Below are positions 1 through 40,166 of a stretch of 40,166 bases of DNA, one piece after another. The stretch is from positions 1 to 40,166 of the IMG/VR virus record IMGVR_UViG_3300005573_000164, one strand, 5' to 3'. The position numbers were made by a program, and so were the translations under genes. This stretch comes from a virus (taxonomy: Duplodnaviria; Caudoviricetes). Numbering within the stretch: position 1 is the stretch's first letter; each line of letters opens with the position of its first letter. The notes beneath the pieces were generated by a model. The model was not told the DNA's origin. It saw only the letters and a program-made list of their open reading frames with translations, and searched no databases.

Positions 1-121
1 CCGCAATCATGGAACATCATGGCTGATACATTCATCGGACTTGGACTCGACTACCGCGAGTTTGTGAACGGCGCGAACGCGGCGACCGGAGAGGTCGTCA
101 AGAACGCGCAGGCCAGCTTCA
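1..121. repeat. Terminal direct repeat (assembly circularity overlap), identical to 40046-40166
   Basis: ccgcaatcatggaac...gcgcaggccagcttca is present at both ends. It overlaps the start of the tape measure gene, so it is most likely an assembly overlap of a circular or permuted genome. Confidence 0.95.
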
Positions 122-3114
122 ACAGGCTCGCCCAGAACGCTTCCCGCATGTACGGCTACGGGTATGGCCGCCCGATCGCCGTGGGCAGCCGGCTGGCGCA
201 CGGACTCGCCGGACCAGTGTTCGCGCCCGCGTTGGCCGCCACCGCCGCCGTGGTCGGCGCGATGGCCATTGCCCGCCGGTCCGCTGCGCTGACCGGCAAG
301 GCGATCTCCAAGGAATTCAATCTTGCCGCCGTGCTGAACCGCAACCTCGCGCCAGTCAAAGCAGCGTGGGCCAAGACCACTGCTCCATTCAAAGTGCCGA
401 TTCATGAAGCGTGGGGTAAAAGAACCGTCCCAATCCCCGACGAGTTGACCAAGAACACTTCTGTTGCGCGGTTGGCGCTGGCCGGTGCCGCTCAAAAAAT
501 GAGAGGCAAGATTGGCAAGTTGACCGATCCCCAAGGCGTCCTGCAGTTAAAACAACTGTCCAAGGCTCTGGCCGATGCCCAAACGGCATACGAAAAGTCG
601 CTGTCACCGCTCAAGAAATATGCGGCGGAACATCATGCCGCCCAAACCAAAATCGAGGCAATTCAGAAATTGCGAGCCGAAGTGCAGGAACGGAAAGAAT
701 TGGTGCGGCTATCGAAGGCATCGCTAACTGCCTTCGACAAGAATGCTGGAAAGAGTTGGCTCGGAGATATGTCACGGCGACTTGTGCTCAGTAAAGATGT
801 GCAGAGCGAGCAAGCCAAGTTGATGCTGGCGCAGTTCAAGCTTCGACAACTCACTGGTGGCACAACCGGCGGGACGCTGACGGCCTTAAAAAGCACCATC
901 CAGAAATCGAAAGCGGCCATGTGGGGCATGGGATTGTCGCCAGAAGTTACCGCCGCGAGAACCAGAGTTGATGACGCCAAACGCGCGCTCATCAGTCGCG
1001 CCCAGGAATTGCGCAAGACCAAGTTCACACCCGCCGCCGCCCGGTCGCAACTCGCGCCACTCGTGGCCGGGTTGAAGGCGGCGCAAGCGGCGGAGGTCGC
1101 CGCGTCAGCGATGAATCCGTGGTTGGTATTCGCCAATGTCGTCCTGTCCGTTCTCGGCGCCGCATTCCGCATCGTTGGCACGATCATCCGGGGAGTCTGG
1201 GCGATTGCCAAGACTTTCTTGCGCGGCATGTGGAATCTGGTGACATCACTGACCCGGGCCGTCATATTGCTCGGCACCGCCATCGGCGCGGCCTTGGCCG
1301 GCGGTATGATGTTCGCCGTGGAACGGATCAAGGAAATTAACTCGTTGTCCCGCGAGACCGGGTTTGCCGCTGCCGACATCTATCTGTTGGAAAAGGCGCT
1401 CTTCCGCACTGGCCTGTCCGCGCAGTCCACCGCCAATCTGATGGCCAAGATGCGGGAGTCAATGATATTTGGGGTAGAGCCACAACTGATTCAGAATCTC
1501 GGCTTGAACCTCGACGCCCTGCGCAAGCTGCCGGTCACGGAACAATTTGCCAAGCTCGCGGACACCATCAACCGGATCGAGAACCCGATTGTGCGCGCGA
1601 AGGTGGCCACACAGTTGCTCGGCGCGGAAGGCGCAAAAGCCGTGGCGAATTTCCAGAAGGGCGACATGGACCTTGCCAAGAAGATGTTCGGTGGCACTAC
1701 CGAAGCCGTGGCGAAAACCGAAGCAGCCGTGGCGATGGCGCATGATAACTGGACCATGATCAAGAACGGCGTCACCGCGTTCTTCGACCGGATTGTAGCC
1801 CGTCTCGGACCGGTCCTCGAAAATCTTTCCGCGTGGTTCGTGGACGTGCTCATCCCCAAGGCGCAGGAATGGGCGGACCAGATTGGGAATACTCTGTCCG
1901 ACATCATCAAAACCGTGGCCGGAGTTGTGGAAGGCGTTAAGCTCAACGTCGGCGGCAAAGAAAAGACGTATGGCATCAAGGAAGTTCTGATTCTTAGTTT
2001 TACGGTCGCCACGCAGCAGTTTGCCGACCTGATGATTCAGGTGATCAAGTTTTCGGGGATGCTGCTGTGGGAAACCCTCAAAATGGCTTTTGCCTTTATC
2101 GGGCAACCTGCCGTTGTTGATGCTTTAACCTCGCTGTTCCGAGCGGCCGGCGATGCCCTATTGGGCGCGTTCCATGTGGCTTTGGATTTCCTGACCAACC
2201 CTACAACGTGGCTCGGACTAACGGAAGTCTGGTTGGGTTGGGAAACGAAGTTAACCGCGGCGCAGATTGATGGTTTACAATTCTACATGAATCTGGTCAA
2301 GGACAGCTGGGGCTATTTGTTCCTGTGGTTAAAGGATAATTTCCTGAGTCTGGCGGAAACATTTGTGACCGGGATCATCCGCGCCATTCCCGCGCTTGCC
2401 AAGGCCCTCAATTTTCTCACCAATCCCATCGGAAATATTCAAAGCGCCGTGGCCGGTTTTATTGGTGAGGCCATTGCCGCCATTGGTCGGGATGTGAAAA
2501 ATGGATCGTCGGGCACAACTTGGGAGGATTACCGGAAGAATAGCAAACCGATTCAGTTGATAGACACCGCGCCGATGCGCCGCGCCGGCGATGCACTGCT
2601 AAAAGCCGGGGGCGACAAATTATTGTCGGCGTGGAATAGCGCCAAGGGTGCCGGGTCAGCAGATTTCAGTGCGGCCAAGGCCGCAGTCATTGCAGCGGTG
2701 GATGCACTCAAGTCGTTGGATTTCTCCGCCTGGGAAGAGTTGGCCAGGAGGATTCCTGAGCTTTGGACGGAATCGGCGGTCACCGTGTTTAGTGATGGGA
2801 AAGTATTGGCCGAGTTGTTGGCCGTTCTTGCCGCCGCCAAAAAACAAGGAACATGGGATTCTAAGGCGGGCGCCAAGCCCGGCGTTGGCGGGGACATCAA
2901 TTCCGGCCAAGTCTTTACCCGGTTTGATGAATACCGGCGGGTGGGTGGCGGCATGGCCGGGGCCGCGCAAGGGTCGTACATCCAGATCGGCCAACGCCAA
3001 TTGTCCGTGCAGGAACGGATGGAAGGGCATCTGGGGAAGATGGCCCAATACTTCATCCGCACCGGCAAGAAGACGACGGCCACGGCAGGCGACCTGTTGT
3101 ACTCCGGTGGATAA
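19..3114 (+). CDS. Tail tape measure protein
   Basis: 1031 aa, Ala-rich and helical with hydrophobic stretches. On the circle it directly follows the frameshifted tail assembly chaperone. Confidence 0.88.
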   Translation: MADTFIGLGLDYREFVNGANAATGEVVKNAQASFNRLAQNASRMYGYGYGRPIAVGSRLAHGLAGPVFAPALAATAAVVGAMAIARRSAALTGKAISKEFNLAAVLNRNLAPVKAAWAKTTAPFKVPIHEAWGKRTVPIPDELTKNTSVARLALAGAAQKMRGKIGKLTDPQGVLQLKQLSKALADAQTAYEKSLSPLKKYAAEHHAAQTKIEAIQKLRAEVQERKELVRLSKASLTAFDKNAGKSWLGDMSRRLVLSKDVQSEQAKLMLAQFKLRQLTGGTTGGTLTALKSTIQKSKAAMWGMGLSPEVTAARTRVDDAKRALISRAQELRKTKFTPAAARSQLAPLVAGLKAAQAAEVAASAMNPWLVFANVVLSVLGAAFRIVGTIIRGVWAIAKTFLRGMWNLVTSLTRAVILLGTAIGAALAGGMMFAVERIKEINSLSRETGFAAADIYLLEKALFRTGLSAQSTANLMAKMRESMIFGVEPQLIQNLGLNLDALRKLPVTEQFAKLADTINRIENPIVRAKVATQLLGAEGAKAVANFQKGDMDLAKKMFGGTTEAVAKTEAAVAMAHDNWTMIKNGVTAFFDRIVARLGPVLENLSAWFVDVLIPKAQEWADQIGNTLSDIIKTVAGVVEGVKLNVGGKEKTYGIKEVLILSFTVATQQFADLMIQVIKFSGMLLWETLKMAFAFIGQPAVVDALTSLFRAAGDALLGAFHVALDFLTNPTTWLGLTEVWLGWETKLTAAQIDGLQFYMNLVKDSWGYLFLWLKDNFLSLAETFVTGIIRAIPALAKALNFLTNPIGNIQSAVAGFIGEAIAAIGRDVKNGSSGTTWEDYRKNSKPIQLIDTAPMRRAGDALLKAGGDKLLSAWNSAKGAGSADFSAAKAAVIAAVDALKSLDFSAWEELARRIPELWTESAVTVFSDGKVLAELLAVLAAAKKQGTWDSKAGAKPGVGGDINSGQVFTRFDEYRRVGGGMAGAAQGSYIQIGQRQLSVQERMEGHLGKMAQYFIRTGKKTTATAGDLLYSGG

Positions 3115-3117
3115 GCC

Positions 3118-3948
3118 ATGCCGATATTCAAAGCCAATAATCTGCCCGTCCTGATCGAGCAACCGGAATCCGGCGAGTGCGAATTTCAGGCCGATGGCCA
3201 ACTATTAATCACGCGGGTCTTCAAAACCCTCAACTACGAAAATGCGTACAACGATGCCCCGCGCCCTGGCGACCCCGACCCGCACGGTCTGACGGCCCGA
3301 TGTTTCGATACGAAGATAGAACGGATTGCGGCCGGGCTGGATGCAGCCGGCAACGAAGTGCCTGCGTGGTGCAAGATCACGTCGCAATATCTCGGCTACC
3401 TCTACATGCCACCGGCCCGGGTGGAACTGATTTCCGCGCGCATGGACCGGCCCATCGAGCAACACCCGGATTTTAATGACACCAGCAAGTTCGGCAGATA
3501 CGCCGGCGATCCGGGAGATGCCCCCATCACCAAGATGCGGGAATGGAGCCAGATGGGCGGATGGAGTTTCAAACAGTTCTATGTCACGGACTCGACACAA
3601 TGGGCGGCCAAACCCCCGACCAAACCCAACGAGCCGGGCGACTGGATTCAGTGCAATGTATCCGGCAAATTTAGGGGAATAGATTCTTACATGGTCCCGA
3701 CGTGGCATTGGCGCGTGACGGATTATCTTTTGCTCCCCGATAGCCCAAACCGGCTGTTCAAACTGGATACGCCGCCATCGGTTCTCATCTGGGATACTTA
3801 CGTTTCCCCACCCGGGACCGGTAACAACAAGTACCTCAAGGTGCAACATGATGTGGTGAACATCCTCAAAGGCCGGGCCGTACTGTGGGAGCGGACCCGG
3901 TCGTGGCTGTATTTCGATGTGGGTTGGATGCCGGAGATCTACGGTTGA
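3118..3948 (+). CDS. Tail tip / distal tail structural protein (putative)
   Basis: 276 aa immediately after the tape measure gene; assigned by position only. Confidence 0.55.
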   Translation: MPIFKANNLPVLIEQPESGECEFQADGQLLITRVFKTLNYENAYNDAPRPGDPDPHGLTARCFDTKIERIAAGLDAAGNEVPAWCKITSQYLGYLYMPPARVELISARMDRPIEQHPDFNDTSKFGRYAGDPGDAPITKMREWSQMGGWSFKQFYVTDSTQWAAKPPTKPNEPGDWIQCNVSGKFRGIDSYMVPTWHWRVTDYLLLPDSPNRLFKLDTPPSVLIWDTYVSPPGTGNNKYLKVQHDVVNILKGRAVLWERTRSWLYFDVGWMPEIYG

Positions 3949-4634
3949 ACCTGTTCAATAATCTTCTGCTGGCAGAAATTGGCAAGCAAGCCGCGTTCGC
4001 TCGATGGGTGCGCAAGTTGGTCGGCCACCTGAACAGCTTGGTGCTGACCGTTGAACCGCCGCTGTACCTGCGGGACGATGGGCCGCATGGCAAGCATTTG
4101 AGCATTAGACTGAGTTCGACACCGCCACCGGAAATGCCGGTGATTAAGCACCCGTTCCAGATTTACCAATACACGCCCGATCCGGAAAACCCGCAAGTCT
4201 CCGATTGGCGAACCGTGCGGGTAAACGAGGGCTACCTGAACGCGAATAAGGGCTGGTCGAGCTTGAACTTTGACACATCTTATGTCCTCAATGCATCAAC
4301 GACCTATCACTTCTGGCTGGAGGTCACCCTCAATACGAGCGGCGATTACATCGGTTGGCCATCTGACGTAAAGGTTGATCGTGGAACCGAGGGCTGGACG
4401 AATTACCCTGACCAGCCGTTGGGGAATTCTGAGACTGGTGCGCCGCCGAGCAAATACTACATCGAGGTGGCTACCGTTACGACGAGTAACGATACGAACA
4501 AAGTGCTGACGATCACGCCGGTTGAGTATGGCAACAAACGGGTGGAGATGGGTGTTGTCGGATGGAGCGTGAACACGGCCAATTTGTGGTGTCTTGTGCG
4601 CCGAATGGTCCATTGGAGCACCGATGCCTGTTGA
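3945..4634 (+). CDS. Tail tip structural protein (putative)
   Basis: TTG start at 3945 overlaps the upstream TGA (TTGA coupling). Beta-rich; lies in the tail module. Confidence 0.5.
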   Translation: MNLFNNLLLAEIGKQAAFARWVRKLVGHLNSLVLTVEPPLYLRDDGPHGKHLSIRLSSTPPPEMPVIKHPFQIYQYTPDPENPQVSDWRTVRVNEGYLNANKGWSSLNFDTSYVLNASTTYHFWLEVTLNTSGDYIGWPSDVKVDRGTEGWTNYPDQPLGNSETGAPPSKYYIEVATVTTSNDTNKVLTITPVEYGNKRVEMGVVGWSVNTANLWCLVRRMVHWSTDAC

Positions 4635-5367
4635 CCTTACCATTCTGACAATCAGCGGCTGGACGGGCGGAGAGACTGCGCCGTACCCGCCGCCGATGTT
4701 TCCTCGCCTCTTGTCAGGGCGTTATGGTGGCTTATCCAGGAACTACCCGATGTGTCCACGCTCGCAACTCTGGTACGGGCCGGCATTCCCTGAGCTTCCT
4801 TGCAAGATTGAGGTGTTAAATGATGAAGATCTTGTCAAGGAATGGGTGATATGGCGAGAAAACGCCGGGCATTGGCAATATGTGAAAGACATAATTGTTG
4901 AGATTCCAACAGCACCTCAATTCTGCCCAAATAATGGGACAGTTGAGGGGATTGGCTCATGGTCGGGCACTCTCATAGACAGTCTTTACGGTGTGGAAAC
5001 TGAGATCGGTAATGCAAGCGGTACCTTTGGCCTGAAGCATATCTGTCAACGAGAAACAATCAGTGAAGGGACTTGGGCCTGGATGGAGCTATATTTGACG
5101 ATGAAGGTCAACGAGTCTGATGGCAACGGGATAGGATCAGAACGGGGGTTCAATTTTGATCCACTTATTTTGCAGGGATATGAACAATTTAATTATTCAG
5201 GCCATGAGACGCTTAGCTATGCAACAACTGGTTCGGAGGACCCAGACTTTTATCCTTTTCCCTTCAGTCCTGGTCCCGGTCCTTTATCATGGTTCTTCGG
5301 CAGCACAGTTCAATCTCCAAACATCACGATAAAGATTCAACTCGATACATCGCTTTGGCCGATATGA
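4624..5367 (+). CDS. Hypothetical tail/receptor-binding-region protein, low-GC
   Basis: ATG at 4624 overlaps the end of the upstream gene; codons are visibly more AT-rich than its neighbours. Confidence 0.5.
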   Translation: MPVDLTILTISGWTGGETAPYPPPMFPRLLSGRYGGLSRNYPMCPRSQLWYGPAFPELPCKIEVLNDEDLVKEWVIWRENAGHWQYVKDIIVEIPTAPQFCPNNGTVEGIGSWSGTLIDSLYGVETEIGNASGTFGLKHICQRETISEGTWAWMELYLTMKVNESDGNGIGSERGFNFDPLILQGYEQFNYSGHETLSYATTGSEDPDFYPFPFSPGPGPLSWFFGSTVQSPNITIKIQLDTSLWPI

Positions 5368-5446
5368 GGTTGACCGCCGCGCTGGAACAGGCGCAAGCGG
5401 CCTCAGCAGCGGCCGGCGCGGTGGGCGGCCTTGTTGCGGAGGATAA

Positions 5447-5472
5447 TTGACACTAACCGATAGATTGAGATG
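5447..5472 (+). promoter_or_regulatory. TTGAC-N~18-ATG late-gene motif
   Basis: TTGACA at 5447 and ATG at 5470 (23 nt apart); the same spacing occurs at 34922/34945 and 35477/35500. Confidence 0.55.
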
Positions 5473-6363
5473 AATTTCGATTACCATTACGACCTGATCA
5501 TCAATCTCGCCGGCGGGCCAACCGGGGCGCTTTTGAAATCCACAACCAGCCTGGCCGCGGGCCCCAAGCCGGTCTGGAAGCAGAACGATAATTTCAATCT
5601 CCGGCTGTGGTTCGTCACCCCCGGCGCCACCCTGGCGGACCCGCCCATTCTGACGCCGCTTGATGACGATGCTGTGATCGCGCTCGGGGCGAGGCCGAAG
5701 AGCAACTTGGAAGACGATGGGCTGTTGTTCTTTGTCACGGACTTCACACCGATCATGGAAGGGTCGCCGCCCACGGTAACGCACTACGAAAAGTTTTTGA
5801 ACCTGAACACCACGGCGCTCAATACCGCCTTGCAGGGCAAGTCCAAGCTGGAAGTCGTCGTTGATTTGGAGATCCGGAACGCGGACGACACCCAACGCAT
5901 CACCATTCCGCAGTTTGATGCCACAATTCTCCGCGACATCTACCGCGGCACCGAAGGCGTCCCAATTGAAGGAAATCCCGTTTACCCGGTCCCGTCAGCG
6001 ATTGAGCTTGTCGCGCGCAAAGGGCAGCCCAATGGCTACGCGCCACTCGATGACAACGGCTTGGTGCCGGCGGAACATCTCATCCTGCCGTCCGCGCTGA
6101 TAATCAAACTCACCCTCACCGACAACGAAACTTTGACATTGCCGGAAGGATTGACGGATGGCCAAGTGGTGCGATGGTGGATTACGCAGGGCGGCGACGG
6201 CGGCTACACGCTCACCCCATCCGAGGATTTCATCCTGCCCAACGGCATCACCGAGCTGACCCTCTCCACAACGCCAGGCTCATGCGACCTGCTCATCGGG
6301 GAATATCATGCCGACTCTGGCAAGATGTACCTCACCGGCCTGATCCTCTACACCGCCAACTAA
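5470..6363 (+). CDS. Tail fibre / baseplate-attachment protein
   Basis: 297 aa; contains KGQPNGYAPLDDNGLVP, a motif type common in phage tail fibres; precedes the repeat protein. Confidence 0.6.
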   Translation: MNFDYHYDLIINLAGGPTGALLKSTTSLAAGPKPVWKQNDNFNLRLWFVTPGATLADPPILTPLDDDAVIALGARPKSNLEDDGLLFFVTDFTPIMEGSPPTVTHYEKFLNLNTTALNTALQGKSKLEVVVDLEIRNADDTQRITIPQFDATILRDIYRGTEGVPIEGNPVYPVPSAIELVARKGQPNGYAPLDDNGLVPAEHLILPSALIIKLTLTDNETLTLPEGLTDGQVVRWWITQGGDGGYTLTPSEDFILPNGITELTLSTTPGSCDLLIGEYHADSGKMYLTGLILYTAN

Positions 6364-6375
6364 GGGGTGCTCCAA

Positions 6376-8460
6376 ATGGCTATCAACAAAGCAACAGTCA
6401 TCACTTACGACGATCAAGACCAAGACCAAGTCGCAGCCCTTGCTGCCTTGGTTAGCGCAGGGGCAGTTAACAATGGACACGGTATTGCTTCCGGGGACGA
6501 GACTTATTACACAGCCGGCATCCTCGACGTCTACGGTAACCAAAACGCCACCGGCATCCTCGACGCCAATGGTGAACATAAAGCCGCCGGCATTATAGAT
6601 TCCGGCGGAGTTTATAAGTCCACTGGCATCCTCGACGTCAACGGCGACTACTACGGCGTCGGCATCATCGACTCCAACGGCTACTACAACGCCACCGGCA
6701 TCCTCGACGCCAATGGTGAACGTAACGCCACCGGCATCCTCGACGTCAACGGCGACTACTACTACGCCGGCATCATCGATGGATACGGCGACTACAACCA
6801 CCACGGCATCGTTACCTCATTCGGTGACCGCTACGACGACGGCATCCTCTGGGACTCTGATGGCAATGGATGGATGGTAAGGGAGGCCACCGGCATCCTC
6901 GACCTCAACGGAGACTACAACGCCACCGGCATCCTCGACCTCAACAGTAACTTCAATTCCACCGGCATCCTCGACCTCAACAGTAACTTCAATTCCAGCG
7001 GCATCCTCGACTCCAACGGCTACCGCTACAGCCGCGGCATCTTCGACGTCAACGGCAACGTCAATACCACCGGCATCCTCGACGTCAACGGCGACTACTA
7101 CTACGCCGGCATCCTCGACTCCAACGGCGACTACTACGGCAGCGGCACCATCGATGTCAACGGTAACTTCAATCCCAACGGCATCCTCGACGGATATGGC
7201 AATCACTATGATACGGGCATCCTCGACTCCAACGGCTACCGCTACAGCCGCGGCATCCTCGACGCCAATGGTGAACGTAACGCCACCGGCATCCTCGACG
7301 CCAATGGTGAACGTAACGCCACCGGCATCCTCGACTCCAACGGCGACTACTACTACGCCGGCATCATCGATGGATACGGCGACTACAACCACCACGGCAT
7401 CGTTACCTCATTCGGTGACCGCTACGACGACGGCATCCTCTGGGACTCTGATGGCAATGGATGGATGGTAAGGGAGGCCACCGGCATCCTCGACCTCAAC
7501 GGAGACTACAACGCCACCGGCATCCTCGACCTCAACAGTAACTTCAATTCCACCGGCATCCTCGACCTCAACAGTAACTTCAATTCCAGCGGCATCCTCG
7601 ACTCCAACGGCTACCGCTACAGCCGCGGCATCTTCGACGTCAACGGCAACGTCAATACCACCGGCATCCTCGACGTCAACGGCGACTACTACTACGCCGG
7701 CATCCTCGACTCCAACGGCGACTACTACGGCAGCGGCACCATCGATGTCAACGGTAACTTCAATCCCAACGGCATCCTCGACGGATATGGCAATCACTAT
7801 GATACGGGCATCCTCGACTCCAACGGCGACTGCCGCGCCGCTGGCATCTTCGATGGGACGACTTGGTACGCTTCTGGTGGCTTGAGTAACTCCGGGAATT
7901 ACGGAGCCACCGGTGGTTTACTTGATGGCGATTGGATTCCTGATGGAGCGTTGAGAACTGGTGTATGGGACACCGCCGCCGCAGTTTGGGATGGCTCAAA
8001 TTGGCAGTATGGTGGTATCGTTTATGGTTCGACTGAAATCGGGCTAGGGACTTACGCCGCTACCGGCATCCTCGACGTCAACGGCGACTACTACGGCAGC
8101 GGCACCATCGATGTCAACGGTAACTTCAATCCCAACGGCATCCTCGACGTCAACGGCGACTACTACGCCACCGGCATCCTCGACCCCAGCGGTAACTTCA
8201 ATTCCAGCGGCATCCTCGACGTCAACGGCGGCTACTACGCCACCGGCATCCTTGACCTCAGCGGTAATTTCAATACCAGCGGCATCCTCGACTTCGGCGG
8301 CACCTACTACGGCGTCGGCATCATCGATTCCAACGGCTACCGCTATAGCCTCGGCATCATGGACGCCAACGGCAACTACAACGCCACAGGCACCCTAGAC
8401 GTTTTTGGAAATTACATTCCGCTGCGAGACGGGTTCGGCGGCGGGGTGTTCACGTTATAA
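6376..8460 (+). CDS. 12-aa tandem-repeat (xTGILDxNGxYY) acidic fibre-like protein
   Basis: About 47 GILDxNG-type repeats of 36 bp; D/N/G/Y-rich; sits at the end of the tail module; ATG at 6376. Confidence 0.75.
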   Translation: MAINKATVITYDDQDQDQVAALAALVSAGAVNNGHGIASGDETYYTAGILDVYGNQNATGILDANGEHKAAGIIDSGGVYKSTGILDVNGDYYGVGIIDSNGYYNATGILDANGERNATGILDVNGDYYYAGIIDGYGDYNHHGIVTSFGDRYDDGILWDSDGNGWMVREATGILDLNGDYNATGILDLNSNFNSTGILDLNSNFNSSGILDSNGYRYSRGIFDVNGNVNTTGILDVNGDYYYAGILDSNGDYYGSGTIDVNGNFNPNGILDGYGNHYDTGILDSNGYRYSRGILDANGERNATGILDANGERNATGILDSNGDYYYAGIIDGYGDYNHHGIVTSFGDRYDDGILWDSDGNGWMVREATGILDLNGDYNATGILDLNSNFNSTGILDLNSNFNSSGILDSNGYRYSRGIFDVNGNVNTTGILDVNGDYYYAGILDSNGDYYGSGTIDVNGNFNPNGILDGYGNHYDTGILDSNGDCRAAGIFDGTTWYASGGLSNSGNYGATGGLLDGDWIPDGALRTGVWDTAAAVWDGSNWQYGGIVYGSTEIGLGTYAATGILDVNGDYYGSGTIDVNGNFNPNGILDVNGDYYATGILDPSGNFNSSGILDVNGGYYATGILDLSGNFNTSGILDFGGTYYGVGIIDSNGYRYSLGIMDANGNYNATGTLDVFGNYIPLRDGFGGGVFTL
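6688..7827 (+). repeat. Internal near-identical duplication, 6688-7236 vs 7279-7827 (offset 591 bp)
   Basis: Direct comparison: the unique segment HHGIVTSFGDRYDDGILWDSDGNGWMVREA occurs twice. Confidence 0.9.
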
Positions 8461-8494
8461 CTGAACCCAAACAAAAGAAAGGCAGGTAAACAAA

Positions 8495-8710
8495 ATGGCA
8501 TTCACAAAAATCGAAAAAGTAGCGGCAGGCGTTCTCCGTGTCACTCGCAAGGTCCCGGTTCGTGGCGCTGACGGCAAGACCGTTGAGGTCGAAGTCTCCG
8601 GTATCATGACCGAGGAACAAGTGAAGGCGCGGGTCGCGCAGGTCTCTGCGCAAACGACCGAAGCGCAAGCCGAACTCAACCAACTGCAAGAAGCGTTGAA
8701 GGCACCATAA
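8495..8710 (+). CDS. Small coiled-coil protein (possible fibre chaperone)
   Basis: 71 aa with a C-terminal coiled coil, downstream of the repeat protein. Confidence 0.5.
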   Translation: MAFTKIEKVAAGVLRVTRKVPVRGADGKTVEVEVSGIMTEEQVKARVAQVSAQTTEAQAELNQLQEALKAP

Positions 8711-8716
8711 CAATCA

Positions 8717-9001
8717 ATGATTGAATGCACCATGACACCCGAAGCCAAAGCCGCGATGGAAAAAAAGGTCAAGGCGGTGTTTACCGACGACCAGGTGATT
8801 GCTCTCGACTACGTTGCCAAAAGTGCGGCGATGGAAGTCGTGGAGCTTCACACGCAGGAATGCCCGTTCAAAATCGAGGTTCAAAAGGGTATCACCCGTT
8901 ATGCCCTGATCGGCCTCGCAACAATCGGGTCAATGCTCATCGCGCTGGGCGCAATCCTGTACGGCTGGTGGAAGGCAAAGAATGGCGAAATTTGCCAATG
9001 A
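8717..9001 (+). CDS. Holin-like single-TM membrane protein
   Basis: 94 aa with a C-terminal TM (ALIGLATIGSMLIALGAILYGWW) and basic tail, in the usual lysis position. Confidence 0.45.
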   Translation: MIECTMTPEAKAAMEKKVKAVFTDDQVIALDYVAKSAAMEVVELHTQECPFKIEVQKGITRYALIGLATIGSMLIALGAILYGWWKAKNGEICQ

Positions 9002-9591
9002 AGCAACTCCTGAAAGTCTTCTGGCCGGTATTCGTCATTTATGCCATAGTCGGTGTCCTAATCTGGGTTATTTGCGGTTGTGCAAGCACAACATTAAACC
9101 CATTGGTAGGGCAATCGAGTGTGATAGCGGATGCGGATGGCCATGTTGCGCGGGCGCAAGACAATATTCACGTCGCGCAAAAGGAAAAGGTCGCGGCTAC
9201 GGCAGTGCCATTGGCAGTTGCTGACTCGGAACTGACGCAGGCACGGGAAAAACTACTGCTCGCAAAAGGTGGAAATGCGGCAGCGGAGAAGCAAATCGCC
9301 AAACTCCAAAAAGAACTGGCCGACTACAAAGACTCCATGCTCACCAAAGTACGAAAGGTATTATGGTTGACGGCGGCCGGATTGGCAGTAACCGCTCTCG
9401 GCTGGCTGGCCGTGGCGTACTTTACGGGAATGATTGGAGCGGTGAGGATCGCCATTGGCTTCTTTGCGTCGGCAGCAATTACCGCGTGCGCGGCATATTG
9501 GCTCAAAATGATACTTATCATCACCGGCATTGCCATTGTCATCGGCGCGGCGGTCTACGCCGCTTTCAGACTGTTCAAGCATCAACCGTAG
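8998..9591 (+). CDS. Lipoprotein with coiled coil and C-terminal TMs (spanin-like)
   Basis: ATG at 8998 (ATGA overlap); signal peptide ending in the lipobox-like ICGC, then a coiled coil and about 3 TM helices. Confidence 0.5.
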   Translation: MKQLLKVFWPVFVIYAIVGVLIWVICGCASTTLNPLVGQSSVIADADGHVARAQDNIHVAQKEKVAATAVPLAVADSELTQAREKLLLAKGGNAAAEKQIAKLQKELADYKDSMLTKVRKVLWLTAAGLAVTALGWLAVAYFTGMIGAVRIAIGFFASAAITACAAYWLKMILIITGIAIVIGAAVYAAFRLFKHQP

Positions 9592-9595
9592 GGAA

Positions 9596-9668
9596 ATGAG
9601 CGAGCGTCACCAGCGGCCGCGCTTGGCTCGCTGTCGGGAGTCTCTGGCGCTGGTGACGGGTCGTTCAT
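9596..9668. terminator. Long hairpin between the converging late and early arms
   Basis: CGTCACCAGCG (9605-9615) pairs with CGCTGGTGACG (9648-9658), extended by ATGAGCGA/TCGTTCAT. No clear U-tract. Confidence 0.45.
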
Positions 9669-9685
9669 CGTGCCCGGGATTGGCG

Positions 9686-10729
9686 TCAAGAAGGATGTTC
9701 CGAAAGCTGTTTGATCTCTGTTTCGAGTTCATGAATGCGCGTCTGATTGTGCATGAGCTTGGCCAAGTCGAGTTTCGCAGTTAAGATTTCCAACTTGGTA
9801 GGTGGTTTCGATGGAGGCGACGCCGGGTGTTGTGCCGCTTTTTTCTCCGCTGGTCGGTTGGGACGGTAGTTCCCGTTCCGAATCGCCTTGGCCAGAAAAT
9901 CTGTGAACTTTGCCGGGGCAAACAGCGTCCGGGCATTGAAGTTCTCCCGCCAAAGTTTGTTGTCTGCGCCGAGCTTCCAAACGTAGTCCACCACGCCGAG
10001 ACAGGCGGACTCCGCCTCGGCCAGGGAATAGGGCGGGCTGGCGTCTTGTAGCACCGCCAGCGCATCGCAAACGCACAGCACCTGTTCGGGTGTCACCGGC
10101 AAGGAAACGCCCTGCTTGGTCATCATAGCGCGCAGGACGCGGTTAGCCGCGTCCGCGGTCGGTTTGTGAATCCGCAGCAGTTCCGGTACGGGCTGTTTTG
10201 GACGCGGCGTGACCAGTTCCGGGTCCTCCCCCACACCCCCTCCTATAGAACCAGAACCATTAACCAGAGCATTGCTAATTTCTTTTGTATGATTTTGCCA
10301 TCGCTTTGCTGCTCCCTTCCTGCCAACCTCGGCGCGTATCTTACTGGTATGCAGCTCTCTAGATAGACGACGGCAGATCAGGGTTAGCGTTGAGTTTGCC
10401 ATATCGTTTGCCATCCAGTCGGCTTCTGGCAAATTTTTTCTTGCCATTTCCTCGCGCCATTCCAAAATCGGTTTGCCGTCCAACAAGACAATCGCCGTGT
10501 TGGTTTCGGCCAAGTCGAAAGCGGCCTGAACGATCTCGATGGATGACGCCCGAAGCAGATGCGTCAGGCGTTCAAGCTTGCCACAGATGCGGTCGGTACC
10601 GGCGGTCAGCATCCGGCCATAGGCATCATGCCAGATGCCGCGAGTGGCCGGCCGGCATTGCGCCACCGCTTCATCCTTAAACCAGTCACCCCAATTATAT
10701 TTTGTCCAATGCTCTTTGCGTCGGTTCAT
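9686..10729 (-). CDS. Phage replication initiator (DUF1376/YdaU-like N-terminus, conserved phage C-terminal domain)
   Basis: N-terminal WTKYNWGDWF...RGIWHD; C-terminal WRENFNARTLFAPAKFTDFL resembles Phg_2220_C; low-complexity linker between them. Confidence 0.7.
   Translation of the reverse strand: MNRRKEHWTKYNWGDWFKDEAVAQCRPATRGIWHDAYGRMLTAGTDRICGKLERLTHLLRASSIEIVQAAFDLAETNTAIVLLDGKPILEWREEMARKNLPEADWMANDMANSTLTLICRRLSRELHTSKIRAEVGRKGAAKRWQNHTKEISNALVNGSGSIGGGVGEDPELVTPRPKQPVPELLRIHKPTADAANRVLRAMMTKQGVSLPVTPEQVLCVCDALAVLQDASPPYSLAEAESACLGVVDYVWKLGADNKLWRENFNARTLFAPAKFTDFLAKAIRNGNYRPNRPAEKKAAQHPASPPSKPPTKLEILTAKLDLAKLMHNQTRIHELETEIKQLSEHPS
10270..10480. promoter_or_regulatory. Candidate origin: TTGCCAT iteron-like repeats inside the initiator gene
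   Basis: TTGCCAT-like copies near 10295, 10396, 10408, 10441 and 10472, plus an inverted copy near 10427; the lambda ori likewise lies within O. Confidence 0.4.
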
Positions 10730-11151
10730 GCTGCCTGTTCTCCTTGGTCGCCCTTGTGTCGGAAATTCCGCACCGCAATCAGTTTCTCAGTCATCCGTTT
10801 GATCTGCGAATCCTGTTGGCGGTCCCAGTGGGTGATTTCCTCGATGCTGGCCGCTTCCGTCGCGCAATAGCCTTGCGCTTTCAACCCGATCACCCGCCAG
10901 CCCAATTCCTCCACCGCCGCCGTCACCCTCCGCCGGGTGGACTCGTTGAACTCGCCCCAACCGAGCGCCGCCACCAATTCCCGAGCCTTCGTCCACCGCT
11001 GCCCGACCGCCGCGAACTGCCGCAACGTCCGCAACACGTCCCGGCCATCGGCCTCCACGTCATGCTGCCGGGCCGGCACCGTCGTGACCGCCCGCCGCTG
11101 ACGAAACAACGGTAACTCGCTTGCCGGGGCAATGGTCATTTTGTCATTCAT
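10726..11151 (-). CDS. Hypothetical protein (possible winged helix)
   Basis: 141 aa, coupled by ATGA overlaps to both neighbours. Confidence 0.6.
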   Translation of the reverse strand: MNDKMTIAPASELPLFRQRRAVTTVPARQHDVEADGRDVLRTLRQFAAVGQRWTKARELVAALGWGEFNESTRRRVTAAVEELGWRVIGLKAQGYCATEAASIEEITHWDRQQDSQIKRMTEKLIAVRNFRHKGDQGEQAA

Positions 11152-11459
11152 GGGAGACCCTCCAAAAAGTCTATCACGTCAGTCACGCCACGAGCCACGA
11201 TGTAGTTGCCAAACACCCGCTCGACCTCCTGCCGAAACGCCAACTGCGCCGGCCGCAGCTTGTCTTTGCCGGCCTTGACCTCGATCAGGATGTACCGTTG
11301 GCCCTTCACGGCAACCAAATCCGGCGCACCTGGCGAACCGGTCCGGTAGAAGTCGCCTTTGCTGTTGCGGGCGGCAGTGCTGCCGACCTTGAACGTCATC
11401 CACCCGTCAGTCGCCAGCACTTCCCGGATAGCCTTCGTGAGCGATTGGGCCGGCGTCAT
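11148..11459 (-). CDS. VRR-NUC / PD-(D/E)XK nuclease
   Basis: GAPDL...LIEVKAGKDKLRPAQ motif; ATG at 11459. Confidence 0.85.
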   Translation of the reverse strand: MTPAQSLTKAIREVLATDGWMTFKVGSTAARNSKGDFYRTGSPGAPDLVAVKGQRYILIEVKAGKDKLRPAQLAFRQEVERVFGNYIVARGVTDVIDFLEGLP

Positions 11460-11719
11460 AGCAGCTCTCCCGTTTCTGGAACACGGATGGGACGACGCGA
11501 GGGCGCGAAGCTCGACCAGTCGGGTTTCCCGTTGCAGAATCGGATCATGCCCGCGGTGACGGATTTCCATTTCGTGCCGCGCAAGCTCGACAGGTCAGTC
11601 GCCAGGACGCGGGCGATGCCGCCCCGCTCGGCGATGGCCATGACAGCGTTGCTGCCCACCGGTAACTCTACCGACCGTCCCGCCTCCAACGCCTGCAAGA
11701 CCGCCGCTTTGGATTCCAT
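11456..11719 (-). CDS. Hypothetical protein
   Basis: MESKAAVL... start with an AAGGAG RBS; coupled to the nuclease gene. Confidence 0.55.
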   Translation of the reverse strand: MESKAAVLQALEAGRSVELPVGSNAVMAIAERGGIARVLATDLSSLRGTKWKSVTAGMIRFCNGKPDWSSFAPSRRPIRVPETGELL

Positions 11720-11721
11720 GC

Positions 11722-11925
11722 TCAAGGCTGCTCCTTTTTTGTAACCGGTGGCCGGCAGATGCTCAAATTCTGAATTGGAAAACCTTTGGACGGCTTGAAA
11801 GGCCCTATCCCCAACACTCGCCGGCAATGAACAATGGCGTCATAATCTCCTTCAATGTAGGCATTGTTCAAGACCTGCAATGGATTCATCATGTCCAAGT
11901 CGGGATTGTGATGGGCGTCGCTCAT
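11722..11925 (-). CDS. Hypothetical protein
   Basis: 67 aa with a GAGGT RBS, in the operon. Confidence 0.45.
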   Translation of the reverse strand: MSDAHHNPDLDMMNPLQVLNNAYIEGDYDAIVHCRRVLGIGPFKPSKGFPIQNLSICRPPVTKKEQP

Positions 11926-11983
11926 GCCGCCACCTCAGGGCTTCGGTTCGTTAGAAGTGTAATCGCTTGGGTTGTATTCATGT

Positions 11984-12205
11984 TCACCGGACAGGTGTTG
12001 TTGAATGATTGTTCGACACGCGGACATGCTGGCCTCGCGCGCCGTAGTATTCCATCACCGAGTCGGGAGTCGGGAAGCATCCCGACACCGGGCAGAGCCG
12101 ACGTTGTTTGAAGGCGCGCTGTATGGCCTTCACCTTTTTTTGGTCGGGCAGTGCATCTACGATGGCCGCTCCCAATGGTGTGATTGTGAAGCTCTTGTCT
12201 TTCAT
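11984..12205 (-). CDS. Cassette 1 hypothetical protein
   Basis: 73 aa with an AAGGAG RBS; lies mainly between core GTTCGAC (12011) and inverse core GTCGAAC (12224) and ends past the core. Confidence 0.65.
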   Translation of the reverse strand: MKDKSFTITPLGAAIVDALPDQKKVKAIQRAFKQRRLCPVSGCFPTPDSVMEYYGARGQHVRVSNNHSTTPVR

Positions 12206-12918
12206 GGTTTCTCCTTCTTCGGTGTCGAACCCGGCGTTTCAGCCAACCTCGTCAGACTCGGCGGCTGAACTTTGTCGTTGGCCGCATGGCGCGAGTCCAA
12301 GGTTACTTGTCCGCCGCGCAGGTCCACGAACGCTCCTTTGATTCGCAGGTTCTCGATGGCGTCCCGTATCGCATTCGCATTGTCATCGTCCCACGCCACG
12401 AGCATGGACGGTGCGCCAGCCGTCCCGCCTTTCGTGCCGTTCACATGGTAGAAGCTCAGTCTCCCTTTGAGGAAGCATACCGCTGTCGCACGCGGCCATA
12501 TGTAGGTAAAGAATTGTTGGGTTTCGGTGCGCGCGAAGATGAGGGCGGTGCAGTTCTTGTGTTCGGCGCACCGGCGCATCCACTCTCCCGTCTTTGGGCC
12601 GTAGGGCGGGTTGCACCACACGCGCCCGCGCCATTCTTTGAGCAGGCCGTTGTCCCTGATTGTGTAGTGTTGTTTCGCAGTCGGCCACGGGCGGTTTATC
12701 GGGGCGCATGGGTCTAGGTCGAAGTCGCCCAGTGCGCGGAAGATTTCTGGCGGGGTGAGCCATTCTTCTTTGCCGTTTTCGAGGTCGCGGTCGTGCGCGA
12801 ATCCGATGCGCTTTTCTTCTGGCATTACCGGAGCGGCCAACAAATCGCTGCACGCAACGGCTTGCGCCGCCGCGTTCCGCTGGTCAGGGGCTTCGGTGAG
12901 AGCCATTTGTTGTGTCAT
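12202..12918 (-). CDS. DNA N6-adenine methyltransferase (phage Dam-type), cassette 2
   Basis: EWLTP, FDLDPCA, WCNPPYG and RTET motifs; ATG at 12918 with an AAGGAG RBS inside attC C. Confidence 0.88.
   Translation of the reverse strand: MTQQMALTEAPDQRNAAAQAVACSDLLAAPVMPEEKRIGFAHDRDLENGKEEWLTPPEIFRALGDFDLDPCAPINRPWPTAKQHYTIRDNGLLKEWRGRVWCNPPYGPKTGEWMRRCAEHKNCTALIFARTETQQFFTYIWPRATAVCFLKGRLSFYHVNGTKGGTAGAPSMLVAWDDDNANAIRDAIENLRIKGAFVDLRGGQVTLDSRHAANDKVQPPSLTRLAETPGSTPKKEKP
12224..12283 (+). mobile_element. attC site B (60 bp)
   Basis: GTCGAAC CCGGC GTTTCAGC ... GCTGAAC TTTGTC GTTGGCC; extra base in L''. Confidence 0.9.
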
Positions 12919-12960
12919 ACGTTTTCTCCTTTTCCGCCGTGCGTGAGCTTGGCGTTCCCT
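12835..12960 (+). mobile_element. attC site C (126 bp)
   Basis: GGCCAAC AAATC GCTGCACG CAACGGC ... GCCGTG CGTGAGC TTGGC GTTCCCT; two extrahelical bases on the left arm. Confidence 0.9.
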
Positions 12961-12964
12961 GGAT

Positions 12965-13612
12965 TCATCGCCGTTCCTCCGGTTGCACGTAGGGCAGTCC
13001 GACGAAGGCGAAGACTTCGGCCTCTGATTCCATCGCTCGCGTCTCGCCGGCGCGCGAGAACCCAGCGCCGTATGGATTCCACTTCCATCCACGAGCTTGA
13101 GCAGCCATACAGATTCGCATGTTGCTGGCCGCCGGGCCGGTTCGGCAGACGAGATAGTTCCACCAGTTCTCCGTCGTAGCCGCGAACAAGTCCACTGGAA
13201 TGCCGCTGGCGCGGTGGCGCATCAGCTTGTTTTTCGGCCCATACATTTCCGACCCGTTCGCGTTCTTGCGGCGTTCGAGTACGCCAGACTTTTCGAGCGA
13301 GGCGATTGTTTCGTCCGCTAGATTTACCGTGAGGCTGGCGAACATATCGGCGGGGTCTTGCCGCACTTCGGTTTTGCCGATGTAGAGGATTTCCACGTCG
13401 CCAACGGTCGGCTCGCGGCGGCGCAGCGAGCCAGCGACGATGAGGCGTTCACACACCGGCTTGAGTGCGGCGCAGAGTTCGGCGGCGACCTTCATCCCGA
13501 CAGCATTCGGGAAGCGCGGCTTCCCGCCAACCGGGGAACAATGCGCTGCTGCCAATGACTGCCCGCGTTGGGCATTATTGGCAGAACCTACGTTGTTGGC
13601 GCGGGTATTCAT
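12965..13612 (-). CDS. polX: Minimal X-family DNA polymerase / nucleotidyltransferase (palm+thumb only), cassette 3
   Basis: AGSLRR..TVGDVEIL, IPVDLF, RTGP..SN and SEAEVFAFVGLPYVQPEER motifs of PolX; no lyase, HhH or PHP domain. Confidence 0.8.
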   Translation of the reverse strand: MNTRANNVGSANNAQRGQSLAAAHCSPVGGKPRFPNAVGMKVAAELCAALKPVCERLIVAGSLRRREPTVGDVEILYIGKTEVRQDPADMFASLTVNLADETIASLEKSGVLERRKNANGSEMYGPKNKLMRHRASGIPVDLFAATTENWWNYLVCRTGPAASNMRICMAAQARGWKWNPYGAGFSRAGETRAMESEAEVFAFVGLPYVQPEERR

Positions 13613-13632
13613 GGCGGAGCTAATCGTTCTGC
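13533..13632 (+). mobile_element. attC site D (100 bp)
   Basis: GGGGAAC AATGC GCTGCTGC CAATG ... CATG GCGGAGC TAATC GTTCTGC. Confidence 0.85.
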
Positions 13633-13633
13633 G

Positions 13634-14017
13634 TCATTTGAGGGTTGCGTTCCATCTCCAGCCTGTGTGTTTCCCGAGTGCTATATCCACGGTTACAGTG
13701 TCGCCTTTATTCAAGCTCGCCCACCGCTCTGCGCTCGTGCCGACCGCGATGACTTCGTTGCCTATATCTACGATCACCGTCCACTTCTCAGGCTCGCTAC
13801 TTGTTATCGTTACAACGCCGGCTTTTCCTCCGCTGCCCACAGCTACGCCGGTGCCTGTTTGGGTGCTACTTGGCGTGTAGACCTTCTCTACGACTTTGCC
13901 GGCGTGTTCTTCGTGTCGGAAGCTGCACGAGACGCAGAATAATACGCCGCACGCAATGGCTGCAGCCGTTGCGATTCGTCGGCGTGCCGTGCCGGTGGAG
14001 GTCGGTGATTGATTCAT
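13634..14017 (-). CDS. Small exported protein/lipoprotein, cassette 4
   Basis: Hydrophobic signal ending CVSC, then a beta-rich body; start and RBS (AAAGGAAACC ATG) are inside attC E. Confidence 0.7.
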   Translation of the reverse strand: MNQSPTSTGTARRRIATAAAIACGVLFCVSCSFRHEEHAGKVVEKVYTPSSTQTGTGVAVGSGGKAGVVTITSSEPEKWTVIVDIGNEVIAVGTSAERWASLNKGDTVTVDIALGKHTGWRWNATLK

Positions 14018-14062
14018 GGTTTCCTTTCGATGCTGCCGCCGTGCATGATCTTTTAGTTAGCC
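13934..14062 (+). mobile_element. attC site E (129 bp, R'' AAC>AAT)
   Basis: GCAGAAT AATAC GCCGCACG CAATGGCTGCAGC ... GCTGCCGCCGTG CATGATC TTTTA GTTAGCC; GACGCAGAAT complements the upstream core GTTCTGCGTC. Confidence 0.75.
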
Positions 14063-14295
14063 GCAGAGCCGGTCAGCCACACGGCACGCCCTACGAGTTC
14101 CATTTCTTCCCACGTTGCCCGGTAGTAGGCTTGTCCGCCCATCTTGCCGTCAGCACCGAGAGCTTGGACGTAGCCTTGTGCGCCCCACGACTTCGGTTCG
14201 CTCACCGTCATCATGCACGCACCGAGCATCGGGTTCTTGCACTTCTCCGGGTTGAGTTGCACGACCATTCCGGCTTCGAGTTCTGTCTTTTGCAT
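14053..14295 (-). CDS. Cassette 5 hypothetical (SH3-like small beta) protein
   Basis: 80 aa with an AAAGGA RBS; ends AAN* at the R' of attC E. Confidence 0.7.
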   Translation of the reverse strand: MQKTELEAGMVVQLNPEKCKNPMLGACMMTVSEPKSWGAQGYVQALGADGKMGGQAYYRATWEEMELVGRAVWLTGSAAN

Positions 14296-14317
14296 TTGTT
14301 CCTTTCAGTTATTCGGC

Positions 14318-14378
14318 GGCCAACAATTCGGTTCAGCCAACTCGCGTAGGACGCTCGCGGCTGACCTCCCCGTTTGGA
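14318..14378 (+). mobile_element. attC site F (61 bp)
   Basis: GGCCAAC AATTC GGTTCAGC ... GCTGACC TCCCC GTTTGGA. Confidence 0.88.
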
Positions 14379-14596
14379 CAAATCTCAAAGTTTGCATCAG
14401 CAAAGTCTCCATTGCAGTCCCACACCATTTTCCCGTCTTTGTACAGATAGGCCCACCTGTTTCTTCCAACCCCTTTTATCCGCAGTTCGTAGGGCGCATA
14501 GTGCGGCGAGATGTAGGCTAGTGCTATGCCGATTGGCCGAACCATGCGCCGAAGCGAACGGCGGGATTTCTTGGCCGGTTGATTGTCAGTGGGCAT
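14333..14596 (-). CDS. Cassette 6 hypothetical protein
   Basis: 87 aa; starts in the attC G loop (GGAGG RBS) and stops in L'' of attC F. Confidence 0.65.
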   Translation of the reverse strand: MPTDNQPAKKSRRSLRRMVRPIGIALAYISPHYAPYELRIKGVGRNRWAYLYKDGKMVWDCNGDFADANFEICPNGEVSRERPTRVG

Positions 14597-14643
14597 TTGA
14601 GCCTCCGTGGTTGTTTGCGACGGCGCTTGGCTTACCGTTGGGC
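14536..14643 (+). mobile_element. attC site G (108 bp)
   Basis: GCCGAAC CATGC GCCGAAGC ... GCTTGGC TTACC GTTGGGC. Confidence 0.8.
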
Positions 14644-14930
14644 GTGATTGTCACGCGCACTGGTTGGGGTTGTGCCAGCCGTGAGGCTGTGCTATAGGTC
14701 TGGACACTTTTTGATGTAGCCGTCTCTCGAAGGCGTCGTGCACGCGCTAAAAGGTCTTCCCGCAGAAAAGCGAGACGCTCTTTTTCAGCTTCTGTTCGCC
14801 ACGGATCAGGCACTAAGAGAGTTGCAGTCGCTTCCAGGTGGGCCGCCACCGCGAGAGTGATGAGTCGTTCTGTTTCATAATGAGATTGCTTTATGATTTT
14901 TCTCGTTGCCGTGCCATTGGGAGTCTTCAT
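14586..14930 (-). CDS. Cassette 7 hypothetical (chimeric) protein
   Basis: 114 aa with a strong AGGAGG RBS; its 3' part derives from a frameshifted copy of the 15474-15536 sequence. Confidence 0.5.
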   Translation of the reverse strand: MKTPNGTATRKIIKQSHYETERLITLAVAAHLEATATLLVPDPWRTEAEKERLAFLREDLLARARRLRETATSKSVQTYSTASRLAQPQPVRVTITPNGKPSAVANNHGGSNAH

Positions 14931-15141
14931 TGCTTATATCCTCCTACGCGAGATTTGCCGACTGGTTGGTGGAGTCGCTGCTTTGCTCGCATATCTTTTT
15001 GTGATCGGGCTTGCCATCACGCTTGTGGTGGTCTTGGCCGGTCTCGTCTGGCAGTTTATTGTTTGGGTGTTTCCGTATGTCCTCGGCGGCGCTGCCGTCA
15101 TCGCTATTATTGCTTTCATCGTAAAGGCGGCTCGCAGGTGA
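14893..15141 (+). CDS. Small multi-TM membrane protein in conventional (sense) cassette orientation
   Basis: 82 aa, almost entirely hydrophobic; its stop codon lies 6 nt before R'' of attC H. Confidence 0.5.
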   Translation: MIFLVAVPLGVFIAYILLREICRLVGGVAALLAYLFVIGLAITLVVVLAGLVWQFIVWVFPYVLGGAAVIAIIAFIVKAARR

Positions 15142-15759
15142 TACCGCGCCCATCAATTCGGGACAGCGAACGGGCGAGGACGCCCGTCGCTGACCTCCGG
15201 TGTTCGGCACAAATTCCAAGCATGTTTCAGAGCCGTCATTGTATCGGTACAAGTCCGCAGTCGGCGGACACGAGGCGCGGATACAGCAGTCTGCGCACAG
15301 TGTTCCCTGTCCTCGCGGAGGTTGCGGCACGGGTGGCAGTGGCGGCGTCCATCGCTCGCAGCCGCACGATGGGCAGCTTGTCCTGTTCCAGTAGAGCACT
15401 CCGCAGCTGGCGCAGTGCCGAACCATCCGATGAGCCGAACATGAGGGAGCGAGGCGGCGCTCACTGGTGATGGGTTGGGGGTAGTGCCAGCCGTGAGGCT
15501 GTGCTTGTAGGTCTGGACACTTTTTGATGTAGCCGTATCGTTCCACTATCCACTGCCGTGCCTTCTCGCGGGTCACAAAGAGTTTCGGCAGAAAGTTTTC
15601 TCGGAGCAGGTATTGCGTGATCCCGCTGTAGTTCTCCGAGTGCCACATCGCACCCCACGCCGAACAAACTAGATGCCGCGACCCATGACCACGCGGCGCG
15701 GCTTTTTCCCCGTTTTTCGCCTTTGTAGGTGTACGTTTTTTCATATCAGACTTCCGCAT
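14944..15759 (-). CDS. Read-through fusion ORF spanning cassettes 9 and 8 (Cys-rich, zinc-ribbon-like) and attC I/H
   Basis: 271 aa; N-terminal domain, then CxxC pairs (CASC, CPSC, CADC); the tail is the antisense of the 14893-15141 ORF. Confidence 0.55.
   Translation of the reverse strand: MRKSDMKKRTPTKAKNGEKAAPRGHGSRHLVCSAWGAMWHSENYSGITQYLLRENFLPKLFVTREKARQWIVERYGYIKKCPDLQAQPHGWHYPQPITSERRLAPSCSAHRMVRHCASCGVLYWNRTSCPSCGCERWTPPLPPVPQPPRGQGTLCADCCIRASCPPTADLYRYNDGSETCLEFVPNTGGQRRASSPVRCPELMGAVSPASRLYDESNNSDDGSAAEDIRKHPNNKLPDETGQDHHKRDGKPDHKKICEQSSDSTNQSANLA
15148..15208 (+). mobile_element. attC site H (61 bp, R'' AAC>ATC)
   Basis: GCCCATC AATTC GGGACAGC GAACGGGCG AGGA CGCCCGTC GCTGACC TCCGGT GTTCGGC. 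Confidence 0.85.
15417..15475 (+). mobile_element. attC site I (59 bp, R' GTT>GAT)
   Basis: GCCGAAC CATCC GATGAGCC ... GGCGCTC ACTGGT GATGGGT; GTGCCGAAC perfectly complements the core at 15202. Confidence 0.65.
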
Positions 15760-15799
15760 CCGTCCTTCTCATAGCTGCCTTCAACACGGTATATTCGGG
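15659..15799 (+). mobile_element. Degenerate attC site J
   Basis: GCCGAAC at 15659 and ATTCGGG at 15793 (the upstream gene reads SPN through it); internal pairing is poor. Confidence 0.35.
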
Positions 15800-16002
15800 C
15801 TGCGAGACTTCACCCATTCGAGTGCGAAGTTCTCGGTAGCCGATGTGATTGCGGTCTCCCATCGGTTATTGCGGCCGCGCTGTTGCACTGTCCAGCGGTC
15901 GCCTTCTATGCGTGGCGGTTTGATTCGGTAGCCAGCTATGATGCGGCACTTCTTCTTGGTATCCGGAATGCTCGGCTCGCGGAATTTCAGCACATAGCTC
16001 AT
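15781..16002 (-). CDS. Hypothetical protein
   Basis: MSYVLKFREP..., 73 aa; ATGA overlap with the methyltransferase stop; AAGGAA RBS. Confidence 0.6.
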   Translation of the reverse strand: MSYVLKFREPSIPDTKKKCRIIAGYRIKPPRIEGDRWTVQQRGRNNRWETAITSATENFALEWVKSRSPNIPC

Positions 16003-16658
16003 TGTTTCCTTTCTTGCCAGCAGTTCGCCAGGAAGAAAGCCCGTGCGAAACCGCATGGTGTTGCAGAGCGTAGTTCTTTCGTTCGTTCGGACTTCCCGCC
16101 GAGTTTCTGCACCCAGCTTCCCTGCGAACAGACTCGTTGTGGGGTCACTTCGTTTCTCGGCAGTGCCCGGTTGAAGTGGCCGTAGAGCGCAGTTTTTTTC
16201 GTCCACGGGTCGCCATACCACCACGGCTCGAAGTACCAAGGCTTGCCCAGTTCCGGCAGCAGCTTGTGGAGTCGCCCCACCGGGTTTTCGAGTGCCCACC
16301 AGTCCGGTTTGCAGAAATCCACGCAGCGGAGCACCTGTCGCACGAGTTCCAGGCTCTTTTCCGTGCGCCCGTCCGCGTCTTTCACTTTCCAGTATTGTGC
16401 CCCGCTCGCCGCGAAGTCGGTGCAGGGTGGCGCGGCGAGTATCCCGTCCACCGTGCCGAACTTATCCATCACGTTTTCCATCAGCCAGGCTGCGCTGAGT
16501 TCCATCACGTCGATTCCGTGCTTGAGGTCTATCTGCACCACGTTCGCGCCCGCCTCCAAGTACGGAGCAGACCAGTTCCCAGTGTAGTCAAAGAGCGATA
16601 GGATGGTCCGACCGCTGCAATCCACGATTAAGGACTTGGTGATCATCGCTGGACTCAC
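15999..16658 (-). CDS. Short phage-type C5 cytosine DNA methyltransferase
   Basis: ILSLFDYTG (motif I-like), AAPPCTDF (catalytic PC) and WALENPVG (motif VI); start is GTG 16658 or ATG 16646. Confidence 0.85.
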   Translation of the reverse strand: MSPAMITKSLIVDCSGRTILSLFDYTGNWSAPYLEAGANVVQIDLKHGIDVMELSAAWLMENVMDKFGTVDGILAAPPCTDFAASGAQYWKVKDADGRTEKSLELVRQVLRCVDFCKPDWWALENPVGRLHKLLPELGKPWYFEPWWYGDPWTKKTALYGHFNRALPRNEVTPQRVCSQGSWVQKLGGKSERTKELRSATPCGFARAFFLANCWQERKQ

Positions 16659-16676
16659 TGAGCCGCAGCGTTAAAA
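16602..16676 (+). mobile_element. Degenerate terminal attC site K
   Basis: The right arm ACTGAGC CGCAGC GTTAAAA is canonical; the left arm GATGGTC CGACC GCTGCAAT has lost AAC. Confidence 0.45.
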
Positions 16677-17279
16677 TGGGATGTTGTCTTCTTCGGAGTC
16701 ACGGCTTTGCCTCGGCTCCTCTTCATGGCCAGGTTGCCACTCCTTGCAACTCGCAATCACGCTCTGCAACCCGGCGCTCAACGATTTGAAGGTGTCGTTC
16801 TCGCCGTCCTCGATCTGGTAGTGTATAGTCTTGGTCAACAACTCCGGCGGTGCTGGCGTGCCCTTCGGCAAGGGTGTAATGGCGGTGATATTAGCGTAGG
16901 TCTTGCCGTCCTTCTCTTTGTGGATCAGCGTCAGCAGGCACGCCTTCCCCAACACCTTCTCGACTTTGAACCCCTTGAGTTCTTCGGGCCTAAATCCGAT
17001 CCCCCTCCAACTTTCGAGATCGGCCCGCAAGTTGGCATTATTGGCCAGACTGTTCGTGTACCGTTGCCAAACGATGTGCGGTTTCTTCAAGCCTTCTTCC
17101 GTCTCGTAGAACTCGTCACTTAATTCCCAACCGAGCAAAATTTTCTCCTGCCATATCACCCGGTTGTTCCAGGTGGTTTGCTGCGTGCCAAGGTCAATGA
17201 CCGCGAAGCACCGGGCGCGATGCGTTCCGGCGGGTGGCGGTATGATGTTCTTGCCTGTGTCTTTGGCGGTTGTGCTCAT
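16671..17279 (-). CDS. ssDNA-binding-like / NGO0469-type phage replication protein
   Basis: PPAGTHRARCFAVIDLGTQ N-terminus, LGKACLL, and an acidic C-terminal EEDNIPF typical of SSB tails. Confidence 0.7.
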   Translation of the reverse strand: MSTTAKDTGKNIIPPPAGTHRARCFAVIDLGTQQTTWNNRVIWQEKILLGWELSDEFYETEEGLKKPHIVWQRYTNSLANNANLRADLESWRGIGFRPEELKGFKVEKVLGKACLLTLIHKEKDGKTYANITAITPLPKGTPAPPELLTKTIHYQIEDGENDTFKSLSAGLQSVIASCKEWQPGHEEEPRQSRDSEEDNIPF

Positions 17280-17297
17280 GTTTCTCCTTTTTGTTTA

Positions 17298-17492
17298 TTA
17301 TTTCCTGACGGCGACATGATCATAGGCCAAGTAAGCCTGTTGTTCCTCCGGGGCACATCTCATCGAAGGCATCCTGGAGTAGTCGCGTGGCTTCGCGCTC
17401 GCTGCACCATCCGGCTTTTGGTCGGCATTCACCTGGCCGCGCACGACGTGGCCCAGCCGCGAGCACCTCATTATGGATTCGAGTGCTTTCAT
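17298..17492 (-). CDS. Hypothetical protein
   Basis: 64 aa, ATGA-coupled to the upstream gene. Confidence 0.4.
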   Translation of the reverse strand: MKALESIMRCSRLGHVVRGQVNADQKPDGAASAKPRDYSRMPSMRCAPEEQQAYLAYDHVAVRK

Positions 17493-17872
17493 CGGCCGAC
17501 CTTCGCTTCGGCAGCGGTTGCGGTTGGCTCGGTATTACCATTTACAACCGAGAGTTTCATTTTGAGTTGATCGGGGTTGTCCCGCATCAACCGTCCATCC
17601 TTGGTTGTGTAGAGCACGCTCGCCTTGCGTTCCGGCTTTGGCAGCTTCTCATCCACGCGCACGAACGCTTTGACCGTTGCGCCTTCTTCATCCATCGGCA
17701 CAAGCTCCACGGTCACGACGACCTTCCCGCGCAGGACCGTCTCGCGGACTGCCTTCACTAATCGCTCCAACGCCAACGACGCATCAGCTGCGTGCTCGCC
17801 ATCACGCAGACTGGCGAGCAGTTGAATGAAGCTATTGTTGACCGGCTTCACTTCGGTCTGTTTCTTTCGCAT
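17489..17872 (-). CDS. Conserved phage hypothetical protein
   Basis: MRKKQTE...LERLVKAVRETVLRGKVVVTVEL...LMRDNPDQ; AAGGAG RBS; ATG at 17872. Confidence 0.7.
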   Translation of the reverse strand: MRKKQTEVKPVNNSFIQLLASLRDGEHAADASLALERLVKAVRETVLRGKVVVTVELVPMDEEGATVKAFVRVDEKLPKPERKASVLYTTKDGRLMRDNPDQLKMKLSVVNGNTEPTATAAEAKVGR

Positions 17873-18161
17873 CGGTTCTCTCCTTGTTGTGTCCCGCAAG
17901 CGCGGGATGGTTAAAATTGTTCCGCCGCTTTGCGGTTATCGCCTGTTGGCCGTCGCCGGTCAGGTATTGTGATTCCGCCCATGCAAGCACCCGGCTCTTC
18001 AAGAACCGCCGGTGCCCGCCCGGAATGCAGAAGTGCGGCAGGATGTGATGCAGCCGCCGGTAGTAGGACGTGTTGGAAATCTTGAGGAACGTGCACACGT
18101 CCTCAATCGTCCAGACTTCATCGTCCAGTGCCGTGCTTGGGGCGGGGGTGTTGTTCATCAA
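17832..18161 (-). CDS. AlpA/excisionase-like HTH DNA-binding protein
   Basis: WTIEDVCTFLKISNTSYYR...LPHFCIPGGHRRFLKSRVLAW. Confidence 0.8.
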   Translation of the reverse strand: MMNNTPAPSTALDDEVWTIEDVCTFLKISNTSYYRRLHHILPHFCIPGGHRRFLKSRVLAWAESQYLTGDGQQAITAKRRNNFNHPALAGHNKERTDAKETDRSEAGQQ

Positions 18162-18370
18162 TGCGAAATCAATTCCTCTGGTGGCGCGCCCGGTTCCTCT
18201 TCTCGGAACGGTTCAATCTTCTGGATCATCTGGGGAAACCATTGGAACATAGCCGCGAACCCCGCGCGTTCCTCCGGCGTCAGCTTCTCCCGTTCCTCCA
18301 AGTACAGTGCCAGCACTGCCGCCATCCGGTCCGCCACCGGCAACTGCATAATAATGGTGTGCTGGCTCAT
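18158..18370 (-). CDS. Hypothetical protein
   Basis: 70 aa, coupled within the operon. Confidence 0.55.
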   Translation of the reverse strand: MSQHTIIMQLPVADRMAAVLALYLEEREKLTPEERAGFAAMFQWFPQMIQKIEPFREEEPGAPPEELISH

Positions 18371-18371
18371 G

Positions 18372-18551
18372 CTAGCCCTGGCTGACTATCGTCGGCAGGC
18401 CAGTCTTCTCTCGGAGCAATTGCTCGATCAATCCACTCAACGATAAGCCATGGCGTGCGGCGAAATTCTCCGCCGCTTCACGCACAGTTGCGTTCAGCGC
18501 GATGTTGACCGGTACCTTGTCTCTTTTGCGTCGTTCTCTTGTCTTGTTCAT
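18372..18551 (-). CDS. Ribbon-helix-helix (Arc/CopG-like) regulator, not in the ORF track
   Basis: Hand translation gives MNKTRERRKRDKVPVNIALNATVREAAENFAARHGLSLSGLIEQLLREKTGLPTIVSQG (59 aa); first gene after a strong promoter. Confidence 0.75.
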   Translation of the reverse strand: MNKTRERRKRDKVPVNIALNATVREAAENFAARHGLSLSGLIEQLLREKTGLPTIVSQG

Positions 18552-18559
18552 ACATGCGC

Positions 18560-18588
18560 ATAATATGTATATACCCTGTATATGTCAA
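18560..18588 (-). promoter_or_regulatory. Sigma70 promoter of the replication/cassette operon
   Basis: TTGACA-17nt-TATTAT with the ATG 8 nt further on (leaderless-like); TGCGCA palindromes at about 18555 and 18614. Confidence 0.8.
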
Positions 18589-18639
18589 GTGCCAAAATAC
18601 TTCTTGCATGTTGTGCGCATAGTGCGATAGACAGGTCGC

Positions 18640-18951
18640 TCATCGGGACACGTTGTCGCCATCTTTGGCATGACCCTTCACCACCACGGTCACCTTATTC
18701 CACTCCATTGTTTCGGCCAAGGTGACGGTGCGGACTTTCACGGTGGCGCCCCGCTTCTCTAAAATCCTTTTGGCGGCGCGGTTGACCATCCATTGGAAGA
18801 GCGCGGAGTTGCCGCCCGCGAGAAACCCCGCCACGGCGTCCGTCTCGAACGCCAGCAGGTTGATGGTGAGTCCGGTCAGTGACCCGGTGGGTGGAATCGG
18901 TAGGTATCCGATCCGCCGCTTCGCTTCGGTCTGTGCAGATTGCCAGGTCAT
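18640..18951 (-). CDS. Hypothetical protein
   Basis: 103 aa, ATGA-coupled. Confidence 0.55.
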   Translation of the reverse strand: MTWQSAQTEAKRRIGYLPIPPTGSLTGLTINLLAFETDAVAGFLAGGNSALFQWMVNRAAKRILEKRGATVKVRTVTLAETMEWNKVTVVVKGHAKDGDNVSR

Positions 18952-19175
18952 GACGCCACCGTGACGTTGAACACGACCTGCAAACGGTAGTCACCGGAGT
19001 CTGCGCCAACCCACCAACACCGGCACATGCAGTTCTCCCATCTCTTGCCGTCCACCAACTCCATTGGGGTCGAGCAATGGGGACATAATGGTTTACGGTG
19101 TTCATTGATCTGCACCGCATAGGTAAGGCCGTCGCGGGTGTTGGTCGCTTGCGCGAGTACGATGTTCTCTTTCAT
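18948..19175 (-). CDS. Small zinc-ribbon protein
   Basis: CPHC...CMC; AAAGGA RBS. Confidence 0.55.
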   Translation of the reverse strand: MKENIVLAQATNTRDGLTYAVQINEHRKPLCPHCSTPMELVDGKRWENCMCRCWWVGADSGDYRLQVVFNVTVAS

Positions 19176-19210
19176 GCATTCCTTTCCTGCCCCGGTTTGG
19201 CGCGGGACGA

Positions 19211-19323
19211 TGCCGGCGGCTCTATGCCGCCCTTGATTTCTTCTTCGGCTAACATTTGCTCATGCGTGGACAATAGCACAAAAGGGTTGTCGGTGTCAAG
19301 CGGTCAGGTGTTCATTGCCGCAG
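19211..19323 (-). pseudogene. Deleted duplicate of 20051-20280 (promoter plus truncated small gene)
   Basis: Near-identical to 20051-20280 but lacks 20094-20210; the ORF is reduced to MSKC*; the promoter TTGACA-18-TATTGT is retained. Confidence 0.8.
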
Positions 19324-19476
19324 CCAGGACAGATGCACTTTGTCGCCTTCGGGTTCGGTTCTTCGTGCGGGAACACGGTAGCGCCTTCCAGCCCAAGCTT
19401 GCAGGGACGAATCGATGGCTGGGACCGGCGTGGCGTAGTAGTCGGACACTTCGCCTTTCCCGCCGCGATTGGTGCT
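19296..19476 (-). pseudogene. Fused gene remnants (methyltransferase-like N-terminus plus CxxC C-terminus)
   Basis: Reads STNRGGKGEVSDYYATPVPAI (like phage MTase N-termini) and then, in another frame, ...KCICPGCGNEHLTA*; no start codon. Confidence 0.4.
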
Positions 19477-19536
19477 AACTAATAGGAAATTGCTTTTGCG
19501 GGGGCCAGAAAGGGCGCAAGCCGGGGTTATAGCCCC

Positions 19537-20013
19537 TCACAATCCCTCAAGGTCTTTCTTCTCCTTTGCCTTCTTCTTTGCATCTTCTCTCTCGATGTAC
19601 TCCTTCGTAACCACCGTCAAATAATTCTGCATGGTCATGTACTGAGCGAAAAGAGTACCGTCCTCCGTCTGCCACTCCTTGTCCATCGAAATGATCTCTC
19701 TTTTCTTCCACTTCTTGTTGCCGCCGTTGGCCTTGAGCAGTGTCTCAATCTCGTTGTCGGACATCTCCTTGGCGTTGTCTAAAATATCCGTCTCCTCCTT
19801 CCGGTAGCTAACCAAACCTGCTTTTCCCTGATGGAAGCCGACCATGATAAGAAAACCGCCTTTGCGGAAAAAACTCATCCCGCTGTCCGTGTCGGTCTTG
19901 AATGCTTTGCCGTATCTCGTCTCGCACTGAGCAGGTGTTTCACCGATTCGTGCGAAAACGCACGCGGGTAGAAACAGCATCACCGCGAGTAGTACAGAGG
20001 TCTGATTTTTCAT
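19537..20013 (-). CDS. Exported/periplasmic protein (moron-like)
   Basis: 158 aa; signal peptide ending VFA-RIGETPAQCETRYG; AAGGAG RBS; flanked by the 12-bp direct repeat AGCCGGGGTTAT (19519, 20040). Confidence 0.8.
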   Translation of the reverse strand: MKNQTSVLLAVMLFLPACVFARIGETPAQCETRYGKAFKTDTDSGMSFFRKGGFLIMVGFHQGKAGLVSYRKEETDILDNAKEMSDNEIETLLKANGGNKKWKKREIISMDKEWQTEDGTLFAQYMTMQNYLTVVTKEYIEREDAKKKAKEKKDLEGL

Positions 20014-20061
20014 GTACGCTCCTTATGGCTATCATTGTTAGCCGGGGTTATGCCGGCGGCT

Positions 20062-20220
20062 TTATGCCGCCCCTGGTTTCTTCTTCGGCCAACGATTGGC
20101 CTTCAGCAGTCTGGCAGTGCGCTTGGCGATCTCCTCCGGGCTGTAGTTCTTCTTCTGACTGCCGCCTTTGCGGCCAATCTTCACGAAATAATCATGCACA
20201 GCTTTGGGTAATTTGCTCAT
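20062..20220 (-). CDS. Small basic protein (IGRKGG motif), leaderless
   Basis: MSKLPKAVHDYFVKIGRKGG...; ATG 6 nt after the -10 box. Confidence 0.7.
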   Translation of the reverse strand: MSKLPKAVHDYFVKIGRKGGSQKKNYSPEEIAKRTARLLKANRWPKKKPGAA

Positions 20221-20226
20221 GCGTGG

Positions 20227-20256
20227 ACAATAGCACAAAAGGATTGTCGGTGTCAA
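20227..20256 (-). promoter_or_regulatory. Sigma70 promoter with extended -10
   Basis: TTGACA-18nt-TATTGT with TGn; duplicated at 19270-19299. Confidence 0.65.
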
Positions 20257-20363
20257 GCGGTCAGGTGTTCATTGCCGCAGTCATTTCGGGCGTGATGGTC
20301 GAAGTGATTGCTTTGGATTGGCATGGCAGTTCTCCTTGTGGTTTGTTTCTGGTGTAAACAACT

Positions 20364-20384
20364 CCGGCCCGAGAGTCGGGCCGG
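20364..20384 (-). terminator. GC-rich hairpin after the ATPase gene
   Basis: CCGGCCCGA-GAG-TCGGGCCGG followed on - by AGTTGTTT. Confidence 0.45.
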
Positions 20385-20401
20385 GTGCGGCAGAATGCCG
20401 C

Positions 20402-21079
20402 CTAACGGATCTTCGACTGCAAGCCCATCACGCAGGCCCGGTAACTCAGATGCCCCCCAATGACGGCGCCGGGCATGTCAGTCACCTTCGGCGCAGGCCC
20501 GCGCTGGCCGGCTTCCTTCCACAGATTGCGCAGCCAATCGTTGGCCGTGGGCATCAACACCGTGGCGCGGGACTCGAATTCCAGTTGCTCGCACCGGGTG
20601 GTGAACCGCCGGTCCATCGCGTCGGGCTCGTTGGTGGTGAAGATCCAGATGGCGTTCGGTGGCGGGTAATCCAGCAGATGCAGGAACACCTGCTTGGCAT
20701 CATCGCGGAGCTTGTCGGCTTCGCTGACGGCAATGACCTTCCACCCGGTCTTGTTCATGGCGGCATACCACGCCGAGCGCATCCGTTGATCCACGTCCCC
20801 CGCCGTCAACGTCACGGCGCACAGGTCGAAGAACCCGCTCATTTGCGCGCGGAGTTCGCCGCCCTCAATGTCGCATCCTAATGCCCTGGCCAACACGCGG
20901 GCCGTACAAGACTTCCCGCAGCCGGTCGCCCCATAAAACAGGAACGCGGCGGCATACGGGTTGGCGACGAACCGTTGGAGCCGGTCCACGACGGCCGCCT
21001 GCCCTTGAATCTCGTTAAACGTCAGCGGCGCGAGCGTCTTGGTCAGGGATTTTTGGGTATGGAATCGTTTGGTCATCAT
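20402..21079 (-). CDS. Clamp-loader-like AAA+ ATPase (DnaX/RFC family)
   Basis: PLTFNEIQGQ, FLFYGATGCGKS (Walker A), VSEADKL (altered Walker B), WIFTTN and TRC (SRC-like). Confidence 0.82.
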   Translation of the reverse strand: MMTKRFHTQKSLTKTLAPLTFNEIQGQAAVVDRLQRFVANPYAAAFLFYGATGCGKSCTARVLARALGCDIEGGELRAQMSGFFDLCAVTLTAGDVDQRMRSAWYAAMNKTGWKVIAVSEADKLRDDAKQVFLHLLDYPPPNAIWIFTTNEPDAMDRRFTTRCEQLEFESRATVLMPTANDWLRNLWKEAGQRGPAPKVTDMPGAVIGGHLSYRACVMGLQSKIR

Positions 21080-21258
21080 GGTGTCCTTTCTTTCTTGGTG
21101 CGGTCTGGAGTGGGATGGTACGACTCCAACCGGTTTTCGATCTCGATGCAGCGGGCACACGCCCAACAGCCCCATTTGTAGATTGTCCCCACTGCCCCAC
21201 ACGCGCAGAGTCGGGGACGATTCAGTTTCCGCTTCTCTCGGCAGTGGTTGGTACGCAT
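21076..21258 (-). CDS. Small Cys-rich protein
   Basis: CAC...CARC; AAGGAG RBS; coupled to the ATPase gene. Confidence 0.5.
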   Translation of the reverse strand: MRTNHCREKRKLNRPRLCACGAVGTIYKWGCWACARCIEIENRLESYHPTPDRTKKERTP

Positions 21259-21382
21259 ACGGTCTCCTTGGTGGGGTAGTGGCAGACGATGCAGCCGTCT
21301 TGCCCGTCTGGTCGGTTATAGAGCATCCATCCAGACGTTGTGTTCATGCCGCGCGAGCTTGCAATGGTGAATCTTGGCGTCT

Positions 21383-21664
21383 TCATGGGCTGGCTCTCGG
21401 CGGCTGAGCTTGAGCGTTAGGAGCAATCCACTCGCCGCCGTCAGAGTGTATCCGCACCTTGCCGGTCTTGGTGATGTAGATTTGCAGTCCGCGTTTGTGT
21501 TTTGGCGTTTCAATTCCGAGTGTCACCCATCCCTTTTTCTCATCGGAGAAGTAGCGTTGCACTTTTGCCGCGCCCCACTCGAATCCATATTTGGTTTCTT
21601 GGTAGTGCATAAAGCTCCTAACAACGTGGATGCAGCGAACGCTGATCCGCTGCGTTGCCGCCAT
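21383..21664 (-). CDS. Hypothetical protein in an isolated inverted cassette
   Basis: The body lies between core GTTAGGAGC (21416) and inverse core GCTCCTAAC (21614-21622). Confidence 0.7.
   Translation of the reverse strand: MAATQRISVRCIHVVRSFMHYQETKYGFEWGAAKVQRYFSDEKKGWVTLGIETPKHKRGLQIYITKTGKVRIHSDGGEWIAPNAQAQPPRASP
21398..21422 (+). mobile_element. attC right half-site (L'-R')
   Basis: CGGCGGCTGAGCTTGAGCGTTAGGA is a canonical attC 3' end; no left arm was found. Confidence 0.7.
21616..21660 (+). mobile_element. Mini attC site (45 bp)
   Basis: TCCTAAC AACGTG GATGCAGC GAAC GCTGATC CGCTGC GTTGCCG. Confidence 0.75.
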
Positions 21665-22385
21665 TTTTGACGCCTTTACCCCTCAACATCACGGCGCCGA
21701 TGAAAGTCAGAGCAGCACGATACTCTGCTGCATACTGATCATTACCGTGCACTTCTTGCAATTTTTCCTCAAAGTATTCCATGCTTCCAAAGAAGCATCC
21801 GGTTTGCAAACGCACACCTTTGTCTGTCAAGAACGCCGCCAGGTATGAGTTTCTAGAGCCAAGCTGCCCTATGCATAACATAGCACGATTTGATCCCAAA
21901 ACCACGGAACCGTCTTTCAACTTCGCACCAGCCAACTTCGCACCAGCCAACTTCGCACCAGCCAACTTCGCACCAGCCAACTTCGCATTGGCCAAGTTTG
22001 CCCCCGCCAAGTACGCACCGGCCAAGTTTGCACGAGCCAAGTTTGCATAGGCCAAGTACGCACCGGCCAAGTTTGTATTATCCAAGTACGCACCGGCCAA
22101 GTTTGCACCGGCCAAGTTTGCATAAGCCAAGTTTGCACAGGTCAAGTTTGTACAGGTCAACTTTGCATCAGCCAAGTTTGCATCAGCCAACTTTGCACCG
22201 GCCAAGTTTGCATCAGCCAACTTTGCACCGGCCAAGTTTGCACCGGCCAAGTTTGTATCAGCCAAGTTTGCCTCAGCCAAGTTTGCACCAGCCTTAGCTG
22301 CAGCTTCGAGGCATTGTTTGATATTTTCAGCTTCAAGCGAGAACAGCACGCTTCCATCCCATCGATTTTTTATTTCAACTTTCAT
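21618..22385 (-). CDS. Pentapeptide repeat protein
   Basis: About 25 A(N/K/Y)LA(G/D/Y) repeats, with the N-terminal [11 protein letters not shown] and C-terminal GSRNSYL...GCFFG typical of phage versions. Confidence 0.92.
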
Positions 22386-22458
22386 TGCTTTTCCCCCCCG
22401 TGGTTTGCGAACCCAGTTTGTATTTCATTTTAGGTCTCCTTTCTCTCCTTTGAATATT

Positions 22459-22562
22459 GTGGGCAGGCGGTGGGTCCGCAGGCGGCACATGCCGCCCACA
22501 GGAACGCCGCTAGATGGCGTAAACCCCCGGCACAATGCCGATGGCTCCAGCCGCCTGCCCAC
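22459..22562 (-). ncRNA. Candidate cloverleaf (four-way junction) structured RNA
   Basis: A 12-bp closing stem GTGGGCAGGCGG/CCGCCTGCCCAC encloses three hairpins; intergenic. Confidence 0.5.
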
Positions 22563-22607
22563 GCTTTTGATGGTCGGTGGATTTAGTTTGGTTTCATATT
22601 GTCCTCC

Positions 22608-23015
22608 TTAATCCCAATACGGTTCGGCGATTTTGGTTGGTGTCCGGCCTTCGGCGCGGTCAATATATTCGCGCCAAGCATCCTGCGAACTCATGATCAG
22701 CACGCCGTGCGGGTGAACTGGGCCGTCCAAGCCCAACAATTTGCCAAGCTCCGCACGCTCCGCCGGTGACATGCTGCCGTAACACGGCGCGCCGGTGTCA
22801 TATTCCTCGTAATCTTCCGGCAAGCTTGTGACGGCGCCGGCTTTCAACCGGCATGACCAAGTACGGCGCGCAGGTGGCGCGTTAATCTTGATCCAGCCCC
22901 ATGCCGTACCCCGTCCGCCGGTCACGCTCCACGTCTTGCCACTCCGCCGCTTCAACGCAGCCTGGATTCGCTTGATGGCACCGTCCCTTGTGATTCCCGT
23001 GGTCATGGCATTCAT
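22608..23015 (-). CDS. Hypothetical early protein
   Basis: AGGAGGT RBS before ATG 23015; ...IQAALKRRSGKTWSVTGGRGTAWGWIKI... Confidence 0.7.
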   Translation of the reverse strand: MNAMTTGITRDGAIKRIQAALKRRSGKTWSVTGGRGTAWGWIKINAPPARRTWSCRLKAGAVTSLPEDYEEYDTGAPCYGSMSPAERAELGKLLGLDGPVHPHGVLIMSSQDAWREYIDRAEGRTPTKIAEPYWD

Positions 23016-23238
23016 TGCATCACCTCCTCTTCGACAAACTTCACCAATTCTTGGGGGTTTCCTTTCATGCATTCCTTTCTGCGCCTCTGGCGCGTTGTGA
23101 AGGTGGCCGTAGTAACGGCGCCGTGCGGCAGCTTTGGCTGCGAGCGTCATGCCTGCTATTTCCCGGCCACGCTTCGATTATTCTGCGGGTTCGGATTTGG
23201 CAGCGGAACAGACCGCCGCCGGTTGACACTTCTCGGAT

Positions 23239-23787
23239 TTAGTTGGCGGAATGGAACAACTGATCAATCTCAGCCGGGGTGAGAAACCGGCCAGCTTGAG
23301 CATCCCACGCCGATTTGATGCGGACGCCACTGGCGATGATTTCGCCGGCATCCCGCCAGTCTTGATAATATTCCAAGCCGCCGGTCGGCGACTGGCTGGC
23401 ATCGCCCTCGATGCCGTACCGTTTGCCGTTCCAGTTGCAGGCGGTGAACAATTTATCTGGATGCGTGAACAAGCCCCGGTGGTCTTTCTCGCCCGGCTTC
23501 ACGCCGTCGCAGTTGTACTTGAACGGCTCAACAAGTGTGCCGTCCGGCTTGATCTGGTCGGCGATGAGTTCCACCAGCTCCATCGGGTTCCGCATCCCGC
23601 CATGCTCCTGCAATACTTCCAGCGTGATACTGCACAGTTCGGCAACTTGTCCTGGCACACCGAATCGGGTCAGGACATGGTGGCAGTTCGCGTCGCCGAT
23701 GGCGCGCAAACCGTGTGGATGTTTGGCGCGGATCTCCACCAGCGCGCCGTACACGGCATCGAGTGTTTCTTGTTTTGTCATGCCCAT
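23239..23787 (-). CDS. Hypothetical protein (N-terminus shared with 25805-26134)
   Basis: The N-terminal ~66 aa are encoded by the 643-bp repeat; the C-terminus is unique. Confidence 0.6.
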   Translation of the reverse strand: MGMTKQETLDAVYGALVEIRAKHPHGLRAIGDANCHHVLTRFGVPGQVAELCSITLEVLQEHGGMRNPMELVELIADQIKPDGTLVEPFKYNCDGVKPGEKDHRGLFTHPDKLFTACNWNGKRYGIEGDASQSPTGGLEYYQDWRDAGEIIASGVRIKSAWDAQAGRFLTPAEIDQLFHSAN

Positions 23788-24230
23788 TCCTCCTTCAGCC
23801 GCATTTCCCGCCAACGCCTGGCTTGGTCACCCCGCGCATGTTTTTCCTGAAGAGCGGCCTTCCGCAACGATTCATCCGGCCACGGTTTGCGATGACAACC
23901 TTCCCGGTACAGGTTACGGCCCTTGATCAGAAGCTTCCTACCATCGCTCAACTGCAACATGAACGTATGCTGTTGCTTGCTGGCACCATAGCTATCCCGG
24001 ATGATTTTGCCTTCAATCGTTTCCATCCCGAGAAACTTCGGATTGCGCCAACTCCCGCCGAAGCGCGCCCGCTCAAAACAAACTTCATCTCCGACTACTG
24101 CATCACCGGTGCAGTCTATCGTATATTGCTCAGTCTTCATCTTTGATCTCCTTTCCTGTGGTTTGTTCCGCCGCCTTGTACTTCAACTTCTGCTTCTGCA
24201 CGCTGCAATCGGCCCGCGGTATGTCATCCC
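23588..24230. repeat. 643-bp direct repeat, copy 1 (copy 2 at 25935-26577)
   Basis: Identical by eye, offset 2347 bp; identical ORFs at 23778-24140 and 26125-26487. Confidence 0.95.
23778..24140 (-). CDS. Hypothetical protein (duplicated)
   Basis: 120 aa with an AAGGAG RBS. Confidence 0.75.
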   Translation of the reverse strand: MKTEQYTIDCTGDAVVGDEVCFERARFGGSWRNPKFLGMETIEGKIIRDSYGASKQQHTFMLQLSDGRKLLIKGRNLYREGCHRKPWPDESLRKAALQEKHARGDQARRWREMRLKEEWA

Positions 24231-25287
24231 GCGGGCCGAGATAGACCGGCTGGTACAGACTCCCGCCCTCGTAGGCATACAGGTAGCGGACTTCCACGAC
24301 CTGCCCCACTACCGGTATGCTGTGGTTGGGCGGGATGGTGACGTTTCCGATCTCGATTCCTATGTCCCCCTCCAGGTACAACCCAAGCGTCACGCTCCGT
24401 TGCTGGTTGACCTTGATGACCACCGCCGAGCAGGTAGCGTAGAACTTGCACTTCAACTGCGGCCCGCCGGAGTTGGGCCGGCCCGGCGTGTACGGCGCGA
24501 GCAAGTCCTTGAACACAATCCCCTCGGCATTCGACGCCTTCAATTCCGCGAGGAATTTACGGATGGAGTTCTCCCCGATGACCAGCGGCGTCGGATGAAT
24601 CGGCCAGCCATTCGGGTAGCCGATGAGTTTGAGCAGGGACTTGTGCCTCGTCCCGTAGGCGAGCTTGGTATAATCCACGCCGTTCCAGTTCAGCAGGTCG
24701 AAGGCGTAGTAGTCTGGCCCAATCGCCTCGCCATCGAGCACGAAGTCCCCCGGCACCGTTTTCGCGTACTCGACAATCTCCCCCGCGATCCCACACGGCT
24801 TGCCGGTCCGATTGTAGGCAGTCACGACGTCACCCCTCTTCTCCAGGATGATGCGTTTGCCATCGTACTTCTTCTGCGCGCCCCATCCCAACTTTGCCGA
24901 CCGGATGAAGCTGTCCAACTGTTCTTCCGGTAGTGGGTTCAGCAGTTGCGGCAGATACTTGGGCGGCTCGGCGGCAGCAGGCGCGCAAGGCATTTTGATG
25001 GTGGCCGCTTTCCCTTCCTGCCGGTAGCCTTTGGCTTCCTTCTCGCGGACTAGTTTCTCGAAGACCTGGACAGCCTCTGCCAGCGTGACCGGCTGGATGG
25101 TTTTGGTGGAGGTTTGCAGAGTTTTCCCCCGCCGTCCCCAAGCGCAGGTGACAATAAAGCCGTCGCCACAGGCTTCGACGCGGGCATGGTATTCCTTGTC
25201 GGATGCCCCCTCGCGGAAGAACAACGACGCACTCGGTAGTGTTTCGGTTTCTGGTTTTGTTTTCATTTCTGGCCCGTTTCGACTCAT
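24130..25287 (-). CDS. WGR-domain ATP-dependent DNA ligase
   Basis: N-terminal SDKEY...WGR...KEAKGY; ligase motifs KYDG (I), LDGE (III), AFDLL (IIIa), EGIVFK (IV) and LKCK (V); OB fold EVRYL. Confidence 0.9.
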   Translation of the reverse strand: MSRNGPEMKTKPETETLPSASLFFREGASDKEYHARVEACGDGFIVTCAWGRRGKTLQTSTKTIQPVTLAEAVQVFEKLVREKEAKGYRQEGKAATIKMPCAPAAAEPPKYLPQLLNPLPEEQLDSFIRSAKLGWGAQKKYDGKRIILEKRGDVVTAYNRTGKPCGIAGEIVEYAKTVPGDFVLDGEAIGPDYYAFDLLNWNGVDYTKLAYGTRHKSLLKLIGYPNGWPIHPTPLVIGENSIRKFLAELKASNAEGIVFKDLLAPYTPGRPNSGGPQLKCKFYATCSAVVIKVNQQRSVTLGLYLEGDIGIEIGNVTIPPNHSIPVVGQVVEVRYLYAYEGGSLYQPVYLGPRDDIPRADCSVQKQKLKYKAAEQTTGKEIKDED

Positions 25288-25581
25288 TTTACCTCCTGTA
25301 TGATTTTGACTTCCCCCACATTCGGAACATCGAAGCAGCGTGCGGCGAGATAGGCCAGCAACACCATCATCCCCACCAACGACAACGTGAGCACGATGGA
25401 TTCAATTGCCCCGCCTTCCCACTTTCTACGGTAACGGTTCCTAGCATTCATGCCGCCCTCCGCAATGCCACTTCGTCAAACGCCGTTCGTTCCCGATGCG
25501 CCCTTGAGCGCGCATCGCCCCCGTCGCAATGTTTGCCGTGAACAATGACAATTCGTGCTTGGTCGAATTCATGTTTTCCCC

Positions 25582-25803
25582 TTAGCTTAGCGCTCTTTGC
25601 TCGAGCAAGTCGGCGAGTCGGCGCAATTCTGCGACTGTCCGACTTATAGGCTCTCCCTTTTTCAGACTCATCCACGCGCCCCCGCCGTCGTATTGAAACC
25701 GAATTTCCCATTGGTCAGCCCGCACTTCAGTGCGGACATATAGCAGTTTTTCCATCATCGACGGTTGGGCGTCGGGCGCTTGGTCATGTTTATTGTTTTG
25801 CAT
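25582..25803 (-). CDS. Hypothetical protein
   Basis: MQNNKH... after a GGAGG RBS. Confidence 0.5.
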   Translation of the reverse strand: MQNNKHDQAPDAQPSMMEKLLYVRTEVRADQWEIRFQYDGGGAWMSLKKGEPISRTVAELRRLADLLEQRALS

Positions 25804-25804
25804 A

Positions 25805-26134
25805 TTACCGGCCCTCCGCTTTGGCAATGGCGGCGCGGGCTACGGGCAGCAATGCGCCGATCTCGTCATTCCAAAAATCGGCGTGTTCCCGCGCTCTAAG
25901 CAGCCGTTCGCATCTTTGTAACGCTTCCAGCATCTTCCGCATCCCGCCATGCTCCTGCAATACTTCCAGCGTGATACTGCACAGTTCGGCAACTTGTCCT
26001 GGCACACCGAATCGGGTCAGGACATGGTGGCAGTTCGCGTCGCCGATGGCGCGCAAACCGTGTGGATGTTTGGCGCGGATCTCCACCAGCGCGCCGTACA
26101 CGGCATCGAGTGTTTCTTGTTTTGTCATGCCCAT
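25805..26134 (-). CDS. Hypothetical protein (C-terminal ARAAIAKAEG motif)
   Basis: Repeat-encoded N-terminus fused to MLEALQ...ARAAIAKAEGR, a common phage C-terminal motif. Confidence 0.6.
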   Translation of the reverse strand: MGMTKQETLDAVYGALVEIRAKHPHGLRAIGDANCHHVLTRFGVPGQVAELCSITLEVLQEHGGMRKMLEALQRCERLLRAREHADFWNDEIGALLPVARAAIAKAEGR

Positions 26135-26577
26135 TCCTCCTTCAGCCGCATTTCCCGCCAACGCCTGGCTTGGTCACCCCGCGCATGTTTTTCCTGAAGA
26201 GCGGCCTTCCGCAACGATTCATCCGGCCACGGTTTGCGATGACAACCTTCCCGGTACAGGTTACGGCCCTTGATCAGAAGCTTCCTACCATCGCTCAACT
26301 GCAACATGAACGTATGCTGTTGCTTGCTGGCACCATAGCTATCCCGGATGATTTTGCCTTCAATCGTTTCCATCCCGAGAAACTTCGGATTGCGCCAACT
26401 CCCGCCGAAGCGCGCCCGCTCAAAACAAACTTCATCTCCGACTACTGCATCACCGGTGCAGTCTATCGTATATTGCTCAGTCTTCATCTTTGATCTCCTT
26501 TCCTGTGGTTTGTTCCGCCGCCTTGTACTTCAACTTCTGCTTCTGCACGCTGCAATCGGCCCGCGGTATGTCATCCC
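25935..26577. repeat. 643-bp direct repeat, copy 2
   Basis: On - it begins with the last ~100 bp of the ligase gene, directly behind the early promoter leader. Confidence 0.95.
26125..26487 (-). CDS. Hypothetical protein (duplicate of 23778-24140)
   Basis: Identical translation. Confidence 0.75.
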   Translation of the reverse strand: MKTEQYTIDCTGDAVVGDEVCFERARFGGSWRNPKFLGMETIEGKIIRDSYGASKQQHTFMLQLSDGRKLLIKGRNLYREGCHRKPWPDESLRKAALQEKHARGDQARRWREMRLKEEWA

Positions 26578-26624
26578 AGGGCTGCTTTGTTTTCCGGTCA
26601 CGGACCATCCGTGACCCTGAATGC

Positions 26625-26675
26625 AATCTAGCATAATCTATTTATAGGTCAAGAGGAAAAAATAAATTTATTTTC
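26625..26675 (-). promoter_or_regulatory. Early promoter with AT-rich UP region
   Basis: TTGACC-16nt-(TGc)TAGATT; leader hairpin GGTCACGGA-cca-TCCGTGACC at 26596-26616. Confidence 0.6.
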
Positions 26676-26730
26676 GGGCAAAAAGCGGCTTTAAGCAATT
26701 TAAGCGATTTATGGCATATTAAATGCTGGG

Positions 26731-26884
26731 CGGCGTTCACCGGGGGCCGGCGTTCACCGGGGGCCGGCGTTCACCGGGGGCCGGCGTTCACCGGGGGCCG
26801 GCGTTCACCGGGGGCCGGCGTTCAGCGGGGGGCGGCGCGCCAGGGGCGGCGCGCCAGGGGCGGCGCGGGGGGCGGCGCGCCCCC
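26731..26884. repeat. GC-rich tandem repeats (17 bp x5 plus a variant; 14 bp x2 plus variants)
   Basis: CGGCGTTCACCGGGGGC at 26731, 26748, 26765, 26782 and 26799; CGGCGCGCCAGGGG at 26833 and 26847. Confidence 0.95.
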
Positions 26885-26888
26885 GTGT

Positions 26889-26940
26889 TAGGTACTACCT
26901 AGAAGGCGAAAGGCCGCAGGTGAGCCGCGCCCTTCGCCTT
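26889..26940 (+). other. Candidate cos/packaging initiation region
   Basis: Palindrome TAGGTACTACCTA, then an AAGGCGAA/TTCGCCTT inverted repeat around a GC-rich core; upstream of a lambda-type terminase operon. Confidence 0.4.
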
Positions 26941-27002
26941 TTAAGTGAGTGAGCTATTTTTCGAGAGATTAGGGAAAACCAGTTGACGCAACGGCCTTGT
27001 GC

Positions 27003-27200
27003 ATGACGACAGTGCACAATGACCAACTTTGCAAAACTGCCTTCGCTCGGGAAATTCCTGCCGCTGTCACAACGCTTGAACGCTGGATGTTACAGGGTAA
27101 AATCAAACCCGATGTCGAAGTGGGGGGACACAAATTCTTTCATGTCCGGCAACTGCAGGAGGCGCGGAAGTTGAAGCAACCAGACTTTGGTAGAAAATGA
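27003..27200 (+). CDS. Small MerR/excisionase-like HTH protein
   Basis: AFAREIPAAVTTLERWMLQGKIKP...GGHKFF. Confidence 0.65.
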   Translation: MTTVHNDQLCKTAFAREIPAAVTTLERWMLQGKIKPDVEVGGHKFFHVRQLQEARKLKQPDFGRK

Positions 27201-27838
27201 AACCAAACCTTCCTGTGCGAATCAGCGGGTGCATGGTAACTCCGGTGGGCTTGGTGTTTCCCCGCCGCGTGAGTTTCCAGCAATGGGATGAAATCGGTCA
27301 AACTCTCGCCAAGATTGACGGTGTGCTGATGTGGTTCATCGGTGACTGGTGGGTGTACGGTGAGAATGCTTTCCCAAATGACAAGCTTGCTACCGCCGCA
27401 TCGCTGACCGGGTTCAGCTACAAGACGCTCTATCAATGTAACTATGTGAGCCGCAATGTGCCCTTTTCTAGGCGACTAGAAAAGCTAACATGGTCGCACC
27501 ACCTAGAAGTCGCATCCTTGGACGCGAAGGAACAAGACCGGTGGCTGGCGTTGGCGGAGAAACATCAACTCTCGACACGCGCGCTGCGGGCCTCCATCCG
27601 TGCCGACCGGGTGCTCACCGAGCAGGAGCTTGCGACCCTCTCGCCGAAGACACCGGCAATTATCAGTTTGGCTGGGCTGAGTCTCAAGTTCCGGTTGTTC
27701 GCCGAACGCAATTTCCATATCGAAGAACTCGACATGCCAGCCCTCGAAACCGCCGAACGTAATCTGCGTCCGTTTGTCGAGGCGCATGAGAAGGTCGAAG
27801 CGCGGCTCAAGGCGATGCGTCATGTTGGCCAAGGTTAA
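27197..27838 (+). CDS. LmbU-like DNA-binding protein
   Basis: SFQQWDEIG...WFIGDWWVYGE...LTWSHHLEVA...QDRWL...LSTRALR pattern. Confidence 0.65.
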   Translation: MKPNLPVRISGCMVTPVGLVFPRRVSFQQWDEIGQTLAKIDGVLMWFIGDWWVYGENAFPNDKLATAASLTGFSYKTLYQCNYVSRNVPFSRRLEKLTWSHHLEVASLDAKEQDRWLALAEKHQLSTRALRASIRADRVLTEQELATLSPKTPAIISLAGLSLKFRLFAERNFHIEELDMPALETAERNLRPFVEAHEKVEARLKAMRHVGQG

Positions 27839-28418
27839 TCCCAAGCCATTTGCTCGCGTACTCCACGAGATTCAGATCCATCATCGGCGGCAGGCGCAGG
27901 CGGTGTTGCATACCGAGTTTGGCCGACTCCAAGAAGATATCGCCAAGAAGCTGACGAACCCACAAAAACAACAGATTCGCATCAAGCGGCAGCGATATCT
28001 TGCATTCTATCCCAGTCGAAAAGGCAATGCCCCCCTCGACATGACACGCCTCTATCGGATAATGGATGGACGGCGCGGCGGCGGTGCCCGACCGGCCGTG
28101 GCTGCGGGAATCTTCTATGCGTCCATGCGTCAAGGCATCAAACGCATTGGCATCCTCGCCGCGGGCTTCGTCACCACCGGCAACCAGTTCAACGCCAAGC
28201 TCCCGCCCGCAGTTGCCGCGCAGGTGAAGCTCGGCCATCTGAAAGTCACCGACTCACCGACAAAATATTTGGTCATCATTTCCAATCCGTTGCAGTTTGC
28301 CAGGCACTTCCGGCTGTTGCCCATCATCATTCAGAAGGCGCTCAATACTCGTGCCGCGAGCATGAGGCGCAACCTTGCGCTCATCCGGGCTGGCACGAAA
28401 AAATACCAGTTCCGATGA
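27822..28418 (+). CDS. Basic protein, possible neck/tail-completion protein
   Basis: ATG at 27822, about 198 aa, very basic; no tail-completion gene is seen in the usual place. Confidence 0.45.
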   Translation: MLAKVNPKPFARVLHEIQIHHRRQAQAVLHTEFGRLQEDIAKKLTNPQKQQIRIKRQRYLAFYPSRKGNAPLDMTRLYRIMDGRRGGGARPAVAAGIFYASMRQGIKRIGILAAGFVTTGNQFNAKLPPAVAAQVKLGHLKVTDSPTKYLVIISNPLQFARHFRLLPIIIQKALNTRAASMRRNLALIRAGTKKYQFR

Positions 28419-29116
28419 AGCATCCCAAGACTTCCCGGCGTCCCCACCAGCGCACCTGCCAAAAGAAGATCACGACGGAATTACTGACGATTGAACAGTT
28501 TGCCGGCATCATCGGCTACTCCGTGCAGGCGGTCGAATCGTGGCTGGCTAAAGGTTTGCCTCACTCGACGGCCACGCCAACCGGAAAAAGCGGCCGGCCC
28601 CGGTTGCTGTTTGATCTAGTGGAAGCGACAAATTGGATGGTAGCAAATCGGATTGGCAGGAGTGGGGGACTGGGAACCAATGATGAAGCACCGGTCCCGG
28701 TGGTGTCTGATGAACCAGGCTTGGCCGGTGCCGTGGACCGGTCGCGGAGTGCCGAGCGATTGGCCTTCCGGTTGTTGCGCGCGGCCATCGAGAAGCACAA
28801 TGCCTTGGAGATCCGCGCCACGTTGGAAAACTGGCGGGAGTGCGCGAAGGTGTTGGCCGACCTCGAAAAACGCCACAACCAATATTCCAACCTTGCTGCT
28901 GAGATTCATGAAGCCACACAACAGGCCGTCCGCGATTGGGCTGAACCAAAACGCGCATTCATTGACGCGATCCCGTCCGCCTACGCCTCGCGGGTGAACC
29001 CCGGCAACCAAGTCCAAGCCGAATCCATCCTGCATGAACTCAAGGATAAATTATTGAAGCAACTGAGCGAGCCGTTGACGTTGAAAAACGAAGCGCCCAA
29101 GGAGAAAAAGGAATGA
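28415..29116 (+). CDS. terS: Terminase small subunit (Nu1-like)
   Basis: N-terminal wHTH (QFAGIIGYSVQAVESWLAKGLP...FDLVEATNW) and a helical C-terminus; directly upstream of TerL. Confidence 0.82.
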   Translation: MKHPKTSRRPHQRTCQKKITTELLTIEQFAGIIGYSVQAVESWLAKGLPHSTATPTGKSGRPRLLFDLVEATNWMVANRIGRSGGLGTNDEAPVPVVSDEPGLAGAVDRSRSAERLAFRLLRAAIEKHNALEIRATLENWRECAKVLADLEKRHNQYSNLAAEIHEATQQAVRDWAEPKRAFIDAIPSAYASRVNPGNQVQAESILHELKDKLLKQLSEPLTLKNEAPKEKKE

Positions 29117-30996
29117 CCGGCACCCTCGATGTTGCGCAGGATACCGGGGCGACACTTGCCAGCGTCTTTGCGCCACGCCAGAAGATGACGGTGTGGGAAT
29201 GGGCGGAGAAACATATCGTGTTGCCGGTGGGCACGACGCCGCGCCCCGGGCCCTACGATACGTCCTGGTGTCCCTACGTCCGCGAGCCGATGGAACGCTA
29301 CACCGATCCGACCTGCCGGAAAATCACTGTCTGCTTTGCGACCCGGTCCGCCAAGACGGAAATGTTCATGATGATGCTCCGGTACTCGATTGCCAACGAG
29401 CGTCAGCCGTGCATGTGGGGCAAGCCAAACCAGGAGGATGCAAACCGCGATTCGGAGTTGCGCTTCCAGCCAACGGTCGAATCCTCGGAAGTTCTCCGCG
29501 CCTTGAAACCGCTGAATCCACACCTGTATCGGAAGGCGATGATGAAGTTTCGCACCGCCCCGGTATTTTTTGTCGGCATGGGTTCGCACGCCGCTGTAAA
29601 GAACAAACAGATTGGCCGGATGTTTCTCGATGAGATTGACGAAACCAAAAGCGCCACCGAACGTCAGACCTCCGCTTTGCAGAATGCCTTTGAGCGCGTC
29701 AAGGATACGCCCGACCCGAAGATCTGCCTGAGCAGCACCCCAACGATTGCCTCGGCGCAAATTTGGAAGCAATTTATTCTCGGCGACCAACGATTCTATT
29801 TCGTGCCGTGCTGGTGGTGTGAGCGTCCATTCAAGTTTGTCCTGTCCGGAATCCAATGGTCACCGGACGCAAAGCAAGCCGATGGCTCGTGGAATTTAGC
29901 CCTCGTTAAGCAGAGCGTCCACTACGTGTGCCCGCATTGCAAGAAACAGTTGCTCGACGTGCACAAGCTCCCGATGCTCAAAGCCGGCCACTGGCAACCG
30001 TCGCTTGGCGCGGACCGGTTGAAGTGGGAACTGAAAGATGTGCCGCGCGAAGAAGGTCACTACAGTTATCACCTGAACTCCATCTATCCAGAGTGGATAA
30101 GCTTCTACACCTTCGCGGAGAAGTTCATCCTCTCGAAACACGATCCCGAAGCATGGCAATCGTTTATCAACCAATGGCTGGCTGAACCATACTTCAATTT
30201 CGGCAACGCGGATGAAATGGCCGAGGCGTTGAATAAAACCGTCGTTGAAGTCACCCAGAACGCCCCTCGGATTCCGCCGGGCTATCACCCAATTCTCCAT
30301 GTGGACGTGCAACAACTCGAATGCTGGTTCCGGGTCCGGGCGTTCAATGCCAACCGGGAAGCCATCGGCCTTGACTTCGGCGTGGCCGCGTCGTTGGCCG
30401 ATTGCGAACAGATCCGCCGGAATTGGGGTTGCACCTTTGCCGGCATAGACATCGGCTACCATGACCGGCTGCAGGAGGTCTTGGAGTTCATTCACAACCA
30501 CCGGCCGCATTGGCTGGCGACGCACGGATCGGGCACGATGTTCGCCCCGATTCGGTTGATGCAGGTCCATATCGGCGGCGGGATGCTCAAAGGGGTGCCG
30601 GTCCCCTGTATCAAATGCAATCCGCTCGTGTGGAAAGAAATTCTCACCAACCGCATCAAAGGCCAGCCGCCCAGGTGGGTGAACGAACCGACCGTCAGCG
30701 ACATCTACAAGAAACAGATGACCGGTGAAGTTCGCCGTGAGAAACGCGGGCCACGCGGGACTATCTCGGTCGAATACATCAAGATTGGCCAGAACCACGC
30801 TTGGGATTGCGAATATAATTTACTGGCGATGTTCGATGTGCTCCGTCCGGTGTTGTGCGGGATTTCCGAACCACCACCAAATGCCAATGCACCGCCAGAA
30901 ATGACGGCCGCGCCAGCAGACCCGGCTGACAAAGAGTCAGGGGAACACGATCCCGACCAGGTCTGGGAACATGGCCGTGACCAAGTGTGGCAATGA
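29113..30996 (+). CDS. terL: Terminase large subunit, lambda GpA family
   Basis: TVWEWAE, PYVREPM, RSAKTE (Walker A), FLDEID (Walker B), SSTPT, GDQRFYFVPC, CPHC, HVDVQ and NHAWDC. Confidence 0.95.
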   Translation: MTGTLDVAQDTGATLASVFAPRQKMTVWEWAEKHIVLPVGTTPRPGPYDTSWCPYVREPMERYTDPTCRKITVCFATRSAKTEMFMMMLRYSIANERQPCMWGKPNQEDANRDSELRFQPTVESSEVLRALKPLNPHLYRKAMMKFRTAPVFFVGMGSHAAVKNKQIGRMFLDEIDETKSATERQTSALQNAFERVKDTPDPKICLSSTPTIASAQIWKQFILGDQRFYFVPCWWCERPFKFVLSGIQWSPDAKQADGSWNLALVKQSVHYVCPHCKKQLLDVHKLPMLKAGHWQPSLGADRLKWELKDVPREEGHYSYHLNSIYPEWISFYTFAEKFILSKHDPEAWQSFINQWLAEPYFNFGNADEMAEALNKTVVEVTQNAPRIPPGYHPILHVDVQQLECWFRVRAFNANREAIGLDFGVAASLADCEQIRRNWGCTFAGIDIGYHDRLQEVLEFIHNHRPHWLATHGSGTMFAPIRLMQVHIGGGMLKGVPVPCIKCNPLVWKEILTNRIKGQPPRWVNEPTVSDIYKKQMTGEVRREKRGPRGTISVEYIKIGQNHAWDCEYNLLAMFDVLRPVLCGISEPPPNANAPPEMTAAPADPADKESGEHDPDQVWEHGRDQVWQ

Positions 30997-31000
30997 ATGC

Positions 31001-31029
31001 TTGACAAATTGGCAGGACGTGCGCATCAT
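31001..31029 (+). promoter_or_regulatory. Sigma70-like promoter
   Basis: TTGACA-17nt-CATCAT with ATG at 31040. Confidence 0.45.
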
Positions 31030-31039
31030 CCATGCCATC

Positions 31040-31546
31040 ATGGTAGATGGCCACACGGCGACCCGCAAAGACCCCGCCGAATCTGTCGCTGCCTCCTACT
31101 GTCCCGACATGGCCGCGCTGCTCGACACACCGCGCGACGAACTCCACGAAGCCATAAAAGCCTTTAAGCCCTCGCAAGAACTACTCGACCGGATCCTGGT
31201 CTGGCATGAGCAACAGGGCAACACTTCTCGCGATCATAGCCACGTTCTGAATGTCGCATTATCCCTGATTCTCGAACACGACCGGGCCGACATCGCGGCG
31301 TGGGCACTGGCGTTTGCGGCGCACCTGTCCTCAGTGTCCAACTTGCGGGCCGGCGAGATTGCTGACAGGCTGGGGATCACCGAGTCGGCGTTTTCCAAAG
31401 TCGTCAACGAGTTTTGCGACCTGCTGAAACTTCCCCGCCCGCCCGCCCTCAAAGGCGAGGCCGCCCGGATTGCATACTCCCAAGCCCAAACCAGAAATCA
31501 TTTCCGCTTTAGGACGGGAAGGGATTTTGTCAACCGTCGCAGTTGA
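31040..31546 (+). CDS. HTH protein (possible late-gene regulator)
   Basis: AGEIADRLGITESAFSKVV HTH; located between terL and gpW. Confidence 0.65.
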   Translation: MVDGHTATRKDPAESVAASYCPDMAALLDTPRDELHEAIKAFKPSQELLDRILVWHEQQGNTSRDHSHVLNVALSLILEHDRADIAAWALAFAAHLSSVSNLRAGEIADRLGITESAFSKVVNEFCDLLKLPRPPALKGEAARIAYSQAQTRNHFRFRTGRDFVNRRS

Positions 31547-31564
31547 CGTTGGAGCATTTAGCGA

Positions 31565-31777
31565 ATGGCAATTCGCAACCCACAAGCTACTCTTGATCAG
31601 TTGTACGCCGCACGCGACAACCTCCTCTCCAATGCTGTCCAGCGGTACCGGATGGATGATGGCCGGGAATTCACGTTGTTCAACCTCGAAGAACTGAACC
31701 GCGAGATCCGCTGGATGGAGGGGGTGGTCGGGTACATCCAGACCGGCACCATAGTGGCCGACTTGTCCGAAGGATAA
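31565..31777 (+). CDS. Head completion protein (lambda gpW-like)
   Basis: 70 aa, VQRYRMDDGREFTLFNLEEL, between terL and the portal gene. Confidence 0.75.
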   Translation: MAIRNPQATLDQLYAARDNLLSNAVQRYRMDDGREFTLFNLEELNREIRWMEGVVGYIQTGTIVADLSEG

Positions 31778-31778
31778 A

Positions 31779-33425
31779 ATGCTCAAGGAAATTCCACGAA
31801 CCGATTCCCCCGAAGCCATCGCCAATGCGGTGTATGGCGGACGGGTGACCCAGATGATTGATCGCGCGATGTTGTCTCTCTTTCCGGGGTGGGGCGTGGC
31901 GCGGCTCAAAGCCCGGCAGGAAGCCGGGTACCGCCGCGCCATGCTCTCGTTTGCCTCCAAGCAAAGGACTGGTGGCGGCTATTCGGCCTACAGCGAAATC
32001 ACCATGCCGTCCAACCAGCGGTCGCAAAACTGGCTGGCGTTGACCTCCGAAGATGCGCTGTTGCCGGGATATGACCGCTTCCAACTGATTACCGAATGCC
32101 GGCAGGAATACCGGATTGACCCGTTGCTGCGGGCATTGGTGGACGGCATTGCCCGGCGCGTAGGTTCGCCACAACCGCACTTCTATACCGACGACGAAGC
32201 GTGGAACAACGAAGCCGAGGAACAGTATCAGCAATGGGCCGAGGAACAGTGCGACTATACCGGCGCGATGTCGCTGGCCGAAATGGATACTGCCATCGTG
32301 CGGGCCTGTTACACGGATGGCGATATTGGCGAAAACTATCTTGACGTGGATGGCGATCTCCGGTTGCAATTAATTGAGGCGGACCGCATTGCCTCCGATT
32401 ACCGAGTATCCATCAATCAGGATACCATCAACCCAATGTCGGGCGTGCTGATTGATTGGGATACCGGCCGCGTCAAAGGCTATTATGTCGGCACACGCGG
32501 AATTGGCGGGATCCTCAACAACTCTCAATTCCATTCCGCAGATAACATGAAGTTGTACTTCCGCCCCTACCGGATCGAACAACGCCGGGGCGTGCCGCTC
32601 TTAGCTCCAGTTCTCAATATCGCCAAAGACCTGCGCCGGTATCTGACTGCCGTGCGCGTTTCCATGAACATCGCGGCCAGCTACGGTGTGTTCATCCAAA
32701 GAAACAATGCTGCGCAATACGCATTGGCCAGTTCCCAAGGTGGAGTTGCCGGTTCCCAAGGTGAGGGACGCGGTAATTACAAGACCGCGCCGATCAAGAC
32801 CGGGATGATCACCTGGTTGGACGAGGGCGAATCTGCCTGGCAGCTTGATCCAAAGGTGCCAGGGCCGGACTTCGACCCGGTGACCCGGTTTTATGTCCGC
32901 CAGATCGCGCGAGGCGGGGGCAGCATTTACGAAATGTTGATGGGCGATTTCTCCGGCATGAGCTACTCGGCCAGCAAGACTGCCCTGCTCTTCGAGTGGG
33001 AAATGCAGAATGATTGGCAGGAATGGTTGATCCGCACCCGGAAACGGAAAGTCTATAACGTTTGGGTGTCGAAACGCATGGAGAGCGGGAGACTTCCCTT
33101 CAACCCGCAGGCATTTGACCGGGTGGGTTGGATTCGTCCGCCACGCACCGGGTTTGACCCGCTGGAAGACGCCGAGGCCATCATTAAGCTGCTCGGAGCC
33201 GGCGCGATGACGTTCCGCCGGTACTTCTCGTCGCTCGGGTTGAATGAGGAAGTGGAATTGAGACAAGCGGCCAAGGAAGCCAAGCTCATCTACGAACTGG
33301 CCAAAGAAGCCGGTGTGCCGCACGAAATGATTTCCAGCACGCTCGCGCCCGGTGTGATTACCCGCAGCGAGCAACCGGTGCCAGTTGGCCCCGGCACGAC
33401 TCGACGGGGTGGTGCTCAGGATTAG
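31779..33425 (+). CDS. Portal protein, lambda family
   Basis: LQLIEADRI, QRRGVPLLAP, GDFSGMSYSAS and DPLED motifs. Confidence 0.95.
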   Translation: MLKEIPRTDSPEAIANAVYGGRVTQMIDRAMLSLFPGWGVARLKARQEAGYRRAMLSFASKQRTGGGYSAYSEITMPSNQRSQNWLALTSEDALLPGYDRFQLITECRQEYRIDPLLRALVDGIARRVGSPQPHFYTDDEAWNNEAEEQYQQWAEEQCDYTGAMSLAEMDTAIVRACYTDGDIGENYLDVDGDLRLQLIEADRIASDYRVSINQDTINPMSGVLIDWDTGRVKGYYVGTRGIGGILNNSQFHSADNMKLYFRPYRIEQRRGVPLLAPVLNIAKDLRRYLTAVRVSMNIAASYGVFIQRNNAAQYALASSQGGVAGSQGEGRGNYKTAPIKTGMITWLDEGESAWQLDPKVPGPDFDPVTRFYVRQIARGGGSIYEMLMGDFSGMSYSASKTALLFEWEMQNDWQEWLIRTRKRKVYNVWVSKRMESGRLPFNPQAFDRVGWIRPPRTGFDPLEDAEAIIKLLGAGAMTFRRYFSSLGLNEEVELRQAAKEAKLIYELAKEAGVPHEMISSTLAPGVITRSEQPVPVGPGTTRRGGAQD

Positions 33426-33428
33426 CGC

Positions 33429-34130
33429 ATGTCCGCCAAAGAGAAAATCACCGCTTCGCTCGCCTCATACCCCGCCCGCGCCGACCAACTCCGCGTCACC
33501 GTGGCCAGTTTGTTGCCGCAAGTGGATCACCTGAATGTGTGGCTCAATGAGTATGATGCCATTCCAGGCTACCTGAATCACCCAAAGATTACCGCGACCG
33601 TGGCGTTCCCGACACGGGGCGATGCCGGCAAGTTCGCATGGACGGATCAAGTGCAAGGCTACCATTTGATTTGCGATGACGACATCATCTATCCCGCCGA
33701 TTACGCTCACCAGATGATTGCCGGTGTGGAACGCTACCACCGGAAGGCTGTGGTGGGACTACATGCTGTTTGGATCAAAGAGCCGGTCACCAGTTACTAC
33801 AAGAACCGGAAGGTCATCAATGCCATCGTGCCGCTTGATAAGGACATACCCTGTCACTTGCTGGCAACGAATTCTCTGGCGTATCATACCAGTACCCTCA
33901 AGATCACTCCGCGTGATTTCCCAGTGCCGAACTATGCCGACCCGTTCTTTGCCATCCTGACCCAACGCCAGCAAGTGCCATGCGTGGCGCTGGCCCGGCG
34001 CGCGGGCTGGATCACGCACCTGCATGTTTCGGAATCACTCTACGAGAAATTCAGTCATGGCGATGACGCCCTGCACACCAAGATCGTGCAACTGCTTTCC
34101 CCCTGGACCCTATGGCCACTCCCGCAGTAA
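33429..34130 (+). CDS. Glycosyltransferase (GT-A fold)
   Basis: ASLASYPAR, GDAGKF and CDDDIIYP (DxD). Confidence 0.85.
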   Translation: MSAKEKITASLASYPARADQLRVTVASLLPQVDHLNVWLNEYDAIPGYLNHPKITATVAFPTRGDAGKFAWTDQVQGYHLICDDDIIYPADYAHQMIAGVERYHRKAVVGLHAVWIKEPVTSYYKNRKVINAIVPLDKDIPCHLLATNSLAYHTSTLKITPRDFPVPNYADPFFAILTQRQQVPCVALARRAGWITHLHVSESLYEKFSHGDDALHTKIVQLLSPWTLWPLPQ

Positions 34131-35035
34131 CGGTTGGCGTTTGCACCTTTAATCGCGCGCACTTGTGGCAGCGCGGGTTGTTGCTCAACTCCTTGCGGAA
34201 CCAGACCGATCAAGATTTCGAGTTGCTGGTCGTGGATGACAATTCCACCGATGGAACACTGAATGAATTGCGGTGGTTGCTCAAGGAATTTCCCCGGGCG
34301 CGGCTCTTCCACTGCACCGCCCCCAAGAAACAGGAAACCCAATCCGACGCCCTTCCGCAGAACATTCTTATCCGGGAAGCATCGGCCCCAGTGTTCCTGC
34401 ATTTGGACGATGACGGCTGGCTGTCGCCGCTGGCCGTGGCGTTCGTTAAATCCCTTGCGCTCGACCGGGTCCAAGGTGTGTACTACGGAGAGCTTTACAT
34501 GGTGCAGCCGGAGGATCTGAAAGTGATCTGGAAGGATACGCGCACCCATGTCATCGCCCAAAACAAGCCTGGCATCCATAGGATTCCAGACGGTTCGCAG
34601 AGCGAATGCGGCGCAGTCTGGGCCACAGCGACCGGCTTGTTACGCCATCTTGGAGGTCACGATCTAAGTGCGGCGCATCGGCGCGGCAGTGACCGCCGGC
34701 TGGGCGCGCGGCTGAAACAGCTAACCCGGACGTGGTATGTTGCTGGCCCCGCCCTGCGGTTCTACCATCTTGGAAAGTCTTGGACCCAACAACATGCCGG
34801 CAACGCCGAACTGATCCACAAGTTCTATCAGCCACGGGATACCCAGCAGGAAGTGATTGCCAACGGCGGCATGGCCTTCTGGGATTGTGGCAAGCTTGAC
34901 CGGTTGTACCGGGAAGTAGTGTTGACTTCCCAATCCCAAGTGGAATGTCAAAGTTCAAAACTCTCAACGCCAAGCTCACCGCCACCGCCAGTCCGACTGG
35001 AGTTGACGAAGCAACCGGCACCTTGCGCGGTGTAA
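34112..35035 (+). CDS. Glycosyltransferase family 2
   Basis: VTVGVCTFNR, QTDQDFELLVVDDNSTDGT, HLDDD and GGHD. Confidence 0.88.
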   Translation: MATPAVTVGVCTFNRAHLWQRGLLLNSLRNQTDQDFELLVVDDNSTDGTLNELRWLLKEFPRARLFHCTAPKKQETQSDALPQNILIREASAPVFLHLDDDGWLSPLAVAFVKSLALDRVQGVYYGELYMVQPEDLKVIWKDTRTHVIAQNKPGIHRIPDGSQSECGAVWATATGLLRHLGGHDLSAAHRRGSDRRLGARLKQLTRTWYVAGPALRFYHLGKSWTQQHAGNAELIHKFYQPRDTQQEVIANGGMAFWDCGKLDRLYREVVLTSQSQVECQSSKLSTPSSPPPPVRLELTKQPAPCAV

Positions 35036-36012
35036 TCCTTGTCGAGAAGGGCGCGGCCAAGTTTTGGGCCGAAGATCCCAAGACGAAGAGTAAATTTCAG
35101 ATGTTCATTGGCGATGCGTTTCTTGATGCGTTGGCAAAGCTCAAATCCATTGCCGTCCGCGCTGACCCGCCCCCCGATGAAGTTCATGGCGGCGCCTTGG
35201 CCGTGCTCGGTGAAGCCATCAATCTCCGGCGCGACGGCGACAATGTCCGGGCCGACATTCAGTTCATTGATCCGACGGAACCGGCCGCCCGCAAATTGTT
35301 GAAGCTTGGCGCGAAAGCCCCGCATCTGGCAATGATGTCGTTGGTGTTCACCTACCAGGTGTTGCGCGATCTGACGGCAAAGTTGCGCGAAGTGGTGCCG
35401 GTCAATGTTCAGTTCGCGGATTTCGTTTCGCAAGGCGCGGCCACATCCGCATTGTTCAGTGAAGAACCCGAACCAGTTGACACAACCGAAGGGAGTAGCA
35501 TGAACTACGAATTTCTCCGAACGCTCTGCGCGAAGCTCGGCATCTCGTTCCCCAAGACCGATGCCGAGGTCACCACGGAAATTGCGACGAAGGCTGCTGC
35601 TGACGTACAGGCCAAGCTCGCCGCCCAAGACCAAGAGAGTGCGGACTTAAAAGCGAAGCTGGCCGAAGTGGAGAAGAAAGCCGCGCCACAACCGGTGGAC
35701 ATCGCCAAATTGACGATGGACATCACCGGTGCCGTGATCGCCAAGCTCAAGGCCGAAGGATTGGCCGGGACCAAAGGCAAGCCAGCCGCCGCCGACCCGC
35801 CCGCCGATGACGACAACGCCAAGCTCAAGGCCGACAAGCAGATTTCCGCCCTCGCTGCGAAGCTGAAAGCCAAGCCCGAGGAATTGACCGCCAAGCTCGC
35901 CAAGCTGACGCCAAGACAGCAGGAAGTCTGTTTCGCGCTGGAACTCGATCCCGAACAATTTGCCGAGGCCAAAGAGAAGTACGGCAAAATCACCGAAACG
36001 ATGCCACTCTGA
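34945..36012 (+). CDS. Prohead protease plus scaffold (probable internal start at 35500)
   Basis: N-terminal protease-like domain with H, S and a DFVSQGAAT motif; Ala/Lys-rich C-terminal scaffold; in-frame ATG 35500 preceded by GGGAG and TTGACA. Confidence 0.75.
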   Translation: MSKFKTLNAKLTATASPTGVDEATGTLRGVILVEKGAAKFWAEDPKTKSKFQMFIGDAFLDALAKLKSIAVRADPPPDEVHGGALAVLGEAINLRRDGDNVRADIQFIDPTEPAARKLLKLGAKAPHLAMMSLVFTYQVLRDLTAKLREVVPVNVQFADFVSQGAATSALFSEEPEPVDTTEGSSMNYEFLRTLCAKLGISFPKTDAEVTTEIATKAAADVQAKLAAQDQESADLKAKLAEVEKKAAPQPVDIAKLTMDITGAVIAKLKAEGLAGTKGKPAAADPPADDDNAKLKADKQISALAAKLKAKPEELTAKLAKLTPRQQEVCFALELDPEQFAEAKEKYGKITETMPL

Positions 36013-36023
36013 GGTAAATCATC

Positions 36024-36449
36024 ATGGCTAATCTCTCCGCTGCTTACAATTCCAGTATCACCAACCAACGCGCCCAAACGGCGTTCGTCGTGGCAGCCGG
36101 CCAGACCTTTTATGAAGGCGGCTTGGTGCAGTTGAATGACGCTGGCAAGATCATTCCTGCCGACGCGACCAGTGCCAAAAAGATTGTCGGCCAGTTCGTC
36201 CGTCTGTCGCCCGATGGGTTGACCGCCGAAGTTCGCGAAGGTGACATCACCCTCGCCAATGCCCTCGACACCGATGCTTGCACCCAAGCCAATGTTGGTG
36301 CGGCAGTGTACGCCTCCGACGATCACACGGTCAGCAAGAATCAGAGTGACGGCGGCAGCCCGCCCAACAATCGTCCGAAGGCCGGCCTGTTGGTCGGCTT
36401 CACGGCGGCGGGCAATCCGATTGTCCGGTGCACGCTCGAAACCACATAA
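36024..36449 (+). CDS. Head decoration / capsid cement protein
   Basis: 141 aa, VAAGQTFYEGGLV...VGAAVYASDDHTV, between the protease and the capsid gene. Confidence 0.72.
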   Translation: MANLSAAYNSSITNQRAQTAFVVAAGQTFYEGGLVQLNDAGKIIPADATSAKKIVGQFVRLSPDGLTAEVREGDITLANALDTDACTQANVGAAVYASDDHTVSKNQSDGGSPPNNRPKAGLLVGFTAAGNPIVRCTLETT

Positions 36450-36461
36450 GGAAACGACATC

Positions 36462-37403
36462 ATGGAACTCTCTCACGACGCTCTAATTGGATTCCGCACC
36501 CGATATTCGACCCTGTTCAATCAGGCGTTGAACCTCGCCCAGCCAGCCATTGAAAAAGTGGCGTTGCGCGTGGATTCAGGCCGGGTCGAACTGGTCAACC
36601 ATCGTTGGATGCGCGGCATCCCCGGTGTCCGCGAGTTCATCGGCGCGCGGCATTATAACAACCTGGGCTCGGACGGGTTTGTGGTGAAGAATAAGAAGTG
36701 GGAAAACACGATCGTCATCAAGCGCGAAGACCTCGAGCGCGACCAATATGGCATCTACGATCCGTGGGTGAGCCGCATGGGGCAATCGGTCATGCTCCAC
36801 CGCGACGTGTTGGGTTTCGGCCTGCTGTCGCAGGCGTTGTCCGACCCCAGCATCAAGTCGTATGATGGCATTGCCTTCTATGGCAATCACAATGCCGACC
36901 GGAAGAAATCGTTCAACAACAAGTCCTCCGCGAATCTCAATGAGATTTCGTTGCAGACTGCGATTCAGGAACTGCGCAACCGTCGGGATTCTGAAGGCAA
37001 CAAGCTGATGGCCGCTTCCTCGAAGCCGCTGTTGATCGTGCCGCCGGCCTTGGAGTTCACCGCCCGCAAACTGGCGAATGCCAGCTTTATTGTCCAGACC
37101 GCCCCGGGCTCCGGTGCGCCGAGCGCCACGAATCAAGCCGCGCAAGCCGAGAACGTCTTGCAAGGAATGTTTGATCTCCATGTCGAGCCGTTGCTGGCTA
37201 CCGACAAGGAATGGCACCTGACGATTCAGGATCAAGTGTTCAAGCCGCTCGTGTTCCAGGTGGAATCCGACATTGAATTTCTCGGTTACGAGAAGTTCCT
37301 GCACCGCTGGTCCGACAACGATGAATTCGTCATCGGCACCCGCGCCTTGTACAATGTTGCGGTCGGTCTGCCGGAAATGTGCTATGGCTCGACCGGGACC
37401 TAA
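36462..37403 (+). CDS. Major capsid protein, Mu gpT-like
   Basis: W..GIPGVREFIG, NKKWENTIVIKREDLERDQYGIY, YDGIAFY, LIVPPALE, KPLVFQ and YGSTG. Confidence 0.92.
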   Translation: MELSHDALIGFRTRYSTLFNQALNLAQPAIEKVALRVDSGRVELVNHRWMRGIPGVREFIGARHYNNLGSDGFVVKNKKWENTIVIKREDLERDQYGIYDPWVSRMGQSVMLHRDVLGFGLLSQALSDPSIKSYDGIAFYGNHNADRKKSFNNKSSANLNEISLQTAIQELRNRRDSEGNKLMAASSKPLLIVPPALEFTARKLANASFIVQTAPGSGAPSATNQAAQAENVLQGMFDLHVEPLLATDKEWHLTIQDQVFKPLVFQVESDIEFLGYEKFLHRWSDNDEFVIGTRALYNVAVGLPEMCYGSTGT

Positions 37404-37444
37404 TTGCCGCCAATGCTGACGCATCTCCTCGTCAGCCTCGCATC

Positions 37445-37480
37445 GCGCCAGCCTTGGGAAGCCAAGGCTGGTGCTGTTTA
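37445..37480 (+). terminator. Intrinsic terminator after the capsid gene
   Basis: GCGCCAGCCTTGG-GAAG-CCAAGGCTGGTGC followed by TGTTT. Confidence 0.65.
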
Positions 37481-37490
37481 GAGGAAGAAT

Positions 37491-37814
37491 ATGTTGAACT
37501 TGGAAGCGTTGGACCAGCACAATCAGCGGGCTGTGACCGACCTCCCGGCCACGCTGACGTTGCTTGCCACTGGTTACTCCATCAAAGGCATCAAGTCCAG
37601 CCTCACGGAAACCCAACGCCTGACCATCGGCGCGCTCGAAGAACATCTGGCGGCGAATTTCGGGTGCCGGACGGCGGTGCTGCCGACCCCGGCGCCCGTC
37701 AAAGGCGCACTCTGTACCGTCACCGGTGAGCCGGAGAGGCTGAAAATCGTCTCGATCAGCAACTCTGCGGATGGCAACTGGATTCGCTACGTTTTGGGAT
37801 ACGCCCGCCAATGA
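37491..37814 (+). CDS. Head-tail joining protein (FII-like)
   Basis: 107 aa, beta-rich; position after the capsid gene. Confidence 0.55.
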   Translation: MLNLEALDQHNQRAVTDLPATLTLLATGYSIKGIKSSLTETQRLTIGALEEHLAANFGCRTAVLPTPAPVKGALCTVTGEPERLKIVSISNSADGNWIRYVLGYARQ

Positions 37815-38251
37815 GCGCCCCATTCAACAAGTTTGCCGGCGCCTTGGAAGATTGCATCATCGAATTGATGCGACTGCCGGAGCTTGCGTTGCCTCCCAAC
37901 GCGCTCGACAACCTGACGCCGGGCAAGTCGGAGAACATGGACAAGTGCCCGCGTATCGTGGTGTCACTCGAAGATGGCGAGGAAGCCATTTACCAGAGCG
38001 GCATCTACCGGGGCACGCTCAAGATCCGCTGCATCACGGATATTGATTCTGGCGACCGGGCGGCCGCCGAAGCGTTGTTTGGGGCAGTCTGCGACTTCAT
38101 TCAGTTGCCGGACCTCAAGGCCCGGCTGAATGCCACCGGCAAGGTATTCATCCACGGCTTCGGCCTGCCGGAGTATTCCCGATCGGAGGCTGGCGACCGG
38201 GACTGGACGGATACGATCAGCTTGAACGTGTTCGGGTTTGCGACCAGTTGA
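37811..38251 (+). CDS. Tail terminator (putative)
   Basis: 146 aa, acidic, PRIVV motif; position before the tail tube gene. Confidence 0.55.
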   Translation: MSAPFNKFAGALEDCIIELMRLPELALPPNALDNLTPGKSENMDKCPRIVVSLEDGEEAIYQSGIYRGTLKIRCITDIDSGDRAAAEALFGAVCDFIQLPDLKARLNATGKVFIHGFGLPEYSRSEAGDRDWTDTISLNVFGFATS

Positions 38252-38306
38252 CTCGCGCCAATGAATTGAACCGAATGAGTACAACCTTTTATCCGGAGAA
38301 AACATC

Positions 38307-38675
38307 ATGCCAGGAACTGTGACCCGCTTTGGTGATACCGAGCCGCAATTCGGTTTAGCCGAGGAATCCAGCCTTGGTTACATTCAGGAGTTCAACCAGA
38401 AGGAAGAGTGGGAAGAAGTCACTTTGGAAGATCACGCCGGCTCAACTGTGGCCCTGGCCCTGTTGAACAAGAAGTGGTCTGGCAGTTTCACCTTTGTCGC
38501 CAAGACCGGCTCGACCCTGCCTGTGACCGCCACCTCGCAGGCACTGGCTAACCTCAAGGACATCACCAAGGTCATCATTACGACCAAGGATTTCAAGCCC
38601 GAGCAGAAGAACTTTGCCAAGTACACCTACGAGTTCAAAGCCTACGCGGGCATCAGTCTCGAAGGCTCACCGTAG
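38307..38675 (+). CDS. Tail tube protein (putative)
   Basis: 122 aa, beta-rich, GGAG RBS; position. Confidence 0.55.
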   Translation: MPGTVTRFGDTEPQFGLAEESSLGYIQEFNQKEEWEEVTLEDHAGSTVALALLNKKWSGSFTFVAKTGSTLPVTATSQALANLKDITKVIITTKDFKPEQKNFAKYTYEFKAYAGISLEGSP

Positions 38676-38696
38676 CCGCCGGAAAGGAAAAATAAA

Positions 38697-39062
38697 ATGG
38701 AAGTAGAAAATAAAATTGATCCACCTCCGACCCAACGGCAAGAACTATTGGTCACGCAGTTTCTCGCCGAAGCCAATTTCATCGCCACCGTGACCGGCCA
38801 GAAGCCGGTCAACGTCACCAAAGGACCGTTGCTGCTGAAGGATGGCGTCACCCCGGTCACGCGCTGGTGGTTTGTCTCGACTCCCGCCATAGACGAAGCC
38901 ATTGCCTTCTACCGGGCCGTGGATACGCCCAAGGGCGGCAACCCGAAGGATTGGAGCATGATGACCAAGGATGAGAAACATGCCGTCGCCAAGATTTGCA
39001 GCTATCTCGCCGCGAATCAGCGGTTGTTTCTCCGTCATGTGAAGGAGACCAGCAATGCCTAA
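38697..39062 (+). CDS. Hypothetical protein
   Basis: 121 aa with an AAAGGA RBS. Confidence 0.6.
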   Translation: MEVENKIDPPPTQRQELLVTQFLAEANFIATVTGQKPVNVTKGPLLLKDGVTPVTRWWFVSTPAIDEAIAFYRAVDTPKGGNPKDWSMMTKDEKHAVAKICSYLAANQRLFLRHVKETSNA

Positions 39063-39204
39063 CGAAGAAGTCGAAATCCAGACTTACGACCGGGCTGTGA
39101 TCGCGCTGATCATCGTCCAGAAGGACGGTAAAATCACCGCGACCGGCAACAAAGCCAAAGCTCTCGAAATCTGCCGTCAATTCTTGGCGCAGGAAGACAA
39201 ATGA
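39055..39204 (+). CDS. Small hypothetical protein (not in the ORF track)
   Basis: MPNEEVEIQTYDRAVIALIIVQKDGK... (49 aa); AAGGAG RBS; ATGA-coupled to the next gene. Confidence 0.55.
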   Translation: MPNEEVEIQTYDRAVIALIIVQKDGKITATGNKAKALEICRQFLAQEDK

Positions 39205-39836
39205 GCGATGCCCTTAAACTCGTTGGCGCGACTCAGGAGGAACTCAAAGACCCTCGCGTGCAAGCGGCCTTGGCCGCGATCGACGAAACGCCAATCTCCG
39301 AAGCCGAAGCCGCGCGCCACATGATTGAGGCTGTCCCGCCGCCGGACGTTGTGCCGATGGCCAGCAATCAGTGCGGCCTCGAACAGTACGGCATCAAACT
39401 CCGCCGCAAGACCAACATCCACGACCTGTTCATTGCGCGGGTCTTCGCCCTCGGCCTGCCGCCCACGGAAGAGTTTGTGAAAGAGTTTCAGGCCGACCCG
39501 GAGAACAAAGGGCGATCCGTCCCGGAGAAGATCGTCCCGCAAATCTATCTACCCACCGCGTTCATCTTCATCATGGCCGCGCCGTTTGCGGCCATCGAGG
39601 CCGCGATTTCCAAGGGCGAGAAGGAAGGTCTGTTCGCGTTCCTCGAAGCCGCCGACCAGTGGATTGCCGATTCGGGCATACCAACCAACAAGCCGGAAGA
39701 AGTGTTCAAGGCCATCGAATCGAGCTTCGCCGCCATGAACAAGATGTCGCCACCGGCCACCGGCGACGCCGTCACGCCCGGCCAGCCCATCGTAAAAAAA
39801 AATCAGCACCTTGGTTCGTCACCCTCGAAGACTTGA
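39201..39836 (+). CDS. Tail assembly chaperone (G)
   Basis: 211 aa upstream of the tape measure gene, with a slippery site near its end. Confidence 0.7.
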   Translation: MSDALKLVGATQEELKDPRVQAALAAIDETPISEAEAARHMIEAVPPPDVVPMASNQCGLEQYGIKLRRKTNIHDLFIARVFALGLPPTEEFVKEFQADPENKGRSVPEKIVPQIYLPTAFIFIMAAPFAAIEAAISKGEKEGLFAFLEAADQWIADSGIPTNKPEEVFKAIESSFAAMNKMSPPATGDAVTPGQPIVKKNQHLGSSPSKT

Positions 39837-40039
39837 TCCTTCATGAATATCCTTCCATCAGCCGTACGGAATACTGGTGGCAGATGGACCTGCTGGAAGT
39901 CGGCCTCAAACTGTCCGCCATCCGCACCCGGAAGCTGGCCGAAGCCGGGAAGGATGATGACTATATCCTGACTGACCCGATGATCCGCGTCATCGAAACC
40001 ATCGAGGCCATTCGCGCGGAGAAACGGAAGAAGGTTTGA
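39794..40039 (+). CDS. -1 frameshift extension of the chaperone (GT)
   Basis: A9 run at 39794-39802 (GTA AAA AAA AAT); the -1 frame is open to 40039 (KKKSAPWFVTLEDL...). Confidence 0.72.
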   Translation, partial: KKKSAPWFVTLEDLILHEYPSISRTEYWWQMDLLEVGLKLSAIRTRKLAEAGKDDDYILTDPMIRVIETIEAIRAEKRKKV

Positions 40040-40045
40040 GACTGC

Positions 40046-40166
40046 CCGCAATCATGGAACATCATGGCTGATACATTCATCGGACTTGGACTCGACTACC
40101 GCGAGTTTGTGAACGGCGCGAACGCGGCGACCGGAGAGGTCGTCAAGAACGCGCAGGCCAGCTTCA
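40046..40166. repeat. Terminal direct repeat (equals 1-121)
   Basis: Exact match to the window start. Confidence 0.95.

Follow-up and report, generated by a model that had tools for sequence, protein, structure and literature searches.

The window, by which we mean the whole stretch of DNA analysed, is a 40,166-nt Caudoviricetes record (IMGVR_UViG_3300005573_000164; CheckV completeness 63%). At 12011..16676 it carries an array of attC sites and attC relics embedded in a run of minus-strand genes, whose intergenic gaps do not exceed 46 nt from 18551 to 9686 (Table 1). Judged by consensus alone, the candidate promoter at the head of this run (18588-18560) ranks first among 15 matches within 9.5-27.5 kb. 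The Dam-type gene, which Pfam places on the minus strand, has a 70% identical relative in locus L240 with a homologous 5' attC and different neighbours. The PolX cassette is present in L001 (84%) and L101 (53%, adjoining attI and an integrase); PolX homologues in L002, L003, and L007 have no attC nearby, and the same holds for homologues of the 80-aa gene in 7/7 other viral loci. The 82-aa plus-strand ORF is likely an ordinary-polarity cassette gene, an exception among the minus-strand genes, and the 271-aa frame is likely two fused cassette genes. A blastn comparison of the array with 50,697 annotated phages returned 70 records, of which the 20 listed match the Dam gene only. Queries from the phage backbone gave no close relative: 0 loci for the 202-aa gene, one 11-residue match for the 67-aa gene, and, for the terminase, three relatives that are on short contigs and 55-65% identical. 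Hence, the loss of intI is not visible in any sister genome.

Table 1. Features of the attC array and its surroundings in the window.
Feature	Position	Strand	Remarks
ORF, 19 codons	11922..11981	-	ATG 30 nt from the 12011 core, where intI of relatives begins; intI absent
First cassette gene, 73 aa	11984..12205	-	No family match; passes the 12011 core at an Asn codon
Decayed attI, phage-integron type (candidate)	11986..12017	+	Core G|TT at 12011; R' matches R'' of A 7/7
Dam-type adenine methyltransferase	12202..12918	-	PF05869, phrog_111; start within attC B; runs on through attC A
attC A	12224..12283	+	60 nt; R1 31.5 bits; breakpoint 12278 in run X4
attC B	12835..12960	+	126 nt; R1 55.7 bits; breakpoints 12954, 12957 in X1, X2, X4
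PolX-like nucleotidyltransferase	12965..13612	-	PF14791/PF14792; starts inside attC C
attC C	13533..13632	+	100 nt; R1 46.6 bits
127-aa gene	13634..14017	-	Weak match to a secreted-protein family, phrog_301 E 9e-4; starts inside attC D
attC D	13934..14062	+	129 nt; weakened: R'' AAT, L boxes pair 4/7; R1 27.9 bits
80-aa phage gene	14053..14295	-	phrog_19062 E 2.5e-25; last codon is the Asn of the D core, stop in attC D
attC E	14318..14378	+	61 nt; R1 40.2 bits; breakpoint 14379 in X4
87-aa gene	14333..14596	-	Start in attC F, stop in attC E
attC F	14536..14643	+	108 nt; R1 47.4 bits; breakpoint 14637 in X4
Direct repeat of ~60 nt, first copy	14666..14726		Second copy 15478-15539; flanks an 811-nt block missing in X4
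Hydrophobic ORF, 82 aa	14893..15141	+	No family match; stops 7 nt before site G; same orientation as attC G
Open frame, 271 aa	14944..15759	-	Begins within I and extends across H and G; passes the G core at Asn
attC G	15148..15208	+	61 nt; R'' ATC; R1 27.2 bits
Site H	15417..15475	+	attC left arm, degenerate right arm; R'' matches R' of G over 9 nt
Site I	15659..15799	+	attC left arm, right arm lost; R' of F vs R'' of I 9/10; model E 0.19
Cytosine methyltransferase	15999..16646	-	phrog_757, PF00145; starts inside relic J
Site J	16602..16676	+	attC relic; compared with its L230 homologue, 16 nt with R'' and the spacer are missing
Sigma-70-type promoter consensus (candidate)	18560..18588	-	11/12 matches; head of the minus-strand gene run

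An attC site consists of R'' (..AAC), a spacer, L'', L', a spacer, and R' (GTT..), arranged as an imperfect inverted repeat of 57-141 nt (PMC5027507). We searched for such sites with a covariance model, R1, built from 24 attC-like sites of other contigs, with the window sequence and a homologue of site C excluded; the training sites were chosen with our own anatomy scanner, so R1 inherits the scanner's assumptions. R1 matched A-G end to end on the plus strand with E values from 3.5e-12 to 6.8e-5, the next match in the window having an E value of 0.23. The same model recovered the three attC of phage TJE1 and found no site in Polaribacter phage P12002L, which indicates that it misses AT-rich sites. 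A search of the window against Rfam gave 0 matches. Within 12001-16700 the anatomy scanner, with a threshold set once the window had been seen, reported seven matches on the plus strand (A-C, E-G, and a shortened I, with D missed) and none on the minus strand, compared with at most one in any of 300 dinucleotide shuffles. The original prediction had listed eight intact and two degenerate sites. Its coordinates were correct, A-G being recovered end to end on the plus strand by a covariance search, the check it had suggested, but H did not hold as a full site. In a 1.75-kb search R1 gave an E value of 3.7 for H, a partial match to I with an E value of 0.19, and no match to J, leaving seven intact sites and three relics, H, I, and J. 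Nor is 16602 the start of R'' in J as had been proposed: comparison with the L230 homologue showed that this box is deleted there.

Sites A-G (60-129 nt) show the complete anatomy, D and G each with one change in AAC; H, I, and J do not. Sites A, E, and G are short and of host-like length (the median is 74 nt in hosts and 107 nt in phages). The extrahelical bases of attC lie on the L'' arm, the distal one being a conserved T on the bottom strand. Folding had been suggested as a check on these bases. Position 16 was dropped by the best pairing in 7/7 intact sites (ties resolved towards 16), and top-strand position 23 is A in all nine sites A-I, but unconstrained folding missed the attC hairpin for most sites and was uninformative. 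The first extrahelical base is described as 'usually' G on the bottom strand (PMC5027507); in the window it is C in four sites, A in two, and T in one, and it is G in only 6/92 sites of host arrays beside ordinary IntI. The window sites fold more poorly than those of integrase-bearing phages, with 1/7 versus 22/36 lying within 1.4 kcal of the ensemble.

Canonical cassettes have an ORF co-oriented with the attC top strand, carry attC at its 3' end, and are read from Pc. The cassette genes of the window run antisense to attC, with attC at their 5' ends, and most begin inside their own hairpin. The assignment of the plus strand as attC top strand, already made in the original prediction, is borne out by TJE1, whose tested sites R1 places on the strand of the TJE1 genes, and by integrase-bearing phages, in which the first cassette has the order attI-gene-attC. 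The accompanying statement that the genes lie on the minus strand applies to the array, but not to its one likely exception (14893-15141). Outside the window, with polarity assigned by a simple codon score, 62/63 phage intervals were antisense (45/46, plus 17/17 in held-out loci), compared with 12/86 in bacterial arrays adjoining host integrases, where 74/86 were sense. Genes that pass the core keep AAC in frame, as Asn, in 35 of 38 cases (26/29, plus 9/9 held out), while at the non-crossover R'' box the frames spread 8/11/10.

A CALIN is defined as at least two attC on one strand within 4 kb with no adjoining intI (PMC4889954), and by its R1 sites the window array is one, with no recombinase detected by profile search or tblastn. 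The whole phage record gave 0 matches to TIGR02249 or PF00589, and tblastn with two phage integrases as queries gave a best E value of 0.31, in agreement with the earlier view that no integrase is present; the window thus lacks the intI gene of a complete integron. At the edge of the array, position 12011 ranks first among 1317 GTT positions on a matrix built from 13 phage attI. Its score is low (3.4 bits ungapped, 8.8 bits with a 1-nt gap), as real phage attI score 13-30 bits on the same matrix, and is near background, the best unrelated position in phage G001 reaching 7.8 bits. Judged from sequence, 11986..12017 is likely a decayed copy of the attI used by a clade of phage-borne integron integrases.

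Members of this clade lie beside inverted arrays, for the most part in Mu-like phages whose hosts are probably Verrucomicrobiota. The clade comprises 18 rows with an SH-aLRT of 99 in a quick tree that left out, as too short, eleven host integrases and six other rows. Its members are 34-38% identical to integrases of annotated phage records. They have the two hallmarks of integron integrases, tyrosine recombinase catalytic residues, which are invariant, and the IntI-specific insertion, which aligns with that of IntI1, is nine residues shorter, and is absent from two XerD rows. Their best NCBIfam match is TIGR02249, with scores of 238-274 bits against a cut-off of 265 bits; two of six viral records lie above it and four at 238-264. 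attI adjoins the integrase in 14/16 loci (7/7 core match) and ranked top in 11/11 held-out loci, and the ATG of intI lies 26-40 nt from the attI core in 12/16. Most integrase loci carry Mu transposase or MuB and hence have no need of the integrase for lysogeny.

We looked for the footprint of circular cassettes in the core sequences. Across A-G, R' positions 4-7 match R'' of the next site at 24/28 bases and their own R'' at 13/28, with runs of up to 9-10 nt, as had been noticed at the outset; over all phage cassette intervals the figures are 204/212 and 121/212. The PolX cassette follows three different sites in three replicons, its stop lies 11 nt past the core every time, and R' and R'' change together. 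In contigs of three public runs, agreement with the window begins or ends at five cores, those of A, B, E, F, and G. Among the breakpoints listed, 6/15 fall within 8-nt cores, at five different sites, where 0.2 would be expected (P 3e-8), and the other 9/15 lie off the cores. At site B the crossover maps between G and T, as the G is retained and the next base altered. At site G the partner core of a sister genotype starts G|AT, and loose ends occur at 12954 and 15204. The left 35 nt of H run into a different attC-like right arm in X1 and X2. In X4, F is joined to the I cassette. The compared contigs are short and may derive from other phages or host arrays rather than from variants of this phage. 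Two changes in X4 were considered as cassette events and rejected, as their ends lie off the cores: the replacement of 15975-16639 and the loss of the 811-nt block (joint 14661-15473). With the 60-nt repeats that edge the block, they suggest that other kinds of recombination act too.

Taken together, these sequence comparisons make it quite probable that the array is a row of cassettes with reversed genes, built, most likely, by an integron integrase supplied from outside and, likely, still being reshuffled. Exchange of phage genes by IntI and attC, as originally proposed, agrees with the natural G|TT junctions of the PolX cassette in three replicons and of public contigs at five cores, with the qualification that the phage itself supplies no integrase and its array is decaying. 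The latter facts could also mean that an ancestral IntI-built array has stopped recombining and that current changes are homologous recombination between attC arms or short repeats. The missing intI, weak attI, three relics, poorer folding, and rearrangements at 60-nt repeats and off cores fit this idea, which we nonetheless consider unlikely: DNA that is at least 88% alike and from the same habitat takes on a different neighbour precisely at each of five cores, no preference for the G|T step would be expected of homologous recombination in the arms, and G001, another integrase-less phage, keeps 13 well-folding attC sites.

It is even less probable that the hairpins are merely attC-like, serving as regulatory or recombination repeats for a non-IntI enzyme such as a Xer-like recombinase or a phage annealing protein. 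Start and stop signals do lie in their loops, but R1 also finds bacterial arrays adjoining host IntI and the IntI1-tested sites of TJE1, IntI-type genes with attI have attC of this family immediately upstream, and one cassette is shared with a chromosomal integron (L230). Vibrio and Shewanella prophages hold captured host arrays (PMC9892861), and A, E, and G are near the host site length, as if a block of a bacterial chromosomal array had been captured once and landed backwards. This scenario has, if anything, a slightly smaller chance of being right, as polarity is a relation between gene and site that inverting a block leaves unchanged, host arrays are 74/86 sense, and the cargo is of phage type and begins inside the hairpins. 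An assembly chimera formed at repeated attC arms seems least credible of all. Assembly graphs branch at attC sites, the record is incomplete, and no single contig among those listed covers the whole array. However, a 5.5-kb X3 contig spans 10500-13790 (attI, A, B, and C) without a difference, 3570 nt of X1 span 15060-18629 across G-J, and a wrong order would leave sites and polarity in place.

Under the favoured reading of an array shuffled by an integrase from outside, the substrate of IntI would be the minus (bottom) strand in folded form, cut at G|TT, and the mobile unit would be core-gene-attC with attC at the 5' end of the gene. In the loop of each long attC lie its own gene's ribosome site and start codon, often together with the stop of the upstream gene. 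As core-crossing genes keep AAC in frame, an upstream gene would stop at the same place whatever cassette comes next, which would leave the operon translatable in any cassette order. Every cassette would be transcribed from the early phage promoter at 18588, at the far end, and Pc would be unneeded; the newest cassette would be the last one read and, in relatives, would lie just before intI. The phage may descend from one that had the complete system, or have acquired its array from such a phage, and then have lost intI; the attI at 12011 would be a remnant of that system. Integrases of the host or of co-resident Mu-like prophages would act in trans, and unused sites would decay. More broadly, we lean towards the view that Verrucomicrobiota phages run an integron of their own, in which the phage IntI clade and attI in a Mu-like early operon shuffle reversed, frame-locked cassettes with hairpins as translation joints, and that this pool is used by unrelated phages, integrase-less ones included, and leaks into host chromosomal integrons.

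The mosaicism of phage genomes is mostly ascribed to random or homologous recombination. A site-specific route would be added to these, for which both the enzyme and the sites can be named and which follows a testable rule: the crossover falls at an in-frame Asn. Odd N- or C-terminal tails of small phage proteins would be explained as hairpin-encoded. The choice of strand has been described as what ensures expression from Pc (PMC2727003); here the expression logic of integrons would be reversed, with the strand choice kept and the genes flipped and fed from the far end.

CALINs have been described in bacteriophages TJE1, PH101, P12002L, and 14 more (Qi et al. 2023, PMC9892861), and 5/6 tested phage attC recombined with attI1 by IntI1 (PMC9892861). 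The window shares with them an integrase-less attC cluster and methyltransferase cargo. The published clusters have 2-4 sites (Table S1), TJE1 and PH101 being described as typical arrays, whereas the window has seven intact ones; TJE1 genes are co-oriented with their sites (Table S3), while those of the window are antisense and begin in the hairpin. The window adds the putative attI remnant and natural exchange at cores. With complete integrons (IntI, attI, attC, and Pc, as in Vibrio and Shewanella prophages and Verrucomicrobiota chromosomes) it shares attC anatomy and the G|TT crossover, and in its relatives intI likewise diverges from the attC top strand. In contrast to these, the window has no intI, the integrase of its relatives forms a separate clade, and genes of the window type face attI and intI and would be expressed from a distal phage promoter rather than Pc. 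The 'inverted integrase' integrons of Treponema and others (PMC4889954, PMC13323075) are likewise an exception in orientation, but there intI is flipped relative to attC, whereas in the phage arrays intI and attC are in the regular arrangement and the cassette genes are flipped. Our literature searches found no description of reversed phage cassettes or of this phage-borne integrase clade, and we regard both as new, integrase-less phage attC clusters having been published (PMC9892861). That a phage carries attC is thus not unexpected; the polarity and the phage integrase clade are. Methyltransferase cassettes move between phage and host arrays: the homologue of the window's cytosine methyltransferase is the inverted first cassette of a bacterial integron (L230), and the two are 71% identical.

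The array at 12011..16676 is a true attC array with reversed polarity, an integrase-less form of a phage-adapted integron; its anatomy, polarity and junctions, the absence of an integrase from the window and the full system in relatives were all observed directly. A covariance model trained on 24 sites from other contigs matched sites A-G over their full length (E values of 3.5e-12 to 6.8e-5) and gave no other match in the window at E <0.2. The same search recovered three sites in the published phage TJE1, two of which are sequences recombined by IntI1 (PMC9892861, Table S3), and also bacterial arrays adjoining host integrases (124 matches in 43 loci). The original prediction of an attC array thus stood for A-G but not for H, which it had counted among the complete sites; H gave no match to the model, nor did I and J. 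All three are relics of attC nonetheless, because the R'' box of H matches the core of G across 9 nt, R'' of I matches the core of F at 9/10 positions, F is joined directly to the I cassette in the public sequencing run X4, and a 71% homologue of the methyltransferase gene that begins in J has its own start within an intact attC. J is without the 16 nt that carry R'' and the spacer. When folded, the window sites formed structures less readily than sites of integrase-bearing phages, as expected for an array in decay.

Which hairpin belongs to which gene is settled by relatives, where the top-strand order beside intI is attI, gene, attC; the first R'' agrees with the attI core at 7/7 positions in 14 of 16 loci. 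To call the gene strand in intervals, we used a codon score whose training set was 33 annotated phage genes. This score placed 51 of 53 phage intervals antisense to attC (45/46 excluding the window; 41/43 at margin 5), compared with 12 of 86 bacterial-array intervals (2/53 at margin 5), 84 of the 86 coming from genomes of the phylum of G007 and 2 from G006, and so bore out the proposed antisense arrangement. Held-out loci gave 17/17 antisense intervals. Both TJE1 intervals were sense, as was one interval of L266, a locus whose integrase is merely 36% alike. A start codon lies in frame within the cassette's own attC in 29 of 52 phage cassettes. The core, read as AAC on the minus strand, is in frame in 26 of the 29 genes that cross it (9/9 held out), and every gene crossing a core in the window does so at Asn; the R'' box, a control where no crossover occurs, gave frames of 8/11/10.

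PMC9892861 describes 17 CALINs of phages along with 3 complete integrons and notes divergent attC directions in P12002L; its main text does not describe genes antisense to attC as a rule, and reversed cases could show in its GenBank annotation file on Dryad. Neither reversed phage cassettes nor the integrase clade below turned up in the literature searched, whose coverage leaves out most subscription journals, or in matched passages of PMC2727003, PMC5027507, PMC4889954, PMC9668308, PMC8876359, PMC13323075 and bioRxiv 10.64898/2026.03.17.712381.

The PolX cassette recurs in the 73-kb phage G001 (locus L001, 13 sites, no integrase) and as the first cassette after attI in L101, a contig from a Chthoniobacteraceae bin. 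Similarity begins at G|TT. The stop codon follows the core by 11 nt in both the window and L001 and occupies the corresponding alignment position in L101; across these contexts, the four variable R' bases covary with R''. A complete 39-kb phage without integrase carries the Dam cassette with a homologous 5' attC and different neighbours. We also aligned contigs of runs X1, X2 and X4 to the array, which gave 15 distinct breakpoints among those listed, with 8 further loose ends beyond. Six of these 15 map to 8-nt cores (one each in A, E, F and G, two in B), where 0.2 were expected. In X2, attC B retains the G of its core and then reads ATGGGC, which complements the unusual R'' (ATC) of site G, and one X1 contig joins 12954 to 14725; these junctions put cassette G directly behind B. 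Exchange at G|TT, as originally predicted, describes the core breakpoints and the new contexts of PolX and Dam but not the remaining 9/15 breakpoints, which lie outside cores. Two rearrangements among these contigs clearly arose by other mechanisms, and the contigs may belong to other phages or to host arrays. Homologues of cassette genes are not always cassettes themselves: attC was nearby in 0/7 loci with homologues of the 80-aa gene.

An integron-type integrase is encoded in two PolX-bearing viral records, both Mu-like. Of 8000 proteins scored, 464 or more belong to its family at E<=1e-60, and a profile scan gave ~20 viral loci with integrase, most with opposite-strand attC sites within 2.5 kb upstream. 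In a quick tree, 18 integrases formed one branch (SH-aLRT 99) separate from 31 host integrases, and five others first labelled phage fell off it. Catalytic residues are invariant in this clade, and its IntI insertion can be aligned with that of IntI1; the roles of these residues and the names Mu A/B and CALIN follow family labels and common usage. Mu transposase or MuB was present in 12 of the 18 loci scanned, and the integrase phages therefore have other means to integrate. The intI gene shares the strand of the last cassette gene and directly follows it; in 12/16 loci, 26-40 nt separate its ATG from the core. Loci of the clade, from Mu-like and other phages (L019-L033, L039, L099-L101, L242-L255), each have an inverted array and, ~30 nt ahead of the integrase start codon, a conserved attI. 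The closest integrase matches in annotated phage records were 34-38% identical (7 records).

The window has no tyrosine recombinase by six-frame family search and tblastn. Its site at 12011 was the best of 1317 positions under the phage attI matrix, with an ATG 30 nt off; the score is low and the spacer one base short, and the site is likely an attI remnant. At 11912, X1 and X4 contigs depart within the adjoining 67-aa gene into other sequence (30 nt seen), where a sister genotype might hold intI. The nearest cellular integrase matches are in Chthoniobacteraceae bins, along with one contig of 57 kb that bears a transposase and was binned to another phylum; a Verrucomicrobiota host is therefore likely for the clade and, less surely, for the window phage. 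Within Verrucomicrobiota, 67 of 251 genomes encode an integrase scoring above the cut-off, which makes a source of IntI in trans plausible. In the chromosomal integron L230, which lies among housekeeping genes, the first cassette is an inverted methyltransferase cassette, suggesting cassette flow between phage and host arrays.

The array sits within a minus-strand gene run from 18551 to 9686 (gaps <=46 nt), with a sigma-70 consensus at its head (18588-18560, 11/12 match) and one weak terminator-like match inside it (12859-12846, minus strand). According to passages in PMC2727003 and PMC5027507, IntI recombines the folded bottom strand at R', the strand being picked by extrahelical bases. In the window phage, IntI would act in trans after loss of intI from the lineage, the distal promoter would transcribe all cassettes, and hairpin loops would couple translation of adjacent genes. 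The recombining strand would here be the non-template strand, so transcription could perhaps help it fold.

The window comprises an entire viral record, which carries a terminal repeat of 121 nt, and its backbone families are a gpA-type terminase, lambda-type portal, Mu gpT-like capsid and tape measure. Two public runs labelled hot-spring metagenome contain 94-95% of the array's words. Other features of the window and of related loci are listed below.

Further features of the window and of related loci
Record	Position	Feature	Remark
Window	19254-19326; 20211-20283	73-nt module, 97% identity, with promoter consensus	Stem-loop close to each copy (19215; 20055); a second repeat type of the early region, built on a promoter
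Window	21618-22385	Pentapeptide-repeat protein	
Window	23579-24174; 25926-26521	Near-identical duplication, 2347 nt apart	99% over the 300 nt listed; takes in the entire DUF7699 gene
Window	24130-25287	WGR-fused ATP-dependent ligase	
Window	26711-26863	Tandem 17-nt GC-rich repeat	Divergent gene arms on either side; may be an origin or a packaging region
Window	34112-35035	Glycosyltransferase	Amid head genes
L001 (G001)	5686-11646	attC array	Well-folding sites, inverted genes
L225 (G015)	6242-7214	Mu-like contig, inverted array	Integrase branch is long and falls outside the main phage clade; may represent a second origin
L230 (G036)	390-2700	Inverted first cassette	Phage-type cytosine methyltransferase, starts inside its attC

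Follow-up and report, generated by a model that had tools for sequence, protein, structure and literature searches.

A 40-kb phage record with a terminal repeat, IMGVR_UViG_3300005573_000164 (the whole stretch of 40,166 nt is called the window here), carries attC-like sites among genes that face backwards, and genes running through the crossover box of the adjoining site read its AAC as Asn. From sequence comparison, small accessory genes are probably held in backward integron-type cassettes that a host integron integrase swaps at AA|C, with read-through in frames other than that of Asn being purged; the probability of this reading is put at about 0.6. Reversed polarity, R-box complementarity within each cassette, a frame bias, exchange of tails after the Asn and divergence of related contigs at the crossover were all observed, in a record without an integrase.

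Reversed cassettes in a phage record

About nine attC-like sites lie between 12.0 and 15.8 kb, with their genes on the bottom strand (Table 1). All window genes are on that strand except the ORF at 14893-15141, for which there was no family hit and which the custom gene caller did not pick. The window thus departs from a typical bacterial array, in which top-strand genes end at their own R''. It fits the definition of a CALIN, a cluster of attC sites without a neighbouring intI. It is not a complete integron (intI, attI and Pc), as it has no tyrosine recombinase: a PF00589 profile search of the whole record gave no match. CheckV completeness of the record is 63%, its terminal repeat notwithstanding. 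An integrase above the cut-off was found in 1 of 50 array-bearing records, and in 0 of the 17 records that were at least 90% complete.

Table 1. Sites and genes of the array (R' positions as in the text; X1 and X4, contigs of relatives)
Feature	Position	Strand	Remarks
Half site, L'-like stretch and R' GTTCGAC, crossover G|TT at 12011/12012	11999..12017	+	Left arm not recognisable; 7/7 match to R'' 12224-12230
Cassette A gene, 73 aa	11984..12205	-	R' 12011 read as Asn, then 8-residue tail
attC-like site, both arms	12224..12283	+	Asn-frame stop overlaps next start (ATGA); X4 contigs diverge left of 12278
Cassette B gene, Dam-family adenine methyltransferase	12202..12918	-	Starts within own site; R' 12277 read as Asn
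Long attC-like site	12835..12960	+	Loop holds methyltransferase ribosome site and start codon; relatives diverge at 12954 (X1) and 12957 (X4)
Cassette C gene, DNA polymerase beta (PolX)-like palm/thumb	12965..13612	-	Stop 11 nt before R' 12954
Decayed long attC-like site	13533..13632	+	R' 13626
Cassette D gene, 127 aa	13634..14017	-	Stop 8 nt before R' 13626
Decayed long attC-like site	13934..14062	+	R'' = AAT, R' 14056; R'' against R' 13626, 6/7
Cassette E gene, phrog_19062	14053..14295	-	C-terminus is Asn-stop
attC-like site, both arms	14318..14378	+	R' 14372; left of 14379, X4 carries a different site and box
Cassette F gene, 87 aa	14333..14596	-	Starts within own site; R' 14372 read as Asn
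Long attC-like site	14536..14643	+	R' 14637
Cassette G reverse gene, 114 aa	14586..14930	-	R' 14637 read as Asn
Hydrophobic ORF, 82 aa, forward (bacterial polarity)	14893..15141	+	Stop 6 nt before its R''
attC-like site	15148..15208	+	R'' = ATC, R' 15202; Asn-frame tail of 86 codons; X1 diverges after 15204
In-frame fusion of cassette I and cassette H genes, plus long tail	14944..15759	-	Deletion at about 15470-15475
Remnant site, R'' GCCGAAC, R' deleted	15417..15470	+	R'' 7/7 with R' 15202
Candidate decayed long site, R'' 15659-15665	15659..15799	+	Possible R' reading ATT at 15793 (unproven)
Half site, L', 6-nt spacer, R' GTTAGGA at 21416	21403..21422	+	7/7 with R'' 21616-21622
Cassette J gene, 75 aa	21383..21610	-	R' 21416 read as Asn
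Short attC-like site	21616..21660	+	R' 21654
Pentapeptide-repeat gene	21618..22385	-	R' 21654 read as Asn

The palindrome R''(AAC)-spacer-L''...L'-spacer-R'(GTT) with an extra base in L'' is present at 12224-12283, 14318-14378, 12835-12960 and 21616-21660. It is decayed at the sites beginning at 13533, 13934, 14536 and 15148, and only half sites remain at 12011 and 21416. With the top strand as the + strand, the extra base sits in the left arm wherever both arms survive. The boxes in question are therefore R', as a preliminary description of the window had labelled them, and the idea that R' and R'' had been interchanged was ruled out. Two further R' boxes, 12954 and 13626, were added, short of which genes end. 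The pentapeptide-repeat gene has no visible R'' of its own and may mark the array edge. The 3' part of the cassette G gene duplicates, with a frameshift, the gene at 15475-15560 (copy at 14637-14700).

Pairing of the boxes identifies the modules as real cassettes. In the window, the R' of the left site matched the R'' of its own cassette at 5-7 of 7 positions in 9/9 cassettes. Across viral R boxes the match was perfect within the cassette in 125/186 cases, compared with 19/186 within the same site, and loci from GTDB showed perfect cassette-defined complementarity in 20/29. At relatives of the cassette J gene with a detected site of their own (L396, L401 and L424), the R' match was 7/7. Folding energy was of no use for ranking window sites. 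L-box stems form in some, the bottom strand is usually not the more stable, and bottom-strand z-scores ranged from +0.7 to -3.1, reaching -2 or below in 3/8. In the window, many sites show weak folding or are only half sites, which counts against the reading given above.

The comparison set, built with a custom attC detector and gene caller of our own, comprised 335 sites in viral contigs; 128 of 266 viral loci fetched by pattern or homology held sites. At the working threshold decoys gave 3 hits against 153. Both flanking genes were reversed at 207/335 viral sites and both forward at 18, whereas among 145 GTDB sites these counts were 2 and 70. A strict site pattern found only 8 loci, four of them one and the same site. 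The 15 loci with relatives of two window genes in viral contigs gave nothing beyond weak score-12 or lower-confidence hits (L010, L015), and no array among them was convincing. By blastn, one window site had no match in GenBank phages and the window sites gave only short matches to the fetched loci, with no clue to a host; the detector found no convincing site in P12002L.

Reading frame at the crossover box

All ten read-throughs quoted in the preliminary description, from VSNN at 12011 to SPNI at 15793, were found on the minus strand. Where GTT is intact, the frame is that of Asn in 8/8 (12011, 12277, 14056, 14372, 14637, 15202, 21416 and 21654). The two others had been taken for degenerate boxes. 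QPIT (ATC, 15469) proved to be a deletion scar: a cluster relative has an intact gene ending in ...PQPVRVTITPN plus a tail (P0133), and the next gene starts with MTPAITSERR (P0131, P0132), which indicates that the window deletion removed R' and fused two genes. Insertion at a secondary site (GAT) was rejected, since the spacer is only 3 nt and the relatives show a deletion. SPNI (AAT, 15793) lies at the right end expected for a long decayed site; its L' spacing does not fit, and it stays unproven.

The proposed chance expectation of 1/3 was wrong. In phage coding DNA, AAC was in frame in 8624/17066 cases, and the fitting null is about 0.6, with a background for the Asn frame of 50-61% rather than 33%. 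Under context-matched probabilities, the 8/8 in the window has P = 0.006, not 1.5e-4. Even so, phase at R' was far from random in the larger sample, as had been predicted. Among 248 viral reversed genes, 66 stopped before the box, 62 had TAA in the box and the read-throughs were 116:3:1 by frame. The Asn frame was thus used in 116/120 against 73 expected (P about 5e-21); the P values given here are optimistic, since sites have ancestry in common. This count includes some read-throughs whose tails span 85-355 codons and which are probably fusions or false sites. Counted by gene family, 111 were in the Asn frame and 4 were not; a recount by ORF length only, without a codon model, gave 135:6:4. 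Gene ends in loci without sites gave 741:421:312. Where no frame was closed within the last 12 nt the ratio was 38:1:0, and over 30 nt 24:1:0. At boxes lacking TAA, frame-1 gene ends were depleted (14 vs 63), while frame-0 ends numbered 70 vs 55. In MW202573, genes annotated by the depositor end in Pro-Asn-Val-stop at such sites.

At R'' the frame varies, as the preliminary description had noted: nine window crossings had phases 1,2,1,2,0,0,0,1,1, and viral genes starting inside their own site gave 19:10:20. Forward genes crossed R'' at 6:13:7 in bacteria, where the tail lies in the own cassette, and at 8:6:2 in viruses. In the forward phage array TJE1, two genes read the R'' AAC as Asn with no neighbour involved; this and the viral forward ratio count against the reading given above.

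Exchange of tails and closure of the frame

Homologous proteins differ past the Asn, as had been anticipated. In the methyltransferase cluster, ...HAAN is common to 4/5 members and is followed by four different tails, three of them other than that of cassette B. The closest homologue of the cassette E gene (P0002) has the same Asn and then an 11-residue tail, and homologues of cassette J carry many different tails past the same Asn. Among the contigs listed, those of relatives diverge at the crossover (12278, 12954, 12957 and 15204), and these data point indirectly to exchange at G|TT. Tails range from 1 to more than 30 residues. A conserved tail peptide was rejected because the tails have no common motif. 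They look dispensable; for two cassette genes, most of the homologues listed lack one.

As the cassettes face backwards, the 3' end of each gene would meet a crossover box, and a host integron integrase would likely swap cassettes at AA|C. A read-through gene would then take its tail and stop from whichever site adjoins. Three kinds of gene end are tolerated: the gene may stop short of the box (often with TGA at -8), have TAA within it, or read through in the Asn frame. Cassettes reading through in the other two frames are presumably purged, as a neighbouring site is less reliable in closing those frames, with overlap of or fusion with the next gene as the result. Sites would in turn keep an Asn-frame stop because about half of the possible neighbours need one, a self-reinforcing convention. 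Selection for safe termination is the likeliest cause of the bias, and the tails are probably neutral passengers. The benefit would be an operon still translatable after shuffling, not new protein domains.

The selection for frame-compatible junctions proposed earlier gains indirect support from stops that are not in use. At sites without a present read-through neighbour, the Asn frame was closed by the next start in 83/89, compared with 70 and 60 in the other frames (paired tests 16:3, P = 0.002, and 25:2, P = 3e-6); at 12835..12960 the unused stop overlaps the methyltransferase start. Window sites had an Asn-frame stop in 10/10, against 5 and 4, whereas 116 bacterial sites showed no such bias (49/48/40). 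The further claim that any reshuffle supplies a valid tail, stop and coupling was overstated. Stop-start coupling within 12 nt is a minority feature (20/85 and 27/89 viral cases), 7/85 Asn-frame read-throughs fuse to the next gene, one window tail runs to 86 codons, and 128/248 reversed genes stop in or before the box and need no tail. Closure was unsafe in 7% of cases in the Asn frame vs 21% and 33% in the others. This penalty is moderate and may alone be too small to produce 116:3:1. Often the cassette end itself closes the other frames, by TAA at -1 (53/120 read-throughs) or TGA at -8, and part of the bias is thus structural.

Origin of the bias and relation to known systems

Such structural closure would suffice if the frame were set once, at cassette birth, by a donor end TGA-N-RYYT-AAC that closes two frames or by capture at the AA of a terminal Lys or Asn codon, with no continuing selection. 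TGA at -8 does occur in 29/66 stop-before, 11/62 TAA and 20/116 read-through ends, and in the J family the fourth codon after the last Trp is AAC in 20, AAG/AAA in 24 and AAT in 4 of 75 loci, as fits an AA| derived from a Lys codon. However, the bias persists with all frames open, boxes without TAA are also common in bacteria (44/84), and GAA or CAA codons should yield frame-1 captures, which amount to 3/67. At least one Lys form (L474) resembles a decayed site, so the change between Lys and Asn forms may have run either way, and the unused Asn-frame stops would be explained by ancestry only. A by-product of birth is a possible but unlikely account. It is still less probable that tail chemistry, rather than stops, is selected, the other frames of the GC-rich palindrome giving harmful Arg-rich, more hydrophobic tails and the Asn frame a linker-like one. 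Inside phage sites, Arg+Lys is 10-13% in the Asn frame vs 19-26% in the others and hydrophobic residues 17% vs 21-25%, but this gap may itself stem from use of the Asn frame, and bacterial forward genes tolerate all read-through frames, though on the other strand. Such a preference is compatible with selection for termination.

In eukaryotic exon shuffling, a shared junction phase makes modules interchangeable, and the preliminary description had seen a likeness to it. Phase matching bears this out; the rest of the likeness does not hold, as no domains are exchanged. The phage case is DNA recombination without splicing, and the units are whole genes plus a neighbour's tail. The window lies outside exon or domain shuffling, with short, motif-less tails that most listed homologues lack. 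A function of the tails, as degradation tags or interaction peptides, with swaps that tune the proteins, is very unlikely. They are exchanged at a fixed residue, in-frame fusions across sites occur (the 7/85 above and 14944-15759 in the window), and synthetic attC sites can act as peptide linkers (PMC7439510). Nevertheless, half of the cassettes have no read-through, and in 27/116 read-throughs the whole tail is Asn plus one residue. An artefact of codon bias, gene calling and selective listing has hardly any probability. The raised background, the small window sample and two unsound cases among the ten reads would fit it, but 116/120 stands against 73 expected, the recount without a codon model gave the same result, the depositor's annotation of MW202573 agrees and decoy hits were few.

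The phage sites resemble those of bacterial integron arrays (IntI, attI, Pc, attC) in the order R''-L''-L'-R', the extra base in L'', spacers of 5/5-6 nt, the G|TT crossover and the cassette-defined R-box complementarity. In contrast, bacterial genes face forward, and each has its end at its own R'', whatever the frame; in the phage, gene orientation is reversed, genes end at the crossover, and both tail and stop come from the neighbour. No intI was found in the window record. In the parts covered of Qi et al. 2023 (PMC9892861), phage CALINs are described as attC clusters in phage genomes without intI, with DNA methyltransferases in the cargo, as in the window, and with attC sites that are IntI1 substrates in an assay; crossover between A and C of RYYYAAC is given there and in PMC7439510. 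Those parts of the main text and supplement make no mention of reversed polarity as a rule, of the crossover frame or of tail exchange, yet their example MW202573 shows the reversed Asn-frame pattern in the present scan. They report 17 CALINs in 10,705 genomes, compared with sites in 128/266 loci here, which had been fetched by pattern or homology; TJE1 is forward. Sites embedded in coding sequence and read as protein were proposed for integrase-driven shuffling of protein parts by Nivina et al. 2020 (PMC7439510). Theirs are engineered interdomain linkers, whereas the phage ones are natural and lie at gene ends with short variable tails.

In the literature searched, no description of reversed, frame-locked phage cassettes was found. 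Integron cassettes are usually treated as bacterial and forward-facing, and phage attC clusters as rare captures. The data show a common phage-specific format of opposite polarity in which the crossover follows a coding rule; even a published example displays it. Here a natural recombination site serves as coding sequence at the same time, and the variable C-terminal tails of many small phage proteins are thereby explained. More speculatively, and with low probability, many uncultured phages may run a cassette economy of their own on the host integrase, in this mirror-image, frame-locked format. Crossover at the AA in the last codons of ordinary phage genes (TAA stop, or Lys/Asn) would make cassettes of them, the early operon would stay translatable through any shuffle, recombination would be favoured when genes are co-oriented with replication, and host cassettes, often anti-phage, would be silent if they landed in the array. 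Cassette birth, a long-open question, would then be visible in phages; cassette creation is called largely unknown in the part covered of PMC5371416. The occurrence of the same gene families both with sites and without them offers a way to study it.

Crossover boxes in the window

All ten translations quoted in the preliminary description were found in the window sequence. In every attC site that keeps both arms, it is the left arm on the + strand that carries the extra base. This identifies + as the top strand and the GTT boxes as R' (read as AAC on the bottom strand), with the genes encoded by the bottom strand. The crossover falls between A and C of RYYYAAC (PMC7439510). Ten R' boxes have an intact GTT; eight are crossed by genes, 8/8 as Asn, and the genes at R' 12954 and 13626 end 11 and 8 nt short of the box, respectively. 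The chance expectation of 1/3 suggested earlier is too low, since, across 1.07 Mb of phage sequence called as coding, 8624 of 17066 AAC trinucleotides fall in frame. Under a null matched for the two preceding bases, 8/8 has P = 0.006, so the window by itself is only moderate evidence for a frame rule.

Several window sites are long, the loop holding the start codon of the next gene; decay, or loss of one half, is seen in several, and the sites fold weakly (z <= -2 in 3/8). The ATC at 15469, previously regarded as a degenerate box, is ruled out as a crossover. The relatives' protein P0133 is an intact upstream gene product with its own Asn and tail, and P0131 and P0132, for the next gene, start MTPAITSERR, so a deletion in the window joined two cassette genes. 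The AAT at 15793 is unproven as an R' box; since a relative's box at 12277 has A at the G position (a loose end in sequencing run X4), synonymous decay of AAC is possible. The secondary-site consensus is GAT/GTT.

Polarity and frame in a larger sample

Samples of at least 266 viral and at least 121 bacterial (GTDB) loci were built by pattern scans fixing R'' and not R', with relatives' loci added to the viral set; about one-third of the loci from the main viral and GTDB scans span only some 650 bases. Sites were accepted by the score of our structural detector, which gave 153 matches at score >= 12 in the first 146 sequences vs 3 on reversed decoys, and genes came from our own gene caller with site DNA masked. 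Among the matches listed, de-duplication left 335 of 380 viral sites, spread over 128 loci, and 145 of 157 GTDB sites, spread over 84. Rows were removed only by de-duplication and the score threshold; the few that show very long tails probably reflect spurious sites or gene fusions.

Among these listed matches, both flanking genes were reversed at 207/335 viral and 2/145 GTDB sites and forward at 18/335 and 70/145, the remaining sites being mixed or without a gene call. Of the 248 reversed viral genes ending at R' among the matches listed, 116 cross it in the Asn frame and 3 and 1 in the two others; 62 end at a TAA inside the box and 66 earlier. The frame at R', supposed earlier to be under selection, is thus non-random in the larger sample. 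Six nulls predict 61-75 of 120 in the Asn frame (P <= 1e-20), and 80-87 once frames shut by nearby stops are removed (P <= 4e-15), again among the matches listed. On the same basis, read-throughs with all three frames open over 12 nt gave 38:1:0 (Asn frame first), gene-family clustering 111 Asn-frame families vs 4, and a recount from ORF length alone 135:6:4 plus 64 TAA. Controls, likewise among the matches listed, gave 741:421:312 for gene ends in loci without sites, and 6:13:7 (GTDB) and 8:6:2 (viral) for forward genes across R''. Viral genes starting within their own site and crossing R'' gave 19:10:20 among the matches listed, bearing out the variable frame described for that end.

Exchange of units and closure of the Asn frame

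Among the matches listed, the left-site R' and the R'' of one module were perfect complements in 125/186 adjacent viral pairs, vs 19/186 for that R' and the R'' of its own site; the GTDB figures were 20/29 and 1/29. Complementarity follows the module, not the site, as is characteristic of units that have moved. For window modules, 5-7 of 7 bases agree between left R' and own R'' in 9/9. Homologues differ after the Asn, as had been anticipated: four of five members of the methyltransferase (cassette B) cluster share it and then carry four different tails, the fifth ending sooner; the cassette J family has many tails beyond W-x-x-P-N; and P0002 departs from the cassette E protein past the Asn. 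Relatives' contigs part from the window left of 12278 (X4), after 12954 (X1), 12957 (X4) and 15204 (X1), all crossover boxes, and in X4 another box stands ahead of 14379; these are among the 18 of 66 loose ends listed, most of the remaining listed ones lying elsewhere, and the source sample may be among runs X1 and X2.

Because a reversed gene ends at the crossover, all sequence beyond AA| is the neighbour's, and a read-through gene would take its tail and stop from whichever site adjoins. Where a site's present neighbour does not read through, the Asn frame is still closed by the next start in 83/89 cases vs 70 and 60 for the other frames, with paired comparisons of 16:3 and 25:2 in its favour, among the matches listed. 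In the window it is closed in 10/10 vs 5 and 4, three next-gene starts being uncertain; at site 12954 an unused Asn-frame stop overlaps the methyltransferase start. Bacterial sites read on the same strand have no Asn-frame bias (stops inside the site in 49/48/40 of 116 among the matches listed). Frame-1 gene ends fall at boxes with TAA in 63 cases vs 14 without, TAA-less boxes being equally common among the matches listed. This near-confinement suggests that off-frame read-through is purged: selection would remove cassettes reading through off-frame and keep Asn-frame ones. We infer this mechanism with a probability of about 0.6. Against it, the penalty of the off-frames is moderate, a TAA, or a TGA at -8, is often supplied by the cassette end itself, tails in the off-frames are moreover rich in Arg, and TJE1, a forward phage array, reads forward R'' as Asn twice.

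The preliminary description had any reshuffle supplying a valid tail, stop and coupling. Asn-frame stops are indeed kept, but stop-start coupling is a minority of viral cases (20/85 and 27/89 among the matches listed; 6/10 in the window). The tails share no motif and most homologues lack one, so they are read as passengers. The original observation largely holds, and its interpretation in part, for frame bias and tail swaps. In the cassette J family (L393-L513), the junction codon is AAC in 20/75 and AAG/AAA in 24/75 loci, a hint that terminal Lys codons might be where cassettes originate.

Phage record and known systems

The 40,166-base record has a 121-nt direct terminal repeat at its ends, and terminase, portal, major head and tape-measure genes were present among 64 ORFs scanned. 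The small accessory genes form a minus-strand block, where the Asn-frame pattern sits. Most runs containing the region come from hot-spring metagenomes. Neither the 64 ORFs nor a six-frame search of the whole record with PF00589 yielded a tyrosine recombinase, an absence that is not certain at a CheckV completeness of 63%. Only 1/50 chosen array-bearing virus records, and 0/17 of those >=90% complete, had an integron integrase above cut-off, so the acting enzyme is probably the host's.

No paper describing a reversed, frame-locked arrangement was found in the mainly open-access literature searched; these cassettes are a real, general and apparently undescribed variant of phage attC arrays. Shared junction phase is a feature of eukaryotic exon shuffling, hence the likening. 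Qi et al. 2023 described phage CALINs (attC clusters without integrase) on which IntI1 is active; reversed polarity as a rule and the frame at the crossover are not reported in the text consulted (PMC9892861). In their phage MW202573, depositor-annotated reversed genes end Pro-Asn-Val-stop. According to PMC5371416, a bottom strand on the lagging template favours recombination, and how cassettes form is largely unknown. Anti-phage cassettes are covered in 10.1101/2024.07.02.601686, and the comparison also drew on 10.1101/030866 and PMC8618304.

Further features of the window and of related loci
Location	Feature	Remarks
6508-8397	tail-fibre-like gene	43 copies of a 36-nt unit; internal 591-nt duplication
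14637-14730, 15475-15540	near-duplicate of one gene's 3' end	cassette G copy at 14637-14730 frameshifted, yet back in the family's frame ahead of Asn
14893-15141 (+)	hydrophobic 82-aa ORF, forward (bacterial) polarity within the reversed array	stop codon 6 nt ahead of own R''; perhaps a host cassette that was captured and lies antisense to the phage transcript
15417-15451	remnant site	35 nt common to X1 and X2 contigs, which go on as other attC-like sequence with another gene, perhaps a host cassette
19203-19326, 20043-20283	two promoter-like repeats (73 nt, 97%; 56 nt, 84%)	on either side of a 158-aa gene whose start resembles a signal peptide; X4 skips between copies
30986-31014	related inverted copy of the promoter-like repeats	
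23579-24146, 25926-26493	two direct copies 2347 apart, matching at 99% over the 300 nt compared	flanks ATP-dependent ligase gene with WGR domain
26711-26881	GC-rich 17-nt tandem array and more short repeats	where two transcription blocks switch; possible origin or packaging region
	DUF7699 gene	twice in window
L391 (TJE1) 77-1513	forward phage array	R'' AAC is translated as Asn in two annotated genes; another ends at the box TAA
G045:C1:12631-13572 (L388), with L147	one virus record	both an above-cut-off integron integrase and a site with reversed genes
L001-L266	viral loci	49/255 reversed genes, among the matches listed, begin in own attC site, cross L'' and R'' and gain site-derived N-termini

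Follow-up and report, generated by a model that had tools for sequence, protein, structure and literature searches.

The window analysed here, the whole 40,166-nt stretch that constitutes the phage record, carries an integron-type row of gene cassettes with attC-like sites B to J oriented on the top strand (+), while the cassette genes lie mostly on the bottom strand, a layout that mirrors bacterial arrays. Since the genes are on the bottom strand, each long site stands at the head of its own gene, with the predicted start codon of that gene inside it. We consider it probable that the phage carries a bottom-strand cassette row of this kind, in which a stop codon in the frame that crosses the site joint as asparagine (the Asn frame) likely hands ribosomes from any upstream cassette to the start in the head. 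Site geometry and polarity, gene strand, and the putative ATG and N-terminus inside sites C, D, E and G are read from the sequence, as are the exchange of neighbours between AA and C of R' in relatives, the Asn-frame rule, the stop–start overlaps and the relay ORFs.

Organization of the cassette array

The features of the array are as follows.

11984–12205, −: cassette B gene; start in the body with its own Shine-Dalgarno (SD) sequence, ATG overlapping the Dam gene stop (ATGA)
12011–12017, +: left array boundary and likely insertion point; core box with complementarity to R'' of B, read across in the Asn frame
12202–12918, −: adenine methyltransferase (Dam; PF05869, phrog_111); start inside attC C
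12224–12283, +: attC B, 60 nt; translated in full as the Dam methyltransferase C-terminus
12835–12960, +: attC C, 126 nt; SD AAGGAG, ATG 12918, Asn-frame TGA overlapping the ATG
12915–12968, −: 17-codon relay ORF; overlaps the PolX stop at its start and the Dam ATG at its end (ATGA in both cases), reading R' of C as Asn in between
12965–13612, −: PolX-like protein (PF14791, PF14792); start inside attC D
13533–13632, +: attC D, 100 nt; ATG 13612, no SD, Asn-frame TAG 10 nt before the ATG
13620–13637, −: 5-codon relay ORF, from the E gene stop into attC D
13634–14017, −: E gene, 127 aa; N-terminus signal-peptide- or lipoprotein-like by eye and encoded mostly in attC E
13934–14062, +: attC E, 129 nt; R'' core AAT, SD AAAGGA, ATG 14017
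14053–14295, −: cassette F gene (phrog_19062); start in the body with its own SD, stop directly after the Asn codon of site E
14318–14378, +: attC F, 61 nt; no start
14333–14596, −: G gene, 87 aa; 23 phmmer hits, ends inside F in the Asn frame
14536–14643, +: attC G, 108 nt; SD GGAGG, ATG 14596, Asn-frame TGA 8 nt after the ATG
14893–15141, +: candidate hydrophobic ORF, 82 aa; stops 6 nt before R'' of H
15148–15208, +: attC H, 61 nt; R'' core ATC
15417–15475, +: attC I, 59 nt; degenerate R' core (GAT), in-frame read-through, ATG 15426 within the spacer
15659–15718, +: attC J, 60 nt; no internal start, crossed in the Asn frame by an ORF from 15759 or 15744
15999–16646, −: C5 methyltransferase (phrog_757)
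16602–16676, +: K, doubtful attC relic, 75 nt; R'' degenerate, ATG 16646 inside
18560–18588, −: sigma-70-type promoter match TTGACA-17-TATTAT, 11/12; consensus match only

A geometric detector found 4 sites between positions 12000 and 16800, against a mean of 0.14 (maximum 2) in 100 doublet shuffles; at a lower score, scattered matches occurred elsewhere in the window. Pairing of L'' with L' around an extra-helical base, with 5–6 nt spacers, comprised 6–7 of 7 pairs in B, C, D, F, G, H, I and J, and was judged by inspection only in E. The AAC and GTT core triplets of R'' and R' are intact in B, C, D, F, G and J, changed once in E (R'' AAT for AAC), H (R'' ATC) and I (R' GAT for GTT), and degenerate in K (R'' GAC for GTT); core triplets are thus damaged at 4 of 10 sites. 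As in canonical integron cassettes, the outer R bases are complementary between the two cassette ends, agreeing with the far end of the same cassette at 28 of 36 positions, as opposed to 15 of 36 within one site. The computed probability of the recombinogenic fold was 2.5e-3 for B, 3e-5 for C, 2e-2 for D, 3e-6 for E, 7e-2 for F, 1e-2 for G and 1e-4 for J; in this model, folding into the recombinogenic form is unlikely for C, E and J. The bottom strand folded better than the top strand at 51 of 77 related phage sites; in C and D the top strand folded equally well or better, and bottom-strand folding was clearly above that of shuffles only for H, with weak z-scores at most sites. Parts of the array (E, H, I, J and K) look decayed. 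Purine enrichment of the loops found no support as a special phage trait, with a content of 0.56 in phage versus 0.53 in bacterial sites.

The orientation was compared with a bacterial reference of 40 integron regions flanking intI, in which detector polarity agreed with the orientation of intI at 93 of 101 sites. With gene frames called by the longest ORF, 66 of the 76 bacterial cassettes had their gene on the top strand, 3 on the bottom strand, and 7 were tied. Among 57 cassettes of phage loci, which were found via the window's own genes and include near-duplicates and non-independent sites within one locus, the gene was on the bottom strand in 38 and on the top strand in 5, with 14 ties. 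The position of the genes on the bottom strand of attC had not been mentioned in the first-pass annotation. A scan of the genome collection with the site-F pattern, initially used as orientation control, yielded 6 loci, one of them with a (solo) attC, and was replaced by the intI-flanking regions. When the array was compared with annotated phages by BLAST, only the methyltransferase core matched, among the matches listed.

The array contains at least two attC sites of one polarity with no integron integrase nearby, as in a CALIN. It departs from the canonical cassette (a top-strand gene with attC at its 3' side and a start in the body after R') in that its genes of known families are on the bottom strand; only the candidate gene at 14893–15141, which has an Atlas score below 0.9, fits that layout. 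The phage record gave no match to an integron integrase or tyrosine recombinase, and no reverse transcriptase family, as would belong to a group IIC-attC intron, was present among the 53 ORFs scanned. An integron integrase (TIGR02249, 330 bits, cut-off 265) does adjoin an inverted-type array in the related viral locus L044/L079, with weaker matches in L006, L007/L026, L024 and L080. Of attI and Pc, the boundary core box at 12011–12017 is the only candidate counterpart, and the best promoter match lies at the far end and reads along the bottom strand; judged by its consensus, it likely drives an early operon across the array. The cassettes would be moved in trans by an integron integrase from the host or another phage, an early promoter would transcribe the whole row, and termination–reinitiation would make expression largely independent of cassette order.

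Predicted translation starts within the recombination sites

Sites C, D, E and G each contain an in-frame ATG, and the first 17–30 codons of the predicted proteins run through the L'' and R'' arm. This agrees with the first-pass annotation, which had located the starts 12918, 13612, 14017 and 14596 in these sites and had read the N-termini as translated attC. AAGGAG lies 7 nt upstream of ATG 12918, and ATG 13612 is just within the L' arm of D. The starts of C, E and G lie 42–47 nt into the site. The reading does not extend to J: geometry gives a 60-nt site, and the ATG at 15759, formerly placed in J, is 41 nt outside it, and the alternative at 15744 is 26 nt outside. A longer J of approximately 115 nt was rejected, having no recognizable R' triplet and a wrong bulge position, and the J gene found no match in the viral scan, Pfam, PHROG or tblastn on fetched loci. 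As to the C5 methyltransferase, ATG 16646 is indeed within K, which is at best a relic and, like D, has no Shine-Dalgarno sequence. In relatives L121/L122 the C5 methyltransferase stands behind an intact long attC head, and in run X4 it is replaced at 16640, not at the K crossover.

In the phage set, an in-frame ATG occurred inside attC at 51 of 69 sites (window included), the corresponding counts being 21 of 138 for the other frames and 6 of 36 for bacterial sites. It was found in 50 of 64 long sites and 1 of 5 short sites. The proposed rule that long sites carry a start and short ones do not thus describes B and F versus C, D, E and G, but the short site I has an in-frame ATG (15426). Arrays were present in only 5 of 80 loci retrieved with the Dam profile, where the ATG enrichment was weak (5/12 vs 7/24).

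Homologues support the ATGs of C, D and G as the probable true starts, as the Dam, PolX and G families have no usable downstream start. Of 31 aligned sequences, only the window's own has the internal Dam methionine. The PolX motif K-P-R-F lies upstream of the first ATG of the body, and 64 of 110 homologues begin no more than 12 residues from it, whereas in 6 of 120 PolX homologues the annotated start is the internal methionine. In the G family the conserved core begins at R''. For the E gene, the sequence homologue search returned only the gene itself, and Atlas gave look-alikes without names.

Crossover point, reading frame and proposed translational coupling

Comparative junctions place the exchange between AA and C of R', as in attC. 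Six PolX relatives match the window up to the AAC and then diverge, P0001 switches neighbours after ..HAAN, and 7 of 18 listed loose contig ends coincide with R' boxes of B, C, F, G and H. A joint in run X4 (14661–15473) was set aside as evidence, because it is weak (25 nt on one side, within a repeat). Since neighbours switch at this point, the head mostly travels with the gene behind it. The view that each cassette carries its start in its own site accordingly stands for C, D, E and G, although not for J and K and not strictly, as heads are sometimes exchanged at R'': one PolX body is 94% identical to that of the window, with a head only 51% identical.

Coupling between cassettes looks frame-based, with a stop in one shared frame beside the ATG. 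In relatives (all following counts exclude the window), upstream frames crossed the joint as an Asn codon in 50 of 56 cases, and the Asn frame stopped inside the site in 73 of 76. That stop was at most 12 nt from the ATG at 42 of 49 sites, 26 of them ATGA overlaps, whereas the other frames reached 10/49 and 5/49. For bacterial bottom strands the count was 18 of 36. Where the upstream gene stopped at least 7 nt before the joint, an Asn-frame start overlapped its stop in 7 of 9 genes, giving a relay mini-ORF; four of these seven are PolX homologues. PolX relatives retain the start of the window's 17-codon relay ORF. Within the window, an exact ATGA overlap is seen at C only (and after B), and the Asn-frame stop of E is 38 nt before the ATG.

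The first-pass annotation attributed coupling to the mRNA hairpin, and gating of this type, in which the attC stem hides the ribosome-binding site and ATG until an upstream ribosome melts it, has some appeal: according to the parts of PMC8876359 covered, attC stems in mRNA hinder ribosomes and short ORFs inside attC relieve this, a ribosome on a relay ORF would melt the 5' arm, and starts of the phage set have a median opening cost of 10.1 kcal/mol, above the median of 7.7 for 14 ordinary genes of this phage. The costs at C, D, E and G (3.1, 9.4, 6.1 and 8.1 kcal/mol) are nevertheless like those of ordinary genes, with C, E and G no more occluded, a modelled ribosome at the upstream stop reduces the cost at C, D and E by no more than 1.3 kcal/mol, and the full hairpin is not the best predicted mRNA fold at these three sites. 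We thus regard hairpin gating as improbable and the shared-frame stop as the better-supported basis of coupling. It is also rather unlikely that the sites are remnants of past insertions, with starts that arose in purine-rich loops and only still-expressed arrangements surviving, rather than reusable connectors. The damaged triplets, the missing integrase and the low folding probabilities would fit this, as would the purine-rich bottom strands of attC in general (PMC5027507, in the sections covered). Against it stand the ATGA overlap, kept in 6 of 10 heads whose present upstream gene stops earlier, the retention of the Asn frame by relay ORFs, and the many different neighbours that relatives have at the same joint.

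A crossover at GTT, beside the gene body, would let a site lend its start to whichever gene comes next, and the reassortment of heads and bodies at R'' among PolX and Dam homologues points in that direction. GTT, however, occurs in all three frames (13, 13 and 25 of 51), so that lending would usually cause a frameshift, and extra-helical geometry sets the crossover at R'. Moreover, the interior identity of the 23 site pairs sharing only the upstream body never exceeded 0.61, whereas of 11 pairs sharing only the downstream body one reached 0.86 and three more 0.62–0.66 (background median 0.39). We consider this explanation very unlikely. The notion of chance inverted repeats in ordinary phage genes, to which the weak z-scores and scattered low-score matches might be held to point, is largely refuted by the junctions as read in the relatives, and hardly deserves credence given the clustering relative to shuffles, the uniform polarity, the AAC breakpoints and the integrase-linked arrays in related viral loci.

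Relation to known systems and implications

The bottom-strand cassette row proposed here resembles phage-borne CALINs, which are attC clusters without integrase that often carry DNA methyltransferase genes, five of whose sites were recombined by IntI1 (PMC9892861); bottom-strand genes or starts inside attC are not described in the sections of that paper covered. In our re-analysis TJE1 had the ordinary layout, MW202573 was inverted at both sites that were detected there, where annotated genes run across the joint to end in ..PNV*, and P12002L gave no usable sites with the detector. As in the portions of PMC5027507 and PMC5371416 on integron attC, the phage sites have R'/R'' and L'/L'' boxes, an extra-helical base in the L'' arm, a length of 59–129 nt and exchange between AA and C of R'; unlike there, the gene is on the bottom strand and the site lies 5' of it and forms part of its coding sequence. 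Phage sites further differ from integron attC in the extra-helical base, mostly C on the bottom strand (top-strand letter G in 60 of 80), and in median length (107 nt in the phage set vs 68 nt). Termination–reinitiation across a recombination site also aids the next cassette in the case of ORF-11 of attI1 and short ORFs in attC, which the parts of PMC8876359 and PMC11511950 covered describe as top-strand helpers and exceptions; in the phage arrays it is the gene's own start that lies in the site, under one frame rule across whole arrays. Insertion at a genomic attG, as outlined in the sections of bioRxiv 10.1101/2022.09.11.507474 covered, could found an array in a phage that lacks attI, and 12011–12017 resembles such a point; this would explain the landing place, but not the reversal of the genes. 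No description of the inverted layout was found in the largely non-subscription literature searched.

We tentatively offer a broader reading as one possibility: a phage-run, mirror-image cassette system with a universal translation plug, in which ribosomes leave every cassette end in the Asn frame and meet a stop and a start in every head, and in which heads grafted at R'' onto ordinary phage genes may create new mobile cassettes. The PolX family, which occurs without attC, behind several unrelated heads and, in one case, with the head joined 17 nt deeper into the gene, might then represent snapshots of cassette genesis. The arrays would offer a concrete case of ordinary genes becoming cassettes.

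By the usual description, integron cassettes hold top-strand genes that are expressed according to how far they lie from one promoter. In the phage arrays the gene is reversed, the predicted translation start lies within the recombination site, and shuffled genes are apparently kept in a translational chain. For annotation, this is a warning that variable tails of phage proteins such as ..CSDLLA.. (N-terminal) or ..PNV* (C-terminal) may be translated attC. If true, such arrays would serve phages as a plug-in store of accessory genes, for example methyltransferases.

Site polarity and gene strand

A strict detector found four sites in the array, compared with 0.14 in shuffled sequence. The sites of the array are as follows.

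12224-12283, top strand (+), attC-like site B, geometry scan
12835-12960, top strand (+), attC-like site C, geometry scan
13533-13632, top strand (+), attC-like site D, geometry scan
13934-14062, top strand (+), attC-like site E, by inspection
14318-14378, top strand (+), attC-like site F, geometry scan
14536-14643, top strand (+), attC-like site G, geometry scan
15148-15208, top strand (+), attC-like site H, geometry scan
15417-15475, top strand (+), attC-like site I, geometry scan
15659-15718, top strand (+), attC-like site J, geometry scan
16602-16676, top strand (+), site K, by inspection

Because those array genes that belong to known families are encoded on the minus strand, the bottom strand of these sites, the array is a mirror image of the bacterial layout: it is inverted relative to bacterial cassettes, and each site precedes its gene. 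In our polarity control, 40 bacterial regions from a single phylum, each adjoining an integron integrase, the detector matched the polarity predicted from intI at 93 of 101 sites. Judged by the longest ORF, 76 bacterial cassettes had their gene on the top strand in 66 cases, the bottom in 3 and a tie in 7, while for 57 phage loci the figures were 5 top, 38 bottom and 14 ties.

The 3' end of the J gene occurs twice, as a direct repeat of ~60 nt (14666-14726 and 15478-15539). The 811-nt block between the copies contains a top-strand ORF and sites H and I, and one weak joint in public sequencing run X4 bypasses it. An uninterrupted 271-codon frame (14944-15759, minus strand) runs through J, I and H, joining the J gene to a cysteine-rich segment from 15426 that is zinc-ribbon-like by eye.

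Phage CALINs with methyltransferases have already been published (PMC9892861); the accessible part of that paper does not discuss gene-versus-site polarity or internal starts. Our re-analysis of them found the ordinary layout in TJE1 and the inverted one in MW202573 (2069-3738, our locus L220), whose methyltransferase frame appears to reach upstream past its annotated start, into the preceding site. For top-strand cassettes, both translation through attC and coupling by ORF-11 have been described. No description of an inverted, start-bearing attC type was found in the literature searched.

Predicted translation starts within the sites

The first-pass annotation had placed start codons and ribosome-binding sites inside the attC hairpins. 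ATGs are indeed present within C, D, E and G; measured from the R' end, they lie 42, 20, 45 and 47 nt in. Those in C and D are the predicted starts of the adenine methyltransferase Dam (12202..12918, minus strand) and PolX (12965..13612, minus strand). The proposed start in J falls outside this 60-nt site, and that of the C5 methyltransferase in K was not upheld, as K has no R'' and run X4 replaces the gene at 16640, which is not the K crossover. In relatives L121 and L122 the C5 methyltransferase stands behind an intact head, the site portion before the gene body. Strong Shine-Dalgarno motifs occur at C and G, while those of relatives are mostly weak. The view that long sites bear starts and short ones do not was borne out in the phage set, with an in-frame ATG in 50 of 64 long versus 1 of 5 short sites. 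Such an ATG lay within 51/69 phage sites, versus 21/138 for the other frames and 6/36 in bacteria. A Dam-profile search covering 80 further loci recovered arrays in only 5, where the excess was weak (5/12 versus 7/24).

Only one of 31 aligned Dam sequences, the window's own, has a body methionine ahead of the conserved core. By a rough pattern, 25 of 120 Dam homologues carry a leader with an arm-like motif at its end, and the others start short; in locus L001 a different attC has an ATG inside and the body lacks ATG for 97 codons. Many leaders of Dam homologues P0007-P0037 start M-x-x-L-F (MSDLF, MNELF), with or without an attC arm, a pattern reminiscent of the clamp-binding motif. The PolX K-P-R-F motif lies upstream of the first body ATG; homologues start within 12 residues of it in 64/120 cases, have leaders of at least 20 residues in 32/120 and are called from an internal methionine in 6/120. 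The G gene belongs to a real family (23 matches) whose core starts at R''; a second in-frame ATG, in the spacer, is likewise within site G. A sequence search found no homologue of the E gene, the N-terminus of which is basic and hydrophobic, is mostly encoded by site E and, by eye, reads like a signal peptide.

Reading frame and proposed translational coupling

The mRNA hairpin had been proposed as a translational coupler. Folding did not support this: opening the starts of C, D, E and G cost 3.1, 9.4, 6.1 and 8.1 kcal/mol, while 14 ordinary genes had a median cost of 7.7. The folds give no sign of hidden starts, and a modelled upstream ribosome improved their opening little.

A shared frame may offer another route. 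We examined 76 sites in relatives' loci, excluding the window; because the 17 array-bearing loci are related and partly redundant, the counts overstate independence. The upstream frame crosses 56 of the 76 sites, reading the R' core triplet AAC as a codon (the Asn frame) in 50 of 56. The Asn frame terminates within the site in 73/76, and its stop lies no more than 12 nt from the ATG in 42/49 (26 of them exact ATGA stop/start overlaps), compared with 10/49 and 5/49 in the other frames; the effect was not as strong on bacterial bottom strands (18/36) or phage top strands (19/47). Where the upstream gene stopped at least 7 nt before the joint, an Asn-frame start overlapped that stop in 7 of 9 cases, 4 of which are PolX homologues. 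In the window, the PolX stop overlaps the start codon of a 17-codon ORF, which runs across R' of C and terminates on the Dam ATG, a 5-codon ORF after the E gene ends 10 nt ahead of the PolX ATG, and the Dam frame passes through B and terminates on the next ATG. The Asn-frame stop lies 8 nt past the ATG at G and 38 nt ahead of it at E, where a Shine-Dalgarno motif is present. An upstream gene in the Asn frame would hand its ribosome to the in-site start, directly or via a relay mini-ORF crossing the joint.

Exchange units and possible integrase supply

Six PolX relatives (L011 and L012 counted once) match the 3' end of the window's PolX gene as far as AAC and then continue into six different sites, and P0001, a Dam homologue 94% identical, keeps its head and switches neighbour after ..HAAN. 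Among 18 listed loose contig ends from four public runs (10 more exist), 7 map to R' boxes, namely those of sites B, C, F, G and H; these contigs may come from other phages, and the source sample is possibly run X1 or X2. Interior identity exceeded 0.61 in 0/23 site pairs sharing only the upstream body, and the window and L017 have both head (0.86) and downstream body in common. Because of the AAC/R' junctions, the site-pair identities and the occurrence of R'' GTT in all three frames, we read the mobile unit as head plus gene, with a predicted cut at AA|C. Sequence comparison indicates that heads are also exchanged at or near R'': the L010 body is 94% identical past R'' and its head only 51%, heads and bodies are reassorted at R'' in P0126/P0127 and P0130/P0139, and in L011/L012 the head is joined 17 nt deeper into the gene. 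Recombination of the top strand, with reported rates 1000-10,000-fold lower (PMC5027507), is a possible cause.

The window, all 40,166 bases of a complete virus record, has direct terminal repeats. Family searches placed a lambda-type terminase, portal, head protein and tail genes on the plus strand and the early region on the minus strand, where a sigma-70-type promoter match (18588-18560) reads toward the array. A family 2 glycosyltransferase (34112-35035, plus strand) lies between portal and head genes. The region 20402-25287 (minus strand) encodes a clamp-loader-like AAA protein, a pentapeptide-repeat protein and a WGR-domain ATP-dependent DNA ligase, which may form a repair module with PolX. 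Two 120-aa ORFs (23778-24140 and 26125-26487, minus strand) have identical DUF7699 scores, which suggests a duplicated segment. A single named homologue, together with one Atlas cluster, hints at a Verrucomicrobiota host.

Searches of the record found neither an integron integrase nor another tyrosine recombinase. In related viral loci an integrase adjoins the inverted-type array; such arrays have the usual site polarity relative to intI, and their genes point toward it. Locus L079 has 13 detected inverted sites (513-5840) and its own integron integrase (6001-6984), downstream on the gene strand; one of its heads ends VACSDLLA, as does the window Dam head, yet leads another gene. In the control phylum, an integron integrase scores above cut-off in 87 of 301 genomes, which makes supply in trans plausible for the window. 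Several window sites look decayed, and folding probability is low for C, E and J; low values have been tied to reduced excision (PMC5371416). We conclude that the window array is a real, partly decayed example of inverted, start-bearing attC, with a well-supported architecture and an inferred mechanism.
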